Source: Candidatus Omnitrophota bacterium (GTDB lineage Bacteria > Omnitrophota > Gorgyraeia > Zapsychrales > Zapsychraceae). From it: a stretch of 64,000 nt of DNA. The first letter of the stretch is position 1, and each line of letters starts with the position of its first letter. The stretch spans positions 958,361 to 1,022,360 of the forward strand of contig JBFWOS010000001.1 of assembly GCA_050250375.1 (NCBI GenBank), written 5' to 3'. The notes under the pieces were generated by a model, which was not told the origin of the DNA, did no database searches, and saw nothing but the letters and a program-made list of their open reading frames with translations. The translations under genes were made by a program, and so were the position numbers. Of this stretch, positions 1 to 64,000 are shown piece after piece.

Positions 1-514
1 CTTTCCGTTCAATCAAGGCCTGGGTCAATTCCCGGGAATTCAATTCAATCTCCGCCCAGCGGGCCAGGTCTTTCAGCTTGTTGATCTGGTCCTTGGAAAA
101 TTCACGCGGTTTTGTATCTTTGATACATAAAACGCCGATCTTGAATCCTCCCGGCCCGGTGAGCGACTGCCCGGCATAAAAACGGATCGGCGGATCACCG
201 GTCACCATCGGGTTGTCCGCAAACCGCACATCTTTGGCGGTGTCTTCTATATATAATATGTCGCTTTCCAGAACGGCATGGCCGCAGAACGAAATATCCC
301 GCGGCCCCTGGGTGCAGCTGAGACCGACCGCCGATTTATACCACTCCCGGTCTTTATCAACCAGCGTGAGTGTGGATATCGGGACATTAAATACATTCTG
401 GGATATTTTTGTAATGCAATCAAACCGGTCTTCGATGGGGGTGTCGAGGATGTTTAACATCTGCAGGCTCAGCAGACGTTCTTTTTCATTTTCCGGTATA
501 GGAGCTGTCTTCAT
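1..514 (-). CDS. GAF-domain sensor protein, partial (continues beyond window start)
   Basis: Minus-strand translation from ATG at 514 begins MKTAPIPENEKERLLSLQMLNILDTPIEDRFD... This is GAF-like (ISFCGHAV...FYAG) and runs off the window edge. The plus-strand ORF 213..533 is its antisense shadow. Confidence 0.5.
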   Translation of the reverse strand, partial: MKTAPIPENEKERLLSLQMLNILDTPIEDRFDCITKISQNVFNVPISTLTLVDKDREWYKSAVGLSCTQGPRDISFCGHAVLESDILYIEDTAKDVRFADNPMVTGDPPIRFYAGQSLTGPGGFKIGVLCIKDTKPREFSKDQINKLKDLARWAEIELNSRELTQALIERK

Positions 515-641
515 ATGCTTTGATGGTGGTTAATGCGCTGTGGATCCCTGATGCATGGCAAAATTAAATTGAGATCATTATATATTATTATCGTTCTCGC
601 GACAGCAGAAATATGGATTTTATCTGAACCGGGATGCTTGA

Positions 642-1079
642 TTATTTGTTTACCTTCGGAAGGGCAACGATCTCAAACCAGAAATCAGAAATCTCGGAAA
701 CAATTTTTCGGTACTGCTCGAAATCAACCGGTTTTTTGACATAACTGTTCGCCCCTTTGGTATAACTTTCAACAATGTCCTGGTCTGCGTCGGATGTAGT
801 CAGGATAACCACCGGGATTGCCTTTAAAACTTTATCTGCCCTTATTTCTTCCAGGGTTTGGCGTCCGTCTTTTTTAGGCATGTTCAAATCCAGCAGGATG
901 ACATCCGGCAGTTGGGCGTCGGAATATTTTCCCTGTCTGCGCAGGAACTCCATACACTGCTCGCCGTCATTGACGACACTCAAATCAATCCTGATCTTCG
1001 CTTCCAGCAGGCATTCTTTGGTTAACTGGATATCGCCTTCATCATCATCGACCATTAATACATGGACCAGTTTTTTCAT
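642..1079 (-). CDS. single-domain response regulator (CheY-like receiver)
   Basis: VLMVDDDEGD, DVILLDLNMPKKDG and a conserved K near KKPVD; 145 aa with no output domain. Confidence 0.8.
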   Translation of the reverse strand: MKKLVHVLMVDDDEGDIQLTKECLLEAKIRIDLSVVNDGEQCMEFLRRQGKYSDAQLPDVILLDLNMPKKDGRQTLEEIRADKVLKAIPVVILTTSDADQDIVESYTKGANSYVKKPVDFEQYRKIVSEISDFWFEIVALPKVNK

Positions 1080-1097
1080 CGGACTATCCTTTCCTGA

Positions 1098-2999
1098 TTA
1101 ACTTTTTAACGTAAATTTAAATACCGTCCCGTTTCCGTTTGATTCCGCCCAGATCCGGCCGCCGTGCAGTTCGACAATCCGTTTGCAGATCGCCAGCCCG
1201 ATCCCCGTCCCCTCGTATTCATTCATGCCGTGCAGCCGTTCAAAGATGATAAATATTTTCTCAAGATGCTCCTCATGGATCCCGATCCCGTTATCCTGAA
1301 CCGAAAACATCCAGAATTGATCGTCTTTTTCAACACGGATATTGATCACCGGGTTCTCCTGGCTGCGGTACTTCACCGCATTCCCGATCAAATTCTGAAA
1401 AAGCTGCGACATATAGGTCCTGTTGGCCCTGATCGTGGGAAGAGGATCCGAGTGAATAACCGTTTTACTTTCTGTGATAAGATTTTCCAAATTGATGAGG
1501 GTTTCTTTGAGGACATCATCCAGCGGGACATCGGCCAAATCCCGATCCCGTTTGACCCGTGAATACTTCAAAAGATCCGAGATCAGCGTCTGCATCCGTT
1601 TGGCCCCGCCGGTGATGTAATCCAGGTATTGTTTCCCCTGATCATCCACCTGTCCCGCATATTTCTTCGCGAACAGCTGGGAAAAAGAAACGATTTTACG
1701 GACCGGCTCCTGCAAATCATGGGAAGCGACATACGCAAACTGTTCCAGGTCCCTGTTCGAACGGGCCAGTTCTTCCGTCTTTGATTCCAACGCCTGGGTG
1801 TGGGCGACGACTTCCTTATTGGCAGCGTTAAGGGAATCCATCATCCGCTGAAAACTGTTCGCGAATGAACCGATTTCATCATTAAGGATCTTAATATCTT
1901 TGTCAATGGCGATATCCAAATCCCCCTCCGCCATCTTTTCCGTCAGCTGTTCCAGCCGGACAATGGGTTCGGTGAGGGAGTGGCACGCCATATAAATCAA
2001 AAACCCCATCAGGATGATAAAGATCCCGACAATAACCAGGCTGGAATTCCTGACCGTATGGATCGGCAGCAAGACTTCTTTCTCGTTAAAACTTAAAATT
2101 AAAACCAAAAAACGATCCTTATTCAAAGGGTCGTAAAAAATCTTTTTCCACTGCCGGAATTCTTGATCGTTGGAATCATAATAAATTCTTTCATCAAATA
2201 AAGTCAGGTTTTTTTTAATCTCCGGCTGCACCTCAAAATAACTCTTTTCAGCAAACGTTTCGGCCCTTTGAGACAACTCAAGGCTCGAATCATAAATGTA
2301 CCGGCCTTTTTCATTGATGATAAACATTTTTCCGTACGGGATGTGTTCGGCAACCAAGAAAACACTGTTGGGAACCGCGTTGATGATGATAACACCTTGA
2401 AACGTTTCATCGGCCTCATCAAAAATCGGAACGGCTAACCGGATAACCAGCTGGTAGGGCAAGGTATATTTCCCATGCTCCTGGTTGAGATCAATTTCAG
2501 AAACATAGGTTTCTCCCTTTTTCAATTTTTTTGTTTCGAGAAAATAAGGCCGGCCGCTTTTATCCTGCAGTTTCTCATCAGGAATAATGACAATCTCCCC
2601 GTCCTTCTTGTCCAGACGGACCATCTCTTTACCGTTTTCATCAATGTACCGGATCTGGATGATGGATTCATTGACCTGATGATACGCGGTAAATATCCTC
2701 TGCATACGCTGAATCCATTGTTGATACGTGCTTTTATCAACCTCGTCAAAACCGGTTTTCTTCGACCGGATGAGACCCTGGACCGGCGGCACCCCGCTTA
2801 ACGTATTCACACCGGCCAGCAATTCTTTCATAAACGAATTAAGACGTTCCACTTCCCTGGTCATAACCAGTTCCTGCTGTTTGATAATCATCTTCTCCAG
2901 CCGGTCTTTCGCGTTATTAAACACCGCCATCCCGATAAAATTGATCCCCACGATCATCATCGACAAAAACAATATCACGAGTTTATATTTTATTTTCAT
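1098..2999 (-). CDS. sensor histidine kinase (periplasmic Cache-like domain, HAMP, HisKA, HATPase)
   Basis: Two TM segments flank a roughly 300-aa extracytoplasmic domain. H-box ASHDLQEP. C-terminal GTGIGLAICKRIVELHGGRIWAESNGNGTVFKF matches G1/G2 ATPase motifs. Confidence 0.8.
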   Translation of the reverse strand: MKIKYKLVILFLSMMIVGINFIGMAVFNNAKDRLEKMIIKQQELVMTREVERLNSFMKELLAGVNTLSGVPPVQGLIRSKKTGFDEVDKSTYQQWIQRMQRIFTAYHQVNESIIQIRYIDENGKEMVRLDKKDGEIVIIPDEKLQDKSGRPYFLETKKLKKGETYVSEIDLNQEHGKYTLPYQLVIRLAVPIFDEADETFQGVIIINAVPNSVFLVAEHIPYGKMFIINEKGRYIYDSSLELSQRAETFAEKSYFEVQPEIKKNLTLFDERIYYDSNDQEFRQWKKIFYDPLNKDRFLVLILSFNEKEVLLPIHTVRNSSLVIVGIFIILMGFLIYMACHSLTEPIVRLEQLTEKMAEGDLDIAIDKDIKILNDEIGSFANSFQRMMDSLNAANKEVVAHTQALESKTEELARSNRDLEQFAYVASHDLQEPVRKIVSFSQLFAKKYAGQVDDQGKQYLDYITGGAKRMQTLISDLLKYSRVKRDRDLADVPLDDVLKETLINLENLITESKTVIHSDPLPTIRANRTYMSQLFQNLIGNAVKYRSQENPVINIRVEKDDQFWMFSVQDNGIGIHEEHLEKIFIIFERLHGMNEYEGTGIGLAICKRIVELHGGRIWAESNGNGTVFKFTLKS

Positions 3000-3002
3000 G
3001 AA

Positions 3003-3629
3003 TTACGCGCTCTCTTTAAGAGACAAGAATCCGGCCCCCAGCAGAACAAATAACACCGCCGTGTTAAAGGCCATGGCCGAGCTGACTTCCTTGACATAAT
3101 AATACAGCGCCGGCAGATTAGCTATATAACCAATCAGGGCAACACTCCCGATTATGGTAATACCGATGCCGAGCAACTGAAGTTTTTGAACCAGCCGTGC
3201 CGTTTTAAACTCGGTGAAAACTCCCGTTAATCCGACCAGCAGAAACGCGATCATCGTCCCGACGGACGGCCTTCCCGGAACCGTCGTCATGATCGGATCA
3301 TCATGGTCTTTCACAAAAAAGGACTCCATCCCCGTGTCAATCTGGAACATGGTCCCCAACAACATGGTCATCATGAGAAGAAAAATAATCAGACAGGTCA
3401 CCGGCAGGACAATCTGGTGATAAAATGTCTTTTGCTGCAGGTATTCACGGATGGAAAGCAGGGTCAGTCCACTGGCCGCAAAACAGACCGCGGTGGTAAA
3501 TTTCATGCTGATCCAGAACGGCAGAATGCTTTTTAAAAGGCCGATGTCGAAGATCCATCCGGTCATGACACAGACACCGCTCAGGATCACAAAAAAAGAA
3601 ATGCATTGGCTGATTTGGTTTTGTTTCAA
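3003..3629 (-). CDS. polytopic membrane protein, possible sensor membrane module
   Basis: 208 aa with 5-6 predicted TM helices; ends 3 nt before the HK gene start, so likely co-transcribed. Confidence 0.45.
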   Translation of the reverse strand: MKQNQISQCISFFVILSGVCVMTGWIFDIGLLKSILPFWISMKFTTAVCFAASGLTLLSIREYLQQKTFYHQIVLPVTCLIIFLLMMTMLLGTMFQIDTGMESFFVKDHDDPIMTTVPGRPSVGTMIAFLLVGLTGVFTEFKTARLVQKLQLLGIGITIIGSVALIGYIANLPALYYYVKEVSSAMAFNTAVLFVLLGAGFLSLKESA

Positions 3630-3811
3630 ATTTTCTCGCTTTTTGAATTAATTAATTATAACCCCGCCCCCCTAAAGTTGTGCAGGTTATTCTGAGAATT
3701 TTCCAAACCGGATTTTTAAATTAAAATTATACCAGCGGTGGGATAAAAAAAGGACAACGGCAGGATTTTTTGGTTTTACGGACGGATGAACCACGGATTG
3801 TCCGAGACGGG

Positions 3812-5701
3812 TTAATCAATCCCTATCTCAAGGATCCGCTCATAATTCTCGATGGCGCCGTCTTCCATGCAGCATTCAATAATCTGTCTGGCCTTCGGGT
3901 CCAGGTCTTTTTCGTCGAGATAACACTTAAGTTCTTCTTTGAAGAAATCCGTGAGGATCTTGGCGCCGGCGTCATAACCTTCCAACTCGACTTCCGGCTG
4001 TGTTTCCACCTGGAGAAATTCCCGGTTGATAAAGAAACCTTCAATCTGCATGGAATGGATGGCGTACCCTAACAGCGTGCAGCGTGCCGGTTCGATCTGT
4101 TTCGGTTTAAAACGGGCGCTGCCCCGGCGGGACAAATATTCGCGCGCGATCCACTGCGGCATAAACCCGACCTTCCAGACACCGATGTGCTGGTTCGGGG
4201 TTAAGGTAAACTTGGTTTTAGGCGTGGCGGTGATCTGTCTTAAAAGCAGATTGGCCTGGTCGACCCGGCGGCCGGTGGCAAACGGCCAATAAGAACCGAC
4301 CCCTTCACTGCTCATCCCCGTTGTTTCGGTGATACTCGGATTGGCAAAACCGCGCGGAGAAACCAGCCTCCACAACCAGGCGATCGCCGGCGGCAGAATA
4401 TGCAGCATCCCCAGGATTCCGTACGTCGGCTTCTCTAAAGTACACGGCGGGGTCCGCACGCCAAAACTGCGCACATTCACCTCGACCGGTTCGTTCACAA
4501 TATCAGGTACGGTATGACGCGGAAGAATGACCCGCGGATTCGGGCAGGGTTTGCCCGGTTTGTCTTCCACATGCTCCCAGATCAGGCAGGTCGCTTTCGG
4601 GACTGAATATAAATTTAAAAACACCAGCGGTTCTTTCGGGTTGGTGCACAAATTTTCCAGATACTTGTCCACTCCGTAATGAGTGATGTGGTCAACACGC
4701 ACGAACCAGCCTTTCTCGGCGTCGGTGACGACCAGCTTGCCGCTGTTGTTCTGGATAGCAGGATGGCACAACGCCATATCATCCGTGACCGGGTTGAGCG
4801 TGCAGCCCTGGAATAACGGGATGTAGCGTTTCTTTTCATTTAAAATATTTTCACCGATCAAAAGACGGCCGTCCGGTTCCCGGTGAGGGTACTGAAGCAT
4901 TTCGCTTTTCCCGCCGCCGCTGGCGCCTTCATGCATAATGACAAATTCATTATCATACGGGGTTGTGACCCGGACCGTTGAACCATGGGATGTGACCCAG
5001 CCTTCTTTCTCCCCGAGGTCGATCAGCATGCTGTAAACCCCTTTTTTGGCGCTCGGGCCGGGATAAAGATTCAGAGAAAAGATTTCATGGACTTTGTCGG
5101 TGCGGTTATGGATAACCACCTGTTTCCCGTCGCAATGCGAATGGCGGAACGTCGGCGAAAGATAAATGACCGACAACGGGTTAAATCCGGGTTTTAACTC
5201 CTGGATAGGGATCATCCCCTGGATGTCCACCAGGGCCGCGGCAAAAAAAGCCGCATTGGCCGGGCCGATCATCAGCGCGTAATAATTCAACTCCGGACTG
5301 CCGGCATAAAACGGGACCAGGACCAGTTCCTGATCCTTCAGCCAGTCAAAGATTTCCTGGCGGAATTGGTTGAACGGGATCTTGAAACGGTTTTCATAAC
5401 GGGATTTGTTGGTCGGTTTCTGGTCCGCGATGACCATGCTCTTGGGGTCACGCCGCCGCATATAACTTTCCGTATAATTGACCGCGACCCCGTTACGGCA
5501 GCGGTTAACAATCGCTTCCACAAACCTGCCTTTGCCTTCAATATCATAAGCCACTTCAAACGAATCCGCGCCCGCTCCGCCCATGGACAATTCCATCAAT
5601 TCCAATTTATTTTTTGGAATAATTACTTTTTTGGCCGAAGACAAAGTCTTTCTCAGGTCTTCCGGTAAATTCATGTCTTGCCATGTCATTGAATCACTCA
5701 T
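3812..5701 (-). CDS. uncharacterized 629-aa protein with an HPr-kinase/PEPCK-like P-loop
   Basis: Walker A segment HEGASGGGKSEMLQYP...GRLLIGEN resembles HprK (GxSGxGKSE...HRLVADD). No other family recognised. Confidence 0.4.
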   Translation of the reverse strand: MSDSMTWQDMNLPEDLRKTLSSAKKVIIPKNKLELMELSMGGAGADSFEVAYDIEGKGRFVEAIVNRCRNGVAVNYTESYMRRRDPKSMVIADQKPTNKSRYENRFKIPFNQFRQEIFDWLKDQELVLVPFYAGSPELNYYALMIGPANAAFFAAALVDIQGMIPIQELKPGFNPLSVIYLSPTFRHSHCDGKQVVIHNRTDKVHEIFSLNLYPGPSAKKGVYSMLIDLGEKEGWVTSHGSTVRVTTPYDNEFVIMHEGASGGGKSEMLQYPHREPDGRLLIGENILNEKKRYIPLFQGCTLNPVTDDMALCHPAIQNNSGKLVVTDAEKGWFVRVDHITHYGVDKYLENLCTNPKEPLVFLNLYSVPKATCLIWEHVEDKPGKPCPNPRVILPRHTVPDIVNEPVEVNVRSFGVRTPPCTLEKPTYGILGMLHILPPAIAWLWRLVSPRGFANPSITETTGMSSEGVGSYWPFATGRRVDQANLLLRQITATPKTKFTLTPNQHIGVWKVGFMPQWIAREYLSRRGSARFKPKQIEPARCTLLGYAIHSMQIEGFFINREFLQVETQPEVELEGYDAGAKILTDFFKEELKCYLDEKDLDPKARQIIECCMEDGAIENYERILEIGID

Positions 5702-5917
5702 TAATTCGCGTACTCCTTAATATAAACTTGAAAATTTAACACAAGCTGTTTAAATCTATTTGATCTTTAGAAAAATATGTGGGTTGGGAGTTTTGACCTT
5801 CCACAATTAACAGCGCATATTCTAACAGAAAAATAAAAAATGTCTAATACTCAAATTTTGCCCTGGCAAACCAGGCCAATTTTAGACCGGCGGGTTTCGG
5901 AAGGGTTTGGATCCGGA

Positions 5918-6385
5918 CTATTCGTTCTTTTTGTGCTGATGAACACCGCGCTGCAGGATTTTGAAGACGGTTTCCAGTGATTCCGCCCCGATCAAAACAC
6001 ATAACGCCACGCCGGTGATTGTGACGGCCACGTCAAACAGCTCCAAACCGATGGCCGCGCCGATCCCGGCCAAAAGCCAGACGACGGAAGCCGATGTCAC
6101 CCCGCTGACAAGCCCTTCTTTGTTCATGATGACCCCGGCCCCCAGAAAACCGACACCGGTAACCACCTGTCCCAATATCCGGACCGACTCATGGCCGTTG
6201 TCCATTTCCAGGCCCAAAAAAATAAATAACATTGTTCCCAGACAAATCAAGATACTCGTCCGGATCCCGACCGGTTTGCCGCGGATCTGCCGTTCAAGAC
6301 CGATGGACAACCCGCAGACAATCGAAAAGAAAATCCTCACCCAAAGATCGTGGATCATTATTTCCGGTTTCATGTGTCCCTCCAT
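5918..6385 (-). CDS. MgtC/SapB family membrane protein
   Basis: 155 aa with 4-5 TM helices; G-rich helix motifs (GLSIGLERQ, GAGVIMN) typical of MgtC. Confidence 0.65.
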   Translation of the reverse strand: MEGHMKPEIMIHDLWVRIFFSIVCGLSIGLERQIRGKPVGIRTSILICLGTMLFIFLGLEMDNGHESVRILGQVVTGVGFLGAGVIMNKEGLVSGVTSASVVWLLAGIGAAIGLELFDVAVTITGVALCVLIGAESLETVFKILQRGVHQHKKNE

Positions 6386-7701
6386 AATTTTACCCCTGAC
6401 TCGTTCAGGATGACCTCCCGCGGGAGGTTTTTAATAAACTCCTGGCGCAGGCTGTAGGTGTACGCCCCCTGAGTCGGGATCATGAGCACGTCGCCTTTTT
6501 CGATGGTCTGTCCAAAATATGAATATCCCCAGATATCGTGCGGCGTGCACAATGACCCGAAGATCATGCAGGACTTTTCTTCGAGCGCGGGACGGGTCAG
6601 ATTGATCACAGGAAAATAATCCGTCTCAAACCGTTCCCACCCGACAGTGTTTGTCCCGGCGTCGGCAATCACCACATCCGGCGCTTTCTTGTCCACCACC
6701 TGAAAGAGGATATGCATCGCCTCATGGCAGATCCAGCGGCCGGGTTCCAGATAAATAGCGCATTTCGTGTACGGAAATAATTCTTTTTCGATGGTCCGGG
6801 CAATTTGTTTGGCGAATTGGTCGATCCCCAAAGCCGGGAGGCAATAATGCCCTGCCCTTTGGGTTAATAAAGGATCCAGATGCTGCATCAGTCCGCCTTC
6901 GGGTGTCGCGCTGGGCTGCATCCATTCCCCTTGTATCGGCCAATACCCGCCGCCGATATCGACAAACTGAATTTTCTTCAGCATCTTTTTATCCAGCGCG
7001 GCCAGGACTTTTCCCAGGCGGCGCAGGATGGCCACCTGTTTGGTCGTGTCCAGGTTCCAGCTGGCATGAAACTGCAGTCCGCATAAATCAATATTTTTAC
7101 AGCCGGCGGCTTTGTCGAAGAATTCCGCGAGCACCCTTAACGGGACCCCAAACTTGCGCCACAATCCTTTTTCTTCGATCATCAGCCGGACCCCGACCCT
7201 GATTTTTTTCTTTTTCTTTGAAGCCGTCTGTTGAAGCCGTTCCAGCTCGTCAAAATTATCCAGCAGGACCGTTACCTTGTCGTCATGGTCGCAGGCCAGT
7301 TCCAATTCGGGAACTGTTTTCCCCGGACCGCTGAAAATCATGGACGCAGCGTTCTGCCGCAGGGCCATTTCCAGTTCCCGGCCGCTGGACACATCAATCC
7401 CGTAACCTTCCTTGACCAGTGTCCGGATCAAAAACGGATGATAATTGCTTTTAAGGGCATAAAACGCTTTGACCTGCGGAAGGTGCTGTTCAAAGGCCTG
7501 ACGGAACTCCCGGGCCTTTCTCACCAGCGCCGGTTCATCAATCAGATAAAGCGGCGACCCGAATTTTTCGCAGGCCTCCAGATAAATCTCTTTGGAATCC
7601 AGATATTGGCTGACAAACCGGCGCAGTTCCTGCGGGTTCATCAGCGGAGTTTTCTGTTCCAGGATGGCCTGGGCTTTTTGGAGATAATTTTTTTGGGCCA
7701 T
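6370..7701 (-). CDS. PLP-dependent decarboxylase, Orn/DAP/Arg decarboxylase family (fold III)
   Basis: FYALKSNYHPFLIRTLVKEGYGIDVSSGRELEMAL is the PLP-lysine region of DAP/ornithine/carboxynorspermidine decarboxylases. Probable start at the MAQKNY Met (7701), giving an ATGA overlap with the upstream ATP-grasp gene. Confidence 0.7.
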   Translation of the reverse strand: MAQKNYLQKAQAILEQKTPLMNPQELRRFVSQYLDSKEIYLEACEKFGSPLYLIDEPALVRKAREFRQAFEQHLPQVKAFYALKSNYHPFLIRTLVKEGYGIDVSSGRELEMALRQNAASMIFSGPGKTVPELELACDHDDKVTVLLDNFDELERLQQTASKKKKKIRVGVRLMIEEKGLWRKFGVPLRVLAEFFDKAAGCKNIDLCGLQFHASWNLDTTKQVAILRRLGKVLAALDKKMLKKIQFVDIGGGYWPIQGEWMQPSATPEGGLMQHLDPLLTQRAGHYCLPALGIDQFAKQIARTIEKELFPYTKCAIYLEPGRWICHEAMHILFQVVDKKAPDVVIADAGTNTVGWERFETDYFPVINLTRPALEEKSCMIFGSLCTPHDIWGYSYFGQTIEKGDVLMIPTQGAYTYSLRQEFIKNLPREVILNESGVKLWRDT

Positions 7702-7703
7702 GG

Positions 7704-8984
7704 TTATTCCACTTCGATGCTGATGTTCTGCAGGATTTCCTCGCATTGCTGGGCGACCGGTGATTCGGCAGACGGTTTAAAAAGCACAAAGCCCAGCAGA
7801 CGTGAATCATAATCTTCGGGCGGAAGTTCGATCTTATCGCCGTCGGCACGTTTGCGGTAACAACGCACGAAACGCGGGTCGTCCTGTGCTGACTGAACAT
7901 CCATTTTTTTTAACACACCGCGCTGTGAAGCCACCAAATGCAATCCGATCACCGGTTTCCAGTCGGCATTGACCGGCCATTGCACCGCCTTGCCTTCAGA
8001 AAAATCCAGCGCCGCGGACAATATATCAAACCCGCAGCTGGCCTCGATCAGGATCGGCAGGCAGTCACCGCCGGGACGGGGTGTCATTTCGATCAGGTAC
8101 ATCCGGTCCTGATAAACCTTAAAATCAACCATCGCCATGGCGCGCCTGAGCCCGAGGCTGTTGGAGGCGTTCAGCAAAAATAATTCGAGATCGGCCGAAT
8201 GAATACTGTCCGGAAGTTTTGCCGGCAATTCATAGGCCTGCATCGTTCCGAAAGAAGCCCGGCGGTCATAATATTTTCGGGTCAACCGGATAATCCTTAC
8301 TTTATTGTCTTCCAGGATAAAATCACAGCTGTATTCGTCTCCCGGAATAAACTCTTCCATCACAACCGTCTCGCGCGGATTCTCTTCACGGCGCATATGC
8401 TGCACCGTGTACATCCGCCGGTTTAAATTTGTCCTGAGCTTTTCTTTCATGACCCGGTAGGCGTCCAGGCATTCGTCCCGGCTCTCACACAAAAAAACGA
8501 GTTCGCTGCCGCTACTGCTCAACGGCTTCATCACCGCTGACCCTTCAAGCCGGTTGAAAAATTCAAGCGCCTCCTTTTCCGTCTGGATCAGCTTTGCCTG
8601 CGGGCAGAGGACCCCGCTTTTTTGCCAAAGGTCTTTGGAACGGAATTTTGAACGGCAGTTCATGATGGATTGGAGTCCCGGGAAGGGCAGTTCAAACCGT
8701 CCGGCAATGATTGAAGCCAGCGCCAGCGATTCGCAGTCAAAACAGGCGATGCCGGACAAACCGACGGCATTTTCCTCAAGATATCCCGTCAAGGCCCGGG
8801 TCACCGCATCAACATCTTCAAGATCAAGCACGATCTCGGACAGATTTTGATTCTTGGCATCCTTGCGTTTGCTCCGTTCTTCCAGGTCCGTCAGAAACAG
8901 CAGCCGGGATTGAAAACGGGCGTTCATGGTCTCAATATAATCGTTCGTCGTTCCGACGACTAAAATTTTTCTAGAATTGCTCAT
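7704..8984 (-). CDS. ATP-grasp family ligase
   Basis: C-terminal fold motifs MAMVDFKVYQDRMYLIEMTPRPGGD; 426 aa. Confidence 0.6.
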   Translation of the reverse strand: MSNSRKILVVGTTNDYIETMNARFQSRLLFLTDLEERSKRKDAKNQNLSEIVLDLEDVDAVTRALTGYLEENAVGLSGIACFDCESLALASIIAGRFELPFPGLQSIMNCRSKFRSKDLWQKSGVLCPQAKLIQTEKEALEFFNRLEGSAVMKPLSSSGSELVFLCESRDECLDAYRVMKEKLRTNLNRRMYTVQHMRREENPRETVVMEEFIPGDEYSCDFILEDNKVRIIRLTRKYYDRRASFGTMQAYELPAKLPDSIHSADLELFLLNASNSLGLRRAMAMVDFKVYQDRMYLIEMTPRPGGDCLPILIEASCGFDILSAALDFSEGKAVQWPVNADWKPVIGLHLVASQRGVLKKMDVQSAQDDPRFVRCYRKRADGDKIELPPEDYDSRLLGFVLFKPSAESPVAQQCEEILQNISIEVE

Positions 8985-8990
8985 CGTTGT

Positions 8991-9995
8991 TTAAACCATA
9001 TTGGTCAGGCGGTAAAGCGGCCGCGGGGAAAGGTGGAAGATTTTCTTCCAGGAAAAATCACCGCAGAGAAAGTCGACTTCGTTATAATTCTTGTCGCAGG
9101 CTTCTTTCATGTGGTAGAGGTTGATGACCTTGGCCACCCCGGGAAACCCGAAATCGGTCCCGCCGGCCAGAATGATGTACGCCCCGTTATAGATGCAGCC
9201 CATATCCACGGCGACCGCCTGTCCGTCGATAATGACCGACGTCATCTTTAACCACCCCTTTTGATGGAGCAGGTCCTTGAGCGCGCCGAAACTGCAGGCA
9301 AACCGCTGATCGGAAAAATAAGAATTCTCCCCAAACCGGTCCAGGTTCATCTTGACCATCAGGTCATAATCCCCCACCTCATCCGTCCGGATCGTCATGT
9401 TCCTGGAATAAAAATGGTCGACTTCTTTGCGGATGGTCTTGATGGACTTGCGGGAAAACAACGAATAATAATTGTCCATGTTGTGCTGGAGCTGTTTGGG
9501 ATAAAAAAGGTACCCGATTTCATCTTCACCGGAGAGGTCTGCCGGAAAATGGGGGTTTCCGTGCAGATATCTCAGGTGGCAGTTCATTTTATTGGACTGC
9601 ATCCAGTCAAACATCGCGCGAAGGACCGTCTGGTCCTTCGCGAGCAGATGATTCTGTTCCAGCCAGGTCTTGTTATGCCAGACCTCACCGGGAAAATAAC
9701 CGTAATAATTTCCTTCGGGAATAAAACTTAGCGGCATGAAGCCGACGATACGCCCCTCTTCCCTGGCAACCACGAAAAGGAGGTCTCTTTGAAAACACTG
9801 GTGAAAACACATCCGGACATCCCATCGGTCCGTCAAATTCTCCGATGGGATGAGCTGATCCCAAAGATCACGGCAGGCGTCTATATTCGTTTCAGCGTGG
9901 ATTTCTAACACGTTAATATCGGTGCTTAACATTGGTGATGCACCGCTTCCCGCCAAAAAACTTTCGAGAAAATTTCTCAACCTTCTCGAGATCAT
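8991..9995 (-). CDS. putative FemAB-like/GNAT-fold acyltransferase
   Basis: 334 aa with weak resemblance to BioF2-like/FemAB GNAT proteins. True start is probably internal (MLSTDIN, around 9932), which reduces the overlap with the upstream gene. Confidence 0.35.
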   Translation of the reverse strand: MISRRLRNFLESFLAGSGASPMLSTDINVLEIHAETNIDACRDLWDQLIPSENLTDRWDVRMCFHQCFQRDLLFVVAREEGRIVGFMPLSFIPEGNYYGYFPGEVWHNKTWLEQNHLLAKDQTVLRAMFDWMQSNKMNCHLRYLHGNPHFPADLSGEDEIGYLFYPKQLQHNMDNYYSLFSRKSIKTIRKEVDHFYSRNMTIRTDEVGDYDLMVKMNLDRFGENSYFSDQRFACSFGALKDLLHQKGWLKMTSVIIDGQAVAVDMGCIYNGAYIILAGGTDFGFPGVAKVINLYHMKEACDKNYNEVDFLCGDFSWKKIFHLSPRPLYRLTNMV

Positions 9996-10359
9996 AAGCC
10001 TTGCAGCTGAAGACGTCCAGATAGACCGTATTGGTCAGATTGGCAAAATGGGCGGAAATCAGCGAGGTTTCAATCAGCTGGACCATGGAGAACCCGGCCA
10101 CCCGCTCTTCTTCGCCAAAATGCACGACCATGGTGTCGCCGTAACGTTTCATTTCAATCAGTTCGCACAATTCAGCGACAAACTTCTTGATCTTGGACGC
10201 GTCACGGATCGTGTCTGGATTACAATCATATATATCAATACTGCTGGCAATACCCCATACTTGATTCATTGTTGATTTATCGGACATTACCTTCCTTGAA
10301 GGCAACGTCTTCAAGCTTACGTCTTGAACTCTAGCCATCTTTACTCCTTGATTAATCAA
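9913..10359 (-). CDS. pyruvoyl-dependent S-adenosylmethionine decarboxylase-like proenzyme (SpeH/class 1b-like)
   Basis: 148 aa. MVQLIETSLISAHF aligns to the LIAESHLTIHTWPE self-cleavage motif of small bacterial/archaeal AdoMetDC. DVFSCK matches the DVFTCG region. Confidence 0.55.
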   Translation of the reverse strand: MINQGVKMARVQDVSLKTLPSRKVMSDKSTMNQVWGIASSIDIYDCNPDTIRDASKIKKFVAELCELIEMKRYGDTMVVHFGEEERVAGFSMVQLIETSLISAHFANLTNTVYLDVFSCKAYDLEKVEKFSRKFFGGKRCITNVKHRY

Positions 10360-10555
10360 TTGTTTGATTATTCGTTAACAATGAATTCTATATAAAATCC
10401 AAACAGCCGCTTTGAAGGGCGGAACAACTGTTTAGAAGTCTTCGAAATCCATCTTTTTCTTTTTTCGGTCCCTGAGTTTCTTTTCTTTATTCTTTTTAGT
10501 ATTCTGCAATCGTAATTCTTCCTCTTCAAACTCTTCTTCGTCAAACCCCGGGCGC

Positions 10556-10939
10556 TTAGTTTTCTGACTCATTCGCAGTCTCCTGCATATCTGTTTCTTC
10601 CATACCGGCACCGTCGTCGTCTTCCATCAGCCCCATCTTGTAGATATTTACAGCGACTTTGCCTGCGGTATTAACGATAAAATCGATATAAACTTCATCA
10701 CCGACAGCGATATCTCCCATGGACGCAAAATTTTCCATGAGGGTATTGCCGTCAATCACGAATTGAGCCTCAGTTTCTTCATCAGTATCAGATTCCATGA
10801 TCGTGATGGATGTGGCGGATACACTTTTCACAATCCCTGATGTGTAATCCGGCTCGCCATCTTCCTGGGCCTGGCCGTATCCCGCAAACGCCATCCCTAA
10901 GACACACATCATGGACAACATCATTAATCTCTTAAACAT
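10556..10939 (-). CDS. small secreted acidic protein (paralog family 1)
   Basis: Signal peptide MFKRLMMLSMMCVLGMAFA. Shares the GD-V-V-Y / I-V motif core with 15644..16015 and 53497..53838. Confidence 0.55.
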   Translation of the reverse strand: MFKRLMMLSMMCVLGMAFAGYGQAQEDGEPDYTSGIVKSVSATSITIMESDTDEETEAQFVIDGNTLMENFASMGDIAVGDEVYIDFIVNTAGKVAVNIYKMGLMEDDDGAGMEETDMQETANESEN

Positions 10940-11345
10940 TTAATTCTCCTTGTTAAATTTTATGATTCACTTTTAAAGCTGATCGTAGGTATCGTTTTTT
11001 CCGGTAATACTCCTGTAGGATTGGTTATGAGCAGAAAAAAAACGCATACCAGTTCATAAAGCTACTAAATTTCTTCTGAAATTCAACAACTTAAAAACTA
11101 GAACATGCGTTAAACTTTCTTTCCTCGTCAGACATTAGAATAACTTTGGCCTGAAATCAGTTTTTACCTGATCATTTTCGGGAAGTGCTCCTCCTTTAAA
11201 TTTTTATAAAATAATAATACCTTTTTTTTTCAAATAAACAACTATTTTTTTAAAATATCTTTACATTTTTTCAGTCATTTTCCGGCTGGACGGTGTTTTT
11301 TCCCCAAACGGCCCGGCCTGACAGACCGTCAACCGGAAAACCGGC

Positions 11346-12113
11346 TTATTCTTGTTTAATTTTCTGCACATGGGCCGGCAGAATGACGATTTCAACCCGG
11401 CGGTTCTGGGAACGGCCGTCAGCAAAATCGTTCGGTTTGACCGGTTTGTACTCCCCGTAACCGACGGCCGACAACCGTTTGGGGCCGACCGCCCCCTGTT
11501 CGATAAAATAATGGACGACCGACAGCGACCGGGCCGTTGACAATTCCCAGTTTGATTTCCACCCGGAGGTTTTGATCGGCGTATTGTCCGTATGCCCTTC
11601 AACCGCGATATTCGAATCGACGATTTCCGCGTTGAGGATCTGGGCGACTTTGGCCAGGACCTGCTCCCCTTCCGGTTTGATAACGTCTTTCCCGGGATCA
11701 AAGAAGATCTCGGACAAAAACGTCACGACCAGTCCCCGCTCCGTCATCTGCAATTTGGCCCTGTAATCCCCGATTTCATCTTTCAGCTTACGCTCAAGGT
11801 CGCGTTTGGCCCTTTCCAGGTCGGAAAGTTCCCGGTCTTTCTTTTCCGCGAAACTCTTCACTTCCTGCTGCTTTTCTTTGCGCAGCCGTTCAATCTCCGC
11901 GTCTTTGGCCGATTTCAACGCCTCCAGCTCAGACTGATGGTCCTTTTTTAACTGGTCCATCTTCTTCTTTGTCATGGCCAGTTCATAATTGAGGTCGTCC
12001 GCCCTGCCCGCTTTTTCCCAGGTGGCGCAGCCGCTCAAGAATAACGCGGCGGTCAAAACCAGAAATGTCCTTAATCGTCTGTCTTTCATCATGATCTCCT
12101 GATCAACTGACAT
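11346..12113 (-). CDS. OmpA-family lipoprotein with coiled-coil linker
   Basis: Lipobox LSGC. C-terminal OmpA-like domain (FFDPGKDVIKPEGEQVLAKVAQIL...NRRVEIVIL). Confidence 0.8.
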   Translation of the reverse strand: MSVDQEIMMKDRRLRTFLVLTAALFLSGCATWEKAGRADDLNYELAMTKKKMDQLKKDHQSELEALKSAKDAEIERLRKEKQQEVKSFAEKKDRELSDLERAKRDLERKLKDEIGDYRAKLQMTERGLVVTFLSEIFFDPGKDVIKPEGEQVLAKVAQILNAEIVDSNIAVEGHTDNTPIKTSGWKSNWELSTARSLSVVHYFIEQGAVGPKRLSAVGYGEYKPVKPNDFADGRSQNRRVEIVILPAHVQKIKQE

Positions 12114-12216
12114 TATATCTTTTTTTTATTTAGAACAATGAAATTTTGCAATTATTTAATCGCGGCGGCGAACTCAACCTCGTCGGGAATGACCGGAATC
12201 GCCGGGAAAGAAAGTG

Positions 12217-13608
12217 TTAAGACTCATCCAGGTAGCGCGGGACCACCACTTCCGTACGGGTGTGTTCACGCAGGACCGGGGCAAAGGCATGGGCGATACT
12301 TTTTTCGGAATGGACAATGAAAATCTTTTTCGGGGCCGGTTTGATCCCTGATATCCAGCGCAGCAATTCTTTTTGGTCGGCATGCCCGGAAAACCCGTTG
12401 ATCTTTTCGATCCCGGCCCGCACCTTGCACATTTGGCCCAGGATGCGCACCTCTTGCGGCCGTTCAAGGATGATCCGTCCCAGGGTTCCCTCCGCCTGAT
12501 AACCGACAAATAGAATCGTACTTTCCGGGCGGGAGATGTTGCCGAACAGGTGATGTTTGATCCGGCCTCCGGTACACATCCCGGAACCGGCAATAATGAT
12601 CGCCGGCCCTTTGACCCGGTTGATGGCCTTGGACTCATCTGACGTTTTGGTCATCTTCAATAACGGAAAATCAAACAAGGCGTCTTCTTTACGCAGGAGT
12701 TCTTTCGCCTCCGCGTCAAAATCTTCCGGGTACATCTTGAACACCTCGGTGACATCGGCGGCCATCGGGCTGTCGACAAAGGTCGGCAGGCGCGGGATCT
12801 TTCCCTCCGACAACAGCTGGTTGAGATAATAAAGGACTTCCTGGGTCCGGTTCACGGCAAACGAAGGAATGATGATGTTTCCCCCGCGTTTGTTTGTGTC
12901 ATTGATCACCCGGGCCAGTTTTTCAAGAGCAGAACCTGATTCTTCATGCAGCCGGTTCCCGTAGGTGGCCTCCATGACGACATAATCCGCCTTTTGAAAC
13001 ACATGCGGGTCCTGCAGGATCGGCCGATCCCAGCGGCCGATATCCCCGGAGAACACATAGATCTTTTCCTGCCCTTCATCCTGAACCTTGAGTTCAAGCA
13101 TGGCCGATCCGAGAATATGCCCGGCATCATGATAAGTCACCTTGATATCCGGGGTAACAGCAAACTCTTTTCGATAATTGACCGTCTTGAACCGCGGAAA
13201 AACCGCGCGGACGTCATCAACACTATACAGGGCCATCTCAGGGTAAGGCCCCTTACGGCCTTCCTTTTTATGGCGTTTGCGTTTGTAATGCGCGTCCAGC
13301 TCCTGGATCTTGGCCGTGTCCAGTAATGAAATCTTGGAAATCTCGGCGGTCGGGACAGTGCAGAAAATATCCCCCCGAAAGCCGTCTTTCACCAGTTTCG
13401 GCAGGTAACCGTTATGATCAATGTGCGCGTGGGTCAATAGAATGGACTGGATACTGGCGGGGTTGACCGGGAAATCTTCCCAGTTGCGGGATTGAAACGC
13501 ACGCTCCTGGAACAGGCCGCAGTCAATCATAATCCGCGTTTGGTTATGGTCAATGAGAAATCTGGAACCGGTGACATTTTCAGCCGCGCCCAGGAATGTA
13601 ATTTTCAA
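12217..13608 (-). CDS. MBL-fold beta-CASP RNA-metabolising hydrolase
   Basis: HAHIDHNGYLP metallo-beta-lactamase motif plus a beta-CASP region; 463 aa. Confidence 0.75.
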   Translation of the reverse strand: MKITFLGAAENVTGSRFLIDHNQTRIMIDCGLFQERAFQSRNWEDFPVNPASIQSILLTHAHIDHNGYLPKLVKDGFRGDIFCTVPTAEISKISLLDTAKIQELDAHYKRKRHKKEGRKGPYPEMALYSVDDVRAVFPRFKTVNYRKEFAVTPDIKVTYHDAGHILGSAMLELKVQDEGQEKIYVFSGDIGRWDRPILQDPHVFQKADYVVMEATYGNRLHEESGSALEKLARVINDTNKRGGNIIIPSFAVNRTQEVLYYLNQLLSEGKIPRLPTFVDSPMAADVTEVFKMYPEDFDAEAKELLRKEDALFDFPLLKMTKTSDESKAINRVKGPAIIIAGSGMCTGGRIKHHLFGNISRPESTILFVGYQAEGTLGRIILERPQEVRILGQMCKVRAGIEKINGFSGHADQKELLRWISGIKPAPKKIFIVHSEKSIAHAFAPVLREHTRTEVVVPRYLDES

Positions 13609-13623
13609 TGATCCTCCTTCATT

Positions 13624-15012
13624 TTAATGGATCCCGAACGCGCGGGGAATGACCAGCTGGTACCCGGCGATGATCAATCCGAACATTATTAACGACACCA
13701 CTATCCCGGCCTTTAACATATCACGGCTGCTCAGCATCTGGGTGGAAAAAGCGATCGTATTGGGCGGGGTCGAAATCGGAAAGGCCATGGCCGCCGAACA
13801 AGACAGGGCAATCATGGTCACCAGAAGGATATGGTTCTCCCCCGGAATCGCGACCGCAACCGGAACGATCAGGTTGGCCGTTGCCGTATTGCTCATAAAC
13901 GTCGACATAAAGAGTGACAAAAACCCGAAGACGGCAATCAGCCAGAACCCCCGGTGTTCAAAGATGGGCTGGGAAACAATCCATTGTGTCAGGCCGCTGA
14001 TCTCGATCCCCTTGCCCAGGGCCAGGCCGCCCCACATCAGGACCAGGATATCCCAGTCGATGGTCTTAAAATCATCCCGGGTCAACAGACCCGTGCCCAC
14101 AAACAATCCCGCGGCCAATAACGCTGTCAGCGCCGAAGGGATTTTATGGATCTCCGACGTCAGCCACAGGATCACCGTGAAAACCGAAATCGCCATCACC
14201 CACCGGGTACGGTCATCCGTTTTTCTCGCCGCGTCCACCGTCAGGTTTATCGTTTTCTTCTTCGGGGGAAACATCAGCGTCAGTGTTACTCCGATGACGG
14301 CCAGCAGTATTAACGCCAGGGGAACGGCCATCTTCATCCAGCCGAAAAAACTCAGGTGAATGCCGTAATTGGCCAGGATACCGATGGCAATCGCGTTAGG
14401 CGGCGTTCCGATCGGGGTGGCAATACCGCCGATGTTCGCGGCAAACGGGATGCACAGGATCAGCGCGGTCCGGAAAGGGTCATCCGCGTCCATCTGCCTG
14501 ACCAGCGGGATGATCATCGTGATCATCATGGCCGTCGTGGCTGTGTTGGACATCCACATCGATAGAAAGGCCGTACAGAGGATAAATCCGCTCATCACAA
14601 AGACCGGATTTGTCCCGAAAAATTTCAGCATGGCGGAAGCGGTTAACTTGTCAATGCCGTATTTCTGCAGGGCCGCCGCCATCACCAGGCCGCCGAAAAA
14701 CAGCATGATGATGGAACTGCCGAACGGAAGCATAAAGACGGAATACCCCATCTCATCCATATTCAGCACGCCTCCGGGCTTGCACAGCAGGAAGGTCAGC
14801 AACAGCACATTAAGAAGCGCGGTGGCATAAAGCGGTATCGCCTCGGTGGCCCAGAATAAACCCGCCAGGACAAACACAAACAGAACGCGCCGGGCCGCTT
14901 CAGGCATGCTTTCCGGAGCAAAGGCATAAGCCAGCCCTGCCGCCGCTACCGCGCAGAAAATTTTTATCCACTTGCGTTTAAAAACATTTTCAAATTGGCG
15001 TTGTTTGTCCAT
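13624..15012 (-). CDS. DASS/SLC13-family anion transporter (ArsB/NhaD permease superfamily)
   Basis: 462 aa, polytopic, with duplicated hairpin motifs (SNTATTAM / SNTATANL). Confidence 0.7.
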   Translation of the reverse strand: MDKQRQFENVFKRKWIKIFCAVAAAGLAYAFAPESMPEAARRVLFVFVLAGLFWATEAIPLYATALLNVLLLTFLLCKPGGVLNMDEMGYSVFMLPFGSSIIMLFFGGLVMAAALQKYGIDKLTASAMLKFFGTNPVFVMSGFILCTAFLSMWMSNTATTAMMITMIIPLVRQMDADDPFRTALILCIPFAANIGGIATPIGTPPNAIAIGILANYGIHLSFFGWMKMAVPLALILLAVIGVTLTLMFPPKKKTINLTVDAARKTDDRTRWVMAISVFTVILWLTSEIHKIPSALTALLAAGLFVGTGLLTRDDFKTIDWDILVLMWGGLALGKGIEISGLTQWIVSQPIFEHRGFWLIAVFGFLSLFMSTFMSNTATANLIVPVAVAIPGENHILLVTMIALSCSAAMAFPISTPPNTIAFSTQMLSSRDMLKAGIVVSLIMFGLIIAGYQLVIPRAFGIH

Positions 15013-15170
15013 GGTAACCGGGTTTCCAAAAAGTGCCTGATTGACGGAAAATAAATATGTTTTATATTAGCTTGTAACGGACGTCCCATCAATCAAAAAG
15101 GCCGCTTTTGAACAGACGATTCAAAACGGACTGGATTCATTTTACCCCGGTAAAAAAAGGAGATTCTACA

Positions 15171-15404
15171 ATGAATAAAAATATTGTTTTCTATGACGGC
15201 GGATGCGGCGACTGCCAGAATGTCGCAAAATTTTTCAGCGCGAATGGGGTTGATTACAACCGGAAGAATATAAAGGCCCATCCGGAACTTGCGGATACAG
15301 CCCGGAAACAGGGGGCGAAAACATTCCCGGCGGTATTTGTGGATGACCTGTTAATCGAAGGGTGGAACGAAAAGCTCCTGCGGCAGGCCCTTGATCTAAA
15401 ATAA
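15171..15404 (+). CDS. glutaredoxin-like protein (NrdH/Grx fold)
   Basis: MNKNIVFYDGGCGDC gives a CxxC right after beta1. RBS AAAGGAG sits 8 nt upstream of ATG 15171. The track ORF 15108 is an over-extended start. Confidence 0.6.
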   Translation: MNKNIVFYDGGCGDCQNVAKFFSANGVDYNRKNIKAHPELADTARKQGAKTFPAVFVDDLLIEGWNEKLLRQALDLK

Positions 15405-15430
15405 ACCAAAAGAAACGGAAAGAATCCACA

Positions 15431-15490
15431 GGGACAGTGTGTTTTGCGGGAGCTAAACTCCCGCTCCCGTAATTCCCTGTCCCTCATTTT
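15431..15490. terminator. nested GC hairpin between convergent genes (bidirectional terminator candidate)
   Basis: GGGACAG..GCGGGAG-ctaaa-CTCCCGC..CTGTCCC followed by TCATTTT. Confidence 0.4.
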
Positions 15491-15643
15491 AAAAATATCT
15501 GCCCACGCCTGCGAGATTATTTTATGGGTGCGGATGGCAGATTTCCCCGTCTTATTTTCATAAGATTTACCCAGATGCTATTTTTCCCGCTCCGTTAGGA
15601 TTCGGCGGCACAACTTGCTGCGGACAACTTAAGCGAAACTGAA

Positions 15644-16015
15644 TTATAAAACGGTTATTGAACTGATAATCTTGTTATCATCTTCATCCGTTGAATATTC
15701 AGCCGATACGTTATCCCCTTCCATAAGATCAGCCGCGGTTACGGCTGCTCCGCCTTTCATAATATTTACTGTTTCAGTAAAATAATAAATGGCGGTTTCG
15801 GTCGTACCGTCTTCTCCTTCAACGCCTGAATCAAGCACGACGTATTGTTCGGCCACATTGACAGAAACGATTGAGCCGGATACGGTCGCGGTTGTTGATT
15901 CTGCGGCGGCTTCCACCATTGCTTCTTCCTCTGATACGGCTAACGTGGGAGAAAGAAACAGGCTGCCGGCAAAAAGAGCTAACAGAATGTTTAATTTAGT
16001 ATTCATTGTAATCAC
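15644..16015 (-). CDS. small secreted protein (paralog family 1)
   Basis: Signal peptide; shares motif ..GD.V...Y with 10556..10939 and 53497..53838. Confidence 0.5.
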   Translation of the reverse strand: MITMNTKLNILLALFAGSLFLSPTLAVSEEEAMVEAAAESTTATVSGSIVSVNVAEQYVVLDSGVEGEDGTTETAIYYFTETVNIMKGGAAVTAADLMEGDNVSAEYSTDEDDNKIISSITVL

Positions 16016-16420
16016 CTCCTTTTTATAAAATTTATCTATATAAAAGTATTCAGCCGGGTTCGTGCATACACTCCCCCCTGACTACTGAGATAGATCAGCT
16101 TTAAAGTCCTTTGGAACAAGATTTTAGGTTAAGAGCATCAACGGATGCGGCGTTTATTCAGGTAGGCCATGATCACCAGACTCATACAATGGGTTGGTAA
16201 AAACGGACAGCGGGATTGACCTTTTTGATTTTGATCCAGCATAAACAAACAGTCTTTAAAGAATACCGACTGCTCCTTAAACGGGCGTTAAAACATCGAC
16301 TCAATGCTTTGAATTTATTAAACTAGAGTCTACCATATTGGGCCGTTTTGTCAATAGCCCCAAGGCTTTTGGGGCCGCCTGAAATATTTCGATCCTCAGT
16401 CCCTGCTCACCGCTCCCTTA

Positions 16421-17719
16421 TTAAGGGAAGATCCCCCTGACCTCGTAGACCTCATTCAGATGGGCTAACGCGGCGCAGTACGCGGCCACATGCAGGTTGC
16501 ACTTGCGTTCTTTGGCTATCTTTTTGACCCTCTGCGCGGCCTGGACCATGGTTTTCTTTAACTGCTGGTCAATAAAATCCGGCTCCCAGGTCTCGGCCTG
16601 GCGGTTCTGTTTCCATTCAAAATAACTGACGGTGACGCCGCCGGCATTGCACAGCACGGCCGGTAAAATATTGATCCCCTTCCTGATTAAATACTCTTCC
16701 GCTTCCGGTTTCAGAGGAATATTCGCGGCCTCGACGACAACCTTGCAGTCCATCAGCTTGGCTTTTTTAAGGTCGATCATCTGTTCAAGCGCGGCCGGGA
16801 TCAGCAAATCAACCCTGTTCGAATAAAAATCCTTTTCCGTAATCTTTTCTGCCTTGGCGTAACCCTGGACGCCGCCTTTACTTTTCACATGCTCCGCCAG
16901 ATCAAACGCGTCGATCCCTTTGTTATTAAAAATAAATCCGGTGTGGTCGCCCACCGCCTTCAGCGTTGCCCCGCGTTCCTGCAGCAATTTCCCGGACCAG
17001 GAACCGACATTGCCGAAACCGATCAGGCTGAATGAACATTTTTTAATCGACAATTTGTATTCCGGAAGCATCTCATCCAGCACATAAACGAGTCCCTGTC
17101 CGGTCGCCTTCTCGCGGCCGTGTGACCCGCCGAAGGAGAGCGGTTTTCCGGTGACCACGCTTAAATCGGAAACCTTGCGAAGGGGGTCGAGGTTAATATA
17201 GGTGTCCGCCATCCAGGCCATGATCTGGGCATTGGTCCCCACGTCCGGCGCAGGCATGTCCGCGTCCGGGCCGATATTATTGCCCAGGGCGCTGATAAAC
17301 CGCCGGGTGAGCCGCATCAGCTCATCGCTGGATAAACGGCGCGGGTCAAACTGCACCCCGCCTTTGGCGCCTCCCAACGGAAGCTGGACCAGCGCGCATT
17401 TGATCGTCATTACCGCGGCCAGGGCCTTGATGTGATCCAGATGCACCGAGTTATCATACCTGATCCCGCCTTTGTAAGGCCCCAGGACATTGTTGTGCTG
17501 GACCCGGTACCCCTTAAAAAGTTTAAACGTCCCGTCGTCCATCCTCACGGGAAAATGCACGATCAGTTCATTCTTGGGCTGGGACAAGATCAGCCTTAAC
17601 CGCTTGGGCAGCTCGAGCAGATCCGCCGCATCCAGGATATTTTTAATGGTGTTGAAATAAATATTGTCTTTGTTGATGGTGAAATCCAGCTCTTTAAAAA
17701 TAGACTCGGCAGAACTCAT
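16421..17719 (-). CDS. gdhA: NAD(P)-specific glutamate dehydrogenase
   Basis: Glu/Leu/Phe/Val dehydrogenase signature QLPLGGAKGGV; 432 aa; RBS AAGGAGG. Confidence 0.85.
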   Translation of the reverse strand: MSSAESIFKELDFTINKDNIYFNTIKNILDAADLLELPKRLRLILSQPKNELIVHFPVRMDDGTFKLFKGYRVQHNNVLGPYKGGIRYDNSVHLDHIKALAAVMTIKCALVQLPLGGAKGGVQFDPRRLSSDELMRLTRRFISALGNNIGPDADMPAPDVGTNAQIMAWMADTYINLDPLRKVSDLSVVTGKPLSFGGSHGREKATGQGLVYVLDEMLPEYKLSIKKCSFSLIGFGNVGSWSGKLLQERGATLKAVGDHTGFIFNNKGIDAFDLAEHVKSKGGVQGYAKAEKITEKDFYSNRVDLLIPAALEQMIDLKKAKLMDCKVVVEAANIPLKPEAEEYLIRKGINILPAVLCNAGGVTVSYFEWKQNRQAETWEPDFIDQQLKKTMVQAAQRVKKIAKERKCNLHVAAYCAALAHLNEVYEVRGIFP

Positions 17720-17732
17720 GCGGCCTCCTTGA

Positions 17733-17783
17733 AATTAGGTACAGATATTAATCTATAACAAAAATCCGTATCTGTACCTAATT
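17733..17783. promoter_or_regulatory. perfect 15-bp inverted repeat with 21-nt spacer, 14 nt upstream of gdhA start
   Basis: AATTAGGTACAGATA ... TATCTGTACCTAATT; no T-run follows. Confidence 0.3.
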
Positions 17784-17807
17784 TTGTCAAAAATTACAAA
17801 AGGCGGC

Positions 17808-19109
17808 CTATTTATTCTTACCCGGCCGTTTGCCCCGGCTGAATTTTTTCGGTTTGGAGGAGTTTCCGGATGACCTGAAACCCGGCCGGTGATTCCGGTC
17901 AGACGGCCGGCGGGAACGCCCGGATTTCTGGGAAGGAGCGGCGTCCTGGGAAAAATCATTGCCGGAAAATTCCGGATGTTTCGACCGCGGGAGCGGCATC
18001 TTGATCAGTTTTTCGATCTTGTCGATATCCTGGCTCTGCAAAGGAGTGGCCAGCGTAACGGCATGGCCTTCACGCCCGGCTCGCCCGGTGCGCCCGATGC
18101 GGTGGATATAATTTTCGCTTTCATCCGGAAGGTCATAATTGACGACGAGCTCGATCATCGAGATGTCGATCCCGCGCGCGGCGATGTCTGTCGCCACCAG
18201 CACGCGGTAACGCCCGCGTTTGAATCCTTCAATCGCCTGGTTGCGCTGTTCCATGGAACGGTTCGAATGGATCTCGGCCACCTTTTCCCCCATCCGGCGG
18301 ATTTCACGGGTGACCCGCATCGCCTTGATCTTGGTCCGGGTGAAGACCAGCACCGTTCCCCGGTACTGGTTCAACAGCATGCGGATAACATCATTCTTGA
18401 CCGCTTCGCGGACAATAAACAATTCCTGGGTAACGTCCTTGGTCGTTGTTCCGGTCGGGGCGATCTCCACGTTGATCGGCATCTCCATGCAGCTGGTGGC
18501 CAGCTTGACCACTTCCTTGGGCATGGTCGCCGAGAAAAGCATGGTCTGGCGTTTATTGGTCAGGCAGCGGATAATGCTGTTGACCTGCGGGGCAAACCCC
18601 ATGTCGAACATGCGGTCAGCCTCATCGAGGATGAGCACACGGATATCACCCAGGTCAATCGTCCCCTGGTAAATGTGGTCGTTCATCCGGCCAGGTGTTG
18701 CAATGAGGATGTCCGGGTTACGCCTTAAATCGTCCAGCTGCGAACCGATCTTAACGCCGCCGATCAAGACCGCGCTGCTCATCTTAAACGGCTTGAGAAT
18801 ATGGTTGAGCGCCTCAGCCACCTGGATGGCCAGTTCACGGGTCGGCACGAGCACCAGCGCGCGCCCCCCTTCGGCCAACAGGCGCTGCACCGTCGGGATA
18901 CCGAAGGCCATGGTCTTGCCGGTCCCGGTCTGCGCGATGCCCATAATATCCTTGCCCTCCAGCGCGATCGGGATCGCCTTGTACTGGATCGGGGTCGGCG
19001 TGACAAATTTCATCTTCTCCAGGGTCTTAAGAAGATCCGGGGCAATCCCCAGATGATAAAAACTCGGTTGTGAATCTTTCATAAACTTCCTTTCAGGATG
19101 TACATTCAT
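17808..19109 (-). CDS. DEAD-box ATP-dependent RNA helicase
   Basis: Q-motif, AQTGTGKT, DEAD, SAT and HRIGRTGR motifs, with a basic RG-rich C-terminal tail. Confidence 0.85.
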   Translation of the reverse strand: MNVHPERKFMKDSQPSFYHLGIAPDLLKTLEKMKFVTPTPIQYKAIPIALEGKDIMGIAQTGTGKTMAFGIPTVQRLLAEGGRALVLVPTRELAIQVAEALNHILKPFKMSSAVLIGGVKIGSQLDDLRRNPDILIATPGRMNDHIYQGTIDLGDIRVLILDEADRMFDMGFAPQVNSIIRCLTNKRQTMLFSATMPKEVVKLATSCMEMPINVEIAPTGTTTKDVTQELFIVREAVKNDVIRMLLNQYRGTVLVFTRTKIKAMRVTREIRRMGEKVAEIHSNRSMEQRNQAIEGFKRGRYRVLVATDIAARGIDISMIELVVNYDLPDESENYIHRIGRTGRAGREGHAVTLATPLQSQDIDKIEKLIKMPLPRSKHPEFSGNDFSQDAAPSQKSGRSRRPSDRNHRPGFRSSGNSSKPKKFSRGKRPGKNK

Positions 19110-19338
19110 CCAATATTATTCAAAAAAATCAACAGTTCCATTAAATACACTGTGGGATTATAACACGCCTAAGAAATTTCGGGGAAATAACTATTGCAGC
19201 CGTCTTTCGATCATCGGCCGGTCGCGCGGGCGTTAAGGATTCAATAACCGCTGATCCCTTATTGCTTGACACGCTTCTATTCCGCAATTATATTGTCAAG
19301 TGATCCAAACGGTCCTTCAGAGACATTGTCTTAATCCT

Positions 19339-19422
19339 GCCGAAGTGGCGAAACTGGTAGACGCGCACGTTTCAGGGGCGTGTGGGAGTAATCCCATGTG
19401 GGTTCGACCCCCACCTTCGGCA
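19339..19422 (+). tRNA. tRNA-Leu (anticodon CAG)
   Basis: GCCGAAG acceptor stem pairs with CTTCGGC. Anticodon loop TTCAGGG. Long variable arm, T-arm GGTTCGACCCC. Total 84 nt. Confidence 0.8.
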
Positions 19423-19441
19423 TTTTTAACAATAAAAAAAA

Positions 19442-19485
19442 GCAGGCCATCAAAAACTTTATACCTTGATGACCTGCTTTTTTTA
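19442..19485 (+). terminator. rho-independent terminator after tRNA-Leu
   Basis: GCAGGCCATCAA...TTGATGACCTGC stem followed by an 8-T run. Confidence 0.6.
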
Positions 19486-19896
19486 TGGAAGGGAAATCTG
19501 ATACGGGACTTGCGGCTTCCTTAAATATGGACGGATAAACTTCGTCGGTACTTGTGCTTCTTCCTCTTTTTTAACCTCTGCAAATCGGTCGTCCTCAAAC
19601 CAAGCATCGGAGCCTCTTCTTTCCAGAATTCCAGCTGTTCATAAAATCTGACCAGATCCACTTGGCTCTTCTTCATGATATTCACCCCTTTTTGTCGGTT
19701 TATAAAAATCATGCTTCAACTGATTGACCGAATTCTACCTGACGGGGTATAAAAATAAGGTTAAATGAAGATTAGAATTTTTTTATGAAGGGGAACCGTG
19801 CAAACGGCTTGTTACCGGCTATTTTAATTTTTCAATATTGTTGTCTCAAATTTCAGTTTGAATTGATTAAGGCCATGTTCATATTCCATCGGCCGT

Positions 19897-20130
19897 TTAA
19901 GAACCTTCTTTCTTGGCCTGCTCATAGTCACGCACAACCGCCGCCGCTTCCTGCACATCTTCTTCCCGCACCATCAGCCGCGCGCCGCCCTGGTGGAACA
20001 GGTAATGCGGGGCGAACGCCGCCAGCGATTCATCAAACACCACCGATTCAATCTCGCACGATTCAAGGATCGATTTGACAAAATAGACTTCATTAAGGCT
20101 GATTGAACTGTACACCTTGACGAGTTTCAT
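19897..20130 (-). CDS. small hypothetical protein (possible DUF2007-like)
   Basis: 77-aa ORF; weak call. Confidence 0.3.
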   Translation of the reverse strand: MKLVKVYSSISLNEVYFVKSILESCEIESVVFDESLAAFAPHYLFHQGGARLMVREEDVQEAAAVVRDYEQAKKEGS

Positions 20131-20145
20131 CCCTGAATGTTCTCC

Positions 20146-20634
20146 TTAACGGGTTAGCCAAAAAAGTCCGGCGGCGGCCAGCAGGCACAGGCCGTATCCC
20201 CGGCCGTTTAAATGAAGCCAGAGGGCGGCCGCTTCAATCAGCCGGATCGCCTCACCGGCCGATCCTGTTTTTAATAAACCGCTTTCGGTCAAGCCTTTGA
20301 TCCGTTCGGCGCAATCATCCACCCACAGAAAATCCAGGGGAGACTGTCCGGGCAGATAAGACCAGCCCACCCCCGGGCGCGGGTCCCCGTCGATCACCTG
20401 GATCAACCACGCGTATTGGTTGAACACAAAATACTTCGGGCGGGTCAGTTTCATAAAGTCAAAAATATACCCGCCGAATTGCACGTCTTTCGGGTTAATC
20501 CTGACGCGGACCGATTCAGGATGGTCCGGTTCCTGGATCCAGTTTACATAATCACGGTCGACAGCCAGCTGGCGGAAGATTTTTTGTACAGCCGCCCGGT
20601 CGCTGCCGGTGATCTTTGCGGGTCCGAAATCCAT
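20146..20634 (-). CDS. hypothetical protein
   Basis: 162-aa ORF with no recognisable family. Confidence 0.4.
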   Translation of the reverse strand: MDFGPAKITGSDRAAVQKIFRQLAVDRDYVNWIQEPDHPESVRVRINPKDVQFGGYIFDFMKLTRPKYFVFNQYAWLIQVIDGDPRPGVGWSYLPGQSPLDFLWVDDCAERIKGLTESGLLKTGSAGEAIRLIEAAALWLHLNGRGYGLCLLAAAGLFWLTR

Positions 20635-20684
20635 AGTGACCTTTTCTTTCCGTTAGAATCCAAATCCTGATGATAACCTGCGCG

Positions 20685-21077
20685 CTAAACGACCGACGCC
20701 TTAACCGCAAACACCCAGTTTTTAAAAATAACAAAAGTAAACACGGCCGTAACAAGCGTCGCCGTGATTAAAGACACAAACACGCCCCCGCTGGTCCTTA
20801 ACATCAGTTCATTCACGCCCACGTTCAAAAAGAAGGCCAGCCCGTTCGCCGCCACGAACCGGGCAACCTCGGAGGAGGATTTCTTTTCCTGCCGGAACGT
20901 CCAGTATTTATTCAGGAAGAACGCCGCAACCCCGCCTCCGGTGAACGCGACACTTTTGGCGATCACAGACGGACAGAAATTTAAAAACAGATAATAGATT
21001 CCGAAATCCACGGCCGTAGCGATCACACCCGCGCAAAGGAACCGGCCGATCTCTTTGTTATTTTCGTTGACGGTCAT
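20685..21077 (-). CDS. GtrA-family membrane protein
   Basis: FLCAGVIATAVDFGIYYLF...NKYWTFR is the GtrA signature; 130 aa with 4 TM helices. Confidence 0.7.
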   Translation of the reverse strand: MTVNENNKEIGRFLCAGVIATAVDFGIYYLFLNFCPSVIAKSVAFTGGGVAAFFLNKYWTFRQEKKSSSEVARFVAANGLAFFLNVGVNELMLRTSGGVFVSLITATLVTAVFTFVIFKNWVFAVKASVV

Positions 21078-21138
21078 GGGAAAGATTATATCACGGAAAA
21101 TATGCGTTTGGCTTTATATTCCCCCGCCCGGACAGGAA

Positions 21139-21429
21139 TCAGGCATGAATGGCCTTGATGACTTCCCGGGGATTATTTTTAAGAGCAGTGAGGAGTACCC
21201 GGGCCGGTCCTTCAGGATTTGTACGTCCCTGTTCCCAATTTCTGAGGGTTGCCACAGAAATGCCGATAATCCTGGCGAATTCCGGCTGCGAAAACTTCAA
21301 AGATTCTCTCAAGCCTTTAATATCAATCGGAGTCACTTTAAAACGGCGGGAGGCCTTTCGTGTTCCATCCGCTATTTGCCGCGCTTCCTTTATGCTTTTG
21401 ATGAGGTCATTAAATAATTCTTTTTTCAT
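21139..21429 (-). CDS. XRE-family HTH antitoxin (HigA-like)
   Basis: ISVATLRNWEQGRTNPEGPARVLL HTH. Overlaps the upstream toxin gene by 4 nt. Paralog of 33288..33578. Confidence 0.7.
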   Translation of the reverse strand: MKKELFNDLIKSIKEARQIADGTRKASRRFKVTPIDIKGLRESLKFSQPEFARIIGISVATLRNWEQGRTNPEGPARVLLTALKNNPREVIKAIHA

Positions 21430-21746
21430 AAAGCCCCTTCTTTAACTAATTCGGATAACATGTTCAACTGTTTTCTTGAAAGATCCGTTGATTCATTTTT
21501 TTTGTAGGCGAATAACATAAAAATTTGTGATCTTGAAAAGTACCAGTAATAAATAATACGGATCCCGGCCCTTTTACCTTTCCCTTTCGCTTTCCAGCGG
21601 ATCTTACGTAAACCTCCCCCCTGCGGGATCAGTCTTCCGGCATCCGGAGCCATGGTTAAATGCACTTGTAAGTCAGCGTACTCATAATCCTTAAGCAACC
21701 CAATAATCTGCCGGGTAAAAACGGACGTTTCCAAAAACTCCATCAC
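21426..21746 (-). CDS. RelE/ParE-superfamily toxin (HigB/Gp49-like)
   Basis: GGLRKIRW...GIRIIYY motif. Toxin-first order with a 4-nt overlap onto the antitoxin. Paralog of 33575..33892. Confidence 0.65.
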   Translation of the reverse strand: MMEFLETSVFTRQIIGLLKDYEYADLQVHLTMAPDAGRLIPQGGGLRKIRWKAKGKGKRAGIRIIYYWYFSRSQIFMLFAYKKNESTDLSRKQLNMLSELVKEGAL

Positions 21747-22208
21747 GCACTCCTTTAATAGTATACGCTATTAGCGTACTGTTCGCAAATAATTATTTAT
21801 TGTTGAGGAATTTACACAATGTTTTCTATATTATTATCGAAAAAAAGGAGAGTATTGAGTGGGGAGTGCCTGTATTATCTAACAGGGTGGCAGCCATATC
21901 AAGAACAAATTCCGGACCGGGTTCAAATTCACGGGGATATCCTTTTTGAGACTGTACTCCCCAAAGACGGGTCATCCGTTCCCTACGGGGTTTCAATGAA
22001 CCCAGCTCCCCGCATCAAGATGCGGGGTATCTGACAACGGCTTTAGCTCGCTCGTATGAAACAATAACCTCGCCCTCGAGGACAATCGGTTCATTCTGCG
22101 AAGCATACCCATCCTGCTACGCTCGAATGTTTTCACGTTCGAGCTTCGCAGAGATGATTCTGCCCGACGTCCAACCCCGATGCAAGCACCGGGGTATGCG
22201 AAGCAGAA

Positions 22209-22781
22209 TCAAGATTCACCGAATAAATGCAATTGTTCGTTTTCTTTATTTTCGTTTTGCCGCACCGGTTCTTCCATTTCCCTGTGACCGGACGTCTCTC
22301 CGCTTTCCAGAATGTGGATCACTTCAATCCCCTGTTCAAGCAGCGCCGGGGAAACAAGCCGGAAGCGGTGGCAGTTTAACGGATCTTTTTCCGCGCACAT
22401 CAGCGCGATGGTCAGTCCCTTTTGGATATTGCGGATAACGCCTTCAATGCCGTCTTTGAATTCAGCCCTGGACCTGACCCGGGCGTAATCCACGGTGCCG
22501 TCGGCGTTCAGCAGGTCCGGGTCTGAATAAATACCGCCCAGTTTGTCCCCGAGGTAAACATAAAGGATGTTCCGCTTTTTTAATTCCGCGGATATATTGT
22601 CTTTATTGAATTGCGGGACGTATTTGCTGTAAGGCGCGCTTCGAATATCAGCCAGGCAATTGACCGCGTGCCGCTCCAGCAGACGCATCAATTTGTCCAC
22701 CGAGTAATTCGAATGGCCGACCGTGAAACACGAATTCTTTTCTGAGTTTAATAAAGACATAAGCATTTGAAACGGGATCAA
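22209..22781 (-). CDS. DUF488-family protein
   Basis: TVGHSNYSVDKLMRLLERHAVNCLADIRSAPYSKYVPQFN matches the DUF488 N-terminal signature. Confidence 0.55.
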   Translation of the reverse strand: MIPFQMLMSLLNSEKNSCFTVGHSNYSVDKLMRLLERHAVNCLADIRSAPYSKYVPQFNKDNISAELKKRNILYVYLGDKLGGIYSDPDLLNADGTVDYARVRSRAEFKDGIEGVIRNIQKGLTIALMCAEKDPLNCHRFRLVSPALLEQGIEVIHILESGETSGHREMEEPVRQNENKENEQLHLFGES

Positions 22782-23818
22782 AAACTGTCTGACGGCTGTT
22801 CAATCTTCAACGCGGTAATAATATCCTCCCGCGCGTAAGGCCAGTCCGTAACGGTTTCAGCCGGGATCAGCACGTAATAATGCCGTCCGGCGGCCTGCCC
22901 CAGGTACTCACTGGCCTGTTTGTCGTCAGGATCAGTGGCGAGGATAGCCGGGTCGTCCGTCTGCCATAACCGGATCACAATCCCCTGCTTGGTCCTGCCT
23001 TGTCCGACGATCATGATCTCGACGGGGTCCGCGGCCAGCCACCCGGTCGGACCATACGGAGACTTGCCCTCACCGGGCGAGGCCTTCCAGTTCTGGTTGG
23101 GGAGGAATTTCGCCACGGCCTCAATCATTAAATCTTCCTCCCTGGCCTGGCCGGGATTAATCTTGAGGGTCAACACATTCGACGCCGGGATTGTTTCGCG
23201 GGTGAATCCATAGACCCCGGACGCGGTCTGAACGGTGTAATTTCCCGGCTGGGTAATGACAAATTCCTCGGCGATATCTTTATTATCCGCAAGGACGACG
23301 ATCTCGCCTGAATCAATCGCCTGCTCCGCGCCCAATGTCTGGACGCCGGCTCTCCTGGACAAGACCGGCTGTCCGTCCGGATCTTTCAACAAAAACGCGT
23401 TGCCGATCCCCTGGACATCGTACCATTTCAAGCGGCCCGACACATTTTTCATGACGAGATGGACCTTCACCGGCTGTCCGACCGTATACTCAGCCGATGC
23501 GGGGATGATCTGGACGCGGTACCCGCTTTCCTCCTTCCCCCACCGGTCATCAACCGCCAGCAAAGCCGCTCCGCGGGGTTCTTTAAAAACAGTCTCCACC
23601 CGCTCGATATGGCCGCGTTTGATGCACTGGCTGGAAGACTCCTGGACCAGTTCCAGCTCATCTTCGGCGGAACACCAGTCTTCCCTGTAAAAGGAAGGAT
23701 TGTTTTCCTTTAATTTGCCTTCCAGCACTTTCCCGCTCTTTAGGAAAATATTGTCCGCGAAACATGCGCGGGTTATTCCCATCCAGACCATCAGAAAACA
23801 GAGGATTATTTTTTTCAT
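22778..23818 (-). CDS. secreted hypothetical protein
   Basis: Signal peptide MKKIILCFLMVWMGITRACFA; 346 aa. Confidence 0.5.
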   Translation of the reverse strand: MKKIILCFLMVWMGITRACFADNIFLKSGKVLEGKLKENNPSFYREDWCSAEDELELVQESSSQCIKRGHIERVETVFKEPRGAALLAVDDRWGKEESGYRVQIIPASAEYTVGQPVKVHLVMKNVSGRLKWYDVQGIGNAFLLKDPDGQPVLSRRAGVQTLGAEQAIDSGEIVVLADNKDIAEEFVITQPGNYTVQTASGVYGFTRETIPASNVLTLKINPGQAREEDLMIEAVAKFLPNQNWKASPGEGKSPYGPTGWLAADPVEIMIVGQGRTKQGIVIRLWQTDDPAILATDPDDKQASEYLGQAAGRHYYVLIPAETVTDWPYAREDIITALKIEQPSDSF

Positions 23819-23832
23819 CGCGTTGGTTCCTT

Positions 23833-24234
23833 TTACTTTGGCAACAGGCCGAAGGCGGCCATCACCGCGGTTTCGAGGGGGACGAGATCTTTTTCCTTAC
23901 GGTCCAGGACAAAGTCGGCCCCGTTTTGCCCGAAAAACAAACGATCGTCTTCCATCGACAGGCCGACCTGAACGATAATCTTTGTCTGCGCCGCGGCCTG
24001 ACGGCGGACCTGCCGGCATAATTCCCGCGCGTCGGCCTGCGGTAACGTCCCGCTCATGATCACCAGATCCGGGTTTTCAGCGGCCAGCCGTTCAAGACCC
24101 TCCGGAGCGTTCTTCGCCAGCGTAATATGACAGAAGGCCAGGCCCCGCAGAAAACTTTCCAGCCGCAGGATATAAACAGGATGCGCGTCGATGATCAGGA
24201 TCTTCAGGTCCTGTATTTCCGGCCGGATACTCAT
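23833..24234 (-). CDS. atypical receiver-like domain protein (phospho-acceptor Asp apparently replaced)
   Basis: Receiver fold (ILIIDAHP...). The phospho-Asp position reads DLVIMSGTLP where DLVILDxxMP is expected. Overlaps the downstream RR gene by 4 nt. Confidence 0.45.
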   Translation of the reverse strand: MSIRPEIQDLKILIIDAHPVYILRLESFLRGLAFCHITLAKNAPEGLERLAAENPDLVIMSGTLPQADARELCRQVRRQAAAQTKIIVQVGLSMEDDRLFFGQNGADFVLDRKEKDLVPLETAVMAAFGLLPK

Positions 24235-24953
24235 ATAACATCTTCCACATTATGGCTCCGGCGGTATTCGGTCGGAGTGACCTTAACCGCCTGCTTAAAC
24301 TGCCGCATAAAAGTCCCCGGGCTTTGATACCCCAGTTCTGTGGCGATCTCGCTGACCGTGCGGTGGGTCTTGACCAGCAGTTCCTTGGCCTTGTCCATCT
24401 TGACCTTCCGTTTATAGTCCCGGAAACTCATTTCGTTCTTGTCATTAAACATCCGGCTGAGGTACCGCGGACTCAGGCACATCTCATCCGCGATGCTTTC
24501 GAGGTTGGCGTTGTCGTAATTGCGTTCGATAAACCGTTTCACGCGTTCAATCTGATCGTCTTTATCGAGACGGGAATTCTCTTCGTAGGATTTGGCCTGC
24601 AGAAGGTCGGACACCTTTAATTTCAGTTCCGCCATAAAAAAAGGCTTCTCAATAAAATCATCGGCGCGGCTGCGCAGGGATTTGAGCGCGACGTCCTTGG
24701 AGCCGAAGGCCGTCATCATGATCACCATGATTTTCTTGCGCCGGGCCTTGATCTCCGAGAGGACCGTGATCCCGTCGATGTGGGGCATTTTGACATCCAG
24801 GATGACCAGGTCCGCCGAGTTGGGTTTCATCAGGTAATCCAGGCCGTCCCTGGGGTCGATGAAACTGACAATCTCGTATTCGGGCAGGCCGAGCCTGATG
24901 CTTTTGATGATCCTCGGGTCATTATCAATGACGACTATTTTGGCTGATATCAT
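24231..24953 (-). CDS. response regulator with AraC-type HTH output
   Basis: Receiver (VVIDNDP, LVILDVKMPHIDG) plus a C-terminal AraC HTH (SIADEMCLSPRYLSRMF...ATELGYQSPGTFMRQFK). Confidence 0.8.
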   Translation of the reverse strand: MISAKIVVIDNDPRIIKSIRLGLPEYEIVSFIDPRDGLDYLMKPNSADLVILDVKMPHIDGITVLSEIKARRKKIMVIMMTAFGSKDVALKSLRSRADDFIEKPFFMAELKLKVSDLLQAKSYEENSRLDKDDQIERVKRFIERNYDNANLESIADEMCLSPRYLSRMFNDKNEMSFRDYKRKVKMDKAKELLVKTHRTVSEIATELGYQSPGTFMRQFKQAVKVTPTEYRRSHNVEDVI

Positions 24954-25017
24954 ATGATCGTTCCTGAAAAATTTGACCGCCCATTTTTAATCCTGAATCC
25001 GCCCGGTCCCGGCCGTT

Positions 25018-26823
25018 TTAATTCTGCCCGGCCAGTTCCGCCGGCCGTGTCCGGCGCAGGGCGGGAATCCTGATGAAAAAGGCGATGCTGTGTTCGTCCG
25101 TGTTGATTTTAGCTTCGATCGTCCCGTTATGAAACGCCACGATCTCCCGGCAGATCGCCAGGCCCAGGCCGAGCCCCCCCGACTTGGTGGTAAAAAACGG
25201 TTCAAAAATCTTTTCGGCTGAAACGGCCCCGGCATCCTCGACGGAATTCCTGACCTCGAGGACAATCACCCCCGGGTCATCGGGATGCTCCCCCGGCTCA
25301 TGACGGGTGCTCAGTCCGACCGGTTTCCCCGGCGGTGTCGCGTCCAGGGCGTTGGTCAGCAGGTTCAGCAGGACCTGTTTTAATTTCATCTCATTGCCTT
25401 CAATCGCGGGCAGTTTCTCGGCCAGGCCCTGCTCAATCTCTACGTTCATCTGTCCGGCCTTGATCCGGTTGAGCACCAGCGCCTCCTTCACGACCTTGTT
25501 CACGTCCATCCGGTCCTTGGGGAACGACTCATTGTTCTGGGAAAAGGCCACCATATTTTTCAGCGACGTGTTCCACAGTTCCAGCTCCCGGGGGATGGTG
25601 TCGTTAAAGTCACGCATAAATTCCTTGTCCTCCTGCTGCTGCGGGAGGAGTTCCACAAACGTCTCGACCAGCTGCAGCGAATTCTTCAGTTCATGCGCGA
25701 CCACCGTCGCGGCCTTGCCGACCACCGACAGTTTCTCGAGGTCGCGGGCCTTGCGCAGTTTGTCCGTCATGCGGTTGAACGTAAACAGCAGTTTGCCGAT
25801 CTCATTGCGGTGTTTGATCCGAAAGCGCTGGGACAGATCCCCCTGCGCCAGTTTCCGGGTCGAGGCCATGATCTCCCTGATCGGCCGGCTGATCAGCCGC
25901 GCCAGCACCATGCTGGCGCCCACCGCCGCGGTGATGCTCAGCAGAATAATGATCCACGACTGTTTTTTCATCCTCCCGGAAAAGGCGTACGCCTCGCTCT
26001 CCGGCTGGGAAATAATCAGCCCCCAGCGCAGCGATTCCACCGGCGCGTAAGAGACAAGCACGCGTTCCCCGCCGGCCGTGGTCTCCTCGGCGTTTCCGGC
26101 CCTGCCCGCTAAAATGTCATTGAGGATATTCAGCCCGGCGATGTGCGCGTTCTGCAGGACCAGTTTCTTGTCCGGATGCGCGATGATCCGGCCCTGCCCG
26201 TCAATCAGATAAGCCTTTCCCCGCTCGCCGAAACGAATGCCGTCGACAATGTCCCAGATGCTGCGCACGTTCAGGTCGGCCACCAGGACCGCGCTGACCC
26301 GTCCGCGCTGTTTGATCGGCTCGGCCAGGGTTAAAAACGGAATATAGTTTTCAGAAATTTTAATGTCGGAAATGTACGGTTTCCCGGATGCCGCCTGCCG
26401 GAACGCCTCTTCCGGCGACCGATCACGCAGCTTGGTCCCGGCCTCGGACGTCGCTGTCTCCTGTCCTGACAAATCCACCGCCGAGACCCGCTGGAAGGCA
26501 GGGTTATTTAAAGACAATTCGACCAGCGTCGTTTCCTGCCGCCAGGGGTCCGCGTTTAACGTCCCCAGCATCGACGCCGTCACCAGCAAAAGCTGCCGCG
26601 CCCCTTTGACATATTCCTTCACCTCGCCGGTGGTGTGCAGGGCAATTTCCTTGTGGTCACGGAAGACCGACGTCTTGATCGCGTCCTGGCTGGTGCGCAC
26701 CAGCAGGACCCCCAGGACCACCAGAGGGATCACCATCACGGAAATCAAAAGCAGAAAGATCTGCTGCCAGATACGCCTGGGGAGAATGCGCTGAATCCAT
26801 AATCGGTTCTTTTTCATATTCAA
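25018..26823 (-). CDS. sensor histidine kinase (Cache-like, HAMP, HisKA, HATPase)
   Basis: Two TM helices around an extracytoplasmic domain; H-box VAHELKNSL; GLGLGLAICREIV ATPase motif. Confidence 0.8.
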   Translation of the reverse strand: MNMKKNRLWIQRILPRRIWQQIFLLLISVMVIPLVVLGVLLVRTSQDAIKTSVFRDHKEIALHTTGEVKEYVKGARQLLLVTASMLGTLNADPWRQETTLVELSLNNPAFQRVSAVDLSGQETATSEAGTKLRDRSPEEAFRQAASGKPYISDIKISENYIPFLTLAEPIKQRGRVSAVLVADLNVRSIWDIVDGIRFGERGKAYLIDGQGRIIAHPDKKLVLQNAHIAGLNILNDILAGRAGNAEETTAGGERVLVSYAPVESLRWGLIISQPESEAYAFSGRMKKQSWIIILLSITAAVGASMVLARLISRPIREIMASTRKLAQGDLSQRFRIKHRNEIGKLLFTFNRMTDKLRKARDLEKLSVVGKAATVVAHELKNSLQLVETFVELLPQQQEDKEFMRDFNDTIPRELELWNTSLKNMVAFSQNNESFPKDRMDVNKVVKEALVLNRIKAGQMNVEIEQGLAEKLPAIEGNEMKLKQVLLNLLTNALDATPPGKPVGLSTRHEPGEHPDDPGVIVLEVRNSVEDAGAVSAEKIFEPFFTTKSGGLGLGLAICREIVAFHNGTIEAKINTDEHSIAFFIRIPALRRTRPAELAGQN

Positions 26824-26871
26824 GGATAAACCGGTCCGTCTTTAATACTAATATAAATGGAAATATTTTGT

Positions 26872-28317
26872 TTATAGATTACTATAAATCGCTTCTTTAT
26901 TCAAAAGGTTATTCACCGCGCCGGTTTTCGCCGTTTTTGAGGTTCTTTCCGCCAGTTTCTTCTGGTACTCGCGTTTGATGAAATCCGGGGCCATCCGGTT
27001 GAGGTACGGTTTGTGGCAGGTCGGCGTGCTGAAATTTTTATTGATCAGAAACGACGACAGCCGGCATCCCCCGCCGCACATCGGCATATACGTGCAGTCC
27101 TGCGGACACTGCTTCCAGACATCCAGCCCGACAAACTCTTTGTGTTTCGCGTTTTTGGGTTCGTCAAAGATGTTCCCGGTCGAGAGTTCGGGGTGTCCGA
27201 GCATGGAATTGCATTTGTAGATACGCCCGTGCTGGTCGACGGTCCCGGCCCCGTGATCGCGGGTGACCGGACAGATCGAGGTCGACAAACCGTCTCTCAC
27301 CGGCAGGCCGTTTTCCTCCAGGAGCGCGTGGATCTTTCGATACGCCGCGGTCAGGTTATCATTTTCGTAATTGCACATGCACTGCGGGCTGACGATCCGT
27401 TCGGTGTTTCCGGCGGGACCGAGCGTCGCGTGGATCGCCCCGAAAATAAAATTCCCCAGCTTGTGCAGGATCCCGCGCTGTTTGAGAAAACCGATCAGCT
27501 CTTCGATGTGGGCGGTCTCGCCTTTGTCAAAACCGACGGAAAGGCTGATCCTGATCTTGTCGATGTTGGCCTCGATGTTCCGCATGATCCGCTCAAAGGT
27601 CCCGCCTCCACCCCGCAAAGGACGGGTGCGGTCGTGTTTTTCCCCGACGCCGTCGATCGAGATCCGCGCCTGCGTCAGGCCGAGCGCAACGTAATGGTCC
27701 ACCGCCTCCGCGCTCAGCAGGTACCCGTTGGTCTGCAGCATAAACTGGAACCGGACCCCCTGTTCCCGGCACCAGGCCTGCATCGCCGCGGCAATCCGGT
27801 CAATCGCCGGACGGTTAGCGAGCGGTTCCCCGCCGTAAAAAACCAGAAACAGCTCTCCATATTTTTCTTCATTAATTTTATTTTTCAGCCAGACGATCAG
27901 CCGCTCGGCCGTTGACGGCTCCATCTGTTCCGTCCGGCTGCGCGTGCTTTCCTCAAAACAGTACACGCATTTCAAATTGCAGGCGTACGTCGTCAGCACC
28001 GTCAGTACCAGCCGCGATTTCATCCGTCCGTATTTAATCTGGTCCAGATGCGCCAGCAGACGCTGCCGGTCTTCCTCTTCATCTTTCACAAGGATGCCCG
28101 TGCGGTGCAGGGCCTCAAGATTTTTGAGAACGGATTGCGGGAGGGAGGGAAACGGGGAAGGGAAATTCTCGATCAGGTTCTTTAACTCTTCTTTGATTTT
28201 GATCAATGCCTGGGTCCGTGTGTGATAAACAAGATGCTCGCCCGCCGCAGGATAATCATTGACGATGATCGTATGGTTGGAAAATTTCATCGTTTGATCT
28301 CCTTTAATGTTCACCAA
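26872..28317 (-). CDS. radical SAM/SPASM-domain peptide-modifying enzyme with an N-terminal extension (possible RRE)
   Basis: CNLKCVYC is the CxxxCxxC radical-SAM motif, about 110 aa from the N-terminus. C-terminal auxiliary clusters (CPVTRDHG...YKCNS, CPQDCTYMPMCGGGC) look SPASM/twitch-like. Confidence 0.8.
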   Translation of the reverse strand: MVNIKGDQTMKFSNHTIIVNDYPAAGEHLVYHTRTQALIKIKEELKNLIENFPSPFPSLPQSVLKNLEALHRTGILVKDEEEDRQRLLAHLDQIKYGRMKSRLVLTVLTTYACNLKCVYCFEESTRSRTEQMEPSTAERLIVWLKNKINEEKYGELFLVFYGGEPLANRPAIDRIAAAMQAWCREQGVRFQFMLQTNGYLLSAEAVDHYVALGLTQARISIDGVGEKHDRTRPLRGGGGTFERIMRNIEANIDKIRISLSVGFDKGETAHIEELIGFLKQRGILHKLGNFIFGAIHATLGPAGNTERIVSPQCMCNYENDNLTAAYRKIHALLEENGLPVRDGLSTSICPVTRDHGAGTVDQHGRIYKCNSMLGHPELSTGNIFDEPKNAKHKEFVGLDVWKQCPQDCTYMPMCGGGCRLSSFLINKNFSTPTCHKPYLNRMAPDFIKREYQKKLAERTSKTAKTGAVNNLLNKEAIYSNL

Positions 28318-28374
28318 TCGCCTATTAAGAACCGGGCGCCGCGGTCACGCACACGGCACCCGTGATTGATTGTA

Positions 28375-28491
28375 TTATTCGGATTCCGGTTCCGGGCTTT
28401 GGAAGCCCTGTGTTCCGGGAGGCCAGCAACAACTCAATGAATTCATCGCGGTCAGATCGTCTGTCCCTTCACAAAGGATATCAATGTCCAT
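28375..28491 (-). CDS. candidate RiPP precursor peptide (38 aa): MDIDILCEGTDDLTAMNSLSCCWPPGTQGFQSPEPESE
   Basis: Not in the ORF track because it is shorter than 60 aa. GGAGGTG lies 7 nt upstream of the ATG. It is 57 nt upstream of the rSAM/SPASM gene on the same strand and contains three Cys plus a CCW motif. Confidence 0.45.
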   Translation of the reverse strand: MDIDILCEGTDDLTAMNSLSCCWPPGTQGFQSPEPESE

Positions 28492-28560
28492 AGAATCACC
28501 TCCTTTCTAGTTACCCGCCTAAATCCAATCTGTTCGTTCACAAGCGGGCGGGGATAGATT

Positions 28561-30168
28561 TTATTTCCGGTCCGTCAAATACCAGTCCTTGATCATAAAT
28601 GTGGCCATGTTGATATTAAAATAATCCTCCACTCCGCCGAATTTTGCGCTCAGGGCAAAAAACCCTTCATGAAAAAAAAGAAAACAGGCCGTCTGATCCT
28701 CATAAATCAGCCGGTGAATCTTTTGAACTTTATGATGACTAATATCTGTGTCGGGTTCTGAGCGGGCCTCTTCGATCAACCGGTCGAGTTCGGCATTTTT
28801 GTGGAACCAGAATTGCCCGGGCATACTGAAGCCGGAGTACCAGGGACTAACCGCGTCGATTTCATTCGAAATATATCCGGGTAAATACCTTAACCAGGCC
28901 TGGATTTTAAGCCGGTCCAGATAATCCTTGTCTATATCACTGAAGTTTTTATAAAATTGCGGGATCAATCTGATCCCAACCGCGGCCAGCTGCTGGCGGA
29001 TCATCAAGGCCGCTTTTTTGTGAATAGGATCGCGGTCATTGACCAGCATCCGGATCTCCAGGTCCTGTCCCTCTTTTTCAAGGATCCCGTCGCCGTTCAT
29101 ATCCTGCCAGCCGTTATTTTCCAAAAGACGCGAGGCCTCGTCCGGATCATATTCAAACGGTTTTAGGTCCGGATTAAATCCGGCCGACTGCGGATGAATC
29201 GGACCGACGCTCAGGGTTCCCTGAATATCAGCCGAACGCTTCAGGATGCCTTGTGCATCAATGCTGTGGGCGATGGCTTTGCGGACCATGATGTCCGCGA
29301 GCACCGGATCATCCAGATTATAAACAATCGCGCTGTAAACTTCCGCGCTCACGGAAAATGTCTTAAACGCCGGGTCCTGGCCCAGCACCAGATAGTCTTC
29401 CTTACTGATAAATTGAACGAGATCAACTTCGTGTCGTAACAGACCCGACCACATGGCCGCCGGATCAGGGTAAGCCTTTACGACGATCCGGTCAAGGTAA
29501 GGCCGGCCCTCAAAATAACCGGGATTGAATTCCAGCCGTATCTCATCACTCGTGCGATCCCAATGGACAAAACGGAACGGACCGGTTCCCGTCGGCGCGT
29601 AGAAAAACGGATTGTCCCGGATATTCTTTCCCTCAAGAAGATGCCGCGGAAGGATGGGATGGATGAACTGCTCAATGAACGAAGAAACCGCTTCTTTAAG
29701 ATGAAACCGGATTGTATACGGATCAAAAATCTCGACCTGGTTGATCGGGGAAAATTTCGACCGGTAAGGAGAATCGTTTTCGGGATTTCGGTACTGGTCG
29801 TAACTGAAAAGAACATCACGCGCGGTCACCTCAACCCCGTCATGAAAACGCACGCCCTTACGCAGGTAAAAAGTGTAATCAAGCCCGTCCGGTGAGATCT
29901 CCCAGCGTTCCGCCAGGTCCGGTTCAAATTCGCCTTTCGCATTAAGACGGACCAGACCGTTAAATACAAGACTCATCAAGTCCGCGGATATACTGTATGT
30001 CGTAAAAACCGGATTTATCGGATTGGGTTTGAACTGGGTCCCCCAGACCAGTGTTCCGCCGTAATTTGGTTTATTTTCGGCAGACGGCTGGCGTGCGCCT
30101 TCAACGGACGGTGAGACGAGCAGCAAACTCATCACAACAAAGATTATATGGTTGGTTTGGCTGGTCAT
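28561..30168 (-). CDS. ABC transporter substrate-binding protein, family 5 (peptide/nickel; OppA/DppA-like)
   Basis: Signal peptide; LAERWEISPDGLDYTFYLRKGVRFHDG matches the SBP_bac_5 signature region. Confidence 0.8.
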   Translation of the reverse strand: MTSQTNHIIFVVMSLLLVSPSVEGARQPSAENKPNYGGTLVWGTQFKPNPINPVFTTYSISADLMSLVFNGLVRLNAKGEFEPDLAERWEISPDGLDYTFYLRKGVRFHDGVEVTARDVLFSYDQYRNPENDSPYRSKFSPINQVEIFDPYTIRFHLKEAVSSFIEQFIHPILPRHLLEGKNIRDNPFFYAPTGTGPFRFVHWDRTSDEIRLEFNPGYFEGRPYLDRIVVKAYPDPAAMWSGLLRHEVDLVQFISKEDYLVLGQDPAFKTFSVSAEVYSAIVYNLDDPVLADIMVRKAIAHSIDAQGILKRSADIQGTLSVGPIHPQSAGFNPDLKPFEYDPDEASRLLENNGWQDMNGDGILEKEGQDLEIRMLVNDRDPIHKKAALMIRQQLAAVGIRLIPQFYKNFSDIDKDYLDRLKIQAWLRYLPGYISNEIDAVSPWYSGFSMPGQFWFHKNAELDRLIEEARSEPDTDISHHKVQKIHRLIYEDQTACFLFFHEGFFALSAKFGGVEDYFNINMATFMIKDWYLTDRK

Positions 30169-30288
30169 GGTCTTGAGGTTAGTAAAGATAACATAATCAG
30201 TCTAATATACTTTTAAGTGATTTAAACTAACTTTTTGGCATTTTAAACCGACTTTTTTCTACCTTGATCAGAGGCCGGACGAGAATTT

Positions 30289-32355
30289 TCAGAAATGGAC
30301 GGAAAAACCGCCTTCAAAATACCGTTCGGGCAAGGGGAAAGAAATGTCTGACCAGTATTTGCTGTTGGTGAGATTGTGGATGTTGAGGAACAGTTCCAGA
30401 TCAAGATCCTGTTTGACCGCCTCAAACCGTTTGGACAGTTTCAGGTCAAAGATCGGTTTACGGTCGTTGGCTTTCAAAGACGCTCCGGAACTCCAGCGGT
30501 TGTATGTCCCGTACAGGTTCGCCCCCCAGCCATGCGCGTCGCTATAACGCGCGCCGAAGGTGTAACGCTGGCGCGCCACGCCCTGGTCGCGGACCGTTGC
30601 TTTGGTGTCGCGGTTTTCCGCGTCGTTAAAGGCGCCGCTACCGTAAAAACTCAGGCGGTCATTGAGCGCGTAATCAAGCAGGAGTTCAACCCCCTGCCGG
30701 CGGAATTTTCGGATGTTGCGCTGGACAAACAGAAAATCATCCGTGTCAAACTCAAGCGCGATGCCGTCCTCGACATTCGACCGGTACAGGTTCAGTTCCA
30801 GGCCCAGCGCGTCAAGAAGCTTGGTTTCAAAGCCCAGCTCATACACAATAGCGCGTTCGGCCTTGAGGTCCGGGTTCGGCCCCACAAAAAAAGCCGGAGA
30901 ATAATTGTAGATCCACAGCAACGGCGGGGCGTTAAAGGCGCGCGCCACCTTCCCGCGCACCAGCGTTTCCCGTTCGTCGTCAAAGGCGTACACGGCGCCG
31001 AGTGAAGGGTTGGACTGCGACCCAAACCGGTCATTGTGATCATAACGGAATCCGGGAATCAAATCCAGCCGGTCAACGCTCAGCGTGTAATGGGCATAAT
31101 ACCCCTGCATCTTGATTTCTTTACCGCTGTCCAGATACCGGTTGGATTTCAGCCGGTGCCAGTCGGCATCGACGCCCGCTACCAGAACGCTGTTGTCCGT
31201 CACATCAAAGGCTCCGTTGAGGCTTACCCCCTTGTAAAAATTACTGCTGACGGTGGAAAAGACCTGGTCGCCTGCCGGAATTCCAAAAAAATCTGAAATA
31301 ATATCCTGGTCATTAAACTTGACGTCCAGCCCCAGGCGGAAATCCTCCTGTTCGGTTTCCACCCCGAGTTTTCCGTAACGGGTGAAATACGGCTGTTCGA
31401 CGACCGAAGAACTGGTGGAAAGCGCGTAACGGGTGTGGGCCTCGTTATACCCGAAAGACCCGACGATCCTGGAGGTGTCCCCCAAGGGGTGAGAAAATTT
31501 GGTGAAATATTTTTTGTCGCGCGCCTCGCTGTAGGCCTGCGCCCCGTCCGTCTCATAAAAACTGCCGGTAAAAAGATACCCTAATCCTCCGGCCTTGCCC
31601 GCGAAATCAAGGCTGTTTTCCGTTGTGCTGAATTCGGCAAAAGAACTGCGGAAACTTCCGCGCGGCCGGGCTGTGTCCCCGGTGTCACGCGTCACCACAT
31701 TGACGACCCCGCCCAGCGCGGAACCCCACGCGCTGGAAGACGCGCCCTTGATGATCTCGATGCGTTCAATATTATTGACCGGGAACTGCGCCGGATTGCC
31801 CTGGCCCGAAAGCTGGGTGTTGACCGGGATCCCGTCGATCATCAGCCGGACCTGTCGCGATGGAGCGCCGTTGATAGATAACGCCGATACTTGGCCGAAC
31901 TGCCCTCCCAGCTGGACATGAACCCCCGGGACGTACGACAGCACCTCACCCAGGTCGCGCGCCGGCATGCGCAGGATCTCCTCGCGGGTGACGACCGTCA
32001 TGTTGTCCGCCACCTGTTTGCGCGGGACCGGATTGCGCAGCGCCGTCACCACCACCGCCTCATACTGAAAAAATTCCGCCGAACGGTAGCTCCGCGGCTG
32101 CTCCGCCAAAACAACACCGTCGGGCAAATCAAAACCGGCCGGCAGCAAATCCTCTTCCGTCTCCTGGTAGACCGTGGTGCGGTACCGGTCGATCTGGTTA
32201 GACTGGTCTTCTTCGCTGGAAATGTGTTCGGTGGTGACCACGCGTTTTTGGGTAACAACGGGCCGGCCGCCGGGTGTGTCGTCGGCGTTCAGGAATGAAG
32301 GCGCGCACAGAAAAATCAGCACCGCCAGAAAAAACGATAAGAATTGGGGGGCCAT
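30289..32355 (-). CDS. TonB-dependent outer-membrane receptor
   Basis: Signal peptide, plug domain (NIERIEIIKGASSSAWGSALGGVVNVVT) and a beta-barrel ending in a C-terminal F. Confidence 0.8.
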   Translation of the reverse strand: MAPQFLSFFLAVLIFLCAPSFLNADDTPGGRPVVTQKRVVTTEHISSEEDQSNQIDRYRTTVYQETEEDLLPAGFDLPDGVVLAEQPRSYRSAEFFQYEAVVVTALRNPVPRKQVADNMTVVTREEILRMPARDLGEVLSYVPGVHVQLGGQFGQVSALSINGAPSRQVRLMIDGIPVNTQLSGQGNPAQFPVNNIERIEIIKGASSSAWGSALGGVVNVVTRDTGDTARPRGSFRSSFAEFSTTENSLDFAGKAGGLGYLFTGSFYETDGAQAYSEARDKKYFTKFSHPLGDTSRIVGSFGYNEAHTRYALSTSSSVVEQPYFTRYGKLGVETEQEDFRLGLDVKFNDQDIISDFFGIPAGDQVFSTVSSNFYKGVSLNGAFDVTDNSVLVAGVDADWHRLKSNRYLDSGKEIKMQGYYAHYTLSVDRLDLIPGFRYDHNDRFGSQSNPSLGAVYAFDDERETLVRGKVARAFNAPPLLWIYNYSPAFFVGPNPDLKAERAIVYELGFETKLLDALGLELNLYRSNVEDGIALEFDTDDFLFVQRNIRKFRRQGVELLLDYALNDRLSFYGSGAFNDAENRDTKATVRDQGVARQRYTFGARYSDAHGWGANLYGTYNRWSSGASLKANDRKPIFDLKLSKRFEAVKQDLDLELFLNIHNLTNSKYWSDISFPLPERYFEGGFSVHF

Positions 32356-32474
32356 AATTTAATTCGGTTAATGATTAAGCCCCTATAATACAACAAAATC
32401 CGCAAAACGCAAATAGTTGATGTTGGGGGGATAAAAATGAAGAAAAGGGATAATCCGAATAAATAATAACGTAG

Positions 32475-32564
32475 GGAACAGGCATGCCTGTTCCCTTCTA
32501 TTCTTCGATCCCTGTGCCCTGATCCCTGATCACTAATTAGACCGCTGTCCCGTATCTTAACCGC
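32475..32564. repeat. REP-like mosaic repeat, copy 1 (20-nt perfect palindrome GGAACAGGCATGCCTGTTCC plus conserved 3' module)
   Basis: About 90% identical to 34473..34555. The 3' module GATCACTA..CGCTGTCCCGTATCTTA recurs at 35581..35616. Confidence 0.7.
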
Positions 32565-32722
32565 TTCTCTCTTCCTTCTCCTTTCTTCCCTCTGTTTTCC
32601 AAGATCCCTCATTTGCCATCCCGCGGATCATCTTGTATAATTATTTCAAATATTAATTCCCCCCGCACGATTCCCCTGAAACACAAAGGGGAAAAACCAT
32701 CCGATCACGAAAACCAACCCGG

Positions 32723-33184
32723 TTAGAGCATTACGATTATTCAAAACCCGGATATTATTTTATTACCGTCTGCACCAGAAACCGTAAGGATTGGTTCGGG
32801 GAAATCAGGGACGGGAAAATGATGTTGAATCCGTGCGGGGAAATTGTTTCGCAATGTTGGCATGATTTGCCGGCCCATTATCCCAATTTGCAATTGGATC
32901 AATTCGTTATAATGCCGGACCATATTCACGGGATAATAAATATTAATAAAAATAACGTAGGGAACGGTTTAAAACCGTTCCCTACAAAATTGCACGGATT
33001 ATCCGAATTCGTCCGCGCGTTCAAAACGTTTTCATCTCGCGGAATCAATCATCATTTGAATGGCAACGGCCGTTTCCATTGGCAAAAATCCTTCCACGAC
33101 CACATCATCCGCGACAAACAATCGTTGGAAGAAATCCGGCAATATATCATCAGGAATATTGATGGGGGAAATAAAATAAGATAA
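32723..33184 (+). CDS. IS200/IS605-family HuH Y1 transposase, RAYT-like; no canonical start codon (possible pseudogene or non-ATG start)
   Basis: In-frame translation upstream of the track ORF (32819) reads LEHYDYSKPGYYFITVCTRNRKDWFGEI, the conserved RAYT N-terminus. HuH motif PDHIHGII. Catalytic Tyr in EEIRQYIIRN. The frame is open back to the stop at 32654 with no ATG/GTG/TTG. Confidence 0.55.
   Translation, partial: LEHYDYSKPGYYFITVCTRNRKDWFGEIRDGKMMLNPCGEIVSQCWHDLPAHYPNLQLDQFVIMPDHIHGIININKNNVGNGLKPFPTKLHGLSEFVRAFKTFSSRGINHHLNGNGRFHWQKSFHDHIIRDKQSLEEIRQYIIRNIDGGNKIR
32948..32976. repeat. 29-nt perfect palindrome GTAGGGAACGGTTTAAAACCGTTCCCTAC inside the RAYT coding sequence
   Basis: Shares the AATAACGTAGGGAAC half-site with the REP-like palindromes at 32466 and 34473. 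Confidence 0.6.
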
Positions 33185-33287
33185 AACACCAAAAGAAAAA
33201 TCGGGTTTCATACGGATTGATGAACAGCTTTAAATGAATCAATATTAATCCTGTACGGGCCGTTCGCGAACGGCCCCCTACTTATCT

Positions 33288-33578
33288 TCAAGCGTGTAAC
33301 GCGTCCATAACAATCTTGGGGTTGGCTGCGGCAACCTTTAACAAGGCTAAAGCCGGACCGTCGGGTTTTCTTCGGCCCTGCTCCCAGTTCTGCAATGTGT
33401 CGATGCTGACACCGATCATAAAAGCGAATTCGGACTGGGTGACGTGAAGTTCTTTCCGTATTTTTTTGACCATCACCGGATTAAATTTAAAAATCCGGCC
33501 GGGTTTTAATTTTCCTCTGCGTATTTTGCGGGCCTGGTCAATGCTCGTCAATAATTCTTTAAAATCATGATCTTTCAT
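33288..33578 (-). CDS. XRE-family HTH antitoxin (HigA-like), paralog 2
   Basis: ISIDTLQNWEQGRRKPDGPALALL; roughly 55% identical to 21139..21429. Confidence 0.7.
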   Translation of the reverse strand: MKDHDFKELLTSIDQARKIRRGKLKPGRIFKFNPVMVKKIRKELHVTQSEFAFMIGVSIDTLQNWEQGRRKPDGPALALLKVAAANPKIVMDALHA

Positions 33579-33892
33579 AATGCCCCTCCCTTCACGTATT
33601 CGCCCAAAATCTTCAACTGTTCTATGGTTAAATCTTCTTGTTCTGACTTTTTATACAGGAACAGTAAATAGATCTGCTCATCTTCCAAATACACATAATA
33701 AATGATCCGTATTCCGCCTCTTTTTCCGGCCCCGGGAACGGCCCAACGCAATTTTCTTAATCCCCCGCTTCCCGGAATGACCGGCCCTGCTTGCGGATTG
33801 ACCACCAGCGCCCATTGCAGGTCTTTATACTCATCGTCAGAAAAAACATTGTTTATTCTTTTTGAAAAAACCGGAGTTTCTATAATCTCCAC
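33575..33892 (-). CDS. RelE/ParE-superfamily toxin (HigB/Gp49-like), paralog 2
   Basis: GGLRKLRW...GIRIIYY; 4-nt overlap with the antitoxin gene. Confidence 0.65.
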   Translation of the reverse strand: MEIIETPVFSKRINNVFSDDEYKDLQWALVVNPQAGPVIPGSGGLRKLRWAVPGAGKRGGIRIIYYVYLEDEQIYLLFLYKKSEQEDLTIEQLKILGEYVKGGAL

Positions 33893-34162
33893 CTGATCCC
33901 TCCATTCAAATATACGTCATTGGCGTATAATTGTCAAGACAGGGACTCAATAAAAATACCCCGTCCGATTTCTTAAGAATCGAGCGGGGTAAGGGGATGT
34001 TCTTATTGTATTCAACGCGGAGGTTTTGTCAAGTTTCACGCGGAGTGATGAAATAGTTGGAGGGTATATGTGTAGATGGGTTAATGGAGAGAATAATCGC
34101 TGGGCTGATGCTGCCGGCTCCTTCCGGGATGATGATCTTGGTGTAAGGCAATACGGAATGGT

Positions 34163-34372
34163 TCAATAGATGTAAGCCGCGATTGAAGAATCAGGGGCTT
34201 TGATTAAGTGCGGATGCGGTTCGCCTTTTTTATGGGCCTGGGCCAGCGCGGTTTCCATCCTCGATGAAGACCCGAGGACCGTCTTCTTATCCGCGGACAG
34301 CGTGACCCATTTCCCGGCGTGGGGTTTGATCAATTCGGCGACTGATTCTTCTGGTTTGAATATTTTTGTCAT
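34163..34372 (-). CDS. small hypothetical protein
   Basis: 69-aa ORF. Confidence 0.3.
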   Translation of the reverse strand: MTKIFKPEESVAELIKPHAGKWVTLSADKKTVLGSSSRMETALAQAHKKGEPHPHLIKAPDSSIAAYIY

Positions 34373-34472
34373 GACATTAATCTCGTATGGTGTTGAGTGT
34401 TATTATCCCCCCAAATCAAGAAGAAATTCCTACGGACCCTGACACAACGGGCAAATTAAAATTGTATTGTAC

Positions 34473-34555
34473 GGAACAGGCATGCCTGTTCCCTTCTATT
34501 CTTCGATCCCTGATCCCTGATCACTAGCCAGGGCGCTGTCCCGTATCTTAACCGC
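34473..34555. repeat. REP-like mosaic repeat, copy 2
   Basis: GGAACAGGCATGCCTGTTCC palindrome plus the CCCTGATCACTAGCCAGGGCGCTGTCCCGTATCTTAACCGC module. Confidence 0.7.
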
Positions 34556-35385
34556 TATTTTTTCTTCAGCCTTTTCGCATGAGTTTCCCGGCTGATCACA
34601 TTTTTCCCCGTCTTTTTCTCAATGTCCCGGCGCGCTTTACCGGCCACCGAGCCGCCTTGCCGGGCGACTTTCCGGTTGCCTGCAAATGTTTCCGGTTTTT
34701 TTACCTGGGAAATTTCGGTCGTGGTCGCTTCAGCCAGCATATTGAGGACCAGTTCCAGATTGCTCATATTATCCCGCAGATTTTCTTTCTTCAGGCCTTT
34801 GTATTTTTTGTAATCTTTGGTTTTCATCCCGGTCCAGGCAAACGCGATGTCATCGGTTAAAACCGCAAACTCATCGGGCCCTTTAACGCCCCGCGCGCGC
34901 CATTCATCCGTCAGCAGCTTCCTGATTTCGATGCTTTTAAGGCGCTGGTTGATCCAGTTTTCCGAATACCCTTTTTTCAGATAATACTGCATGGCCCTCT
35001 GGATGGCCAGTTCCGGATCTGCGGCCTCTTCAACCCGTTCATATCCCACCCGCGCCAGCCAGAGTTTGAACGGTTCGGCATTGGGAGAAGGAACGGACTG
35101 AATGACACGAAACATGGTTTCTGTGTCTGCGGCATCCGTTTTGTAATATTTTCCATCGGATGCCTGCATTTTCAGTTGGTTACATTTTGTAACCACCTCA
35201 CTGCCTTCCTTTTTAAGCCTATTTTTTAAAACTTTCCAGTAACTGCGTGGATTCGGGCTTTCCGTTAAAACTCCAATCACATCGACCACCGAGAAAAACC
35301 ATTTTTCATGAGGCTCGTCCCAATAACGGCGGATCTGTTTTCCCTGAAACATATCGGTTTTCATTAAGGCTGTCTCTTTTGACAT
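34555..35385 (-). CDS. DinD-like / Bro-N (KilA-N) domain protein
   Basis: N-terminal Bro-N pattern (QIRRYWDEPHEKWFFSVVDVIGVL). Central and C-terminal similarity to E. coli DinD (KYKGLKKENLRDNMSNLELVLNMLAE). Confidence 0.55.
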   Translation of the reverse strand: MSKETALMKTDMFQGKQIRRYWDEPHEKWFFSVVDVIGVLTESPNPRSYWKVLKNRLKKEGSEVVTKCNQLKMQASDGKYYKTDAADTETMFRVIQSVPSPNAEPFKLWLARVGYERVEEAADPELAIQRAMQYYLKKGYSENWINQRLKSIEIRKLLTDEWRARGVKGPDEFAVLTDDIAFAWTGMKTKDYKKYKGLKKENLRDNMSNLELVLNMLAEATTTEISQVKKPETFAGNRKVARQGGSVAGKARRDIEKKTGKNVISRETHAKRLKKK

Positions 35386-35549
35386 AATCTTTTCCCCTTT
35401 CGTTTTGAAGGGGAGATCAAGGTGTGGGGGGATTGATTTTTTGAAATGTTGTACGAACGGGATTTATTATATCAAAATCGAATGTCCTGTCAATTTTGCG
35501 ATCGGCGGTCTGTGATCTAACGGCATTAGCCCAACGGTCAATATACTTC

Positions 35550-35616
35550 CTTCTTCTCTCTTCCCTCTGTTTTCCAAGATCCCTGATCACTAATTAGGGC
35601 GCTGTCCCGTATCTTA
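35550..35616. repeat. REP-like mosaic repeat, partial copy 3
   Basis: TTCTCTCTTCCCTCTGTTTTCCAAGATCCCTGATCACTAATTAGGGCGCTGTCCCGTATCTTA combines modules found at 32566..32610 and 32521..32560. Confidence 0.6.
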
Positions 35617-35719
35617 TTTCCCTCTGTCCCGTTCTCCGTTCTCTGTTCTCTTCACTAGATAGGGCAGATCAGCGGGGTGGGGTCACAAAGTCTTTAACTT
35701 AATCCACACAATACTAATT

Positions 35720-35878
35720 TCATTTTGATTTCTTCATAAGATCTCGTATTTCTTCTAATAATTCAACTCCATAATTAATTTTAAAATACCAACATACTAT
35801 TTCTCTACACAATAAAAAAATAATAAACACTAAAATTATGGCAACAATGCAAATTACAATGTCGAAAGATGTTAACAT
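35720..35878 (-). CDS. small hydrophobic ORF (52 aa): MLTSFDIVICIVAIILVFIIFLLCREIVCWYFKINYGVELLEEIRDLMKKSK
   Basis: Not in the track. AAGGAGGGG 3 nt upstream of the ATG. Single TM helix. Confidence 0.3.
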   Translation of the reverse strand: MLTSFDIVICIVAIILVFIIFLLCREIVCWYFKINYGVELLEEIRDLMKKSK

Positions 35879-35895
35879 ATTCCCCTCCTTATAAT

Positions 35896-35959
35896 AATAA
35901 ATGGGGACGGAGGCGAATTAATGAACAAATGCTAAGAATAGAGTCCGTCCCAATTTATT
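35896..35959. repeat. gene-terminal hairpin repeat, copy 1 (about 16-bp imperfect stem AATAAATGGGGACGGA / TCCGTCCCAATTTATT)
   Basis: Lies 12 nt downstream of the 35971..36495 stop. A second copy at 36549..36615 follows the stop of the 36665..37588 gene. Confidence 0.55.
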
Positions 35960-35970
35960 CTAGTTCCTGC

Positions 35971-36495
35971 TTAGAAAGGAAGACCGGCGTTAATAACACC
36001 TGTTAGGTGCCCCTCGCCATCGCTACCATGTGTTTCATGATCAATAGAGGCAATCAATCCCACGACCGCATCACTATCCTGTGCCCATTCAATTCTTACA
36101 TAACCTGAATGATAATCCGACGTGTTGTATTCTATCACCCTAAACCGCGCTGTATCATTTGCGGCAAGAGTGAACGTTACAGAATCTCCGTCTGCCGATC
36201 TTGAATCATCATAATTTGTCAGGGTTGCACCTGTTGCACGCAAGGGGCCGTCCAAGGGATCATCATCTGTGTCTGTTAGAATACTTCCATCTTCATCATA
36301 GATTGTCAGCGTCACATTGATAGAAGAACTGGTAATATTTGTGACAAAAATAATAGGTGCGGATCTTTCCGTTCCGCTGGCCCAATGCCAATAAAGAGGC
36401 GTTCCTACCGCGCTACCGGAAGCCGACGCAGCAGATGCCATACTTGGTGACAGGGTTAATAATCCTACCAGCACTAACAAAACTAATTTCTTCAT
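35971..36495 (-). CDS. secreted protein, paralog family 2 (C-terminal ...GLPF)
   Basis: Signal peptide. Shares ITIYDEDGSILTDTDDD, FTLAAN and IEWAQDSDAVVGL motifs with 48562..49083. Confidence 0.6.
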   Translation of the reverse strand: MKKLVLLVLVGLLTLSPSMASAASASGSAVGTPLYWHWASGTERSAPIIFVTNITSSSINVTLTIYDEDGSILTDTDDDPLDGPLRATGATLTNYDDSRSADGDSVTFTLAANDTARFRVIEYNTSDYHSGYVRIEWAQDSDAVVGLIASIDHETHGSDGEGHLTGVINAGLPF

Positions 36496-36548
36496 CTTCT
36501 TCTCCTTGTATAATTTGTTATTAATTAATTTAATCCACTTATGCGCAC

Positions 36549-36615
36549 AATAAATAGGGACGGAGGCGAATTATTGAACAAACGCTAAAAACAGGGTTCG
36601 CCCCAAATTAAATTC
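36549..36615. repeat. gene-terminal hairpin repeat, copy 2
   Basis: AATAAATAGGGACGGAGGCGAATTATTGAACAAACGCTAA... is a direct repeat of the 35896 element. Confidence 0.5.
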
Positions 36616-36664
36616 ATGAATTTCCGCTAATTAATTGTTGTGTCCCGAGATTAATGTAGTTCTT

Positions 36665-37588
36665 TCAATTTTTACCTACAAAGATTTGAGCTGTGTCTAC
36701 AACACCCTTTTCATTAAAATAGAATTCCAATGTTCCGTATGAAATTTTATATTTTGCCCGCGGGGTTCCATCTAATGTTTCAGGATCATATTTGTCAGGC
36801 TTTCCGAATATCCTGATTATATCTTCGACTTTTTCACCTCGTTTTATCGGAAATACGTTCGGTTGGTAGGTTTTATAAGTGACCTCTCTGTTGGTTAGAG
36901 AATTAAAAAAAGTATAATCCTGCAGAAAAACAGAGATAATCGATACTTTTTGTGTCTCTTTATTTATTCCCAAAAAACTTAATCCTTTTGAATAATATGA
37001 TAAACCTGATAATTCAGACTCAGCATCAGGCTTACCATAATGTTTAATTACATCATGAACAAATAAATTTTTCATTCCTATACCACTTATAGTTCCCTTT
37101 CTTAAATCGATTGTCCCCTCTGATAACTCAGGCTCAGGTAAACTTTGTAAACTACCTGTTTTTGGAGCTTTTTCTATAAATGATGGATCGTCCAACGGCG
37201 TTAAAATAGTTTTCATGTTCTGTCCTAAAAGAGCTCGATCGTTTATCCAACCCATACCCTGCATGGGGGAAGTCCTCACATAATAATAGGTGTCACCATT
37301 CCATCGTTTAACTTTCTCAATTGTTATTTCTGTACCTACTGCTAACTCTATTTCTGTTATAAGAAGCTCTCTCAAAGATCCAAACGGGTTCTCATACATT
37401 GGTGTTTGCCGAGTCAGTTTAAATGTGTCTGTTGGCTGCAGATTCTCATCCGCTTGCACAAGCCGAGCCAATCCAAGAATAAGTACACAGTACATTATGA
37501 AAATGGATCTATTTCGCACAAAATCCTTCTTTTTAAAAGTGCGTTTCCCGGATTTAGAATTCCGGGTCCCCGCGTTGGAACAGGTCAA
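36665..37588 (-). CDS. hypothetical secreted protein
   Basis: 307-aa ORF. An internal Met followed by a hydrophobic signal-like segment (MYCVLILGLARLVQA) suggests a later true start. Confidence 0.45.
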   Translation of the reverse strand: MTCSNAGTRNSKSGKRTFKKKDFVRNRSIFIMYCVLILGLARLVQADENLQPTDTFKLTRQTPMYENPFGSLRELLITEIELAVGTEITIEKVKRWNGDTYYYVRTSPMQGMGWINDRALLGQNMKTILTPLDDPSFIEKAPKTGSLQSLPEPELSEGTIDLRKGTISGIGMKNLFVHDVIKHYGKPDAESELSGLSYYSKGLSFLGINKETQKVSIISVFLQDYTFFNSLTNREVTYKTYQPNVFPIKRGEKVEDIIRIFGKPDKYDPETLDGTPRAKYKISYGTLEFYFNEKGVVDTAQIFVGKN

Positions 37589-37623
37589 GCCTCTTCAATT
37601 TCCCTCTGTCACGTTCTCTTGAA

Positions 37624-39825
37624 CTAAAGATTTTCCTGCAACCTTTCAAATTCATATGGAATTAGTCTCGCTTTTTCCGCTAATTTTTCTTTTTTAATTG
37701 CACTTATCACATCGTCTTCTCGTACTTCTGTTGAAAGGTAGCCTGAAAGTTTATCAATAGCGGACTTTGGTACACCATACTCAACCAATATCGCCAAATT
37801 TTGTCTTACAAAATCATTTTCCAATTGTGATGCATAATATGAATAGTTACCAGGGTTCAGACCATTTTTATTACACACATACTTTTGAAGCTCATGTACA
37901 ACATTCAACCATTTTGGAACCTTATAATGAAACCAGTGTCTTAAAATTTGGAAGGAATCCATCACCGCTTCATCATAAATTTCCTGGGGTTTCTTCTCGG
38001 AGTTCTTACTCAACTTGAGATTATATAAATAAGTGTTTTCCACCAACTGAGAAATATTTTGAAACATTGCGTAGTCAAAAGTAACTTTTATTAATTTGGA
38101 TAATGTCATAGGTCTTGTAGTCTCACCTCTTTTTAGAAAATTCTCCCATGCAAGGGTTAACACATAGGTAAGTTGATAATAGTTAGGAAAACCTGACCAT
38201 GAAATTAGATCGTATGAAGTATTAATATCTTTCTTCAAAATCTCAAGAGTTTTACGCTGTCCACTTACAAGAAGACCGTTTTCCCGAATAATTGCCCGTT
38301 CTTCATCAGGGATTTGTAACAATTCGCTGTATTGAGTGCTCTCCTTGTCTCTAACATCCTTTTCCTCGAGATGTATCAGCACCTCATCGTTGATTGGATT
38401 TTGCTCAAAAAATGGAATGTCGATAATAACATCGTTTCTCTCTGGTGGTTGATTGAAGTTGAATATCCTACCAACGTAATGAATCATTAACCTGCCTGAT
38501 CTTCCTTTGATGTTACTATAATCAAAGAAGTCTATTTCGTTAAATCCCTTTTTTGAATCGAAATATACGATGTTTTTTGCACTTGTATTCACTCCTTCAA
38601 TAATAGTTGATGTACAAAACAAATACTTTAGATCTCCCCGATTAAAGTAACTTATAATCGAAGAGGTGATGTGCTTTTGCAAAGCGCCGTCGTGAATCCC
38701 TATCCTATAATCTAAGCAATCCAAAAAACTCCAGTGTCTGCTGACGTTTTCTAGAATCCACTCATAAATGGTCAAATTTCTTCTTTTTACTGGTACACCC
38801 TTATCTTTCAAATATTTCACAAATTTGTAAGAAATCTCGCGAACTCTCTTCGGAGAGGAACAGTAGATAATCGTTTGTTCCTCCTCTAACTCAAGCAACA
38901 AATCAAACAGCACAGTTTCCTTAAATTCTTTGAAGTTTTTTGACTTTGAAAATTCTGTCTCGTGCTTCTGATACACATTTATCGAATGTATGTCCACGAG
39001 TGAATAATCAGTCTTATAAAATTCAGCATTATACTTTTCTGCAAATCCTGCAGAGATACCATCAATATTTGGCCCTAATAGGTAGAATTTGCTTTTGAAT
39101 TTATTGATTAGCCGATTGAAAGCATTGTTGAGCGTGTCGCATCGTTCGTCGTCTCTTTTTGCGCTGAGCTTGTAAAATTCATCAATAATAAAAAAATCAA
39201 TATTAAAAAAATTTGTATATTCCATTACTCTTTCTGCGGTCAGAAGAAACAGATTACCCTTATCAACCGCAGGCGTCTGAGAAGTACGAATAATGATCTT
39301 AAAGTTATCACTATATTTTTTAAGCTTTTTACGAGTCTCATCAAGCAGTGCAAGCGTAGGCTGTATAATAACAATGTTTCGATACTTCTTTGACGCAACA
39401 ATTTCTTCAATAAGTATACTTTTTCCAAAACTAGTTGGTGCACTTACTATGAGATTCTTATCTGACTTTAAAATGTCATTTATGTGCTTCTGTTCATCAT
39501 GGAAATACTTTCCCTTGAGATAGTCAGAACTATGAAACTCCTTTCGTAGCTTTCCCGCAGCGCTTTGCAATTGCATGCGTTCTTTCTCTTTTTCTAAATA
39601 AGGGTAAAAACCTGCTGATTCAATGAGGTCTATCCAAGGTTTTTGACTGGCCGCGTCCAATTTATGCCAATTATCCAAGAGGTTAATGATAATCTGTCTT
39701 CCTTTCTGTGAGTGTGTCTGATTTCTCAATAACCTTGAGCATTTCTGAACATACCTAAAACTATCATAAGGGGATATCTGTTCGTTTCCTACTATCTCAC
39801 TGATTATTTCATCGATTTCATCCAT
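37624..39825 (-). CDS. SF2 DExx-box helicase, candidate Hachiman HamB
   Basis: Walker A SAPTSFGKS and motif II FFIIDEFYKL. 733 aa. Sits immediately downstream of, and 1 nt from, a DUF1837-like gene. Confidence 0.55.
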   Translation of the reverse strand: MDEIDEIISEIVGNEQISPYDSFRYVQKCSRLLRNQTHSQKGRQIIINLLDNWHKLDAASQKPWIDLIESAGFYPYLEKEKERMQLQSAAGKLRKEFHSSDYLKGKYFHDEQKHINDILKSDKNLIVSAPTSFGKSILIEEIVASKKYRNIVIIQPTLALLDETRKKLKKYSDNFKIIIRTSQTPAVDKGNLFLLTAERVMEYTNFFNIDFFIIDEFYKLSAKRDDERCDTLNNAFNRLINKFKSKFYLLGPNIDGISAGFAEKYNAEFYKTDYSLVDIHSINVYQKHETEFSKSKNFKEFKETVLFDLLLELEEEQTIIYCSSPKRVREISYKFVKYLKDKGVPVKRRNLTIYEWILENVSRHWSFLDCLDYRIGIHDGALQKHITSSIISYFNRGDLKYLFCTSTIIEGVNTSAKNIVYFDSKKGFNEIDFFDYSNIKGRSGRLMIHYVGRIFNFNQPPERNDVIIDIPFFEQNPINDEVLIHLEEKDVRDKESTQYSELLQIPDEERAIIRENGLLVSGQRKTLEILKKDINTSYDLISWSGFPNYYQLTYVLTLAWENFLKRGETTRPMTLSKLIKVTFDYAMFQNISQLVENTYLYNLKLSKNSEKKPQEIYDEAVMDSFQILRHWFHYKVPKWLNVVHELQKYVCNKNGLNPGNYSYYASQLENDFVRQNLAILVEYGVPKSAIDKLSGYLSTEVREDDVISAIKKEKLAEKARLIPYEFERLQENL

Positions 39826-39826
39826 C

Positions 39827-40765
39827 TTAAATTTTTTGTATATAACTCAATTTTTCGTGTAATTTCTTCAACAAAACGTTCTTATTCGGCACAGGGAATA
39901 AGAGCAGTATAATTCGCAAATCCGTCTTTATCGGACTACTTCTGTGGTCATCAAAATACTTCTTTAAAGCACGCATTTCATTTTCATATTCGCATACAAA
40001 TTCAGCCGTCTTTTCAGAATTATGCTTGTTAAACACTTCGCTAGTATATGTGCACAACAAGGGGATAGTCACAGATTCAAGAATATTCTCTAAGGTATTG
40101 TCCACATCAATCAGATCAAACCACCTGTCTTTGTCTGGAATCACACTCGAATCAGCATAAAAATTACGTTTCTTGGAGATAAGCGCAAATTCTCTAAGCA
40201 AATAATCCCTCTCAAAGTGTTTCATTATATCCTGTGTAAGCTCCTTGACTCCACTGCTACCACTTGCGTGCAATTTTGACTCGCCAAGCCATAAAGATTT
40301 ACTTGGTGCGTGAATATGCACAGCATCAAAACCATGAACAGTGATTCCATCGGCATCTTTGAAAAAAACTTTTGATAACAGACAAATGGTATTGTGGAAA
40401 TCTCTAAGAAGAAGATGCAGAATCAATTCACCAAACTCTCCCCGCCGGCCATATTTTTTTTCAAAGAAATCATCCTCATCTCGATACTTCTTATGTTCAT
40501 GATTAGTAGAATCGTACGGATCAATTTTGTATATCGCCTTAGCTGCTTCCTTTAACTTTTCTCTATTGTATGTATTGGTTAAAATGCCGTCATGATAACC
40601 AAAAGCAAAATCAACTAAAGCATTCAGAAGCTTACCAATCAGCGGGTCCCATCTATACTCTCCAAGATCGAATCCCACAAAATAAGTTTTCAAGTCTGCC
40701 TCGGAGATGTGCTGAGTAATAACTGTTTCTGATCCGAATGGGGTCTTTATTTCTGATTTTGGCAT
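39827..40765 (-). CDS. candidate Hachiman HamA (DUF1837-like, PD-(D/E)xK)
   Basis: 312 aa. Putative nuclease motif GFDAVHIH...GESKLH (D...ExK). Upstream and adjacent to the helicase in the Hachiman gene order. Confidence 0.4.
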   Translation of the reverse strand: MPKSEIKTPFGSETVITQHISEADLKTYFVGFDLGEYRWDPLIGKLLNALVDFAFGYHDGILTNTYNREKLKEAAKAIYKIDPYDSTNHEHKKYRDEDDFFEKKYGRRGEFGELILHLLLRDFHNTICLLSKVFFKDADGITVHGFDAVHIHAPSKSLWLGESKLHASGSSGVKELTQDIMKHFERDYLLREFALISKKRNFYADSSVIPDKDRWFDLIDVDNTLENILESVTIPLLCTYTSEVFNKHNSEKTAEFVCEYENEMRALKKYFDDHRSSPIKTDLRIILLLFPVPNKNVLLKKLHEKLSYIQKI

Positions 40766-40880
40766 TTCAGTATACTTCGTTCCAATTTTAGAAAACTTTA
40801 TAAATCAACAGAAAAATACCGGGCCAACTCTGTATAACTGCATATGGTTTGTCACTTGCCGTACTGCGAAAACCTGATCC

Positions 40881-41621
40881 TTACGATTTTCTTATAAGAT
40901 TAGCTACAATTTCCTTTTTAACTTCTCCAAAACGCCCTTTACTTGTTTGTTCACAAGCTGCTCCTCTAATACAAATTACATCCACTCCTGTTCTCCAAAG
41001 GTCGGGTAATTCCTCTTTAGCTATTGACCCAGCAATCCAAGCTTCTTTCTTTATTTCATGACAAGAAGAAACAAAAGCAGCCACTTGTTTGAGATTCCAA
41101 TAATCTAATAATCCTTTTCCAAGTAATTTATTAAATGTATCAATTAAGAGACCGTCTGCTTGAATTTTCTTTATCAATTTCGGACCCTCTTTAAGTGGAT
41201 TAAAGAATCTTTGCATGTCAGGATCAACAAATACAGCAGGAATGACTTTTTTATGTGGATACAGCATCTTTACACTACGAACAAGAGAGTCACCAAGATA
41301 AGCTGCCGCTTCAAATGGAAGCTCGGCTAAGCCACACTTAATAATATCTGCTCCTGCCGTTGCGACCCCAAGTGCAGCCTGACACGAAGAAGCACGGACG
41401 TGTTGAACTTCACCGATATTTGTTGAAACAATGGCCCTCTTGAATCCAGCTTTATCTAATTGATTTCGTACAGCAAGAATATTTAACGGATATGGCGTTC
41501 CAAGAGCAGAAGCAGGGTATTCAACATCAGCTATATGCGCTCCACCCCTGACAGCCTCCAAGGCTTCTTTTGGTCCACGTACGCTAATGAGCAATTTTTG
41601 TTTTATAAAGGCTTTGCGCAT
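40881..41621 (-). CDS. MfnB-family protein ((5-formylfuran-3-yl)methyl phosphate synthase-like, DUF556 TIM barrel)
   Basis: Aligns along its full length to archaeal MfnB: LLISVRGPKEALEAVRGGAHIADVEYP, IIKCGL, GLLIDTFNK...AWIAGSIAKEELPDLWRTGVDVICIRGAACE. Confidence 0.6.
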   Translation of the reverse strand: MRKAFIKQKLLISVRGPKEALEAVRGGAHIADVEYPASALGTPYPLNILAVRNQLDKAGFKRAIVSTNIGEVQHVRASSCQAALGVATAGADIIKCGLAELPFEAAAYLGDSLVRSVKMLYPHKKVIPAVFVDPDMQRFFNPLKEGPKLIKKIQADGLLIDTFNKLLGKGLLDYWNLKQVAAFVSSCHEIKKEAWIAGSIAKEELPDLWRTGVDVICIRGAACEQTSKGRFGEVKKEIVANLIRKS

Positions 41622-42091
41622 ACTCTCTCCCTCAAATAAAAATACTGTTTTACTTCAGGCATGAACCCTGCCACATGTCTTGCGATTTGTTCTTTCCACT
41701 CAGAACTTTTTCCATTGTATGTACGTATTCTTAATCCAGATCCAGTCACCATTTCAGAAAGTTTAAATCTTGATTTAGTGTTATACAGAGCGAGAATTGG
41801 CTTTCCCTTCATAATCGCATAAGTTAACTCTTGCCCCACACCCCAAGAGACAACTGAAATTTCTGCAACAAGGAAATCGGCTTTATCAACTTCAGCTAAA
41901 TCTCGCATATATATTTCATTCGCTTTTATCAATGAATCTTCCTTTATAGGATGAAAAATGTTAACTTTATGGTTCTTTTTTAAACACTTTTCAATGTGTT
42001 CATAAAATTTGAGATATTCATCTACTTCTTCTTGATCAAATTGTCTTAATAAAGTTATAGCTTGAGATAAATAACAATTTAATTTCTTCAT
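41603..42091 (-). CDS. nucleoside 2-deoxyribosyltransferase-like (NDT/SLOG fold) protein
   Basis: IFHPIKED...DLAEVDKADFLVAEISVVSWGVGQELTYAIMKGKPILAL resembles PF05014-type proteins. Overlaps the downstream MfnB-like gene by 19 nt. Confidence 0.45.
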   Translation of the reverse strand: MKKLNCYLSQAITLLRQFDQEEVDEYLKFYEHIEKCLKKNHKVNIFHPIKEDSLIKANEIYMRDLAEVDKADFLVAEISVVSWGVGQELTYAIMKGKPILALYNTKSRFKLSEMVTGSGLRIRTYNGKSSEWKEQIARHVAGFMPEVKQYFYLRERVCAKPL

Positions 42092-42103
42092 AAACTTGTC
42101 CTT

Positions 42104-43468
42104 TTAAATGAGTTCTTTAAATTTCTTTTCCAATAAATCATCCACTTGTCCATTGTCGTTAGTGATTTTCGCGTTTAAAATCTTTTCTATATCAGCATCT
42201 GTAAGCACAATAACAAATTTACTGTCTTTTGCTAAAACTAGCTGTCTTTGTTTAACCTTCTGCACATCCACAATTGATCTACAGACGATTATGCCAAATT
42301 GTCCTCTCCTATTATTAAGCCTATTATGTATTTGTGAAAATTCTTCGTTTGCAATATCTTTGTTATAATTCTTACATTCAATGAAAATATTCGGACAAAC
42401 AATCTTATAACCCTCATCTAACTGTTTAAAAAATCCATTTTTTCTGTAATTCTTGAAAGTTATGTCAACACGTTGTATTTTTTCATCCCAACAATCTTCT
42501 TTCTCAGGACTGCTAAGAGTTTCATAAAAAACATCCTTTAGAATGGTAAATATTAAATTATGATACCGAGAGGCTTGTTTTTTAGCTTTTCCAGGCAAAA
42601 TATTTTTTAATTCTTTTAAATACTGATTCGTAATATCGATAGGCTTAGGTTTGGTAGTTCTTGTTGGAACTTTTGTTTCATATTCTTCTCTTGTTGCAGA
42701 TTTTCTCGTTATTTTTTGTAATACTTCTTTATGTTTTAATTGCTTATGTATATCTAAACTGTTCTCAACAAGTATTGGGCCAGACGGCCTAAACACATAC
42801 GCCTGGTTATTTCCTGACTTTGAAAATTTAAATGTATTGTCAAACGTAAATCCATATGCATTTAACATATCATGGATATCTTTCCTCGAGAAATCTCTAT
42901 AAAACATTTTATAATTTCTGCCTTTCCCCGTCGCAATCCCATCAGACACTCTTACTGAATTTCTATCGCTAGAATAAGCTCCGTGTTGTGTATACCAAAG
43001 CAGTCTCCCATCATCTTTAATTTTTTCTCTAAATATTTTTAAAACTGCATGCCTTTCTACAGGAACAGGCATAATATTTAATACATTAATACAAAGTATA
43101 ACGTCAAATTCTTTCTGTGCTGTTATAAAATCTTTAGGGAAGATAAGCGATTTGAAATTTCCAAATTTATTTGCTTTTTCTAAATATTCGGCAGCTTGAG
43201 TTGATCTTTTAAATAAATCTTCATAATCACAGGCATAAACTGTGTACCCATCTTTTAGTAAATGTAATGTGTTTCTCAATTTAGCCGCACCAAAATCTAA
43301 TATCGTTGTATTTTTAGAATTAAGGCCGGCTAAAAGTGAGCCAAAGGCATACTCTAATTGCCTCCCCGGTTCGCTAAAATTAGGAGCTGAGCCAGTAACA
43401 TCAATAAGAATAGGTATACTCTGACCTTTTTCAATAGCATTAAACTTATATATTGGTGTTTCCCACAT
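42104..43468 (-). CDS. class I SAM-dependent methyltransferase fused to a C-terminal PD-(D/E)xK-like domain
   Basis: Motif I ILDFGAAKLRNT. Acidic residue at the end of beta2 (VYACDY). Motif IV-like DVILCINVLN. C-terminal RVDITF...IFIECKNY gives a D...ExK pattern. Confidence 0.45.
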   Translation of the reverse strand: MWETPIYKFNAIEKGQSIPILIDVTGSAPNFSEPGRQLEYAFGSLLAGLNSKNTTILDFGAAKLRNTLHLLKDGYTVYACDYEDLFKRSTQAAEYLEKANKFGNFKSLIFPKDFITAQKEFDVILCINVLNIMPVPVERHAVLKIFREKIKDDGRLLWYTQHGAYSSDRNSVRVSDGIATGKGRNYKMFYRDFSRKDIHDMLNAYGFTFDNTFKFSKSGNNQAYVFRPSGPILVENSLDIHKQLKHKEVLQKITRKSATREEYETKVPTRTTKPKPIDITNQYLKELKNILPGKAKKQASRYHNLIFTILKDVFYETLSSPEKEDCWDEKIQRVDITFKNYRKNGFFKQLDEGYKIVCPNIFIECKNYNKDIANEEFSQIHNRLNNRRGQFGIIVCRSIVDVQKVKQRQLVLAKDSKFVIVLTDADIEKILNAKITNDNGQVDDLLEKKFKELI

Positions 43469-43551
43469 TTTATCTGCCTTTCTTAGACATTCTTACACCA
43501 AATTCCTAAATGAAAGAATCTGCGTTACGTTCTTTTACATACCAAGAACTA

Positions 43552-45201
43552 CTAACTTAGTACGTTCTTCCTCACTTTTTTAGATTTCTTTTCTTTAAGC
43601 TTAACGACTCTATCTATATCGATTTTTTGTAAATAAACTTTAAATCTATACAAACTAAGACGTAGATATATATTTTTCAATGAAACTTTACTAAAGAATG
43701 GAATTTTCAGCTTGTCGGGAACACTACTAATAATTCCATAAATAATTTTATATTCTTCCGCATTTATCTGTTTATTAGAATCTTTAATTTGGAACTTCCT
43801 CGGAAGTCGTTTATTCATTTCTAAACGATACGCTGGATCCGCCAAGAATAATTCGGCTGAAACAATGCCCTGATTAAAGAGATGACTCAAAATATTAGAA
43901 CCCCCATAATGTTTAATATGAATAAAATCTTTTTTACTTGAATATAAATCGCATATCTCAACAGGGGAACTGTATAAATAGACATTTTTTTTATCCAATA
44001 GTGCGTATCCGGATTTCTCTGCAGCATATTCATTATAGTGGTCCTCTACCACCGGCTCTTCTGGCTCTTCAAATCTTACAGGACACCCTGGTAATTTAAT
44101 AGGACTCTTAGCTCTTAATAACTTTTCATATGTTTTTTCAATTTGAGCTGAAAAACTTTTATCGATTTTGTACCATTTCCCATTCGTTAAAGTGTAAACA
44201 CTATTTTTCTCAGATATTTCTGCATATAAACAGTTATAAATTTTCCATAACCTTGTTGGTGAGTTTTCAAAATAACAATATATATGCAGTTTTCTAAGTA
44301 ATTCGATGGTAAATGTTCCCTCGTGTTTTTCATATTCCTTAACGAAATCGGTTAAAGATAAATCTCTATACTCTCCTCCCATTTGACTCGTTTTGTATTT
44401 AAAATAATCAAAATCTGTCCAATCAATAATTTCAGGCACAGCTATCCATAATTTATCAAAATTCTTATCATTAATTTTCCGAACCAAACTGTTATTGAAT
44501 CGCTCAATATCTGTAGGGTTTCGGACCTCTTCAATTTGGTCGATCCAAGAAAAATATTTTTTATAGGATCTCGAATTACTATATTCCAAACACCTCAATA
44601 AAAACTTTTTAATATTTACAAATGTGACGGGTACAGAAACATGTAAAGAATCTCTACCAGAAATTGTTTTGCCAAGAAATAAATCATTCGAAAGACCCGT
44701 GACGGCTTGAATTAAATCTTGTTCAATATTTATACCAAACTCTGATGTTGTTGCACTTTTCCCCACTTGCTCCTTTGATTGTTTTACCAAACCACCAAAA
44801 TTAATCTTATCAATGCTTCTAATATTCTCTTGATCTACAGCATTTAGAACAACCTTCAATCCGAAACGTTCTTCATACACTCCTTTTTGCAAAAGATGAA
44901 AACCCGTTCCAAATGTTAGCGCAAAATAACGCAATGATGTTTTTCTTAACTTGACTGGAACAATTAGCGCAGCACAAGATGAGGACGAAAAAATTTTCGT
45001 TTGATCTGTTATGGAATCACCAAAAAATTTTTCTATCCAGCTTGGTCGTCTCGATGCCGATGGTTTAATGTAAAATATGGAATCACTGATATTTTTCTTA
45101 ATGAGACCTGAGTCATTATCAATGATTTCATCTAAAAAAATATTATCTTTAATAAGATATATCGATAATTTATTTTTCTTTTCTCTTGGTATCTTTTTCA
45201 T
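43552..45201 (-). CDS. hypothetical 549-aa protein, first gene of the four-gene cassette
   Basis: No confident family. Lys-rich C-terminal tail. Low-GC codon usage matches the 37.6-45.2 kb block. Confidence 0.45.
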   Translation of the reverse strand: MKKIPREKKNKLSIYLIKDNIFLDEIIDNDSGLIKKNISDSIFYIKPSASRRPSWIEKFFGDSITDQTKIFSSSSCAALIVPVKLRKTSLRYFALTFGTGFHLLQKGVYEERFGLKVVLNAVDQENIRSIDKINFGGLVKQSKEQVGKSATTSEFGINIEQDLIQAVTGLSNDLFLGKTISGRDSLHVSVPVTFVNIKKFLLRCLEYSNSRSYKKYFSWIDQIEEVRNPTDIERFNNSLVRKINDKNFDKLWIAVPEIIDWTDFDYFKYKTSQMGGEYRDLSLTDFVKEYEKHEGTFTIELLRKLHIYCYFENSPTRLWKIYNCLYAEISEKNSVYTLTNGKWYKIDKSFSAQIEKTYEKLLRAKSPIKLPGCPVRFEEPEEPVVEDHYNEYAAEKSGYALLDKKNVYLYSSPVEICDLYSSKKDFIHIKHYGGSNILSHLFNQGIVSAELFLADPAYRLEMNKRLPRKFQIKDSNKQINAEEYKIIYGIISSVPDKLKIPFFSKVSLKNIYLRLSLYRFKVYLQKIDIDRVVKLKEKKSKKVRKNVLS

Positions 45202-45324
45202 ATGAAATTTTTATAAGATTTTAAAATTACTAGGGCGCATAGTTAATTTCTCCGTCATTACATCCTCCTCCGCCTTTTTCTAACAACAAATTATGCAAAT
45301 ATAAAAGTTACCAGAAACCAGTAA

Positions 45325-46416
45325 TCAAACCCTTTCAGCATAACCTTTTTCTAAAAGCAAATTATTCAAATAAACATCCGTCCCCGCATCCGGACTTTCC
45401 CCCTGCGGGATGAAGATGTCCGCGAGGTAGCGGTCGTATTTGTCGGACTTGTTGGTGCGGATGATGACGCGGTCGGCTTCTTTGATCAGAGACTGCACGA
45501 AGGTCTTGGCGGCCGCGCCTTCTTTGGTGTCCATTTCCGGGCAGTCGATCCCGCGCAGGCGCAGGGTCTGCCGGGTCCACATGTTAAAACCCTGGTCCAC
45601 GCGCACTTTGAGCGTGTCGCCGTCGATGACCCGTTCCACGTACGCCTGATAGGTAAAGAGGTCTTTGGGCGTTCGGGCCCCTGTGTAAAATTTATAATCG
45701 CCATCGGCGCCGCGCGACTCGATGATCTGCCCCCCGCTAAATTTAGAAAGCAGTTTGTCCTCCACTTTATGGAAATTGCTGAAACCCACATCGATCATCA
45801 GTTCAGGTTCGGCAGCGGAGGCCACCGCCGGGCGTTTGGTGATCTGATAAGTGTACAGGGTTCCGCGGGCCGGGATGAGAGGCGTTTGTACAGGCGGCAA
45901 TTCCTTTTTAACGTCCACCTTCTGCGGTTTGTCTTTACCCGCCCTGATCTGCGACAAAAGCTCATCCGTCGACCATTGATGCCGGGCCGCGCGTTCTTCC
46001 AACCGGCCGCGCTCATCGGGATCAGAGACAGCCATCAGTTCACGGTAATGGGTCCAGGTGAATTGCGACCGCGCGGTCGCAATTGGCGCGCGGCTGTAAG
46101 TCCTGGAAAATTGGACGCAGCGTTCCAGCAGACGGGAATTAAGCCCCAAATCATCGGCCAGCCGTTTGATCACCTGCGCCCCGTAATCGGCGCGGCTTTT
46201 ACTCTGTTTAATATGTGTCTGGATAATATTCCCGGTTTCCCAATACGTGCGCACGCGTTCGGCCTCGATGCGGGCCTGGCCTTCCAGGAGAGTCTTCTTC
46301 ACCTGTTTGAGGAGCGGCTGATAAACAGACGCCGGGATGGTGATCGTTTTGGGCGGTTTGCTTGTCATGAGCGTATCATCGCTGTCGGTTTCATGATTTA
46401 TCTGGATTATAAGCAT
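45325..46416 (-). CDS. YhcG-N (DUF1016 N-terminal) domain fused to a staphylococcal-nuclease (SNase)-like domain
   Basis: N-terminal RVRTYWETGNIIQTHIKQSKSRADYGAQVIKRLADDL and FSRTY..FTWTHYRELM are YhcG-N-like. C-terminal VIDGDTLKVRV...LRLRGIDCPE...YDRYLADIF is an SNase signature. Likely starts at the internal MTSKPP Met (around 46368). Confidence 0.5.
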   Translation of the reverse strand: MLIIQINHETDSDDTLMTSKPPKTITIPASVYQPLLKQVKKTLLEGQARIEAERVRTYWETGNIIQTHIKQSKSRADYGAQVIKRLADDLGLNSRLLERCVQFSRTYSRAPIATARSQFTWTHYRELMAVSDPDERGRLEERAARHQWSTDELLSQIRAGKDKPQKVDVKKELPPVQTPLIPARGTLYTYQITKRPAVASAAEPELMIDVGFSNFHKVEDKLLSKFSGGQIIESRGADGDYKFYTGARTPKDLFTYQAYVERVIDGDTLKVRVDQGFNMWTRQTLRLRGIDCPEMDTKEGAAAKTFVQSLIKEADRVIIRTNKSDKYDRYLADIFIPQGESPDAGTDVYLNNLLLEKGYAERV

Positions 46417-46492
46417 ACAGCGGTTATCTGTCTATTTTTATATTTAATAGCCCTCTTAACTCATATACCTATCTACCCATTTACTTAAACTT

Positions 46493-47347
46493 TCAGATAC
46501 TATCCAGGTAATCCTTGAAATTTTGAACGCCTGTTTCAGCGATAAGGCATTTTCGAATTGCTTTGATGTATCGCACGATACTGTGATCCTGAATAGCGTC
46601 TGGATATTGTCCGGATAATTCATCATACCGATCAAGAGCTCGCACAGATGCGCTTTCACTCTGATTTAACCAGCGGTCCCACCAGCTGGCCCCACGATGA
46701 AGCGTCCCCTTATGATCAATAAGATATGTCCGCCCAAAATGATCGTACCCGGACAATCTTGGCGGGACACGCGTCACAATATCCTCATCATTCACCAGAC
46801 GAAATAAACGATAACCGAATAAGTCAGCACAATGATCGGCAAAAACATCATCGCCTACCCGCGGCTGGCCAAACGTGTAAACTCCGTTAATATCTATATT
46901 TTGCTGATTGATCCGACTGGCGGTTAAGGCTGCTAACGCCCCACCCAGACTGTGCCCGGTTATCCAAAGCGTACGTCCGGACACTACAGCCGACAGAAGA
47001 TTCGCTTCAATATCCCCCCACAAATTATCCAACGCTGATGTAAACCCTCTGTGTGTGCGCCCAATAACAGCGTCCACTAACCGAACGGCCGCGTCCGTCA
47101 ACCAATCCTGAGTAGATTCAGTCCCGCGAAAAGCCAGCACAACCGTCGTATCATTGATGACGAAATATGCTTGTGTGTCATCCGGGCCTTCCAGCCACTT
47201 TACTTCGGAAAATCCCCATTCTTCCTGAGTGACAGATCTAACCTCTTCAAAAGTTTTATAGGCCAATTCCGCTGCTTTTGCCAAGGCCAATGCATTACCC
47301 AAATTAAATCTGGTTGTCCCGTTATTCAGTACAAATTTCTCATCCAT
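46493..47347 (-). CDS. class 3 lipase-family alpha/beta hydrolase
   Basis: Nucleophile elbow ITGHSLGGALAAL; Lipase_3-like layout. Confidence 0.7.
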   Translation of the reverse strand: MDEKFVLNNGTTRFNLGNALALAKAAELAYKTFEEVRSVTQEEWGFSEVKWLEGPDDTQAYFVINDTTVVLAFRGTESTQDWLTDAAVRLVDAVIGRTHRGFTSALDNLWGDIEANLLSAVVSGRTLWITGHSLGGALAALTASRINQQNIDINGVYTFGQPRVGDDVFADHCADLFGYRLFRLVNDEDIVTRVPPRLSGYDHFGRTYLIDHKGTLHRGASWWDRWLNQSESASVRALDRYDELSGQYPDAIQDHSIVRYIKAIRKCLIAETGVQNFKDYLDSI

Positions 47348-47414
47348 TGTTAATTGATTTCCATAATTATGATCACACGTTCAGTTTTGATTTTCCAAAA
47401 TATTTCTCTACGGG

Positions 47415-55830: not shown

Positions 55831-57651
55831 TCACAACCGGCAGATCAACAGCTCTCTTTCATACACCATTTCCTTGGGCAGATGTTCGTGCAGTTTCAGG
55901 AAAATCTCTTCATGCTGCAGGGACAACACCTGGCGCCAGCGGTCGCGGTCCACCGACATCACCTGGTCCCACTGTTCGCGGGTGAAGTCCAGCCCTTCCC
56001 AGTCGATGTCTTCGTAACGCGGCACCCAGCCCAGCGGCGTTTCCGTGGACATGGCCCGGCCGCGCGAACGGTCGACGATCCATTTGAGGATGCGCATGTT
56101 TTCGCCGAACCCCGGCCACAGGAATTTTCCGTTGGCGTCTTTACGGAACCAGTTGACGTGAAAAATGCGCGGGGTAAATGTCAGGCGTTTGCCCATCTTG
56201 ATCCAGTGCCGGAAATAGTCGCCCATATGGTAGCCGCAAAACGGGATCATGGCAAACGGGTCGACGCGCAGCTGCCCGGCCCCGCCGATGGCGGCGGCGG
56301 TCATTTCCGAACCCATGGTCGCACCCAGATAAACGCCGTGTGTCCAGTTGTAGGCCTGGAACACCAGCGGCACGTCCGCGGCGCGGCGGCCGCCGAAGAT
56401 AAACGCGTTGATCGGCACTCCCTTGGGGTCTTCCCAGGCCGGGTCAATCGTCGGGCACTGCGAAGCCGGGGCCGTGAAACGCGCGTTGGGATGCGCGGCC
56501 GGACGTCCGCAGCCCGGCGTCCACTCCTGCCCCGTCCAGTCAATGGCCTTGGCCGGCGGCGTTTCGCTCAGGTCTTCCCACCACACATCCCCGTCGGGTG
56601 TGAGCGCGCAGTTGGTGAAGATGCTGTTTTTGGAACAGGAGATCAGCGCGTTGGGGTTGGATTTTTCCGAGGTGCCGGGCGCGACGCCGAAGTACCCCGC
56701 CTCGGGATTGATCGCGTAAAGTTTTCCGTCGGCGCCGGGTTTGATCCAGGCGATGTCGTCGCCCACGGTCCACACCTTCCAGCCCTTGTCGCGAAAACCT
56801 TTGGGCGGGATGAGCATGGCGAAATTGGTCTTGCCGCAGGCGCTGGGAAACGCGGCGGCGACATACGTCTTTTCCCCTTTGGGGTCTTCCACGCCCAGGA
56901 TGAGCATGTGTTCGGCCATCCAGTTTTCATCGCGCGCCATGCATGAGGCAATCCGCAGGGCGAAACATTTCTTCCCCAGCAACGCGTTGCCGCCGTAGCC
57001 GCTGCCGTACGACCAGATCTCGCGGCTCTCGGGAAAATGCACGATGTACTTTTTGTCCTTGTTGCACGGCCAGGACGAATCCTTCTCTCCCGGCGCCAAA
57101 GGCGCGCCCACCGAATGGATGCACGGCACCACAAACCGGTCGCCGCGGTCAATCAGGTCAAACACCGCCCGGCCGATGCGCGTCATGATGCGCATGTTCA
57201 CGACCACGTACGGCGAATCGGTCAGCTGGACACCCACGTGCGAAATAGGCGAACCGATCGGCCCCATGCTGAAGGCGATCACGTACATGGTGCGGCCTTT
57301 CATGCAGCCTTTGAACACCTCTTTCAGTTCGGCGCGCATCTGTTTGGGGTCCATCCAGTTGTTGGTGGGCCCGGCGTCGTCGGGGTTGCGGCAGCAGATG
57401 AACGTGCGGTTTTCCATGCGCGCCACATCGCTGGGGTCGGAGCGGAACAGGTAACTGTTGGGCCGCCGTTTCTCGTTGAGTTTGACGGCCATGCCGCTGT
57501 CCAGCATCTGTTCCAACAGGGCATTGGATTCCTCTTCAGACCCGTCGCACCAGTGGATGCACTCCGGCTGGGTGAGGTCCGCGGTCTTCTTCACCCATTT
57601 AAGCAAGTTTTCATTTTTAGAAAGTACTTTTCCTTCGCTGAGTTGAGTCAT
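55831..57651 (-). CDS. pckG: phosphoenolpyruvate carboxykinase (GTP)
   Basis: Full-length PEPCK-GTP signatures (FPSACGKTN kinase-1a, [16 protein letters not shown]). Start at the MTQLSEG Met, with RBS AGGAAGGAG 8 nt upstream. Confidence 0.9.
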
Positions 57652-58075
57652 CTTCGTTCTCCTTCCTGACTGCAATGATAAAGTGGTCTGTCCGGCGTCT
57701 GACGCACGGACGCATTAAATTTACGGGGTGAGGAAAAAAAATATGGGTGTGCACGGATTTGGCGCGTAGCTGTTGGCAATCTGTTTGTTTTGATGAGCGC
57801 GGGCGCCGGCGGATTGGTGACGGGAAGAAATCATACCCGGGGTGCAAGCCGGCCCGAACTAATATCCTATTGTGTTCCAGCGGAAATGTTTTGTCAATGA
57901 AATGTTGGTTTTCATTGATCATTCTTTAGCGCGCCCGGTGTGAACCCGCTGATGTTCATGTCTGAACCGGCTGCAGCATCAATTAAGCCTGTCTAAAAAA
58001 TGATTCCATAAAAAAACAGGCACCGGTTCTTGGAAAACCGATGCCTGTTTTTTCTAAAAGGCGATCGCTCTAACC

Positions 58076-58708
58076 TCAAGTTTTTTTGGGAATTTTTATT
58101 ATAAGCTCACCTCCTTCCTGTTTGGTTTGTGCCTTTGGTGTATCCGCATCGACCGGTAAAGGGAGAGTTCTTAAGAATGACCCATAAGTGCGGGAGCTGT
58201 AATAGCCGTTTTGCGCGTTTTCTTCCGATTCGGAGGTTTGTTGGCCGGAGATGGTGATTGACTGCTGGTCGATCCGGATATCTATTTTATCCTTATCAAA
58301 ATTCTTGATGTCCAGGCTGATAAGGTAATGATCTTTGTTGTCCTTAATGGCAAAGTCTTCATCATAAAACATGTGGCTGTTGAGCAGGCCGCTGTGTCCG
58401 GAAAATCCCGGCTGAAAGAACGAATGCCGGAACATCCGGTTCATCTCCCGCTGCATCCGGTCCATCTCTTCGATCGGGTCCCAGCGGTCGATGGCTGTCT
58501 GTGGGCGGACGGTTTTTCCGGCGCTGGCCGATTCAAGTTCCTCCACCCGTTTCTGCAGGGCCTCGATCTGCGATTTCAGGGCGTTGATATTGTCCTCAGC
58601 CGACACACCTGACGGGAGACAGATAATCCCTGTTAAGATGACGGCCGAGGCCAAAACAAATAAAACTGTTTTTTTCATGGTCATCCCCTTTCCTTTCAAT
58701 TCCAGCAC
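58076..58708 (-). CDS. Hsp20/alpha-crystallin-domain protein with an N-terminal signal peptide and coiled coil
   Basis: C-terminal ACD (YLISLDIKNFDKDKIDIRIDQQSITISGQ...GELIIKIPKK). Signal peptide MKKTVLFVLASAVILTGIICLPSGVSA, probably starting at the internal Met (58678). Confidence 0.55.
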   Translation of the reverse strand: MLELKGKGMTMKKTVLFVLASAVILTGIICLPSGVSAEDNINALKSQIEALQKRVEELESASAGKTVRPQTAIDRWDPIEEMDRMQREMNRMFRHSFFQPGFSGHSGLLNSHMFYDEDFAIKDNKDHYLISLDIKNFDKDKIDIRIDQQSITISGQQTSESEENAQNGYYSSRTYGSFLRTLPLPVDADTPKAQTKQEGGELIIKIPKKT

Positions 58709-59067
58709 GCCCGGTTCTTGTCCAGGGCGCTGCGTACTTTATCCAGAAGCGTCTTGTTCCCTTCTGATTTGTCAAAATGGTCAAAGGCCCCCGGCATGAT
58801 ATTTTTCTGGTCTTCCACCGGATAAACACTGGAAACGATGATCTTGGTCCCGCGGTGAAAACATTGGGTGACTTCATACAGCACGTCTCCGCTCAATTCC
58901 CCCATGTTGATATCCAGAAGCATAAGATCAATGTGGATGATCTTCATGAACGTCCGGGCATCAACGACATTCGCGGCCAGGATCACGTTATGGCCTTCCT
59001 GCTCAAAAAGCAGCCGGTAGATTTTCCTGATCCGTTCTTCGTCATCGACAACAAGTATGGTTGACAT
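58696..59067 (-). CDS. single-domain response regulator
   Basis: ILVVDDEERIR, DLMLLDINMGELSG. Confidence 0.7.
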   Translation of the reverse strand: MSTILVVDDEERIRKIYRLLFEQEGHNVILAANVVDARTFMKIIHIDLMLLDINMGELSGDVLYEVTQCFHRGTKIIVSSVYPVEDQKNIMPGAFDHFDKSEGNKTLLDKVRSALDKNRACWN

Positions 59068-59178
59068 CGGGGCCTCCTTTTATTTGGTGTACAGTAAGAG
59101 TTATACCTTTTTACGTATAAAAGGATGATTAAAATAAGATTAAATTTTTCTTATATTGTAGGGAAGGCCGCGCAGGGG

Positions 59179-60663
59179 TCAGCCCGGCAGGATGATTTCT
59201 TTGACCGGGAGGATGATGGTGAATGTCGTGCCCGCCCCCGGCTGGCTCTGGACAGTGATATCGCCGTTATGGGCCCGGGCGATTGAAAGGGCGATGCTTA
59301 ACCCCAGTCCCGTGCCGGGGTCGGATTTCTCATCGTCTTTGTGGACACGGAAAAACTTGTCGAAGATCTTGAGCAGGTTTTCTTCCGATATCCCTTCACC
59401 GGTATCGGTCACATCAACGAGATATTTCTTGTCCTGGATCCGGGCGTTGATGGAGATGGTTTTACCCGGCGGGGTAAACTTGATGGCGTTATGGATGATA
59501 TTGTGGAACAGCCGCCGTAAATGCACTTTGTCCGCGCTGACCACGGCCCGGCCTTCCGGAAGGACAAGGCCGGCGGTGATCTCTTTTTGTTCGGCCAGGA
59601 TCTTGCTCTGTTCATGGATCTCTTTTAGAAATCCGGTTAACTCCAGATCCTCAAAGCTGAACACCTCGGGTTTATAATCAAGCTTGGCCAACAGGAGCAG
59701 GTCCTTGATCACCTTGATCAGCCGGTCGGTTTCTTCCAGGCAGCCCTGCAGGACCTCCCGGTACCGGCCGGGGTCCTTTTCCCCTTCCAGCGCCAATTCG
59801 ATCTCGCCGCGGATAATCGCCAGCGGCGTCTTGAGTTCGTGCGCGGCGTGGGAGCTGAACTCATTGATATGCCCGAAGGATTTTTCCAGCCGCCCGATCA
59901 GCCCGTTAAACGAATTGACCAGATGTTCCATTTCTTCATCCGTCTTTTTTCCGGTGATGCGCCCGCTCAGGCTCTTGTGCGTGATGGAATCCGCCAGGTC
60001 AGACACTTCTTTGACCGGCCGCAGCGCGCTGTCGGCGAAGATCGCCCCGACAAAACTGGTCAGCAGCAAAAGGACGATGACCGCCCCGATCATGAAGAGC
60101 GAAATATTTTTCAGAACGATGTCGGTTGAACGCAGCGATGTGCCGATCTGCAGGTACAGCTGGACATTGGAAAACATGACCGGCATGGCAATGGCCCGCA
60201 GCCGGTATTTTTCATTCTTGAGCGTCTTGTAAACAACCTGACGGCCCGTCGCCGGAAGCTGTTCTTTGAACAGGGCGTAGATTTCATCCCTGAAATTATT
60301 CGAACTGAGGACTTCGCGACCGCGGCCGTCCGTCAGATGGATAAAATCATCTTTGAGATTGAGCGCCTCGACCTGTGACCGCCAGAGGTCGTCGATAATC
60401 ATCTTCTGGTTGATCCCCAGCTCCTGGCGCTTGAGCATCTCCAGCATCTGGGCGACCGGATGCCTGGAGCTGTACTGGATCCTTTCATAGGCGTACAGGA
60501 TATTGGTCGTCTCAACGGCCTTGATCTTTAATTCTTCATCCAGGTTTTTATAAAGGATATTGCGCACATCCAGATAGATGACGGCGCTGAAGACGCTCAG
60601 GATAAAGGCCAGAAGGCCGGAGTACAGGATGCTGGCTTTAAAGCGGATGGAGTTGATATTCAT
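59179..60663 (-). CDS. sensor histidine kinase (periplasmic domain, HAMP, HisKA, HATPase)
   Basis: H-box SSHAAHELKTPLA, N-box HNIIHNAIKFT, and G1/G2 DTGEGIS...GTGLGLSIA. Confidence 0.8.
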   Translation of the reverse strand: MNINSIRFKASILYSGLLAFILSVFSAVIYLDVRNILYKNLDEELKIKAVETTNILYAYERIQYSSRHPVAQMLEMLKRQELGINQKMIIDDLWRSQVEALNLKDDFIHLTDGRGREVLSSNNFRDEIYALFKEQLPATGRQVVYKTLKNEKYRLRAIAMPVMFSNVQLYLQIGTSLRSTDIVLKNISLFMIGAVIVLLLLTSFVGAIFADSALRPVKEVSDLADSITHKSLSGRITGKKTDEEMEHLVNSFNGLIGRLEKSFGHINEFSSHAAHELKTPLAIIRGEIELALEGEKDPGRYREVLQGCLEETDRLIKVIKDLLLLAKLDYKPEVFSFEDLELTGFLKEIHEQSKILAEQKEITAGLVLPEGRAVVSADKVHLRRLFHNIIHNAIKFTPPGKTISINARIQDKKYLVDVTDTGEGISEENLLKIFDKFFRVHKDDEKSDPGTGLGLSIALSIARAHNGDITVQSQPGAGTTFTIILPVKEIILPG

Positions 60664-60664
60664 A

Positions 60665-61336
60665 TTATTCTTCCTTCAGGATATATCCTGTTCCGCGGAT
60701 GGAATCGATCATTTTTTTATCAAAACCGTCATTGATTTTTTTACGCAGATAATTGATGTACACGTTGATCACATTGGAAAAACTGTCGAAGTCATCGTTC
60801 CAGACGTGTTCGGAAATCATCGTGCGGGTCACGACCTGGTTGACGTTCAGCATCAGGTATTCCAGAAGCGAATACTCTGTGCTGGTCAGTTCAATGGGTT
60901 TCCCCGCGCGTGTCACCTGCCGGCTGACCTGGTCCAGTTCCAAGTCCGCGACTTTCAGGCGGGTCGTCTTGGTGTGGTCTTTGCGGCGGGTGAGGGCCCG
61001 GACCCGCGCCAGAAACTCCGCGAACACAAACGGCTTGGTCAGGTAATCGTCGGCCCCGGCATCGAGACCGGTGACCTTGTCTTCCACATCGTCCCGGGCC
61101 GTCAGCATCAGGATCGGGACCAGGTTATTCTTCTTGCGGAACTGGCGGCAGACAAACAACCCGTCTTTCCCCGGCATCATGATATCCAGCACAATCAGAT
61201 CATAGGGATTACTTTCGGCCTGGAACAGGGCGTCGTTGCCGTTGTCGACCACGTCCACGGCATAACCTTTTTCCTTTAACCCGCGTTTGATAAAGCTGGC
61301 CAGCTTCCGTTCATCTTCGGCGACTAATATGCGCAT
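60665..61336 (-). CDS. OmpR/PhoB-family response regulator (CusR/CopR-like)
   Basis: MRILVAEDERKL, DLIVLDIMMPGKDG, and a winged-helix C-terminus. Ends 1 nt before the HK start. Confidence 0.85.
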   Translation of the reverse strand: MRILVAEDERKLASFIKRGLKEKGYAVDVVDNGNDALFQAESNPYDLIVLDIMMPGKDGLFVCRQFRKKNNLVPILMLTARDDVEDKVTGLDAGADDYLTKPFVFAEFLARVRALTRRKDHTKTTRLKVADLELDQVSRQVTRAGKPIELTSTEYSLLEYLMLNVNQVVTRTMISEHVWNDDFDSFSNVINVYINYLRKKINDGFDKKMIDSIRGTGYILKEE

Positions 61337-61456
61337 GGGTGCTCACCTCTGTTTGATCCAACAAAACAAAATTTTAAATATACTACCACATTTTTCCTGG
61401 TCTGCCGGTCAAATTTTTATAACCGCCCTGCCCAAAGGCAAACCCCCAGGAAAAAT

Positions 61457-61490
61457 AAAAAGGCCCGGTTCAGAGAATCGGGCCTTTTTA
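61457..61490. terminator. bidirectional intrinsic terminator (GGCCCG-loop-CGGGCC flanked by A/T runs)
   Basis: AAAAAGGCCCGGTTCAGAGAATCGGGCCTTTTT, located 3' of the small lipoprotein gene. Confidence 0.55.
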
Positions 61491-61510
61491 CAGAACTGTA
61501 AATCTAAAAT

Positions 61511-61642
61511 TTACTTCGTTTTTGCGGCATCCATGGTTTTGGCGCAGCAGGGTTTGTCACATCCGACCGGACACATCTTTTTCATGGTGCAGCATCCGGT
61601 GAAGGTAAAGACAACCGCCAGCAGAACTAATAATTTACGCAT
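61511..61642 (-). CDS. small Cys-rich lipoprotein (43 aa): MRKLLVLLAVVFTFTGCCTMKKMCPVGCDKPCCAKTMDAAKTK
   Basis: Not in the track. GAGGAG 6 nt upstream of the ATG. Lipobox FTGC. Seven Cys including CC, CxxxC and CC pairs. Terminator immediately downstream. Confidence 0.45.
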   Translation of the reverse strand: MRKLLVLLAVVFTFTGCCTMKKMCPVGCDKPCCAKTMDAAKTK

Positions 61643-61740
61643 ATTTGCTCCTCTCTAATATTAGTTAATGCTTATGATACGTCCCGGAAATAGACTCGTC
61701 AATCGATAAATCATGAACCTTTTTTTATCCGGCGCTCCGG

Positions 61741-62295
61741 TTATTTGGATTTACGCTCCCCCAGCCAGGCCTTGTGATCTTCTTTGCGGCCATTTCTAAA
61801 TTCCATATTTTCTTTTTTCTGCATTTCTTTATGCGCTTTTATCGCGGCATTTCTTTCTTCTTTTGTCAGGTCAGGAGACAGACCGTCGAGAAAAGCTTTA
61901 TTTTCGTCCTGCTGTGACTGAAAATGGGCCCGGGCTTCATCCCTTTCTTCCTTGATCTTCTTAATGCGTTCGGCCTTTTGATCTTCGGTCAGCTTGTCAT
62001 TGTTCTTGATCTTGTTAATTCTTTCCTGAAACTGTTCCTCTCTGAATTCCCTGTTTTCGGATTTCTGTTCTCCTTTATGTTCCTTCATGGCGGCCTTGCG
62101 GACTTCCGGTTCCATATCCTTCATCTTTTCCCGGAATTCCTTGTTTTCCATTTTCTGTGTTTCTTTAAACGCCTTTCGTTCTTCTTTCATTTCCACCGGT
62201 TTCTTGGCCAGCGCGTTATTTGCCGCCAAAAACATTGCGGTAAACATGATGAATAAAATTTTCTTTTTCATACGGGCTCCTTGGTCCTTGGTCAT
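61741..62295 (-). CDS. LTXXQ-motif periplasmic protein (CpxP/Spy/ZraP-like), K/E-rich
   Basis: Signal peptide (from the MKKKILFIMF Met). LTEDQKAERIK and LTKEERNAAIK motifs. Repetitive charged helices. Confidence 0.5.
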   Translation of the reverse strand: MTKDQGARMKKKILFIMFTAMFLAANNALAKKPVEMKEERKAFKETQKMENKEFREKMKDMEPEVRKAAMKEHKGEQKSENREFREEQFQERINKIKNNDKLTEDQKAERIKKIKEERDEARAHFQSQQDENKAFLDGLSPDLTKEERNAAIKAHKEMQKKENMEFRNGRKEDHKAWLGERKSK

Positions 62296-62392
62296 TGGTC
62301 AATTTTAGAATATTATATCGGTTTAACCCGAAGTATCAATCATAGTTCCGCCAATTAAAAATGGCCCGCGGCTTAAAAAATCTCAGGGCAGC

Positions 62393-63973
62393 CTAGTTTT
62401 TTACGCAGTTTATCCGGGGAAGACCTCGAAAACAGAATTTATCCCGCAGGAAATACCAGACCAGTAACAATAGGAGAAGAATCAACGCGGACGGGGACGG
62501 CGTATTGAAATCCTCTTCGAACTCCAGCCCGCCGGTCGCGGCCAGACGCTGCTTTTCTTTTACACTCAGGATTTTCCACTGGGTGCTGCGCTCAACGACA
62601 ATGAACGATGTCGAGAACGTCATCAGCCCCGATTTCTTTCCGGCCTTCACGATCGCCGGGAGTTTCTCTTCAAAAACGGCGGGGTTGTGCAGGATTTCCA
62701 GATTCTCCAGCTGAAGCCTTAACCCGTCGGCATATTCGGAATGGAATTCCATCCGCTGCACTCCCGGGACCGGGTCAAACTGATGCGTGGCGGGATTAAG
62801 AACCTTTAGTTCAGCGGTGTTAAAAGGTCCGTTAAAAGGAATAATCAACGGCTGACCGGTGGCGGCGGGGACACGGGAAACCACTCCGCCGAAGGACAGG
62901 GTAATTGCGTCCTCTGTCTTTCCAAAGTCCGGCCGTGACCATAAGGGTTTCTTTGTGACGTCTCCAGCTCCTGTTGAAAGCAGATATTCGTTTTCGTACG
63001 GAGACAACGTCTGGTAAAAATCCATGTCCTGTAAATCGAGGATCGCCGGGTTCCCCGTGGAGATCACCACAAAGACCGGATACGGTTCCAGTGATTGCCC
63101 GTTGATCTTGACCGCAGAGGGTCTGCGGACCAGATCATGTTTGATGGCCCGCTCCAGGTTGAGGCTGCCTTTGTGCCCCAGGGTAATCCTGCCCAGCGCG
63201 TTCCGGACCTGCGCGCGGTCATTCAGGTCGATATACTCCGGTGTGACGTCCTGCAGGTCAAAATTGGCGGCTGTTATCTTTCCGTGACCAACAGCTGAAT
63301 CACCGTATTTATTTAAGACCGCCGAGATTTGGTCCATGTATTTCAGGTGCCCACCCTTACTTCCTTTTGAATAATCCAGGATAAAATGAAAATAGGCCGG
63401 CGGTTTGCCTGAAGACAATTCTTTCAGTTTATGTTCCGGGATAATCACGGCCGCCCGGTGTTCATCCAGCTGGCTGAGGTAGATGGACGGTTGCACGGCC
63501 TGGCCGCTGACCAGCGGGATCAACTCATCGCCGAACTTTACCGACGGATTCAGTCCTTTCGGAAATGAAAATTCAATGATCGCCTCGCGTACCTGGTCCT
63601 TCAGGAACGGGTACACGCTAAAATGGACGCGCTGCGCAGAGACATAGTTCAAAAGTCCCGGGTCACGACGGGTAAAATCCCTGATCATGTGGTACACCCA
63701 CATGGCCGTACGTTTTTCAAATATTTGTCCGGGGACCATTTCCTCATCCACCTTCAACTGAAAATCCGTGATTAAAACGCCGGACGGAATCTCCAGCTCC
63801 CTGAAGAACTCCGCGGTGTCACTCGCGCTTTTATTTTGCATGTTCAGATGGATCCGGCTCCTGGTGAAATCCGTGACTTGTTCGACCGAGACTTTAAAAG
63901 ACGCCAATTCAACATTCCGGTCGCGGGTCACGGGCCTTGGATTGAACCGCCGGCCCCGTCCTCTGGTCATCAA
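62393..63973 (-). CDS. large secreted/anchored protein, possibly VIT-like N-terminus, with a C-terminal hydrophobic-plus-basic tail
   Basis: 526 aa. C-terminus ...NTPSPSALILLLLLLVWYFLRDK resembles a sorting-signal or TM anchor followed by basic residues. Confidence 0.35.
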   Translation of the reverse strand: MMTRGRGRRFNPRPVTRDRNVELASFKVSVEQVTDFTRSRIHLNMQNKSASDTAEFFRELEIPSGVLITDFQLKVDEEMVPGQIFEKRTAMWVYHMIRDFTRRDPGLLNYVSAQRVHFSVYPFLKDQVREAIIEFSFPKGLNPSVKFGDELIPLVSGQAVQPSIYLSQLDEHRAAVIIPEHKLKELSSGKPPAYFHFILDYSKGSKGGHLKYMDQISAVLNKYGDSAVGHGKITAANFDLQDVTPEYIDLNDRAQVRNALGRITLGHKGSLNLERAIKHDLVRRPSAVKINGQSLEPYPVFVVISTGNPAILDLQDMDFYQTLSPYENEYLLSTGAGDVTKKPLWSRPDFGKTEDAITLSFGGVVSRVPAATGQPLIIPFNGPFNTAELKVLNPATHQFDPVPGVQRMEFHSEYADGLRLQLENLEILHNPAVFEEKLPAIVKAGKKSGLMTFSTSFIVVERSTQWKILSVKEKQRLAATGGLEFEEDFNTPSPSALILLLLLLVWYFLRDKFCFRGLPRINCVKN

Positions 63974-64000
63974 TCCGTCAAACCTCCACGCCGGGTGTTT

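What the first reader, a model, noticed from the sequence alone, without database searches (positions are those of the whole stretch)
23833..32355. The peptide-rSAM pair sits in a co-directional block with a TonB-dependent receptor, a peptide SBP and a two-component system
Minus-strand gene order is TonB-dependent receptor, family-5 (Opp/Dpp-like) SBP, precursor peptide, rSAM/SPASM, sensor HK, RR-AraC, atypical receiver. Gaps are short (48-120 nt) or 4-nt overlaps, so this looks like one or two operons. Putting peptide uptake or binding components (OM receptor plus periplasmic peptide-binding protein, but no permease or ATPase) next to a RiPP pair and a dedicated two-component system suggests a modified-peptide signal sensed or imported across the outer membrane. 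I am not aware of this arrangement for described sactipeptide or ranthipeptide loci.
Basis: inference. Interest (0 to 1): 0.7.

Follow-up and report, generated by a model that had tools for sequence, protein, structure and literature searches.

The report
Modified-peptide sensing cluster in Omnitrophota
A gene cluster conserved across uncultivated Omnitrophota bacteria links a small enzyme-modified peptide to an outer-membrane receptor, a periplasmic peptide-binding protein and a sensor kinase; it is most likely a self-made peptide signal that the cell re-captures and senses, and no such system has been studied experimentally.

Summary
All seven minus-strand genes are present at the stated coordinates, with the stated gaps. 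The adjacency is not accidental. In loci with an rSAM at least 36% identical and at least 4.5 kb of flank on both sides, the dCache kinase is present in 18/18. The family-5 SBP is present in 17/18, plus one frameshifted copy, and the TonB-dependent receptor in 17/18. Three SBP homologs picked independently of the rSAM all sit next to the rSAM. Unrelated rSAM families (0/15) and generic SBP_bac_5 genes (0/79) lack this context.

The core conserved across phyla is precursor peptide + rSAM/SPASM + SBP + dCache-HAMP kinase. The TBDR, an ABC exporter and the response-regulator type are lineage-specific. The exporter is present in 15/18 relatives but missing from this window. The precursors share a leader (M-x-I-I-x-x-G-[ST]-D) and a CC[WFY]P.G[TS] core, and are distant, sub-threshold relatives of NCBIfam "geopeptide".

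The best reading, held at about 0.5, is a RiPP autoinducer loop: the peptide is modified, exported, re-imported by the TBDR, bound by the SBP and sensed by the kinase. Rivals are a methanobactin-like metallophore and a self-induced bacteriocin. I found no literature on this arrangement. I rate it a new variant of known kinds.

The parts
32356..32425 (-). Conserved upstream region of the TBDR gene. Promoter-like: TTTGCGTTTTGCGG tandem repeat, then TATTAT.
   Evidence: About 95% identical to the close relative L164 over the last ~70 nt before the ATG, against 81% for the locus as a whole. A REP-like hairpin at 32473-32496 separates it from the upstream DNA. Promoter function is inferred.
30289..32355 (-). 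TonB-dependent outer-membrane receptor (688 aa), with a signal peptide, a TonB box (EAVVVTA), a plug and a barrel.
   Evidence: Pfam Plug + TonB_dep_Rec_b-barrel. Closest solved structures are BtuB, Cir and FepA. No STN signalling domain. Present upstream of the SBP in 17/18 Omnitrophota-type loci.
30169..30288 (-). TBDR-SBP intergenic region, with a block nearly identical in L164.
   Evidence: AAAAAGTTAGTTTAAATCACTTAAAAGTATATTAGACTGAT is conserved although the SBP gene that follows is the most diverged gene of the locus. A possible internal promoter; inferred.
28561..30168 (-). Periplasmic family-5 (Opp/Dpp/Nik-type) substrate-binding protein (535 aa). Sec signal peptide, no lipobox, no cognate permease or ATPase.
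   Evidence: SBP_bac_5, 267 bits. Best PDB relative is B. subtilis AppA, 201 bits, followed by 4oet (annotated as a putative peptide-binding protein; the nickel-binding protein NikZ from memory). Adjacent to the rSAM in 17/18 loci plus one frameshifted copy, and in 3/3 SBP-centred look-ups.
28375..28491 (-). Precursor peptide (38 aa): leader MDIDILCEGTDDLTAMNSLS, core CCWPPGTQGFQSPEPESE.
   Evidence: Ribosome-binding site present. Orthologous small ORFs with leader M-x-[IV]-[IV]-x-x-G-[ST]-[DE] and core CC[WFY]P.G[TS] occur in about 27 Omnitrophota loci. dN/dS is 0.33 against L164.
28333..28362 (-). GC-rich stem-loop (11 bp, 9 G-C) directly after the peptide gene.
   Evidence: Found. Every one of the 21 loci folded has a stem-loop at this position, most with stems of 10-20 bp, but with unrelated sequences. 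A role as partial terminator or mRNA stabiliser is inferred.
26872..28290 (-). Radical SAM/SPASM peptide maturase (472 aa), with an N-terminal leader-recognition region of about 95 aa.
   Evidence: Radical_SAM domain. CxxxCxxC at C113/C117/C120, plus 6 invariant and 2 nearly invariant C-terminal Cys. Best NCBIfam hit is TIGR04280, 252 bits, below the 400-bit cutoff. Best PDB hit is 5wgg, which is CteB by my recollection.
25018..26823 (-). Sensor histidine kinase (601 aa): TM - periplasmic dCache_1 - TM - HAMP - HisKA - HATPase.
   Evidence: A dCache-HAMP kinase is present in 18/18 Omnitrophota-type loci and in the related Spirochaete, Nitrospirota and Desulfobacterota loci, whatever the output domain.
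24231..24953 (-). Response regulator (240 aa): canonical receiver + AraC-type HTH_18.
   Evidence: The phospho-acceptor Asp is retained (ILDVKMP).
23833..24234 (-). Stand-alone pseudo-receiver (133 aa) lacking the phospho-acceptor Asp. Overlaps the RR gene by 4 nt.
   Evidence: Response_reg, 44 bits. Asp is replaced by Ser, and the motifs DxHPVY, IVQxGL and RKEKD are conserved in 10/10 sequences (this protein plus 9 orthologs).
22778..23818 (-). Secreted 346-aa protein of unknown function, 14 nt downstream and co-directional. Membership in the system is doubtful.
   Evidence: No Pfam family. Conserved only in the close relative L164, at 62%, and absent from the other loci.

Best explanation
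The locus is a self-contained peptide-signal circuit of a diderm bacterium (a Candidatus Omnitrophota MAG). The proposed steps are as follows.

1. The 38-aa precursor is recognised through its conserved leader by the N-terminal domain of the radical SAM/SPASM enzyme. The enzyme cross-links the invariant Cys-Cys motif to nearby residues. The most likely chemistry is thioether bonds of the SCIFF/ranthipeptide type; Cys22 to Thr27 has the same i/i+5 spacing as the CteB product.
2. The modified peptide leaves the cytoplasm. In most relatives this goes through an in-cluster half-ABC exporter. This lineage has lost that gene and must use an unlinked exporter, or may mainly listen.
3. Extracellular peptide is pulled back across the outer membrane by the TonB-dependent receptor.
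4. In the periplasm the peptide is captured by the orphan family-5 binding protein. The peptide, or the SBP-peptide complex, is read by the periplasmic dCache domain of the kinase. LuxP-LuxQ is the model for the complex route.
5. The kinase phosphorylates the AraC-type regulator, which drives the locus (positive feedback) and probably other genes. The Asp-less receiver acts as a modulator.
6. A hairpin after the peptide gene gives excess peptide transcript with read-through into the enzyme and sensor genes.

Shown here: gene content, conserved linkage, the peptide family, the hairpin and the pseudo-receiver. Inferred: the chemistry, the direction of transport, the ligand of the SBP and kinase, and autoinduction.
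For: **Linkage**
- With rSAM at least 36% identical: HK 18/18, SBP 17/18 plus one pseudogene, TBDR 17/18, ABC exporter 15/18.
- SBP homologs chosen without reference to the rSAM: 3/3 adjacent to rSAM + exporter + dCache HK.
- Negative controls: 0/15 unrelated rSAM families and 0/79 generic SBP_bac_5 genes, many of which are followed by ABC-ATPase-like hits consistent with importer operons.

**The sensing part is invariant and the output is not**
- Peptide + rSAM + SBP + dCache-HAMP kinase recur in Omnitrophota, Spirochaetota, Zixibacteria, Nitrospirota/Nitrospinota, Desulfobacterota and Auribacterota.
- The regulators differ: AraC, HTH_17, NtrC/sigma-54, LuxR-GerE, HD-GYP.

**The peptides look like signals, not chelators**
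- In the sister clade the precursors are 21-26 aa, with one Cys followed by 4-9 mostly hydrophobic residues (e.g. MKLQIVKKGDKSKQGKTLYCVWLV).

**An export step is implied**
- The gene between the rSAM and the HK in relatives encodes ABC_membrane + ABC_tran.

**Co-diversification hints**
- Against the close relative L164, the SBP + peptide block is about 72% identical at the DNA level, flanked by TBDR at about 85%, rSAM at about 90% and HK at about 87%. At the protein level SBP is 65% and the peptide 69%, against 83-90% for TBDR, rSAM, HK and RR; the differences lie partly in the variable tail.
- Leader distance tracks rSAM distance (Mantel r = 0.68). Tail distance tracks TBDR and the periplasmic part of the HK after controlling for rSAM (partial r = 0.34-0.41).

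**Other**
- A hairpin follows the peptide gene in 21/21 loci.
- The rSAM's nearest families are Cys-thioether maturases: TIGR04280, CefB, PapB and SCIFF, and the PDB hit 5wgg (CteB by recollection).
Against: - There is no experimental or expression data. Nothing shows that the SBP or the kinase binds the peptide.
- The window, like L164, L002, L007 and L009, lacks the exporter. Spirochaete and clade-2 loci mostly lack one too, so secretion is not demonstrably encoded everywhere.
- No outer-membrane exit route is encoded.
- A TonB-dependent receptor is an unusual and costly way to take up a signal. It is typical of scarce nutrients and metallophores.
- SBP distances are saturated, and their correlation with the peptide tail is not significant after controlling for the rSAM.
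- The divergent SBP block has high dS (1.17) with an ordinary dN/dS (0.19). It could reflect recombination rather than ligand-driven diversification, and the unrelated gene p346 is equally diverged.
- Mantel tests on related sequences overstate significance.
Confidence: 0.5

Rival explanations
1. Methanobactin-like metallophore. The modified Cys-rich peptide is secreted, binds a metal (Cu, Ni or similar), and the complex is recovered by the TBDR and handed to the SBP. The two-component system adjusts production.
For: - The TBDR + orphan OppA/AppA-like SBP + inner-membrane exporter layout beside a RiPP precursor matches mbn operons, where the inner-membrane importer is likewise not encoded (PMC7558416).
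- The core has vicinal cysteines.
- The SBP's next-best relatives include nickel or metallophore binders: NikA and CntA and 4oet, the nickel-binding protein NikZ by recollection.
- The TBDR's best relatives are B12 and siderophore receptors.
Against: - No MbnB/MbnC-type enzymes; the only maturase is an rSAM/SPASM, whose relatives consume the Cys thiols in thioethers.
- Apart from CC, no conserved metal ligands (His, Cys, Asp) in the core.
- Sister-clade peptides have a single Cys plus hydrophobic residues.
- The TBDR is missing from most non-Omnitrophota versions, whereas SBP + HK persist.
- Regulation is by dCache kinases with varied outputs, not Fur or ECF sigma/anti-sigma factors. The TBDR has no signalling extension.
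- No convincing Fur-box-like element and no riboswitch upstream.
- MbnE (5ICQ) is not among the 60 best of 65 PDB relatives of the SBP.
Confidence: 0.12
2. Self-induced antimicrobial (nisin-like logic). The modified peptide is primarily a bacteriocin. The kinase/regulator pair senses it to auto-induce production. The SBP, and possibly the TBDR, sequester or clear it for producer immunity or recycling.
For: - Many rSAM/SPASM Cys-crosslinked peptides are antimicrobials.
- The combination of an ABC exporter and a TCS resembles lantibiotic clusters.
- The locus sits next to defence and toxin-antitoxin genes in this window.
- The SBP/peptide segment diverges fast, as expected in arms races.
Against: - There are no LanFEG-type immunity transporters and no small immunity protein.
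- A 535-aa Opp-type SBP has no precedent as an immunity protein.
- The cores are very short and, in sister clades, resemble pheromones more than toxins.
- A TBDR that imports one's own toxin would be counter-productive.
- This rival shares the sensing loop with the main explanation. It differs only in the primary role of the peptide.
Confidence: 0.2
3. Functionally separate neighbours. The TBDR, SBP and two-component system import and sense an external nutrient (oligopeptides, nickel complexes or a corrinoid). The peptide/rSAM pair merely sits beside them or is one of their regulated targets.
For: - Each component alone has ordinary nutrient-uptake relatives.
- L163 lacks the TBDR, and L005 lacks the SBP and HK.
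Against: - Linkage holds across at least six phyla, with the gene order rearranged (SBP-pep-rSAM-HK versus rSAM-pep-SBP-HK) but the content kept.
- Unrelated rSAM families and generic SBPs show zero association.
- No importer permease or ATPase occurs in any of these loci, unlike generic SBP_bac_5 operons.
- There is no cobalamin or other riboswitch.
Confidence: 0.04
4. Same components, opposite direction. The TBDR is the outer-membrane exit for the peptide, as Myxococcus Oar is for the protease PopC (recalled knowledge). The SBP acts as periplasmic carrier from the ABC exporter to the TBDR, and the kinase monitors periplasmic load.
For: - No other outer-membrane exit is encoded.
- The exporter, SBP and TBDR are co-conserved in 15/18 loci.
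- TBDR and HK distances are very tightly correlated (r = 0.91-0.93).
Against: - The window keeps the TBDR + SBP although the exporter is lost.
- Spirochaete and clade-2 versions have the SBP without a TBDR.
- Export through a TBDR is a rare exception.
- SBPs are known as capture proteins for import or sensing.
Confidence: 0.08

Closest known systems
Geopeptide system (NCBIfam TIGR04229 peptide / TIGR04280 radical SAM maturase; a bioinformatic definition only)
   Same: TIGR04280 is the best-scoring family for this rSAM and for every related rSAM tested, at 247-326 bits. Some orthologous precursors align from the leader start to the CC motif with the 22-position geopeptide model: L001 at 20.6 bits, L039 at 16.5 bits.
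   Different: All scores are below the curated cutoffs (400 bits for the enzyme, 30 bits for the peptide). The window peptide scores only 7.2 bits. The Omnitrophota core has a WPPGT motif and a 7-13-residue tail that a 22-position model cannot hold. No paper mentions geopeptide, so its function and gene context are unknown to me. I could not retrieve Geobacter loci.
SCIFF/ranthipeptide maturation (CteB-CteA, PapB)
   Same: The enzyme is an rSAM/SPASM with an N-terminal leader-binding region. 5wgg is the closest solved structure; that it is CteB is from memory. PapB and SCIFF models hit at 91-128 bits. The Cys to Thr spacing of i, i+5 in the core equals that of CteA Cys32-Thr37, which I take from memory.
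   Different: The core has two adjacent Cys rather than a Cys-rich 45-mer or CX3D repeats. Thr/Ser at +5 is common but not invariant (Val in L164, Ala in L002). SCIFF and Pap loci are not described with a TBDR, SBP or dCache kinase.
Methanobactin uptake (MbnT TonB-dependent transporter + MbnE periplasmic binding protein)
   Same: RiPP precursor, inner-membrane exporter, TBDR and an orphan OppA/AppA-related SBP sit in one locus, with no inner-membrane importer encoded (PMC7558416).
   Different: The maturase is different (MbnBC versus rSAM/SPASM). The regulators are different (ECF sigma/anti-sigma versus a dCache two-component system). No chelating heterocycles are expected, and the TBDR is dispensable in many relatives.
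LuxP-LuxQ (and TorT-TorS): periplasmic binding protein as co-sensor of a histidine kinase
   Same: A binding protein without its own transporter is encoded next to a kinase whose periplasmic domain has a double-PAS/Cache fold. This is the proposed way the SBP reports ligand to the kinase (established knowledge; an analogy only).
   Different: LuxP is a ribose-binding-type SBP and binds AI-2, not a peptide. The systems are not homologous. No interaction was tested here.
PrgZ/TraC pheromone-binding OppA homologs of Enterococcus plasmids; agr and nisin autoinduction
   Same: A dedicated orphan family-5 SBP for one specific peptide pheromone (PrgZ). A modified-peptide signal is sensed by a cognate kinase, and the signal/receptor segment is the fastest-diverging part of the locus (agr). 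These points are recalled knowledge. The divergent SBP-peptide block here is shown.
   Different: Those are Gram-positive systems with no outer membrane and no TBDR. PrgZ feeds the Opp permease and a cytoplasmic receptor. AgrD is processed by AgrB, not by an rSAM enzyme.

Membership tests
Geopeptide radical SAM maturase (TIGR04280) | Whole-protein score at or above the curated cutoff (400 bits) | tested here: not met
   252 bits for the window enzyme and 247-326 bits for relatives. It is the best-hitting family in every case.
Geopeptide (TIGR04229) | Precursor peptide scores at or above 30 bits against the 22-position model | tested here: not met
   Window peptide 7.2 bits (E = 4.9). Orthologs L001 20.6 bits and L039 16.5 bits. 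The other eight peptides tested gave no hit.
Radical SAM / SPASM RiPP maturases | CxxxCxxC SAM-cluster motif plus a C-terminal Cys-rich SPASM region for auxiliary Fe-S clusters | tested here: met
   C113/C117/C120 are invariant. C349, C369, C404, C408, C414 and C418 are invariant and C313 and C434 nearly so across 25 homologs. Pfam Radical_SAM, 69 bits. The homolog L061 hits the SPASM model TIGR04085.
Radical SAM / SPASM RiPP maturases | Adjacent short precursor peptide with a conserved leader and a modifiable core | tested here: met
   A conserved small ORF lies next to the rSAM in more than 40 loci. Leader divergence tracks rSAM divergence (r = 0.68).
Sactipeptide / ranthipeptide (thioether) class | Cys sulfur to carbon cross-link in the mature peptide | not testable with these tools
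   This needs mass spectrometry or NMR of the product. It is suggested only by the invariant Cys and by the nearest enzyme families.
Methanobactin-type chalkophore operon | MbnB/MbnC (DUF692/MNIO plus partner) maturases forming oxazolone-thioamide copper ligands | tested here: not met
   No such domains in any gene of the locus or in the larger ORFs scanned in the window.
Methanobactin-type chalkophore operon | TBDR and OppA-like SBP without an importer, beside the precursor | tested here: met
   Precedent described in PMC7558416.
TonB-dependent cell-surface signalling (FecA/FpvA type) | N-terminal STN signalling domain on the receptor, with a partner anti-sigma/ECF sigma factor | tested here: not met
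   No STN domain. The ~70-aa N-terminal extension is confined to the window and L164, with a longer one in L002. No sigma or anti-sigma genes are present.
Opp/Dpp/Nik ABC importer | SBP encoded together with two permease and one or two ATPase genes | tested here: not met
   None in the 64-kb window and none in the related loci. Many generic SBP_bac_5 controls are followed by paired ABC-ATPase-like hits.
Canonical two-component system | Kinase H-box and ATPase domain; regulator with a phospho-acceptor Asp | tested here: met
   HK: HisKA (weak, AHELKNS) + HATPase_c. RR-AraC keeps the Asp (ILDVKMP). The third protein, REC133, fails this test (Ser in place of Asp) and is a pseudo-receiver.
Amino-acid-binding dCache_1 (PctA/PctB type) | Conserved R-x-W-Y and Asp ligand-binding motif in the membrane-distal module (recalled from the dCache_1AA literature) | tested here: not met
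   The region aligned to PctB 'RRRPWY' reads 'PEEAFRQ'. The Asp equivalent (VADLNV) is kept. The kinase is therefore unlikely to be a plain amino-acid sensor; its ligand is unknown.

The most novel reading that the evidence does not exclude
This would be a previously unrecognised, widespread class of cell-cell signalling in diderm bacteria. The autoinducer is a radical-SAM-crosslinked ribosomal peptide. It is perceived in the periplasm by an orphan Opp-type binding protein working with a dCache histidine kinase. In Omnitrophota, perception is gated by active, TonB-dependent import of the signal across the outer membrane. Lineages such as this one, which have lost the exporter, would be listeners or users of a shared exporter.
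Probability: 0.35. Interest if true: 0.85.

Novelty: new variant of a known kind. Interest (0 to 1): 0.66.

Why it matters
Peptide quorum sensing is regarded as a Gram-positive trait; diderm bacteria are known mainly for small diffusible signals. If this is a signal circuit, it would be a conserved module in which a ribosomal, enzyme-crosslinked peptide is sensed in the periplasm through a binding protein plus a Cache kinase. It would also show how large peptide signals can cross an outer membrane, namely by TonB-dependent uptake.

The module occurs in phyla with almost no cultured members (Omnitrophota and many Spirochaetota, Nitrospirota and Desulfobacterota MAGs). It would give a rare experimental handle on their social or host-associated behaviour, because peptide, enzyme, SBP and kinase domain can all be made heterologously.

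If the metallophore reading is right instead, it would be the first rSAM-made metallophore and a second RiPP family with TBDR/SBP re-uptake.

Either way, it assigns a testable context to the uncharacterised 'geopeptide'-like rSAM family.

Tried and rejected
- **Literature.** 'geopeptide' returned 0 papers. Combinations of radical SAM, RiPP, TonB, SBP, histidine kinase, Omnitrophota, SPASM, Geobacter and quorum sensing returned nothing describing this arrangement.
- **SBP-centred metagenome scan.** It returned mostly 25-36% identical SBPs, and only L098 (49%, TBDR upstream, contig truncated) belongs to the system. I used the set as a negative control and ran the SBP-centred test with the look-up of encoding contigs instead.
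- **Source record.** A look-up through P0121 found no gene record. The organism was identified through cluster members.
- **Geobacter geopeptide loci.** I tried to reach them by searching with the rSAM closest to TIGR04280 (L022). Only Spirochaete- and Omnitrophota-type proteins were returned, none named geopeptide. The gene context of true geopeptide loci remains unknown to me.
- **Common regulator-binding motif upstream of the TBDR genes.** Only A/T-rich 7-mers were shared, barely above shuffles. Several 'upstream regions' in subclade B are in fact the 3' end of an NtrC-type regulator gene. A Fur-box-like string (TTAATCATTAAC) matches only about 10 of 19 consensus positions by eye, so I dismissed it.
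- **Shared repeats among the intergenic regions of the window locus.** Only chance 8-mers.
- **Rfam scan of 22-34 kb.** No riboswitch; one sub-threshold miRNA hit that is noise.
- **Mantel tests for which protein co-varies with the peptide tail.** Suggestive for the TBDR and the periplasmic part of the HK, not significant for the SBP, whose distances are saturated. Too weak to decide the receptor.
- **dN/dS between the window and L164.** No gene shows elevated dN/dS. The SBP's divergence is old (dS = 1.17) rather than demonstrably adaptive.
- **Structure prediction.** I considered AlphaFold models of the SBP, p346 and the dCache domain but did not run them. Coordinates are not returned, so substitutions cannot be mapped. 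AppA, NikA and MbnE share one fold, so a fold search would not separate the hypotheses.

Full report
**1. Observation**

| Gene | Coordinates | Evidence |
|---|---|---|
| TonB-dependent receptor | 30289-32355 | Plug + barrel |
| Family-5 substrate-binding protein | 28561-30168 | SBP_bac_5, 267 bits; Sec signal peptide, no lipobox |
| Precursor peptide, 38 aa | 28375-28491 | AAGGAGG ribosome-binding site; MDIDILCEGTDDLTAMNSLSCCWPPGTQGFQSPEPESE |
| Radical SAM/SPASM enzyme | 26872-28290 | ATG start at the position where homologs begin; the mechanical TTG start is 28317 |
| Sensor kinase | 25018-26823 | dCache_1-HAMP-HisKA-HATPase |
| REC-AraC regulator | 24231-24953 | Response_reg + HTH_18 |
| Receiver, 133 aa | 23833-24234 | Response_reg, 44 bits |

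The gaps are 120, 69, 84, 48 and 64 nt, followed by a 4-nt overlap.

The last receiver is indeed atypical. The phospho-acceptor Asp is Ser and the acidic pair is D-A. This holds in all ten sequences aligned (this protein plus nine orthologs), which share their own motifs DxHPVY, IVQxGL and RKEKD.

No ABC permease or ATPase, and no TonB or ExbBD, is encoded anywhere in the 64 kb.

The SBP is 100% identical to NCBI protein MGE0268618.1 from a Candidatus Omnitrophota MAG, on a 1.2-Mb contig.

**2. Is the adjacency accidental?**

No. I aligned 25 rSAM homologs and fetched 80 loci from GTDB species genomes. I then mapped the window's proteins onto them with tblastn. The table counts only loci with at least 4.5 kb on both sides of the rSAM.

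| rSAM identity to the window | Informative loci | dCache kinase | SBP | TBDR | ABC exporter |
|---|---|---|---|---|---|
| ≥36% (all Omnitrophota, or mislabelled 'Planctomycetales' MAGs) | 18 | 18 | 17, plus a frameshifted copy in L020 | 17 (missing in L163) | 15 |
| 26-35% (Spirochaetota, Zixibacteria, Nitrospirota/Nitrospinota, Desulfobacterota, Auribacterota) | 14 | 9 | 11 | 3 | 1 (the 150-bit threshold missed at least L023's exporter) |
| <26% (other rSAM families; an internal negative control) | 15 | 0 | 0 | 0 | 1 |

I also ran the test from the other side. Three SBP homologs (43-46% identity) were chosen only for lying on long contigs. All three sit next to an rSAM, an ABC exporter and a dCache kinase.

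A further 79 generic SBP_bac_5 genes (25-36% identity), pulled from metagenomes, show no rSAM, kinase or TBDR nearby. Many are followed by ABC-ATPase-like hits, often paired, as expected of importer operons.

Some exceptions exist. L163 has no TBDR. L005 looks decayed, with no SBP, kinase or recognisable precursor.

The close relative L164 (rSAM 90% identical) has exactly the window's seven-gene order, plus the same downstream genes. L161 (rSAM 38%) has PEPCK a few kb upstream, and the window has PEPCK at 55831-57675. The locus therefore appears to be chromosomally inherited within the phylum rather than recently mobile.

**3. What the comparison adds**

*(a) A missing component.* In 15/18 Omnitrophota-type loci a gene of about 570-600 aa lies between the rSAM and the kinase. 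It encodes a half-ABC exporter (ABC_membrane + ABC_tran) without a peptidase domain. The window, L164, L002, L007 and L009 lack it, and nothing similar occurs in the 64 kb.

*(b) The core and the accessories.* Precursor + rSAM + SBP + dCache-HAMP kinase is the part kept across phyla. This holds even where the order changes from SBP-pep-rSAM-HK to rSAM-pep-SBP-HK. The output varies by lineage:
- AraC regulator plus pseudo-receiver in subclade A, which includes the window.
- An HTH_17 regulator in L161 and L163.
- An NtrC/sigma-54 regulator upstream of the TBDR in subclade B, and in L061 and L021.
- A HisKA_3 kinase with a LuxR/GerE regulator in Spirochaete locus L022.
- An HD-GYP regulator in L030.

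*(c) The peptide family.* About 27 Omnitrophota precursors share a leader M-x-[IV]-[IV]-x-x-G-[ST]-[DE] and a core CC[WFY]P.G[TS]. The tail that follows is variable, either acidic (…PEPE) or basic (…LRIR).
- Spirochaete versions read CC[IWY]W….
- The rSAM-first clade has 21-26-aa peptides with a single Cys followed by 4-9 mostly hydrophobic residues, for example MKLQIVKKGDKSKQGKTLYCVWLV and MKLKVVKKGSKEDKKVLWCFWYLYV.

*(d) A hairpin after the peptide gene.* A stem-loop follows the precursor gene in 21/21 loci, most with stems of 10-20 bp. The sequences are unrelated, so the structure is conserved rather than the sequence. This is the usual device for over-producing a precursor transcript with read-through.

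*(e) Conserved non-coding blocks.* The ~70 nt before the TBDR start and a block of the TBDR-SBP spacer are about 95% identical between the window and L164. The locus as a whole is 81% identical. These are probably promoters, so two or three transcription units are plausible.

**4. Family assignment**

The rSAM has the CxxxCxxC motif plus six invariant and two nearly invariant C-terminal cysteines. Its best NCBIfam model is TIGR04280, 'geopeptide radical SAM maturase', at 252 bits. That is below the 400-bit cutoff. The next best models are the Cys-thioether maturases CefB, TIGR04463 and PapB, with SCIFF further down the list. The closest solved structure is 5wgg, which I recall to be CteB, the SCIFF maturase.

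Related rSAMs score 247-326 bits on the same model. The 22-position geopeptide model TIGR04229 aligns the leader through CC of some orthologs (20.6 and 16.5 bits, against a cutoff of 30). The window peptide scores only 7.2 bits.

The system is therefore a distant relative of geopeptide, not a member. No paper mentions geopeptide.

The chemistry is inferred. I propose one or two thioethers from the invariant Cys. Cys22 to Thr27 has the i, i+5 spacing that I recall for the CteB product, but Thr/Ser at that position is not invariant (Val in L164, Ala in L002).

**5. Mechanism**

The combination points to a peptide that acts outside the cytoplasm and is perceived by its own producer lineage. The relevant features are:
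- a leader-dependent maturase;
- a usually present exporter;
- a periplasmic binding protein without a transporter;
- a kinase with a periplasmic dCache domain;
- interchangeable outputs.

The best-supported model is an autoinducer loop in which the SBP, as capture protein or co-sensor, and the dCache kinase read the peptide. In Omnitrophota a TonB-dependent receptor brings the peptide back across the outer membrane. The core alone is 18 residues, which I estimate at roughly 2 kDa, likely too large for porins.

*Supporting hints.*
- Against L164, the SBP-peptide segment is a contiguous divergent block of about 72% DNA identity, with SBP at 65% and the peptide at 69% amino-acid identity. It lies between the well-conserved TBDR (86%), rSAM (90%) and kinase (87%).
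- Leader divergence follows the rSAM (r = 0.68).
- Tail divergence follows the TBDR and the periplasmic half of the kinase after controlling for the rSAM (partial r = 0.34-0.41).

*Cautions.*
- The SBP block has high dS (1.17) with an ordinary dN/dS (0.19), and the unrelated p346 gene is equally diverged. Recombination could explain the block.
- SBP distances are saturated and uninformative.
- Mantel tests on related sequences are liberal.
- The dCache domain resembles the amino-acid sensors PctA and PctB but lacks their R-x-W-Y motif. Its ligand is open.

**6. Rivals**

*Methanobactin-like metallophore.* This is the most serious alternative. Those operons also combine a RiPP, an inner-membrane exporter, a TBDR (MbnT) and an orphan OppA/AppA-like SBP (MbnE), with no importer encoded (PMC7558416). 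Against it:
- there are no MbnBC enzymes;
- thioether formation would consume the thiols;
- sister peptides have a single Cys and are hydrophobic;
- the TBDR is dispensable in most other phyla while the SBP and kinase persist;
- there are no metal-type regulators and no riboswitch.

*Self-induced bacteriocin.* This shares the sensing loop and differs only in the peptide's main role. There are no immunity genes.

*TBDR as exporter.* This is conceivable. It fits poorly with loci that keep the TBDR and SBP but have lost the exporter.

*Accidental adjacency.* This is effectively excluded.

**7. Novelty and verdict**

Searches of the held literature found no description of this architecture or of the peptide family. 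Each element has precedents:
- RiPP autoinducers sensed by kinases;
- SBP co-sensors such as LuxP-LuxQ;
- orphan pheromone-binding OppA homologs such as PrgZ;
- TBDR/SBP re-uptake of methanobactin.

Their combination, around an rSAM-crosslinked peptide in diderm and largely uncultured phyla, is new. I rate it a new variant of known kinds, with interest of about 0.66.

The linkage is real and the sensed-or-imported-peptide idea is the leading hypothesis. However, the TBDR is accessory, this window has lost the exporter found in most relatives, and the function is still an inference.

Noticed in passing
window 36600-48000 (e.g. 37624-39825, 39827-40765, 43552-45201, 45325-46416, 46493-47347): Low-GC island (30-40% against about 50% elsewhere). 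It carries a Hachiman-like defence pair (HamA + DEAD/ResIII helicase), DUF6119, a DUF1016-SNase nuclease, a methyltransferase and a class-3 lipase. It lies between the peptide locus and PEPCK, so it is probably an inserted defence island.
   Followed up: partly
window 32473-32496 and 32956-32986, flanking region 32819-33184 (+): Two REP-like hairpins share GGGAAC…GTTCCC arms: 2 matches against 0.05 expected. They lie next to a truncated IS200/Y1-transposase-like ORF, possibly a RAYT/REP pair. One hairpin sits just upstream of the TBDR promoter region.
   Followed up: partly
window 21078-22802: A 1.7-kb insertion relative to the close relative L164, between the p346 gene and the GtrA-like gene. 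It contains a RelE-like toxin ORF (21426-21746) with an upstream small ORF, and a DUF488 gene (22209-22781). A second RelE-like/HTH (MqsA-like) pair lies at 33288-33892.
   Followed up: partly
L013, L014, L015, L034, L048, L163: hairpin after the precursor gene: In subclade-B loci the post-peptide hairpin carries a conserved motif around its tip, (CU)GGGCGGCCGACC(AG), although the stems otherwise differ. This could be a protein- or RNA-binding site rather than a plain terminator.
   Followed up: no
window 28440-30230 versus L164: The SBP + peptide segment is a contiguous block of about 72% DNA identity, flanked by genes at 85-90%. SBP dS is 1.17 against 0.33-0.65 for its neighbours. This is reminiscent of the hypervariable agr segment, but recombination is an equally good explanation.
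   Followed up: yes
window 22778-23818 (-): A secreted 346-aa protein with no Pfam family lies 14 nt downstream of the pseudo-receiver and is co-directional with it. It is conserved only in L164 (62%). It may be co-transcribed with the locus. Its function is unknown.
   Followed up: partly
window 30289-32355, N-terminus of the TBDR (about residues 25-95): An extension of about 70 aa lies between the signal peptide and the TonB box. It is present only in the window and L164, with a longer one in L002. Other orthologs start their TonB box right after the signal peptide. It is not an STN domain.
   Followed up: partly
window 1098-9995: A second dCache-HAMP kinase (1098-2999), a DUF4914 protein (3812-5701), and a cluster of Orn/DAP-type decarboxylase, ATP-grasp and GNAT (FemAB-like) genes (6370-9995). 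The cluster may make a small amide-linked metabolite.
   Followed up: no
L005 (CAZIRV010000121.1) 1-6929: A degenerate version of the system: TBDR inverted, no SBP, no kinase, no recognisable precursor. The rSAM, ABC exporter, AraC regulator and the start of the pseudo-receiver are retained.
   Followed up: partly
L032 3586-8604 and L127, L139: Some loci carry three or more tandem SBP_bac_5 genes. L032 is a peptide/rSAM locus with three SBPs between the rSAM and the kinase. This may indicate several ligands or specificities.
   Followed up: no

What the first reader, a model, noticed from the sequence alone, without database searches (positions are those of the whole stretch)
28375..28491. Unannotated 38-aa Cys/Trp peptide directly upstream of a radical-SAM/SPASM enzyme: candidate RiPP precursor
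The peptide MDIDILCEGTDDLTAMNSLSCCWPPGTQGFQSPEPESE is below the track's 60-aa cutoff. It has a strong GGAGGTG RBS 7 nt upstream and ends 57 nt before the rSAM/SPASM gene on the same strand. The rSAM protein carries a roughly 110-aa N-terminal extension before its CxxxCxxC, which is where RiPP recognition elements sit in sacti-, ranthi- and streptide-type maturases. The CCW triad and acidic tail are plausible crosslink donors and acceptors. I do not recognise the core sequence as any described RiPP class.
Basis: partly seen in the sequence, partly recalled or inferred. Interest (0 to 1): 0.85.

Follow-up and report, generated by a model that had tools for sequence, protein, structure and literature searches.

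The report
Conserved Cys-Cys peptide precursor beside radical-SAM enzyme
The unannotated 38-codon gene is real: it belongs to a conserved, uncharacterised family of Cys-Cys peptides that a neighbouring radical-SAM enzyme most likely modifies, and the same gene cassette always carries an outer-membrane importer, a peptide-binding protein and a sensor system.

Summary
The ORF has an AAGGAGGTG ribosome-binding site and lies upstream of an RRE–radical-SAM–SPASM enzyme (28290..26872). The window comes from a Candidatus Omnitrophota MAG, and NCBI does not annotate the peptide.

The ORF is not a chance ORF. A profile of its homologues finds 105 distinct 29–58-aa peptides among 5.8 billion proteins (E ≤ 2e-6). 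All share ME-I-I-x-x-G-[TS]-D-D…CC-[WF]-P-[PA]-G-[TS]. The Cys pair is invariant and sits 18 residues from the start in 99 of 105.

In 12 of 12 further orthologous loci examined (plus the window), the peptide lies directly upstream of the enzyme, separated from it by a strong stem-loop of unrelated sequence. The conserved cassette is TonB-dependent receptor, orphan family-5 binding protein, peptide, enzyme, an ABC exporter in some loci, dCache histidine kinase, REC-AraC regulator and REC.

The enzyme is nearest NCBIfam's uncharacterised "geopeptide maturase" (252 bits, cut-off 400), so it is a sister clade and not a member. It is far from sulfatase maturases.

I read it as a RiPP precursor modified at the Cys pair, probably by thioether formation, then exported, re-imported and sensed. 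The chemistry and the biological role are inferred. No publication was found.

The parts
30289..32355 (-). TonB-dependent outer-membrane receptor (688 aa), first gene of the cassette
   Evidence: Pfam Plug plus TonB_dep_Rec_b-barrel. Closest solved structure is BtuB. Present directly upstream in 10 of 11 near-family loci with enough flank, and also beside true geopeptide maturases. The 60 nt before its ATG are about 93% identical to L161 and contain a tandem TTTGCG repeat.
28561..30168 (-). Orphan periplasmic solute-binding protein, family 5 (535 aa, signal peptide)
   Evidence: Pfam SBP_bac_5 at 267 bits. Best solved relative is the B. subtilis oligopeptide binder AppA (201 bits, full length), then NikZ/NikA-type proteins. 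No ABC permease gene appears in the cassette in any locus. dS against L161 is 1.17, versus 0.33-0.63 for the neighbouring genes.
28497..28505 (-). Ribosome-binding site AAGGAGGTG of the peptide gene
   Evidence: Read directly from the sequence. Conserved in L161 as AAGGGGGTG.
28375..28491 (-). 38-aa precursor peptide gene. Putative leader is residues 1-20 (28491..28432), conserved core CCWPPGT is residues 21-27 (28431..28411), variable acidic tail is residues 28-38, and the stop codon is 28377..28375.
   Evidence: CC is present in 105/105, P at CC+2 in 105/105, W/F at +1 in 102/105, G at +4 in 97/105, T/S at +5 in 93/105, and the Met-to-CC distance is 18 in 99/105.
28333..28362 (-). Intercistronic stem-loop (11 bp, 9 G-C pairs) with a weak T tract, 13 nt after the peptide stop codon
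   Evidence: Top terminator-like hit of the region. Nearly identical in L161. A strong hairpin of unrelated sequence sits in the same place in all 13 loci (window plus 12). It folds independently of the ORF's 3' end.
26872..28290 (-). RRE-radical SAM-SPASM peptide maturase (472 aa). RRE is about residues 1-87 (28290..28030), CxxxCxxC is residues 104-111 (27981..27958), and the seven invariant auxiliary-cluster Cys are C340-C425 (27273..27016).
25018..26823 (-). Sensor histidine kinase with a periplasmic dCache domain, HAMP and HATPase (601 aa)
   Evidence: Pfam. Found immediately downstream of the enzyme or exporter in every near-family locus with flank.
24231..24953 (-). Response regulator with AraC-type HTH output (240 aa)
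   Evidence: Pfam Response_reg plus HTH_18. Its position is conserved.
23833..24234 (-). Stand-alone receiver-domain protein (133 aa), overlapping the preceding stop codon
   Evidence: Pfam Response_reg. Conserved in L161, L165, L168, L169, L170 and L171.

Best explanation
The ORF encodes the precursor of a ribosomally made, post-translationally modified peptide (RiPP). Shown: the gene is real and conserved, and it is always paired with this enzyme. Inferred from structure and family: the N-terminal ME-I-I-x-x-G segment acts as a beta-strand leader bound by the enzyme's N-terminal RRE. The fixed 18-residue distance then places the invariant Cys21-Cys22 in the radical-SAM/SPASM active site (P about 0.8 that the Cys pair is the modified site). 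Inferred by analogy with the nearest characterised enzymes (PapB, CteB, QhpD): one or both thiols are joined by thioether bonds to carbons of nearby residues in the conserved W-P-P-G-T turn. One candidate is Cys22 to Thr27, the same i/i+5 spacing as I recall for Cys32-Thr37 in CteA (P about 0.45 for thioether). The intercistronic hairpin lets the peptide message outnumber the enzyme message, as in many RiPP operons. Inferred from conserved context: the product is exported by the ABC exporter that follows the enzyme in about half the loci, but which is not in this window. It then re-enters the periplasm through the cassette's own TonB-dependent receptor and is captured by the orphan AppA-like binding protein. 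The dCache kinase, the REC-AraC regulator and REC read it out and feed back on the operon (P about 0.5 for this uptake-and-sense loop). I lean towards a secreted signal (about 0.3). The alternative is a thiol-based metal carrier (about 0.25).
For: Gene reality. Pairing with the enzyme. Gene callers independently call a 33-42-aa gene there. Enzyme class: the best NCBIfam matches are all peptide maturases, and the match to TIGR04280 runs the full length. The best solved relative is CteB. The AlphaFold model has RRE topology and aligns full-length with CteB, TigE and SuiB. CxxxCxxC and seven further Cys are invariant. Cys pair as target: it is the only invariant feature shared with peptides next to bona fide geopeptide maturases. 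Those peptides have the same layout: hydrophobic strand, G, 10-11 residues, then CC. The profile-profile alignment is in register (hhalign P = 1e-4). Hairpin. Uptake-and-sense loop: the cassette order is conserved at 37-90% enzyme identity. The binding protein never has a permease partner. A true geopeptide locus (L008) has a receptor, peptide, enzyme, a non-homologous binding protein (PF04392), a HAMP kinase and a sigma-54 regulator in the same order. The binding protein is closest to an oligopeptide binder. Radical-SAM RiPP clusters that carry TonB-dependent transporters have been noted before (PMC11002830, PMC9389541).
Against: No chemistry was tested. The Pfam SPASM and PqqD models do not hit at E <= 0.01. 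The central SPASM motif reads CX3CX5CX3C rather than CX2CX5CX3C. The proposed acceptor Thr27 is T or S in only 93 of 105 peptides (V, A, C and others occur). No leader peptidase is in the cassette. This window, L161, L167 and L168 lack the exporter. One relative (L172) lacks the receptor. The two most distant relatives checked (L110, L007) show no comparable peptide upstream. Sensing by the kinase is inferred from gene order only.
Confidence: 0.6

Rival explanations
1. The product is a thiol-based peptide metallophore. The modified Cys-Cys peptide binds a soft metal (Cu, Ni, Zn or Co) outside the cell. The receptor re-imports it, the binding protein holds it in the periplasm, and the two-component system senses the loaded form, as PfeS/PfeR do for ferric enterobactin.
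For: The vicinal Cys pair is invariant. The cassette carries a dedicated TonB-dependent receptor and a family-5 binding protein, the same pairing as MbnT/MbnE in methanobactin operons (my own knowledge). The binding protein also resembles NikA, NikZ and CntA. The receptor association extends to the geopeptide clade.
Against: The binding protein is closer to the oligopeptide binder AppA than to metal or metallophore binders. No inner-membrane importer, metal-dependent regulator or metalloenzyme is consistently linked. If the thiols are consumed in thioethers, they are poor ligands. The variable tail and the divergent binding-protein gene fit ligand-receptor specificity better than metal chemistry.
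Confidence: 0.25
2. The product is an antimicrobial RiPP (bacteriocin-like) aimed at competitors or prey. The receptor, binding protein and sensor serve self-protection or induction.
For: Many radical-SAM thioether peptides are antimicrobial (my own knowledge). The C-terminal tail is variable. An ABC exporter is present in about half the loci. Omnitrophota are proposed to be host-dependent or predatory (my own knowledge).
Against: The core CCWPPG[TS] is highly conserved across enzymes only 40% identical, unlike typical hypervariable toxin cores. No immunity gene is recognisable. A producer-encoded importer for its own toxin would work against the producer.
Confidence: 0.1
3. The ORF is a cis-regulatory leader or arrest peptide. 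Tandem Cys codons, or the ribosome-stalling P-P-G motif, would control the downstream hairpin and so the expression of the radical-SAM gene. No functional peptide product would exist.
For: A small ORF followed by a terminator-like hairpin is the classical attenuator layout. PPG is a strong EF-P-dependent stalling motif (my own knowledge). Conservation is concentrated in the 24 residues before and at PPG.
Against: The hairpin folds on its own and no alternative pairing with the ORF's 3' end appears. Most orthologous hairpins lack a U tract. The relatives next to geopeptide maturases keep CC but have no PPG. The enzyme has an RRE and needs a peptide substrate, and no other candidate is nearby. 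The exporter, receptor and oligopeptide-type binding protein all imply a peptide product.
Confidence: 0.03
4. The radical-SAM enzyme acts on a protein encoded elsewhere, as a sulfatase maturase does or as QhpD acts on QhpC, and the small ORF is incidental.
For: The core fold also aligns with anSME. An AraC-type regulator shows weak similarity to QhpR.
Against: anSME scores 79.5 bits against a cut-off of 349, and QhpD scores 96 against 453. No sulfatase was found among the larger window ORFs scanned. The peptide is strictly co-conserved with the enzyme.
Confidence: 0.02

Closest known systems
NCBIfam 'geopeptide' system (peptide TIGR04229, maturase TIGR04280; computational definition only, no paper found)
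   Same: The enzyme is homologous over its full length (1-441 against 1-424 of 428). Peptides beside bona fide TIGR04280 members have the same layout: hydrophobic strand, G, 10-11 residues, CC, short tail. A TonB-dependent receptor lies directly upstream.
   Different: The enzyme scores 252 bits against a cut-off of 400, and the peptide scores 7 against 30. The window family adds the conserved [WF]-P-[PA]-G-[TS] core. It also adds an orphan family-5 binding protein, a dCache kinase and a REC-AraC regulator. It is found mainly in Omnitrophota rather than in Geobacter-type lineages.
Ranthipeptide and SCIFF maturases (PapB; CteB, PDB 5WGG) and QhpD
   Same: These share the RRE-radical SAM-SPASM architecture. 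They are the nearest characterised and solved relatives. Their substrates are Cys-bearing and their products are thioether cross-links. The C-x4-T spacing resembles what I recall for CteA Cys32-Thr37 (my own knowledge).
   Different: All scores fall below the family cut-offs: PapB 128 of 340 and SCIFF 91 of 425. The substrate has a single vicinal Cys pair, not six Cys or CX3D repeats. The diderm uptake and sensing context differs.
Methanobactin operons (MbnA with receptor MbnT and family-5 binding protein MbnE)
   Same: A ribosomal peptide gene is clustered with a dedicated TonB-dependent receptor and a family-5 periplasmic binding protein but no permease. The functional groups derive from Cys (my own knowledge).
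   Different: The maturase is completely different (MbnB/MbnC, not radical SAM). There is no peptide sequence similarity, and no metal link was shown here.
Radical-SAM RiPP clusters with TonB-dependent transporters in Bacteroidota (itf cluster with ItfD/ItfF; an uncharacterised Parabacteroides cluster with a two-component system)
   Same: These combine a radical-SAM/SPASM maturase, a short precursor, a TonB-dependent transporter and, in one case, a two-component system (PMC11002830, PMC9389541).
   Different: The precursors are different (an ITF motif, or a 61-mer). They also carry a YcaO or C39-peptidase transporter, and no family-5 binding protein is reported.
Vibrio chitin sensor: binding protein CBP controlling the kinase ChiS
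   Same: A family-5 periplasmic binding protein acts as co-sensor for a histidine kinase (my own knowledge). CBP (PDB 1ZTY) is among the structural relatives of the window protein.
   Different: Its ligand is a sugar oligomer, and it also feeds an ABC importer. Here the interaction is only inferred from gene order.

Membership tests
Radical-SAM/SPASM RiPP system (precursor plus RRE-bearing maturase) | CxxxCxxC radical-SAM cluster motif | tested here: met
   C104, C108 and C111 are invariant in 27 homologues. Pfam Radical_SAM scores 69 bits.
Radical-SAM/SPASM RiPP system (precursor plus RRE-bearing maturase) | C-terminal SPASM domain with about 7 Cys for two auxiliary clusters | tested here: inconclusive
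   Seven invariant Cys are present (C340, C360, C395, C399, C405, C409, C425). The region aligns to the CteB SPASM domain and to full-length SPASM maturase models. However, the Pfam SPASM HMM does not hit at E <= 0.01, and the motif is CX3CX5CX3C.
Radical-SAM/SPASM RiPP system (precursor plus RRE-bearing maturase) | N-terminal PqqD-like RiPP recognition element | tested here: met
   The AlphaFold model has strands 7-10, 18-23 and 29-33 followed by helices 34-41, 52-63 and 71-87, at pLDDT of about 90. Full-length Foldseek alignments to CteB, TigE and SuiB cover this region. This is predicted structure only; the PqqD sequence HMM does not hit.
Radical-SAM/SPASM RiPP system (precursor plus RRE-bearing maturase) | Short precursor gene conserved next to the maturase | tested here: met
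   Found in 12 of 12 further loci. There are 105 peptide clusters, and 26 peptide/enzyme pairs share a contig length.
Radical-SAM/SPASM RiPP system (precursor plus RRE-bearing maturase) | Demonstrated post-translational modification of the peptide | not testable with these tools
   This needs co-expression and mass spectrometry.
Geopeptide system (TIGR04229 / TIGR04280) | Maturase reaches the TIGR04280 cut-off (400 bits) | tested here: not met
   It scores 252 bits. Control loci L008, L011, L084, L085, L088, L090 and L093 score 480-630 bits.
Geopeptide system (TIGR04229 / TIGR04280) | Peptide reaches the TIGR04229 cut-off (30 bits) | tested here: not met
   It scores 7.2 bits at E = 4.9. The model is narrow: two peptides beside true TIGR04280 enzymes (L008, L011) also miss it.
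Geopeptide system (TIGR04229 / TIGR04280) | Peptide layout: hydrophobic N-terminal strand, Gly, 10-11 residues, CC, short tail | tested here: met
   (hhalign in register, P = 1e-4, probability 57%).
Anaerobic sulfatase-maturating enzymes | Reaches the TIGR03942 cut-off (349 bits), has no RRE, and has a sulfatase substrate | tested here: not met
   It scores 79.5 bits. An extra N-terminal domain is present that anSME structures do not cover. No sulfatase was found among the larger window ORFs scanned.
Ranthipeptide / SCIFF | Maturase reaches the PapB (340) or SCIFF (425) cut-off, and the precursor has a six-Cys or CX3D pattern | tested here: not met
   It scores 128 and 91 bits. The peptide has only a CC pair, plus one non-conserved Cys7.
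Methanobactin-type chalkophore operon | MbnB/MbnC maturase pair next to the precursor | tested here: not met
   No such genes are in the cassette in any locus. Only the pairing of receptor and family-5 binding protein is shared.
Transcription-attenuation leader peptide | Alternative antiterminator pairing between the ORF's 3' part and the terminator stem, and a U tract after the stem | tested here: not met
   The hairpin folds independently. The U tract is weak or absent in most orthologues.

The most novel reading that the evidence does not exclude
The cassette could be a self-contained peptide signalling circuit for double-membraned bacteria, widespread in the uncultured phylum Omnitrophota. 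A radical-SAM-modified Cys-Cys peptide would be secreted and actively pulled back across the outer membrane by its own TonB-dependent receptor. An orphan oligopeptide-type binding protein would capture it and report to a dCache kinase and AraC-type regulator. The variable peptide tail and the divergent binding-protein gene would act as specificity determinants (pherotypes). The Cys-pair modification may itself be a chemistry not yet described.
Probability: 0.3. Interest if true: 0.85.

Novelty: new variant of a known kind. Interest (0 to 1): 0.62.

Why it matters
Radical-SAM RiPPs are a known kind, so the general class is not new. This precursor family, however, has at least 105 distinct sequences with a near-invariant CC[WF]P[PA]G[TS] core. 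It is absent from NCBIfam, Pfam and the searchable literature, and genome annotation misses it. Its nearest relative, the geopeptide system, has never been characterised. Solving one member would therefore assign chemistry to two families at once.

The context is the unusual part. A dedicated outer-membrane importer, an orphan peptide-binding protein and a two-component system are conserved with the biosynthetic genes. The same layout recurs with non-homologous parts in the sister clade. That points to a secreted peptide that the producer takes back up and senses. Such a peptide could be a signal or a metal carrier in diderm bacteria, where peptide signals are rare. It also gives a concrete experimental handle on Omnitrophota, a phylum without cultured representatives.

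Tried and rejected
- **Direct peptide search:** A profile of 13 orthologous peptides replaced it.
- **Pattern scans:** They returned mostly distant radical-SAM enzymes and only about 8 useful loci. Orthologous contexts came from exact-protein look-ups instead.
- **Geopeptide model:** TIGR04229 does not significantly match this peptide. It also does not match two peptides next to true geopeptide maturases, L008 and L011.
- **Exhaustive profile search:** it did not bridge to geopeptides. Only profile-profile comparison gave a modest link.
- **Rfam:** no riboswitch or known RNA was found in or upstream of the cassette.
- **Literature:** searches for geopeptide, TIGR04280/TIGR04229, CCWPPG, radical SAM with TonB and metallophore, and Omnitrophota with ranthipeptide found nothing on this family. 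The search for OhkG/FlmE/CefB returned only irrelevant hits.
- **Rejected readings:** anSME, an attenuator leader peptide and a chance ORF.
- **Binding-protein divergence:** I first suspected diversifying selection on the binding protein, which is 65% identical between window and L161 against 83-90% for its neighbours. dN/dS is ordinary (0.19) and dS is doubled. This looks like an older or recombined allele, not faster protein evolution.

Full report
**1. The observation.** The ORF lies on the minus strand, from ATG 28491 to stop 28377..28375. It encodes MDIDILCEGTDDLTAMNSLSCCWPPGTQGFQSPEPESE. AAGGAGGTG sits at 28505..28497, and its GGAGG core ends 7 nt before the ATG.

All homologues, however, begin at the ATG at 28290 (MKFSNH…, preceded by AAAGGAGA). 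The gap is therefore 84 nt, and CNLKCVYC falls at residues 104-111.

A 38-codon ORF proves nothing alone: 149 ORFs of at least 30 aa overlap the surrounding 14 kb. The window belongs to a Candidatus Omnitrophota MAG. The NCBI accessions of the two flanking proteins are consecutive (MGE0268618.1 and MGE0268619.1), so the peptide is not annotated there. The exact peptide is on record only from Logan gene calls.

**2. The ORF is a conserved gene.**
- Small ORFs upstream of radical-SAM homologues in fetched loci share its sequence. Examples are MEIINEGTDDVNQMSALSCCWPPGTQTTTFPTE (L165) and MEIIKLGTEDVLEMAVLSCCWPPGTRSNTSPEPE (L001).
- A profile of 13 such peptides retrieved 105 distinct clusters of 29-58 aa at E ≤ 2e-6 from 5.8 billion sequences. 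All are unnamed or "hypothetical".
- An exhaustive HMMER scan of 1.84 billion representatives found 57 clusters at the 50% identity level, plus two obvious false positives (long repetitive proteins).
- Position statistics: CC in 105/105; Pro at CC+2 in 105/105; W (88) or F (14) at +1; Pro at +3 in 92; Gly at +4 in 97; Thr (71) or Ser (22) at +5; Gly at -12 in 101. The Met-to-CC distance is 18 in 99 of 105.
- The tail after the core is variable in sequence and length (11-21 residues). It is acidic in 83 of 105 peptides and basic in the CCFPAG-type subgroup.
- Twenty-six peptide hits and radical-SAM hits from independent searches share the same longest-contig length.
- Against the closest relative (L161, enzyme 90% identical), the region upstream of the ribosome-binding site is poorly conserved. 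The ORF is kept, with synonymous changes at the Cys and Pro codons and an in-frame 6-nt deletion in the tail. dN/dS is 0.36 over 36 codons.
- Only one copy is present in the window.

**3. The enzyme.**
- NCBIfam ranks TIGR04280 "geopeptide radical SAM maturase" first: 252 bits, aligned 1-441 to 1-424 of 428, cut-off 400.
- Next come CefB (177), TIGR04463 (148), FlmE/OhkG (128), PapB (128), DynA (103), QhpD (96) and SCIFF maturase (91).
- The anaerobic sulfatase maturase model scores 79.5 against a cut-off of 349.
- A profile of 27 homologues finds CteB (5WGG) as the best solved relative, ahead of anSME.
- The AlphaFold model (pLDDT 88.7) shows three strands and then three helices in residues 1-87, which is the RRE topology. 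Foldseek aligns the whole chain (462-481 columns) to CteB, TigE and SuiB, all of which carry an RRE. anSME aligns over about 380 columns only.
- C104/C108/C111 and seven further Cys (C340…C425) are invariant.
- Two caveats apply. The Pfam SPASM and PqqD HMMs do not hit, and the central motif is CX3CX5CX3C.
- No sulfatase was found among the larger window ORFs scanned.

**4. The cassette.** In every near-family locus with enough flank (enzyme 37-90% identical; L161, L165, L167-L172, L001, L002, L081), the order is as follows:
1. TonB-dependent receptor
2. family-5 binding protein
3. peptide
4. enzyme
5. fused ABC exporter, present in L165, L169-L172, L001, L002 and L081, and absent in the window, L161, L167 and L168
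6. dCache-HAMP histidine kinase
7. REC-AraC regulator
8. REC

L172 lacks the receptor. No ABC permease, leader peptidase or metal regulator is part of the cassette.

The binding protein is closest to the B. subtilis oligopeptide binder AppA (201 bits, full length). NikZ/NikA-type proteins come next, and the Vibrio chitin-oligosaccharide binder also appears in the list. The receptor is closest to BtuB, but no riboswitch precedes it. The 60 nt before its start codon are about 93% identical to L161 and hold a tandem TTTGCG repeat over a weak -35 region.

**5. The intercistronic hairpin.** Thirteen nt after the peptide stop lies an 11-bp, G+C-rich stem-loop (28362..28333) with a weak T tract. It is the top terminator-like hit of the region and is nearly identical in L161. 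All 13 loci examined (window plus 12) have a strong hairpin at this place, with unrelated sequences and z-scores from -1.9 to -7.2. This is the usual RiPP-operon device for making more precursor message than enzyme message (my own knowledge). It folds independently of the ORF's 3' end.

**6. Relation to the geopeptide family.** Enzymes in L008, L011, L084, L085, L088, L090 and L093 pass the TIGR04280 cut-off with 480-630 bits. Each has a short upstream ORF with the same layout as the window peptide. An example is MKKRIIVLDKGVTGKDLLTGGCCPSSSQRA: hydrophobic strand, Gly, 10-11 residues, CC, short tail.

Most of these loci also have a TonB-dependent receptor directly upstream. Profile-profile comparison aligns the two peptide families in register over strand, Gly and CC (P = 1e-4, probability 57%).

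In L008 the enzyme is followed by a PF04392 binding protein, a HAMP kinase and a sigma-54 regulator. That is the same logic built from non-homologous parts.

The window system is therefore a sister clade of an already predicted but uncharacterised family. It is not a member, because both curated cut-offs are missed. No paper mentions geopeptide, the two accessions or the CCWPPG motif.

**7. Mechanism.**
- *Shown:* the gene is conserved, strictly paired with the enzyme, and embedded in the cassette.
- *Inferred:* the ME-I-I-x-x-G segment is a leader strand for the RRE. The fixed spacing delivers the Cys pair to the active site.
- *Inferred chemistry:* the nearest characterised enzymes (PapB, CteB, QhpD) make Cys thioethers. 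Thioether rings within CC-W-P-P-G-T are therefore my best guess (about 0.45). Cys22 to Thr27 would mirror the i/i+5 link that I recall for CteA.
- *Inferred role:* an exporter, a dedicated outer-membrane importer, an orphan oligopeptide-type binding protein and an operon-linked two-component system suggest a product that is secreted, taken back into the periplasm and sensed. A family-5 binding protein acting as co-sensor of a kinase has a precedent in Vibrio CBP-ChiS (my own knowledge).
- *Signal or metal carrier:* the data cannot decide whether the ligand is a pure signal (about 0.3) or a metal-loaded carrier (about 0.25). The metal reading is analogous to methanobactin with MbnT/MbnE.
- *Precedent:* radical-SAM RiPP clusters with TonB-dependent transporters have been noted in Bacteroidota, without an explanation of the transporter's role (PMC11002830, PMC9389541).

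**8. Rivals.**
- *Attenuator or arrest peptide.* The tandem Cys codons, the PPG stalling motif and the downstream hairpin suggest it. It is unlikely, because there is no alternative pairing and most orthologues have no U tract. In addition, CC is retained without PPG in the sister clade, and the enzyme needs a peptide substrate.
- *anSME- or QhpD-like action on a distant protein.* The scores and the strict co-conservation contradict it.
- *Antimicrobial role.* This is possible, but it fits poorly with the conserved core and a self-encoded importer.

**9. Verdict.** The kind (a radical-SAM RiPP) is known. The precursor family, its relation to geopeptides and the conserved uptake-and-sensing context are not described. 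Chemistry and biological role remain inferred.

Noticed in passing
window 37624-40765 (-): A complete Hachiman anti-phage system is present. HamA (DUF1837) is at 39827-40765 and the HamB helicase is at 37624-39825, with very strong PADLOC matches (349 and 766 bits). It lies in what looks like a defence island that also holds a PDC-S13 Bro-N protein (34555-35385), DUF6119 (43552-45201) and a PDC-S02 DUF1016+SNase protein (45325-46416).
   Followed up: partly
window 15490-15617 (-): A c-di-AMP riboswitch (Rfam RF00379, 50.6 bits, above the gathering score) lies upstream of a CitMHS/Na-sulfate-symporter-type transporter gene (13624-15012).
   Followed up: no
window 32473-32496, 32956-32986 and 32819-33184 (+): Two palindromes share the motif AGGGAAC...GTTCCCTACG. 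They flank a short IS200-like Y1 transposase ORF just upstream of the cassette. This looks like a REP/RAYT-type arrangement and may mark the cassette boundary.
   Followed up: no
window 21139-21746 (-) and 33288-33892 (-): Two paralogous small gene pairs (about 105 aa plus 96 aa, overlapping) look like toxin-antitoxin modules from their sequence and layout. One lies on each side of the cassette. They were not tested against any library.
   Followed up: no
window 28561-30168 (-) versus L161 2329-3909: The binding-protein gene is only 65% identical to its L161 orthologue, and its dS is 1.17. The genes on either side are 83-90% identical with dS of 0.33-0.63. dN/dS is ordinary (0.19). This looks like a mosaic or older allele of just this gene.
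   Followed up: partly
L004 5300-7400: In this Omnitrophota locus the peptide gene is intact (MEIINYGTDDINQMAALNCCWPPGSQSIHVSRA). The radical-SAM gene stops after 34 codons and the binding-protein gene is split into several ORFs. The cause is either decay of the cassette or assembly frameshifts.
   Followed up: no
L172 7083-14200: This is a variant cassette of the basic-tail (CCFPAG) subgroup. It has no TonB-dependent receptor upstream, and a 263-aa PP-binding-domain protein sits there instead. The binding protein, exporter and dCache kinase are retained.
   Followed up: no
window 6370-9995 (-): A PLP-dependent Orn/DAP/Arg-type decarboxylase, an ATP-grasp protein and a GNAT (Acetyltransf_6) protein lie in a row, next to a DUF4914 protein (3812-5701). 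This may be a small-molecule or cell-wall amino-acid ligation pathway.
   Followed up: no
window 40881-43468 (-): A 4-HFC-P synthase-like protein, a nucleoside 2-deoxyribosyltransferase-like protein and a 454-aa methyltransferase-domain protein sit between Hachiman and DUF6119. The methyltransferase-domain protein has weak PADLOC PDC-M36A and methyl-directed restriction enzyme matches.
   Followed up: no
window 22778-23818 (-): A 346-aa secreted protein with no family match follows the cassette here and in L161 (62% identical). It is absent from the other orthologous loci, so it is probably not part of the conserved system.
   Followed up: partly

What the first reader, a model, noticed from the sequence alone, without database searches (positions are those of the whole stretch)
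37624..40765. Candidate Hachiman anti-phage system (HamA-like DUF1837 protein plus SF2 helicase)
A 312-aa protein with a D...ExK nuclease-like motif is followed 1 nt later by a 733-aa DExx-box helicase (Walker A PTSFGKS, motif II DEFY). This two-gene architecture and gene order match type I Hachiman (HamA then HamB). The pair lies in the AT-rich accessory block.
Basis: partly seen in the sequence, partly recalled or inferred. Interest (0 to 1): 0.55.

Follow-up and report, generated by a model that had tools for sequence, protein, structure and literature searches.

The report
Ordinary two-gene Hachiman anti-phage system

Summary
The observation and the interpretation both hold. On the minus strand, a 312-aa ORF (39827-40765) is followed after 1 nt by a 733-aa ORF (37624-39825). 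The first matches Pfam PF08878/HamA (137.5 bits, cutoff 25) and PADLOC HamA1 end to end (E 8.5e-105). The second matches PADLOC HamB1 end to end (E 1.2e-230) and aligns over about 700 residues with the solved E. coli K-12 HamB/AbpB (8ZUE_B, E 1.5e-78). HamA keeps the nuclease motif D147...E162-S-K164. HamB keeps Walker A (APTSFGKS), motif II (DEFY), motif V and motif VI. An AlphaFold model of HamA gives only two notable matches among solved structures (E 1.7e-6 and 1.2e-3), both HamA chains of Hachiman complexes. In 80 of 80 genomes with a HamA relative, a HamB relative lies directly downstream on the same strand. No HamC was found and HamA has no Cap4 fusion, so this is type I (type I-A by HamA architecture). 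HamB, however, belongs to the compact AbpB-like lineage. The pair lies in a 34% GC defence island. The proteins are already deposited for a Candidatus Omnitrophota MAG, without a Hachiman label. This is a new member of a known kind, and interest is low. The more unusual item is next door: a recurrent gene pair, DNPH1-like plus MfnB-like, also found beside CBASS operons.

The parts
39827..40765 (-). hamA: 312-aa DUF1837/HamA PD-(D/E)xK nuclease, the effector
   Evidence: Pfam PF08878 at 137.5 bits against a cutoff of 25. PADLOC HamA1 PDLC00150, E 8.5e-105, full length. The AF2 model (pTM 0.79) gives only two notable matches among solved structures, 8zue_A (E 1.7e-6) and 8vxy_A (E 1.2e-3), both HamA chains. 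100% identical to a deposited 'DUF1837 domain-containing protein' of a Ca. Omnitrophota MAG.
40274..40327 (-). HamA catalytic core D147 ... E162-S163-K164 (DAVHIHAPSKSLWLGESK)
   Evidence: D147, E162 and K164 are invariant in a 28-sequence alignment, and HGFD and GE[ST]K are present in 80 of 80 loci. In the model, D147 precedes a beta strand and E162/K164 lie within the next strand. hhalign places E162 and K164 opposite F and E of the catalytically dead AbpA DUF1837 domain. Coordinates were verified.
40427..40438 (-). HamA helix motif E110-F-G-E113 (GEFGELILHLLLR), an invariant acidic pair preceding the core
   Evidence: E110 and E113 are invariant. GE.GE is present in 78 of 80 loci. A catalytic role is inferred from the usual PD-(D/E)xK architecture only.
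37624..39825 (-). hamB: 733-aa SF2 Ski2-like helicase, the sensor and activator
   Evidence: PADLOC HamB1 PDLC00180, E 1.2e-230, residues 8-731 on model positions 5-704 of 709. Pfam DEAD, Helicase_C and ResIII. PDB 8zue_B (E. coli K-12 HamB/AbpB), E 1.5e-78 over residues 15-699. BLASTP against K-12 AbpB gives 28% identity over 700 aa, E 1e-84.
39418..39441 (-). HamB motif I / Walker A, APTSFGKS (G134-K135-S136)
   Evidence: It aligns with AbpB SAPTSMGKS, where the G127A/K128A/S129A mutation abolished defence (PMC11914072). PTSFGKS is present in 76 loci, and one more carries the variant PTSYGKT.
39172..39183 (-). HamB motif II, DEFY (D215-E216)
   Evidence: It is identical in AbpB (VIDEFYKL) and present in 77 of 80 loci.
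38491..38505 (-). HamB motif VI, GRSGR (arginine fingers); motif V TSTIIEGVN lies at residues 405-413
   Evidence: GR[SA]GR is present in 77 of 80 loci. The motif aligns with AbpB KGRAGR.
39826..39826 (-). 1-nt spacer between the hamA stop (TAA) and the hamB start (ATG)
   Evidence: Read directly from the sequence. It implies co-transcription and probable translational coupling. Relatives show the same tight spacing, and two of the closest called genes overlap.
40766..40880 (-). 115-nt intergenic region upstream of hamA; a possible promoter region, not demonstrated
   Evidence: No sigma-70-like site reached the scan threshold here, and no conservation was seen with the upstream regions of relatives. 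It is listed only as the place where an own promoter would have to lie.

Best explanation
This is an intact type I Hachiman anti-phage system. HamA (312 aa) is a stand-alone DUF1837 PD-(D/E)xK nuclease with its active site preserved. HamB (733 aa) is a Ski2-like SF2 helicase. The two genes are co-transcribed and probably translationally coupled.

The mechanism below is transferred from characterised systems and was not tested here. The two proteins form a HamAB heterodimer, with the N-terminal helical domain of HamB holding HamA and keeping it inactive. HamB binds and surveys DNA. When phage replication or DNA damage produces aberrant DNA, HamB ATP binding and hydrolysis activates HamA. HamA then degrades phage and host DNA indiscriminately, which aborts the infection.

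Shown here: family membership of both proteins, intact catalytic motifs, strict HamA-HamB synteny with co-variation across genomes, and location in a low-GC defence island.

Inferred: complex formation, the trigger, DNA degradation and phage protection. The trigger is the least certain step. HamB is of the compact AbpB-like lineage, whose ATPase is reported to be stimulated by dsDNA, and not of the ECOR31 lineage, which is reported to be triggered by 3' ssDNA ends.
For: PADLOC gives HamA1 at E 8.5e-105 and HamB1 at E 1.2e-230, both full length. Pfam PF08878 scores 137.5 bits against a cutoff of 25. HamB aligns end to end with solved 8ZUE_B at E 1.5e-78, and BLASTP against K-12 AbpB gives E 1e-84. 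The HamA AF2 model gives only two notable matches among solved structures, 8zue_A (E 1.7e-6) and 8vxy_A (E 1.2e-3), both HamA chains. D147, E162 and K164 are invariant, and E162 and K164 sit where the dead AbpA domain has F and E. Walker A, DEFY, motif V and motif VI are intact and conserved. In 80 of 80 genome loci with a HamA relative, a HamB relative lies immediately downstream on the same strand, and the HamA and HamB identities correlate at r = 0.82. The closest relative (73% identity) keeps the pair in a different neighbourhood, beside a serine recombinase and Dcm/Vsr. A B. cereus megaplasmid copy lies beside Gabija. The mechanism comes from PMC12278908 and PMC11914072.
Against: Nothing found contradicts membership. 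The limits are as follows. No experiment exists for this locus, and I could not establish that any member of this exact subfamily (HamA of about 312 aa with HamB of about 730 aa) has been tested. HamA has no sequence-level match to any solved HamA chain, even with a profile. The equivalence of E162/K164 with the mutagenised E138/K140 (ECOR31) or E150/K152 (DEC14B) therefore rests on the fold match, the motif position and the AbpA profile alignment (hhalign probability 90.7%). The model has a mean pLDDT of only 73. No promoter or terminator could be identified. The host is an uncultured MAG, so expression is unknown.
Confidence: 0.93

Rival explanations
1. It is an AbpAB-type (type I-B) Hachiman variant, in which a fused Cap4-like nuclease is the effector and the DUF1837 domain is only a scaffold.
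For: HamB is closest to E. coli K-12 AbpB, with the same length class (733 against 729 aa), an end-to-end alignment, and identical DEFY and GKS contexts.
Against: HamA is 312 aa, and the HamA1 model covers residues 9-312, so there is no room for an N-terminal Cap4 domain. AbpA is 538 aa, and only its residues 345-534 align with our HamA. Our HamA keeps E162 and K164 where AbpA has F and E. Type I-B is defined by the N-terminal fusion plus loss of the DUF1837 active site (PMC11914072).
Confidence: 0.02
2. The helicase is a housekeeping DNA-repair helicase (Hel308, RecQ or DinG type), and its adjacency to the DUF1837 gene is incidental.
For: There are weak similarities to Hel308, Pol theta helicase, Ski2 and Mtr4. 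This is expected because HamB belongs to the Ski2-like clade.
Against: The NCBIfam Hel308 equivalogs score 28-34 bits against cutoffs of 887-1200, and there is no RecQ or DinG hit. The HamB1 model scores 766 bits. Synteny with HamA is 80 of 80. The pair lies in a 34% GC accessory block in a genome region of about 50% GC.
Confidence: 0.01
3. HamAB is one part of a larger composite system. The six co-oriented, tightly spaced genes at 37624-45201 (DUF6119, methyltransferase-nuclease fusion, DNPH1-like, MfnB-like, HamA, HamB) would act together.
For: All six genes are on the minus strand with gaps of 83, 12, -19, 115 and 1 nt. In L061, homologs of the methyltransferase-nuclease and MfnB-like genes again lie just upstream of a HamAB pair that is only about 40% identical.
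Against: 79 of 80 HamAB loci lack all four neighbours. The neighbours occur without Hachiman, in L088 and beside CBASS in L172-L175. The closest HamAB relative has unrelated neighbours. Co-location of independent systems is the rule in defence islands.
Confidence: 0.05
4. The locus is an inactive relic, transferred horizontally and no longer functional or expressed.
For: The GC content is foreign, and no promoter was recognised.
Against: Both ORFs are full length relative to their family models, and every catalytic motif is intact. An identical HamA occurs on a contig from a second sample (L002).
Confidence: 0.04

Closest known systems
Type I Hachiman, type I-A in the sense of Cui et al. 2025 (tested examples: E. 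coli ECOR31 HamAB, PDB 8VX9/8VXY; E. coli DEC14B HamAB)
   Same: Two-gene operon in the order hamA then hamB. HamA consists of the DUF1837 domain alone, with a conserved D...ExK active site. HamB is a Ski2-like SF2 helicase with intact ATPase motifs. The HamA fold matches 8vxy_A.
   Different: HamB is much shorter (733 aa against a 1174-aa chain for 8vx9_B). It matches ECOR31 HamB only weakly, over the RecA2 region (E 1.2e-4). Its Walker A lies at residues 134-136, against 272-274 in DEC14B HamB. Its motif II is DEFY, against DEGH. Because it aligns end to end with AbpB, it probably lacks the WH* and OB modules described for ECOR31 HamB; this is inferred from PMC11914072.
AbpAB / type I-B Hachiman of E. 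coli K-12 (YfjL/YfjK; PDB 8ZUE)
   Same: HamB is homologous over its whole length (28% identity, E 1e-84), including the N-terminal helical domain that binds the DUF1837 domain. The HamA DUF1837 fold is the best structural match (8zue_A, E 1.7e-6).
   Different: HamA has no N-terminal Cap4 nuclease domain. The DUF1837 active site is intact here (E162, K164), whereas AbpA has F and E at those positions. The effector here should therefore be DUF1837 itself.
Bacillus cereus CMCC P0021 megaplasmid pRML04 pair (WP_063549813 and WP_063549811), annotated only as a DUF1837 protein and a DEAD/DEAH helicase
   Same: Same subfamily and sizes (312 aa and 731 aa). HamA is 51% identical and HamB 58% identical. 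The gene order is the same, and the pair lies in a defence island beside Gabija.
   Different: Different phylum and replicon. I could not determine whether this is the same subfamily as the B. cereus B4087 Hachiman tested by Doron et al. 2018.
Type II Hachiman (HamC-HamA-HamB)
   Same: The HamA2 and HamB2 models also match, more weakly (E 1.8e-53 and 3.9e-192).
   Different: No HamC (DUF3223) model hit among the 13 neighbouring proteins scanned. The best models are HamA1 and HamB1.

Membership tests
Hachiman type I | HamA protein with a DUF1837 (PF08878) domain | tested here: met
   PF08878 scores 137.5 bits against a cutoff of 25, covering residues 43-292. PADLOC HamA1 gives E 8.5e-105 at full length.
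Hachiman type I | HamB SF2 (Ski2-like) helicase matching HamB profiles, with intact ATPase motifs | tested here: met
   PADLOC HamB1 gives E 1.2e-230 at full length. DEAD and Helicase_C domains are present. Walker A, DEFY, motif V and motif VI are present.
Hachiman type I | hamA and hamB adjacent and co-oriented, conserved as a pair | tested here: met
   The gap is 1 nt. 80 of 80 related loci keep hamB directly downstream. Identities co-vary at r = 0.82.
Hachiman type I | No HamC (DUF3223) gene, which would make it type II | tested here: met
   No HamC model hit among the 13 window proteins scanned, spanning 33288-46416. ORFs under 60 aa were not scanned.
Hachiman type I-A (Cui et al. 2025) | HamA consists of DUF1837 only, with a conserved PD-(D/E)xK active site | tested here: met
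   The protein is 312 aa and fully covered by the HamA1 model. D147, E162 and K164 are invariant and sit on the expected beta strands of the model. Equivalence with the mutagenised residues is inferred from the fold match and the AbpA alignment, not from a direct sequence alignment.
Hachiman (any type) | HamA and HamB form a complex with ATP-dependent DNase activity | not testable with these tools
   This needs co-purification and nuclease assays. No multimer prediction tool was available.
Hachiman (any type) | Protection against phage infection | not testable with these tools
   This needs cloning and plaque assays. The host is uncultured.
AbpAB / Hachiman type I-B | N-terminal Cap4-like nuclease fused to HamA | tested here: not met
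   HamA is 312 aa with no extra N-terminal domain. Only AbpA residues 345-534 align with it.
AbpAB / Hachiman type I-B | DUF1837 domain lacking the catalytic (D/E)xK residues | tested here: not met
   E162 and K164 are present where AbpA has F and E.
AbpAB / Hachiman type I-B | Compact AbpB-type HamB helicase | tested here: met
   End-to-end alignment with AbpB/8ZUE_B, 733 against 729 aa, E 1e-84.
Housekeeping Hel308, RecQ or DinG helicases | Score above the curated equivalog cutoff | tested here: not met
   Hel308 models score 28-34 bits against cutoffs of 887-1200. There are no RecQ or DinG hits.

The most novel reading that the evidence does not exclude
The most novel reading still open is that HamAB is functionally coupled to the four co-oriented genes immediately upstream (40881-45201). 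These encode a DNPH1-like dNMP N-hydrolase, an MfnB-like protein with a conserved Lys-to-Glu change at the Schiff-base position, a methyltransferase-nuclease fusion and a DUF6119 protein. Together they would form a composite island operon in which a nucleotide-processing module feeds or modulates Hachiman. The recurrence of two of these genes directly upstream of a distant HamAB pair in L061 keeps this open. A milder novel reading is that this subfamily is the unfused, catalytically active counterpart of the AbpAB lineage, and may use a trigger different from ECOR31 Hachiman.
Probability: 0.06. Interest if true: 0.55.

Novelty: new member of a known kind. Interest (0 to 1): 0.15.

Why it matters
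For Hachiman itself it matters little. The system is present in more than 5% of prokaryotic genomes (PMC12278908), its mechanism and structures are published, and standard tools (PADLOC, DefenseFinder) would call this locus automatically.

Three modest points remain:
- It documents a complete Hachiman system in Candidatus Omnitrophota. No held paper mentions the phylum and the system together.
- It is a clean example of a widespread, cross-domain subfamily (Bacteroidota, Bacillota, Proteobacteria, Bathyarchaeia, Altiarchaeales and others). This subfamily pairs an AbpB-like compact helicase with an active, unfused HamA. That speaks to a question raised in the Cell paper, namely why AbpA carries a dead DUF1837 domain. 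Such systems look like the state before the Cap4 fusion.
- The surrounding 34% GC island holds a recurrent, undescribed gene pair that deserves its own look.

Tried and rejected
- Direct sequence matches of HamA to solved structures found nothing useful. I tried the single sequence, a 28-sequence profile, and the catalytic core alone at E up to 10 (the last gave only spurious kinetochore hits). Residue mapping to ECOR31 E138/K140 could therefore not be done by sequence.
- The promoter and terminator scan gave no more sites than shuffled sequence and none in the hamA upstream gap. Aligning that gap with the upstream regions of two relatives showed no conserved element.
- I looked for island boundaries. 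The only tRNA is about 18 kb away, and there is no integrase in the block. A perfect 19-nt inverted pair at 35525 and 48374 that brackets the block turned out to be a dispersed motif with five copies in the window, so it does not mark element ends.
- I tried to establish whether the founding B. cereus B4087 Hachiman belongs to this subfamily. The Doron et al. 2018 manuscript is not held, and later papers do not say.
- I tested whether the upstream genes belong to Hachiman. This was rejected on 79 of 80 loci.
- I tested whether the methyltransferase-nuclease gene has a fixed partner. It does not: the downstream gene is absent in 20 of 43 loci and variable in the rest.
Full report
OBSERVATION. 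Two ORFs lie on the minus strand of the window: 39827..40765 (312 aa) and 37624..39825 (733 aa). The stop codon of the first and the ATG of the second are separated by one base (ATT TAA G ATG). HamB has APTSFGKS at residues 129-136 and DEFY at 215-218. The upstream protein has D147 and E162-S-K164. The pair has 35.7% GC. It sits in a block (36665-45201) of 34.5% GC, inside a window that is otherwise about 50% GC.

IDENTITY. The 312-aa protein matches Pfam PF08878 (HamA/DUF1837) at 137.5 bits against a gathering score of 25. It also matches 21 PADLOC HamA models. The best is HamA1 PDLC00150, at E 8.5e-105, covering model positions 3-310 of 310. The 733-aa protein matches PADLOC HamB1 PDLC00180 at E 1.2e-230 (positions 5-704 of 709) and carries the DEAD, Helicase_C and ResIII domains. 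Against solved structures, HamB aligns over residues 15-699 with chain B of 8ZUE at E 1.5e-78. 8ZUE is the E. coli K-12 Hachiman/AbpAB complex. BLASTP against K-12 AbpB (YfjK) gives 28% identity over 700 residues at E 1e-84. Hel308-type NCBIfam equivalogs score only 28-34 bits against cutoffs of 887-1200, and nothing resembling RecQ or DinG appears.

HamA ACTIVE SITE. HamA has no sequence-level match in the PDB, even with a profile. An AlphaFold2 model built on a 28-sequence alignment (mean pLDDT 73, pTM 0.79) gives only two notable Foldseek matches among solved structures. They are 8zue_A (E 1.7e-6) and 8vxy_A (E 1.2e-3), the HamA chains of the two published Hachiman complexes. The next match has E 0.08.

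In the alignment, D147, E162 and K164 are invariant, as are E110 and E113. HGFD and GE[ST]K are present in 80 of 80 related loci. In the model, the order is a helix carrying E110/E113, then a strand preceded by D147, then a strand containing E162-x-K164, then a helix. This is the canonical PD-(D/E)xK arrangement.

A profile alignment to AbpA covers only AbpA residues 345-534, its DUF1837 domain. It places our LWLGESKL opposite AbpA LWIGFSEL. The window protein therefore keeps the Glu and Lys that the catalytically dead AbpA domain has lost. That loss is reported in PMC12278908 and PMC11914072. The published mutants E138A/K140A (ECOR31) and E150A/K152A (DEC14B) abolish defence. The equivalence of our E162/K164 with those residues is inferred from fold and motif, not from a direct alignment.

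HamB MOTIFS. The following motifs are all present, and each is conserved in 76-77 of the 80 related loci (a few copies are cut by contig ends):
- Walker A (G134-K135-S136)
- motif Ia (PTLAL)
- motif II (DEFY)
- motif V (TSTIIEGVN)
- motif VI (GRSGR)

The AbpB triple mutant G127A/K128A/S129A, at the aligned position, abolishes defence (PMC11914072).

CONSERVATION OF THE PAIR. A scan of one genome per species returned 80 loci that encode a HamA relative (39-55% identity). They span Bacteroidota, Bacillota, Proteobacteria, Campylobacterota, Nitrospirota, Planctomycetota, Patescibacteria, Bathyarchaeia, Altiarchaeales and Promethearchaeota. In all 80, tblastn finds a HamB relative starting 0-181 nt downstream on the same strand. 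HamA and HamB identities to the window proteins correlate at r = 0.82. This is as expected for co-evolving partners, and is also reported in PMC13064477.

The closest relative (HamA 73% identical) keeps the pair but has different neighbours: a serine recombinase, Dcm and Vsr. A B. cereus megaplasmid copy (HamA 51%, HamB 58%) lies beside Gabija. One Klebsiella phage and 17 plasmids carry HamB relatives. The two genes therefore move as a self-contained module among defence islands and mobile elements.

CLASSIFICATION. No HamC model matched any of the 13 neighbouring proteins scanned, and the best models are HamA1 and HamB1. The system is therefore type I. In the HamA-based scheme of Cui et al., type I-A means HamA consists of DUF1837 only, with an active site; this type makes up 86% of systems. 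The window system is type I-A.

Its HamB, however, is not like the type I-A helicases that have been studied. ECOR31 HamB is an 1174-aa chain and matches ours only weakly (E 1.2e-4). DEC14B HamB has its Walker A at residues 272-274. Our HamB is instead collinear with AbpB, the type I-B helicase. Cui et al. report that AbpB lacks the WH* and OB modules and has a dsDNA-stimulated ATPase. The locus thus combines an AbpB-like sensor with an unfused, active HamA effector. This is not rare: all 80 loci share the layout, and PADLOC already has dedicated full-length models for it. I could not find evidence that a member of this subfamily has been tested biochemically, and the B. cereus B4087 question stayed open.

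MECHANISM. The mechanism is transferred from the characterised systems and was not tested here. HamA and HamB form a heterodimer through the N-terminal helical domain of HamB. HamA is inactive alone. HamB binds DNA. Aberrant DNA produced during infection or damage triggers ATP-dependent activation; the reported triggers are 3' ssDNA ends for ECOR31, and dsDNA, phage SSB or mitomycin C damage for AbpAB. HamA then degrades phage and host DNA, which aborts the infection (PMC12278908, PMC11914072, PMC10732053). For this locus, the effector step (the DUF1837 nuclease) is well supported by the intact motif. The nature of the trigger is the least certain step, because the helicase lineage differs from ECOR31.

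CONTEXT. The window comes from a Candidatus Omnitrophota MAG (GCA_050181705.1, contig JBFXCX010000003.1). The proteins are deposited there as 'DUF1837 domain-containing protein' and 'DEAD/DEAH box helicase'. The low-GC block is a defence island. It holds the following genes:
- Upstream of hamA: an MfnB-like gene, a DNPH1/Rcl-like gene (Nuc_deoxyrib_tr), a SAM-methyltransferase fused to a PD-(D/E)xK domain (PDC-M36A C-terminal match) and a DUF6119/TIGR04141 gene.
- Further out: a DUF1016_N-SNase protein (PDC-S02), a Bro-N protein (PDC-S13, E 1.6e-130), a RelE/HTH toxin-antitoxin pair and an IS200-like Y1 transposase.

I found no integrase or tRNA boundary.

The four upstream genes are not part of Hachiman. 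79 of 80 HamAB loci lack them, and they occur elsewhere without Hachiman. One distant locus (L061) again has the methyltransferase-nuclease and MfnB-like genes directly upstream of HamAB. A small probability of functional coupling is therefore kept.

VERDICT. The locus is a textbook, apparently functional type I Hachiman system: a new member of a known kind, of low interest in itself. The adjacent DNPH1-like and MfnB-like pair, described under the items noticed in passing, is the more unusual feature of this region.

Noticed in passing
window 40881-42091 (-): 162-aa ORF 41603..42091 and 246-aa ORF 40881..41621, overlapping by 19 nt: A DNPH1/Rcl-like dNMP N-hydrolase homolog (PDB 2khz_A, E 2.3e-9; catalytic 'VAE' context kept) is translationally coupled to an MfnB-like protein (4rc1_A, E 4.3e-27). 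The same overlapping pair recurs in unrelated defence contexts: after the methyltransferase-nuclease gene in L088 and L109, and directly after CBASS operons (SAVED, CD-NTase and a gene of about 240 aa) in L172-L175, with or without DUF6119. The MfnB-like protein has Glu ('DVEYP') where MfnB has the Schiff-base Lys27 ('DVKNP'). This change is conserved in all 11 homologs found in these contexts, and the protein scores 121 bits against the 341-bit MfnB equivalog cutoff. The 162-aa protein is at least 90% identical across a 30-member cluster, while its partners diverge to 56-68%. I found no paper describing this pair. It may be an undescribed nucleotide-targeting defence module; that is speculation.
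   Followed up: partly
window 42104-43468 (-): This 454-aa protein has an N-terminal class I SAM-methyltransferase domain and a C-terminal PD-(D/E)xK domain (invariant D335...E364-C-K366). The C-terminal part matches PADLOC candidate PDC-M36A and a methyl-directed REase model. The family is rare: 135 proteins at E<=1e-10 among 5.8 billion. Some members carry a fused TIR domain. The downstream partner gene is variable or absent (none in 20 of 43 loci, MfnB-like in 3, a gene of about 430 aa in several).
   Followed up: partly
window 43552-45201 (-): This is a 549-aa DUF6119 / TIGR04141 'sporadically distributed protein' (E 2.7e-133). It is linked to the DNPH1-like and MfnB-like pair here, in L088 (in a different position) and in L172/L173 beside CBASS. 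It has no PADLOC model and no functional literature.
   Followed up: partly
window 45325-46416 (-) and 34555-35385 (-): Two further PADLOC defence candidates flank the block. One is a DUF1016_N plus staphylococcal-nuclease fusion (PDC-S02, E 2.8e-24). The other is a Bro-N domain protein that matches PDC-S13 almost full length (E 1.6e-130).
   Followed up: no
window 32461-35640, and 37598-37618: There is a family of intergenic repeats. A perfect 20-nt hairpin GGAACAGGCATGCCTGTTCC occurs at 32475 and 34473, bracketing an IS200-like Y1 transposase ORF (32699..33184 +, PF01797 at 35.9 bits) and a RelE/HTH toxin-antitoxin pair (33288..33892). A 39-nt repeat GATCCCTGATCACTAATTAG..CGCTGTCCCGTATCTTA occurs three times (32521, 34512, 35578). 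A 21-nt piece, ATTTCCCTCTGTC[C/A]CGTTCTC, occurs at 35616 and again just 3' of the hamB stop at 37598. The arrangement resembles REP elements with a RAYT-type transposase, but I did not test that.
   Followed up: partly
window 35525, 48374, 50173, 51783, 54173: The 19-mer ATTWGCCCAACRGTCAATA occurs five times on both strands, against none expected in shuffles. The two perfect copies bracket the defence block in inverted orientation, but the flanks do not align. It is therefore a dispersed intergenic motif, possibly a regulator site, and not a pair of element ends.
   Followed up: partly
window 35872-35957 and 36525-36610: Two copies of an 86-nt direct repeat (77% identity) flank the 174-aa signal-peptide-like ORF 35971..36495 (-). 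That ORF has no family match.
   Followed up: no
L061 (JAEUSK010000205.1) 11-10150: This is a second defence island with a related layout: an Mrr_cat protein, the methyltransferase-nuclease, the MfnB-like gene, an unknown 324-aa ORF, HamA, HamB, and type I R-M HsdM and HsdS.
   Followed up: partly

What the first reader, a model, noticed from the sequence alone, without database searches (positions are those of the whole stretch)
40881..45201. Unexplained four-gene cassette (549-aa unknown, MTase::PD-(D/E)xK fusion, NDT/SLOG-like, MfnB-family aldolase) next to a Hachiman-like pair: candidate novel defence or nucleotide-modification system
Four tightly packed co-directional genes; the last two overlap by 19 nt. 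The MfnB family (4-HFC-P synthase, DUF556) is otherwise known from methanofuran biosynthesis, yet no other mfn genes are present here. It is paired with a nucleoside-2-deoxyribosyltransferase/SLOG-fold protein, a methyltransferase fused to a restriction-endonuclease-like domain, and a large unknown. The block is AT-richer than its flanks. It is surrounded by a Hachiman-like pair, a nuclease fusion and a lipase. I know of no described defence system with this composition.
Basis: partly seen in the sequence, partly recalled or inferred. Interest (0 to 1): 0.8.

Follow-up and report, generated by a model that had tools for sequence, protein, structure and literature searches.

The report
Nucleotide-cleaving enzyme pair in defence island
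Four tightly packed genes in a bacterial anti-virus gene island are three separable modules; the core is an unstudied, never-separated enzyme pair (a nucleotide-splitting enzyme plus an altered sugar-phosphate enzyme) that recurs beside many known anti-phage systems.

Summary
Four co-directional minus-strand genes lie at 40881-45201 in a low-GC island of a Candidatus Omnitrophota MAG, directly upstream of a bona fide Hachiman pair.

The four genes are not one conserved four-gene system. About 65 related loci gave no second copy of the full set.
- **Conserved core:** the last two genes. A DNPH1/Rcl-type nucleotide N-glycosidase ("NDT-like") always has the MfnB-fold gene directly downstream, usually overlapping by 19 nt.
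- **Not a true MfnB:** the MfnB-fold protein belongs to a distinct clade in which the Schiff-base Lys27 is invariably Glu. It scores 121 bits against a 341-bit equivalog cut-off.
- **A promiscuous clade:** it is attached to many defence operons (CBASS, Septu-like, Hachiman, HerA, Gabija, TIR-nuclease).
- **Facultative neighbours:** DUF6119 is a predicted RdgC-like + PD-(D/E)xK nuclease that otherwise stands alone or sits in type I R-M operons. It and the MTase::PD-(D/E)xK fusion recur next to the pair but are not obligatory.

None of DUF6119, NDT-like or MfnB-like is in PADLOC v2, and I found no literature on them in defence.

My best reading, which is inferred and not shown, is a nucleotide-pool-destroying defence module that acts alongside nucleases.

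The parts
43552..45201 (-). DUF6119/TIGR04141 protein (549 aa). Predicted RdgC-like N-terminal region plus a C-terminal PD-(D/E)xK-type nuclease fold. A facultative neighbour of the core pair.
42104..43468 (-). Fusion protein (454 aa). Class-I SAM methyltransferase domain at about 42821-43333 and PD-(D/E)xK restriction-endonuclease-like domain at about 42113-42646.
   Evidence: Methyltransf_23/12/25 hits. The C-terminus hits PADLOC PDC-M36A (E 4.8e-14) and mREase_II (E 3e-6). Invariant D335, E364 and K366 are shared with four homologues and with a TIR fusion in L032. The same gene lies directly upstream of the NDT-MfnB pair in L043, L047, L053 and L060.
41603..42091 (-). DNPH1/Rcl-type (deoxy)nucleotide N-glycosidase, 'NDT-like' (162 aa). 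First gene of the obligate pair.
   Evidence: PF05014, 32.2 bits against a cut-off of 28.8. The family profile hits rat Rcl/DNPH1 at E 1.5e-13, and the single sequence hits at E 2.3e-9. D64, S82, E88 and S112 align to Rcl D69, S87, E93 and S117 and are invariant. Amino-acid identity is 93-95% while third-codon-position identity is only 54-60%.
40881..41621 (-). MfnB-fold TIM-barrel protein of the 'Glu clade' (246 aa). Second gene of the pair and the hub gene shared by many defence operons.
   Evidence: PF04476 E 5.9e-39. MJ1099 (PDB 4rc1) E 4.3e-27, with Lys27 aligned to Glu34. D-x-E in all 58 clade members examined, against D-x-K in 70 of 83 family representatives. NCBIfam MfnB equivalog score 121 against a cut-off of 341.
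41603..41621 (-). 19-nt overlap between the NDT-like stop and the MfnB-like start, which suggests translational coupling.
   Evidence: Coordinates. The same 19-nt overlap is seen in L006, L023, L025 and L043.
37624..40765 (-). Context: bona fide Hachiman (HamA 39827-40765, HamB 37624-39825), 115 nt downstream of the pair.
   Evidence: PADLOC HamA E 8.5e-105 and HamB E 1.2e-230. A different Hachiman subtype lies directly upstream of an NDT-MfnB pair in L049.
45325..46416 (-). Context: DUF1016_N + staphylococcal-nuclease fusion (PADLOC candidate PDC-S02), upstream of the cassette.

Best explanation
The cassette is a head-to-tail assembly of three separable defence-island modules, placed in front of a Hachiman system.

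1. **DUF6119** is a predicted DNA-binding (RdgC-like) PD-(D/E)xK nuclease. Elsewhere it stands alone or sits inside type I R-M operons.
2. **A SAM-methyltransferase::PD-(D/E)xK nuclease fusion.**
3. **The conserved core**, a translationally coupled enzyme pair:
   - a DNPH1/Rcl-type N-glycosidase that retains the catalytic Asp/Glu and both phosphate-binding serines;
   - an MfnB-fold TIM barrel that keeps D25/K85/D151/K155-equivalent residues but has Glu in place of the Schiff-base Lys27. It is therefore not a 4-HFC-P synthase.

Proposed mechanism (inferred, not shown). The N-glycosidase splits (deoxy)nucleoside monophosphates into free base plus (deoxy)ribose-5-phosphate. The substrates may be phage-specific ones such as 5-hydroxymethyl-dUMP, which is the DNPH1 substrate. 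The DERA-related MfnB-like enzyme then converts the sugar phosphate irreversibly. The net effect would be to remove nucleotides that a phage needs. That set would include the dNMPs released by the neighbouring nucleases (DUF6119, the REase fusion, HamA), so the pair would reinforce nuclease-based defence.

The Glu-clade MfnB-like gene is the shared hub. It is attached to many different defence operons, and the NDT-like gene is one of several alternative partners.
For: **Modularity**
- NDT-like is followed by MfnB-like in every locus with enough sequence, about 27 non-redundant loci.
- The pair is flanked by opposite-strand genes in L061, and by an opposite-strand gene immediately downstream in L057.
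- DUF6119 homologues occur without the pair: next to type I R-M, solitary or near an N6_Mtase/Eco57I-type gene, and between hsdS and hsdR with 4-nt overlaps.
- MTase::REase is present in only 5 of 27 pair loci, and DUF6119 in 9 of 27.

**Enzymology**
- DNPH1/Rcl similarity at E 1.5e-13, with D64, S82, E88 and S112 aligned and invariant.
- MJ1099 similarity at E 4.3e-27, with K27 replaced by E34.
- Lys27 is the Schiff-base residue of MfnB, and MfnB shares its Lys/Asp active-site set with DERA.
- The Glu is clade-wide.

**Defence context.** Immediate neighbours of the clade include:
- CBASS Cap5/CD-NTase/E2, Septu PtuA/PtuB, Shedu, NACHT and a TIR-nuclease fusion;
- HerA and Hachiman;
- Gabija.

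The window island also holds Hachiman, PDC-S02, PDC-S13 and a RelE/HTH pair.

**Absence from viral contigs.** Scans for the NDT-like and MfnB-like genes found nothing.

**Purifying selection.** It is very strong on the NDT-like gene.

**Precedents for NDT-fold nucleotide-depleting effectors.** Retron Ec86 and the hypothesised Thoeris type VIII ThsI.
Against: - No experiment and no direct computational test links any of these genes to phage resistance. The defence role rests on gene neighbourhood only.
- The substrate of either enzyme is unknown.
- Most Glu-clade MfnB-like genes (about 39 of 43 species-representative loci) lack the NDT-like partner. A model in which MfnB-like merely consumes the NDT-like product cannot be its general role.
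- Loss of the Schiff-base lysine could mean different chemistry, or even a non-catalytic role.
- MTase::REase and DUF6119 recur beside the pair far more often than chance. Sometimes they are translationally coupled to MfnB-like (L009, L019, L032). That argues for more functional integration than 'independent modules'.
- The sampled loci are nearly all MAGs and metagenome contigs.
Confidence: 0.45

Rival explanations
1. One integrated three- or four-gene system of restriction-modification type. NDT-like, MfnB-like and the methyltransferase domain would make or install a non-canonical base or nucleotide modification, or a small-molecule cofactor. The two PD-(D/E)xK nucleases (the REase domain and DUF6119) would then discriminate and cut unmodified or modified invader DNA.
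For: - The gaps are 83 nt, 12 nt and -19 nt, with no convincing internal promoter or terminator.
- MTase::REase sits directly upstream of the pair at gaps of 5-55 nt in L043, L047, L053 and L060.
- DUF6119-NDT-MfnB or NDT-MfnB-DUF6119 occurs in L006, L025, L048, L050, L055, L056, L059 and L079.
- The REase domain is fused to TIR and overlaps MfnB-like by 4 nt in L032.
- The methyltransferase domain is of the small-molecule type (TehB/CmoM-like), not a DNA-MTase family.
Against: - The full set was never found again.
- Gene order and composition vary.
- The pair occurs alone (L061, L057).
- DUF6119 mostly occurs without the pair.
- NDT-family enzymes act on free nucleosides and nucleotides, not on DNA (established knowledge of DNPH1/NDT).
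- No DNA-methyltransferase family hit.
Confidence: 0.2
2. The Glu-clade MfnB-like enzyme is itself the general effector or signal generator, shared by many defence systems. On activation it would convert a central sugar phosphate (GA3P, R5P or dR5P) into a toxic or signalling aldehyde, furan or methylglyoxal-type product. NDT-like, DUF6119, CBASS, Septu and the others would be alternative sensors or substrate suppliers.
For: - MfnB-like is the only component common to all 65 loci. It is operonic, with gaps from -4 to about 20 nt, with very different partners: CBASS E2, HerA, DUF6119, TIR-REase, PtuA and c7.
- It is highly conserved across more than 10 phyla, at 50-77% identity.
- Canonical MfnB chemistry includes phosphate elimination and aldehyde formation.
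- About 14 loci combine it with a decarboxylase (AdoMetDC-like or PLP-dependent, mutually exclusive) and DUF3326. DUF3326 is implicated in polyamine biosynthesis. This combination suggests small-molecule synthesis.
Against: - No fusions of the MfnB-like domain to sensor domains were seen.
- The partners share no common ligand-binding domain.
- The Schiff-base lysine needed for the known chemistry is absent.
- The idea is purely inferential.
Confidence: 0.2
3. Not defence. The pair would be an accessory nucleotide or sugar-phosphate salvage or detoxification pathway, analogous to eukaryotic DNPH1 -> DERA. It would hitch-hike in variable genomic islands, and the other two genes would be unrelated neighbours.
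For: - Conservation of both enzymes is extremely high, which is atypical for fast-evolving immune genes.
- DNPH1 is a nucleotide-pool sanitiser in eukaryotes (PDB names).
- There is no PADLOC hit.
Against: - The distribution is sporadic across phyla and the neighbours differ between loci.
- No conserved metabolic neighbourhood was seen among the neighbours examined.
- Immediate neighbours are repeatedly known defence genes, often with overlapping or nearly abutting reading frames.
- The window copy lies in a low-GC island with Hachiman and toxin-antitoxin genes.
Confidence: 0.1

Closest known systems
MfnB / 4-HFC-P synthase (MJ1099, PF04476, PDB 4rc1)
   Same: Same TIM-barrel family (E 4.3e-27). 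The equivalents of D25, K85, D151 and K155 are conserved as D32, K95, D161 and K165.
   Different: - The Schiff-base Lys27 is Glu in the whole clade.
- It scores 121 bits against the 341-bit equivalog cut-off.
- No mfn pathway genes lie nearby.
- It is found in defence islands of non-methanogens. It also occurs as a copy next to Gabija in a Methanoregula MAG.
DNPH1 / Rcl (2'-deoxynucleoside 5'-phosphate N-hydrolase; 5-hydroxymethyl-dUMP N-hydrolase)
   Same: Best solved relative (E 1.5e-13). The catalytic Asp and Glu and both phosphate-binding Ser are aligned and invariant.
   Different: - It is bacterial, and always coupled to an MfnB-fold gene.
- The equivalence of the N-terminal Tyr lies outside the aligned region.
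- Substrate and activity are untested.
NDT-fold effectors of known defence systems: retron Ec86/Eco1 effector and Thoeris type VIII ThsI (CMP-hydrolase domain)
   Same: N-glycosidase fold of the NDT family, used or proposed to deplete nucleotides during phage infection.
   Different: - No reverse transcriptase/msDNA or TIR partner is present here.
- The protein is a minimal 162-aa single domain.
- Its obligate partner is a TIM-barrel enzyme that is not present in those systems.
Nucleotide-pool-depleting defence enzymes (dCTP deaminase, dGTPase, ATP nucleosidase Cap17/Detocs). From my own knowledge and from the review cited.
   Same: The proposed logic is the same: starve the phage of DNA precursors.
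   Different: - The enzyme families are different.
- Here the target would be monophosphates, with a second enzyme removing the sugar phosphate.
- There is no experimental support.
PADLOC candidate PDC-M36A and Mrr-like / type IV restriction nucleases
   Same: The C-terminal PD-(D/E)xK domain of the 454-aa protein matches PDC-M36A (E 4.8e-14) and mREase_II (E 3e-6).
   Different: - The N-terminal half is a small-molecule-type SAM methyltransferase that is not covered by the PDC-M36A match.
- No DNA-MTase family hit.
Genes embedded in type I R-M operons (e.g. PrrC, from my own knowledge), as an analogue for DUF6119
   Same: DUF6119 lies between hsdS and hsdR with 4-nt overlaps on Mameliella alba pKUB257. 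It lies next to type I R-M in several metagenome loci.
   Different: - DUF6119 is a predicted PD-(D/E)xK DNA nuclease, not an anticodon nuclease.
- In the window there is no type I R-M next to it.

Membership tests
MfnB (4-HFC-P synthase) | Matches the PF04476 family model above the gathering score | tested here: met
   134.6 bits against a cut-off of 22.4.
MfnB (4-HFC-P synthase) | Reaches the NCBIfam equivalog cut-off for (5-formylfuran-3-yl)methyl phosphate synthase | tested here: not met
   121.2 bits against a cut-off of 341 (NF002573), and 115.1 against 304 (NF002575).
MfnB (4-HFC-P synthase) | Schiff-base-forming Lys27 | tested here: not met
   Lys27 of MJ1099 aligns to Glu34. D-x-E in all 58 clade members. 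D-x-K in 70 of 83 family representatives. The role of Lys27 is taken from PMC6604932.
MfnB (4-HFC-P synthase) | Other essential active-site residues (Asp25, Lys85, Asp151; Lys155) | tested here: met
   D32, K95, D161 and K165 are invariant in alignment A1.
MfnB (4-HFC-P synthase) | Genomic association with other methanofuran or methylofuran biosynthesis genes | tested here: not met
   None within about 10 kb in the window, and none among the neighbours that were family-scanned or clustered in about 65 loci.
MfnB (4-HFC-P synthase) | Converts two GA3P to 4-HFC-P | not testable with these tools
   Needs an enzyme assay.
DNPH1/Rcl-type nucleotide N-glycosidase (NDT superfamily, PF05014) | Family model match | tested here: met
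   PF05014, 32.2 bits against a cut-off of 28.8. The profile hits Rcl/DNPH1 at E 1.5e-13.
DNPH1/Rcl-type nucleotide N-glycosidase (NDT superfamily, PF05014) | Catalytic Glu nucleophile and Asp (Rcl E93, D69) | tested here: met
   E88 and D64 are aligned and invariant in 18 sequences.
DNPH1/Rcl-type nucleotide N-glycosidase (NDT superfamily, PF05014) | 5'-phosphate-binding serines (Rcl S87, S117), which distinguish nucleotide hydrolases from nucleoside transferases | tested here: met
   S82 and S112 are aligned and invariant. The residue roles come from my own knowledge of Rcl structures.
DNPH1/Rcl-type nucleotide N-glycosidase (NDT superfamily, PF05014) | N-terminal catalytic Tyr (Rcl Y13) | tested here: inconclusive
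   An invariant Y7 exists in a C-Y-[LF]-S motif, but it lies outside the HMM-aligned region.
DNPH1/Rcl-type nucleotide N-glycosidase (NDT superfamily, PF05014) | N-glycosidase activity on dNMP or hm-dUMP | not testable with these tools
   Needs an enzyme assay.
Restriction-modification (MTase + REase) enzyme | PD-(D/E)xK catalytic motif | tested here: met
   D335 and E364-C-K366 are invariant in 5 sequences. PADLOC mREase_II and PDC-M36A hits.
Restriction-modification (MTase + REase) enzyme | DNA methyltransferase domain (N6_Mtase, N6_N4_Mtase, DNA_methylase or similar families) | tested here: not met
   Only generic or small-molecule MTase families hit (Methyltransf_23/12/25, CheR; TehB/CmoM-like). 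No PDB sequence relative.
DUF6119 / TIGR04141 | Full-length family model match | tested here: met
   Pfam residues 12-527 against profile positions 1-523 of 524, E 2.7e-133. TIGR04141 scores 449 bits against a cut-off of 35.
Any system in PADLOC-DB v2.0.0 | The four proteins match models of one described or candidate system | tested here: not met
   DUF6119, NDT-like and MfnB-like match 0 families. Only the REase domain hits PDC-M36A.
Hachiman (neighbouring system) | Adjacent HamA (DUF1837) and HamB (helicase) | tested here: met
   HamA E 8.5e-105 and HamB E 1.2e-230, with overlapping genes at 39825-39827.
CBASS accessory module | CD-NTase and effector present in the same locus | tested here: not met
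   No Cap5, CD-NTase or E2 homologue in the window by tblastn. CBASS is adjacent to the MfnB-like gene in about 10 other loci.

The most novel reading that the evidence does not exclude
The Glu-clade MfnB-fold protein is a previously unrecognised, widely transferred immune enzyme, and the first aldolase-type TIM barrel in prokaryotic immunity. It would plug into many unrelated defence systems: CBASS, Septu-like, Hachiman, HerA systems, DUF6119, TIR-nuclease. It would make or destroy a sugar-phosphate-derived small molecule. With the DNPH1-like partner it would form a two-step pathway that eliminates (possibly phage-modified) deoxynucleotides. DUF6119 would be a further new nuclease-type defence gene.
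Probability: 0.3. Interest if true: 0.85.

Novelty: new variant of a known kind. Interest (0 to 1): 0.65.

Why it matters
If the pair is a defence module, it adds a new enzyme chemistry to bacterial immunity: an MfnB/DERA-like TIM barrel with an altered active site.

It would also give a concrete and testable link between nuclease-based systems and destruction of the nucleotide pool. That link includes possible targeting of phage-specific modified nucleotides such as hm-dUMP.

The work also yields several leads that need no further screening to follow up:
- a family name and a fold-based prediction (RdgC-like + PD-(D/E)xK nuclease) for the 'sporadically distributed' TIGR04141/DUF6119 proteins;
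- a conserved Septu-like operon with a decarboxylase, DUF6119-independent DUF3326 and the MfnB-like gene;
- a correction for database annotation. Current records name these proteins '(5-formylfuran-3-yl)methyl phosphate synthase', which the missing Schiff-base lysine makes very unlikely.

Tried and rejected
- **Literature.** Searches for DUF6119, TIGR04141, DUF556/UPF0264/PF04476, MfnB + anti-phage and DUF3326 found nothing on a defence role. The 'DUF556' text hits were matches to other names.
- **Viral contigs (IMG/VR).** No MfnB-like or NDT-like relatives were found, and only one DUF6119 relative. A phage-encoded DNA-modification reading is therefore not supported.
- **Plasmid collection.** Only canonical Lys-type MfnB relatives at about 30% identity. 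This was uninformative for the Glu clade.
- **Is the 393-aa 'c7' partner a hidden NDT-fold protein?** It has a motif resembling S-x-G-x-x-x-E-L-G. hhalign, hmmsearch and a PDB profile search were all non-significant, so I dropped the idea.
- **Pooled PADLOC scan of 108 immediate neighbours.** The output was dominated by redundant ATPase models and gave no usable overall count.
- **Promoter and terminator scan of the cassette.** There were fewer promoter-like sites than in shuffled sequence, so it was uninformative.
- **PDB sequence search with the MTase::REase protein.** No meaningful hit.
- **Methyltransferases near the Methanoregula copy (L085).** They are not detectably related to the window's MTase domain.
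- **Recent horizontal transfer as the reason for 93-95% NDT-like identity.** Rejected. DNA identity is only about 70-79% and third codon positions are 54-60% identical, so the similarity reflects selection and not recency.

Full report
**1. What is in the sequence**

The interval 40881-45201 holds four minus-strand ORFs:
- 43552-45201 (549 aa)
- 42104-43468 (454 aa)
- 41603-42091 (162 aa)
- 40881-41621 (246 aa)

The gaps between them are 83 nt and 12 nt, and the last two overlap by 19 nt. GC is 0.30-0.39 across 41-45 kb, against about 0.5 in the flanks.

Exact-sequence hits place the window on a 1.23-Mb contig of a Candidatus Omnitrophota MAG.

The surrounding genes mark a defence island:
- an IS200-like fragment
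- a RelE/HTH pair
- a Bro-N protein (PADLOC PDC-S13)
- bona fide Hachiman (HamA E 8.5e-105, HamB E 1.2e-230)
- the cassette itself
- a DUF1016_N-SNase fusion (PDC-S02)
- a class-3 lipase

The island is bracketed by a TonB-dependent receptor on one side and outer-membrane genes on the other.

**2. The four proteins**

*549 aa.* This is a full-length DUF6119/TIGR04141 member (E about 1e-133).
- An AlphaFold2 model built from 38 homologues has pLDDT 87.
- Invariant E415, D418, H428 and K430 lie in the C-terminal beta-strands.

*454 aa.* This is a fusion of two domains.
- The N-terminal domain is a generic, small-molecule-type SAM methyltransferase.
- The C-terminal domain is PD-(D/E)xK-type, with invariant D335 and E364-x-K366. 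It matches PADLOC PDC-M36A and mREase_II.

*162 aa.* This passes the PF05014 threshold.
- As a family profile it finds rat Rcl/DNPH1 as its best solved relative, E 1.5e-13.
- The catalytic Asp and Glu and both 5'-phosphate-binding serines are aligned and invariant.

*246 aa.* This is a PF04476 member, E 4.3e-27 to MJ1099.
- It scores far below the MfnB equivalog cut-offs, 121 bits against 341.
- The Schiff-base Lys27 of MfnB (PMC6604932) aligns to Glu34.

**3. The MfnB-fold protein belongs to a distinct clade**

Glu occupies that position in all 58 relatives recovered from loci. In an exhaustive search of 1.84 billion cluster representatives, 70 of 83 full-length family representatives carry the canonical D-x-K. 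The sequences closest to the window carry D-x-E. The other active-site residues (D32, K95, D161, K165) are retained.

The database name '(5-formylfuran-3-yl)methyl phosphate synthase' is therefore most likely wrong for this clade.

**4. Co-conservation**

A scan of one genome per species found 44 loci with the MfnB-like gene in more than 10 phyla, nearly all MAGs. A metagenome scan seeded with the NDT-like protein added 26 loci, and look-ups added more. After de-duplication there are 65 loci.

Findings:

- (a) The NDT-like gene is always immediately followed by the MfnB-like gene wherever sequence extends far enough, usually with the same 19-nt overlap. The pair is flanked by opposite-strand genes in L061, and by an opposite-strand gene immediately downstream in L057.
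- (b) The converse does not hold. Only 4 of 43 species-representative loci have the NDT-like partner.
- (c) MTase::REase lies directly upstream of the pair in L043, L047, L053 and L060. Its nuclease domain, fused to TIR instead, overlaps MfnB-like in L032.
- (d) DUF6119 is adjacent to MfnB-like in 12 of 65 loci. In L009 and L019 it overlaps MfnB-like by 4 nt with no NDT-like gene present.
- (e) The exact four-gene set of the window was not seen again.

**5. DUF6119 on its own**

The contexts of DUF6119 homologues were as follows:
- Close homologues lie next to type I R-M systems without any MfnB-like gene.
- Others are solitary, or lie near an N6_Mtase/Eco57I-type gene or among integrases.
- In cultured bacteria the family occurs on conjugative plasmids.
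- On Mameliella alba pKUB257 it sits between hsdS and hsdR with 4-nt overlaps.
- On a Rhizobium plasmid it stands alone.

I conclude that DUF6119 is an autonomous nuclease-type gene that is associated with defence islands, and that it frequently, but not necessarily, joins the MfnB-like gene.

**6. The company the MfnB-like clade keeps**

Immediate neighbours, often with overlapping or nearly abutting reading frames, include the following:
- CBASS Cap5 (HNH-SAVED), CD-NTase and E2, in about 10 loci. In L004 the E2 gene ends 5 nt before MfnB-like.
- A Septu-like PtuA/PtuB pair together with DUF3326 and either an AdoMetDC-like or a PLP-dependent decarboxylase. The two decarboxylases are mutually exclusive. 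This set occurs in about 14 loci.
- HerA (E 3e-192) and a second Hachiman subtype directly upstream of an NDT-MfnB pair in L049.
- Gabija.
- Shedu, NACHT, a subtilase, DUF3732, DUF6602 and a second NDT-like family.
- A conserved 393-aa unknown, 'c7'. It partners the MfnB-like genes most similar to the window's.

Neither MfnB-like nor NDT-like was found in IMG/VR viral contigs.

This pattern is what one expects of a gene that belongs to defence operons. It is not what one expects of a housekeeping gene. It remains guilt by association.

**7. Selection**

NDT-like proteins are 93-95% identical to the window's. First and second codon positions are 90-98% identical, while third positions are only 54-60% identical. 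DNA identity is about 70-79%. The similarity therefore reflects very strong purifying selection and not recent transfer.

The window's MfnB-like clusters with the c7-partnered lineage (70-77% identity). It does not cluster with the lineage usually found behind NDT-like (55-60% identity). This indicates that the two halves of the pair have been re-assorted.

**8. Mechanism**

*Shown:* the folds, the catalytic-residue status and the gene linkage.

*Inferred:*
- The NDT-like enzyme would cleave (deoxy)nucleoside monophosphates to base plus (deoxy)ribose-5-phosphate, as DNPH1 does with hm-dUMP (names of solved structures).
- The MfnB/DERA-related TIM barrel would then act on the sugar phosphate. 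The shared Lys/Asp active site is described in PMC6604932.
- In a defence island full of nucleases, the net effect would be to remove nucleotides a phage could use. That includes dNMPs released by nucleases and possibly phage-specific modified nucleotides.

NDT-fold nucleotide-depleting effectors have precedents in retron Ec86 and the proposed Thoeris type VIII effector ThsI.

*Weak points:*
- Most MfnB-like genes have no NDT-like partner, so the general role of the hub enzyme is unexplained.
- Loss of Lys27 leaves the chemistry of the MfnB-like enzyme open.

*Rivals:*
- an integrated R-M-like system
- MfnB-like as a shared effector or signal generator
- a non-defence salvage pathway

**9. Verdict**

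The region is a credible, undescribed defence-associated gene set, but it is a mosaic of three modules around an obligate two-gene core, not one four-gene system.
- The 'MfnB' label is misleading.
- Nothing comparable was found in PADLOC v2 or in the searched literature.
- I rate it a new variant of a known kind (nucleotide-targeting defence enzymes beside nucleases). There is a meaningful chance that the MfnB-like hub represents something more novel.

Noticed in passing
L007, L010, L012, L020, L021, L024, L037 (same strand); L001-L003, L027, L038, L040 (divergent): A recurrent gene set: MfnB-like + Septu-like PtuA/PtuB + DUF3326 + one decarboxylase. The decarboxylase is either AdoMetDC-like or PLP-dependent (Orn/DAP/Arg-type), never both. 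It looks like a Septu variant coupled to small-molecule (polyamine-like?) synthesis. DUF3326 is implicated in pavettamine biosynthesis in a 2026 preprint.
   Followed up: partly
L084 (Mameliella alba plasmid pKUB257) 5986-7659; also L071-L075, L079: DUF6119 is embedded between hsdS and hsdR of a type I R-M operon with 4-nt overlaps, and lies next to type I R-M in several metagenome contigs. The AF2 model suggests an RdgC-like domain plus a PD-(D/E)xK nuclease.
   Followed up: partly
L001 8768-9949, L002 5036-6220, L038 8805-9989, L086 6800-7990 (also L003, L022): A conserved 393-aa protein ('c7', 70-76% identity between phyla) lies directly upstream of the MfnB-like genes most similar to the window's. 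It has no Pfam, PADLOC or PDB sequence match. A motif resembling the NDT catalytic loop was not supported by hhalign or hmmsearch.
   Followed up: partly
L049 2319-6972: A different Hachiman subtype (HamA E 9e-92, HamB E 7.5e-253) is followed within about 10 nt by an NDT-MfnB pair. In the window the order is reversed, with the pair first and Hachiman after. This is the second independent Hachiman adjacency.
   Followed up: partly
L032 6316-8609: A TIR domain is fused to the same PD-(D/E)xK domain as in the window's MTase fusion, and overlaps the MfnB-like gene by 4 nt.
   Followed up: partly
L063 7685-9874 and L081 7857-9932: Homologous 690-730-aa proteins (DUF8371 in the precomputed Pfam hits, no PADLOC hit) lie directly upstream of divergent NDT-MfnB pairs. 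This is another recurrent three-gene arrangement.
   Followed up: no
window 35971-36495 and 48562-49083: Two paralogous small ORFs (43% identity). At least the first begins with a signal-peptide-like hydrophobic stretch. They bracket the low-GC defence island, so the island may have been inserted between tandem paralogues.
   Followed up: no
window 32819-33892: An IS200-like transposase fragment (32819-33184) and a RelE-like/HTH (MqsA-like) toxin-antitoxin pair (33288-33892) lie at the edge of the island.
   Followed up: no
L085 (Methanoregula MAG) 5170-15909: A methanogen carries a Glu-clade MfnB-like gene. It sits beside Gabija (OLD-family GajA + UvrD-type helicase) and two small-molecule-type methyltransferases, not in a methanofuran context.
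   Followed up: partly
L079 5932-7289: Between a type I R-M system and DUF6119-NDT-MfnB lie an AGOG-like (faint hit) protein and a DUF6884 protein. A faint HhH-GPD glycosylase-like gene lies downstream. This hints at base-excision-type enzymes in the same island.
   Followed up: no
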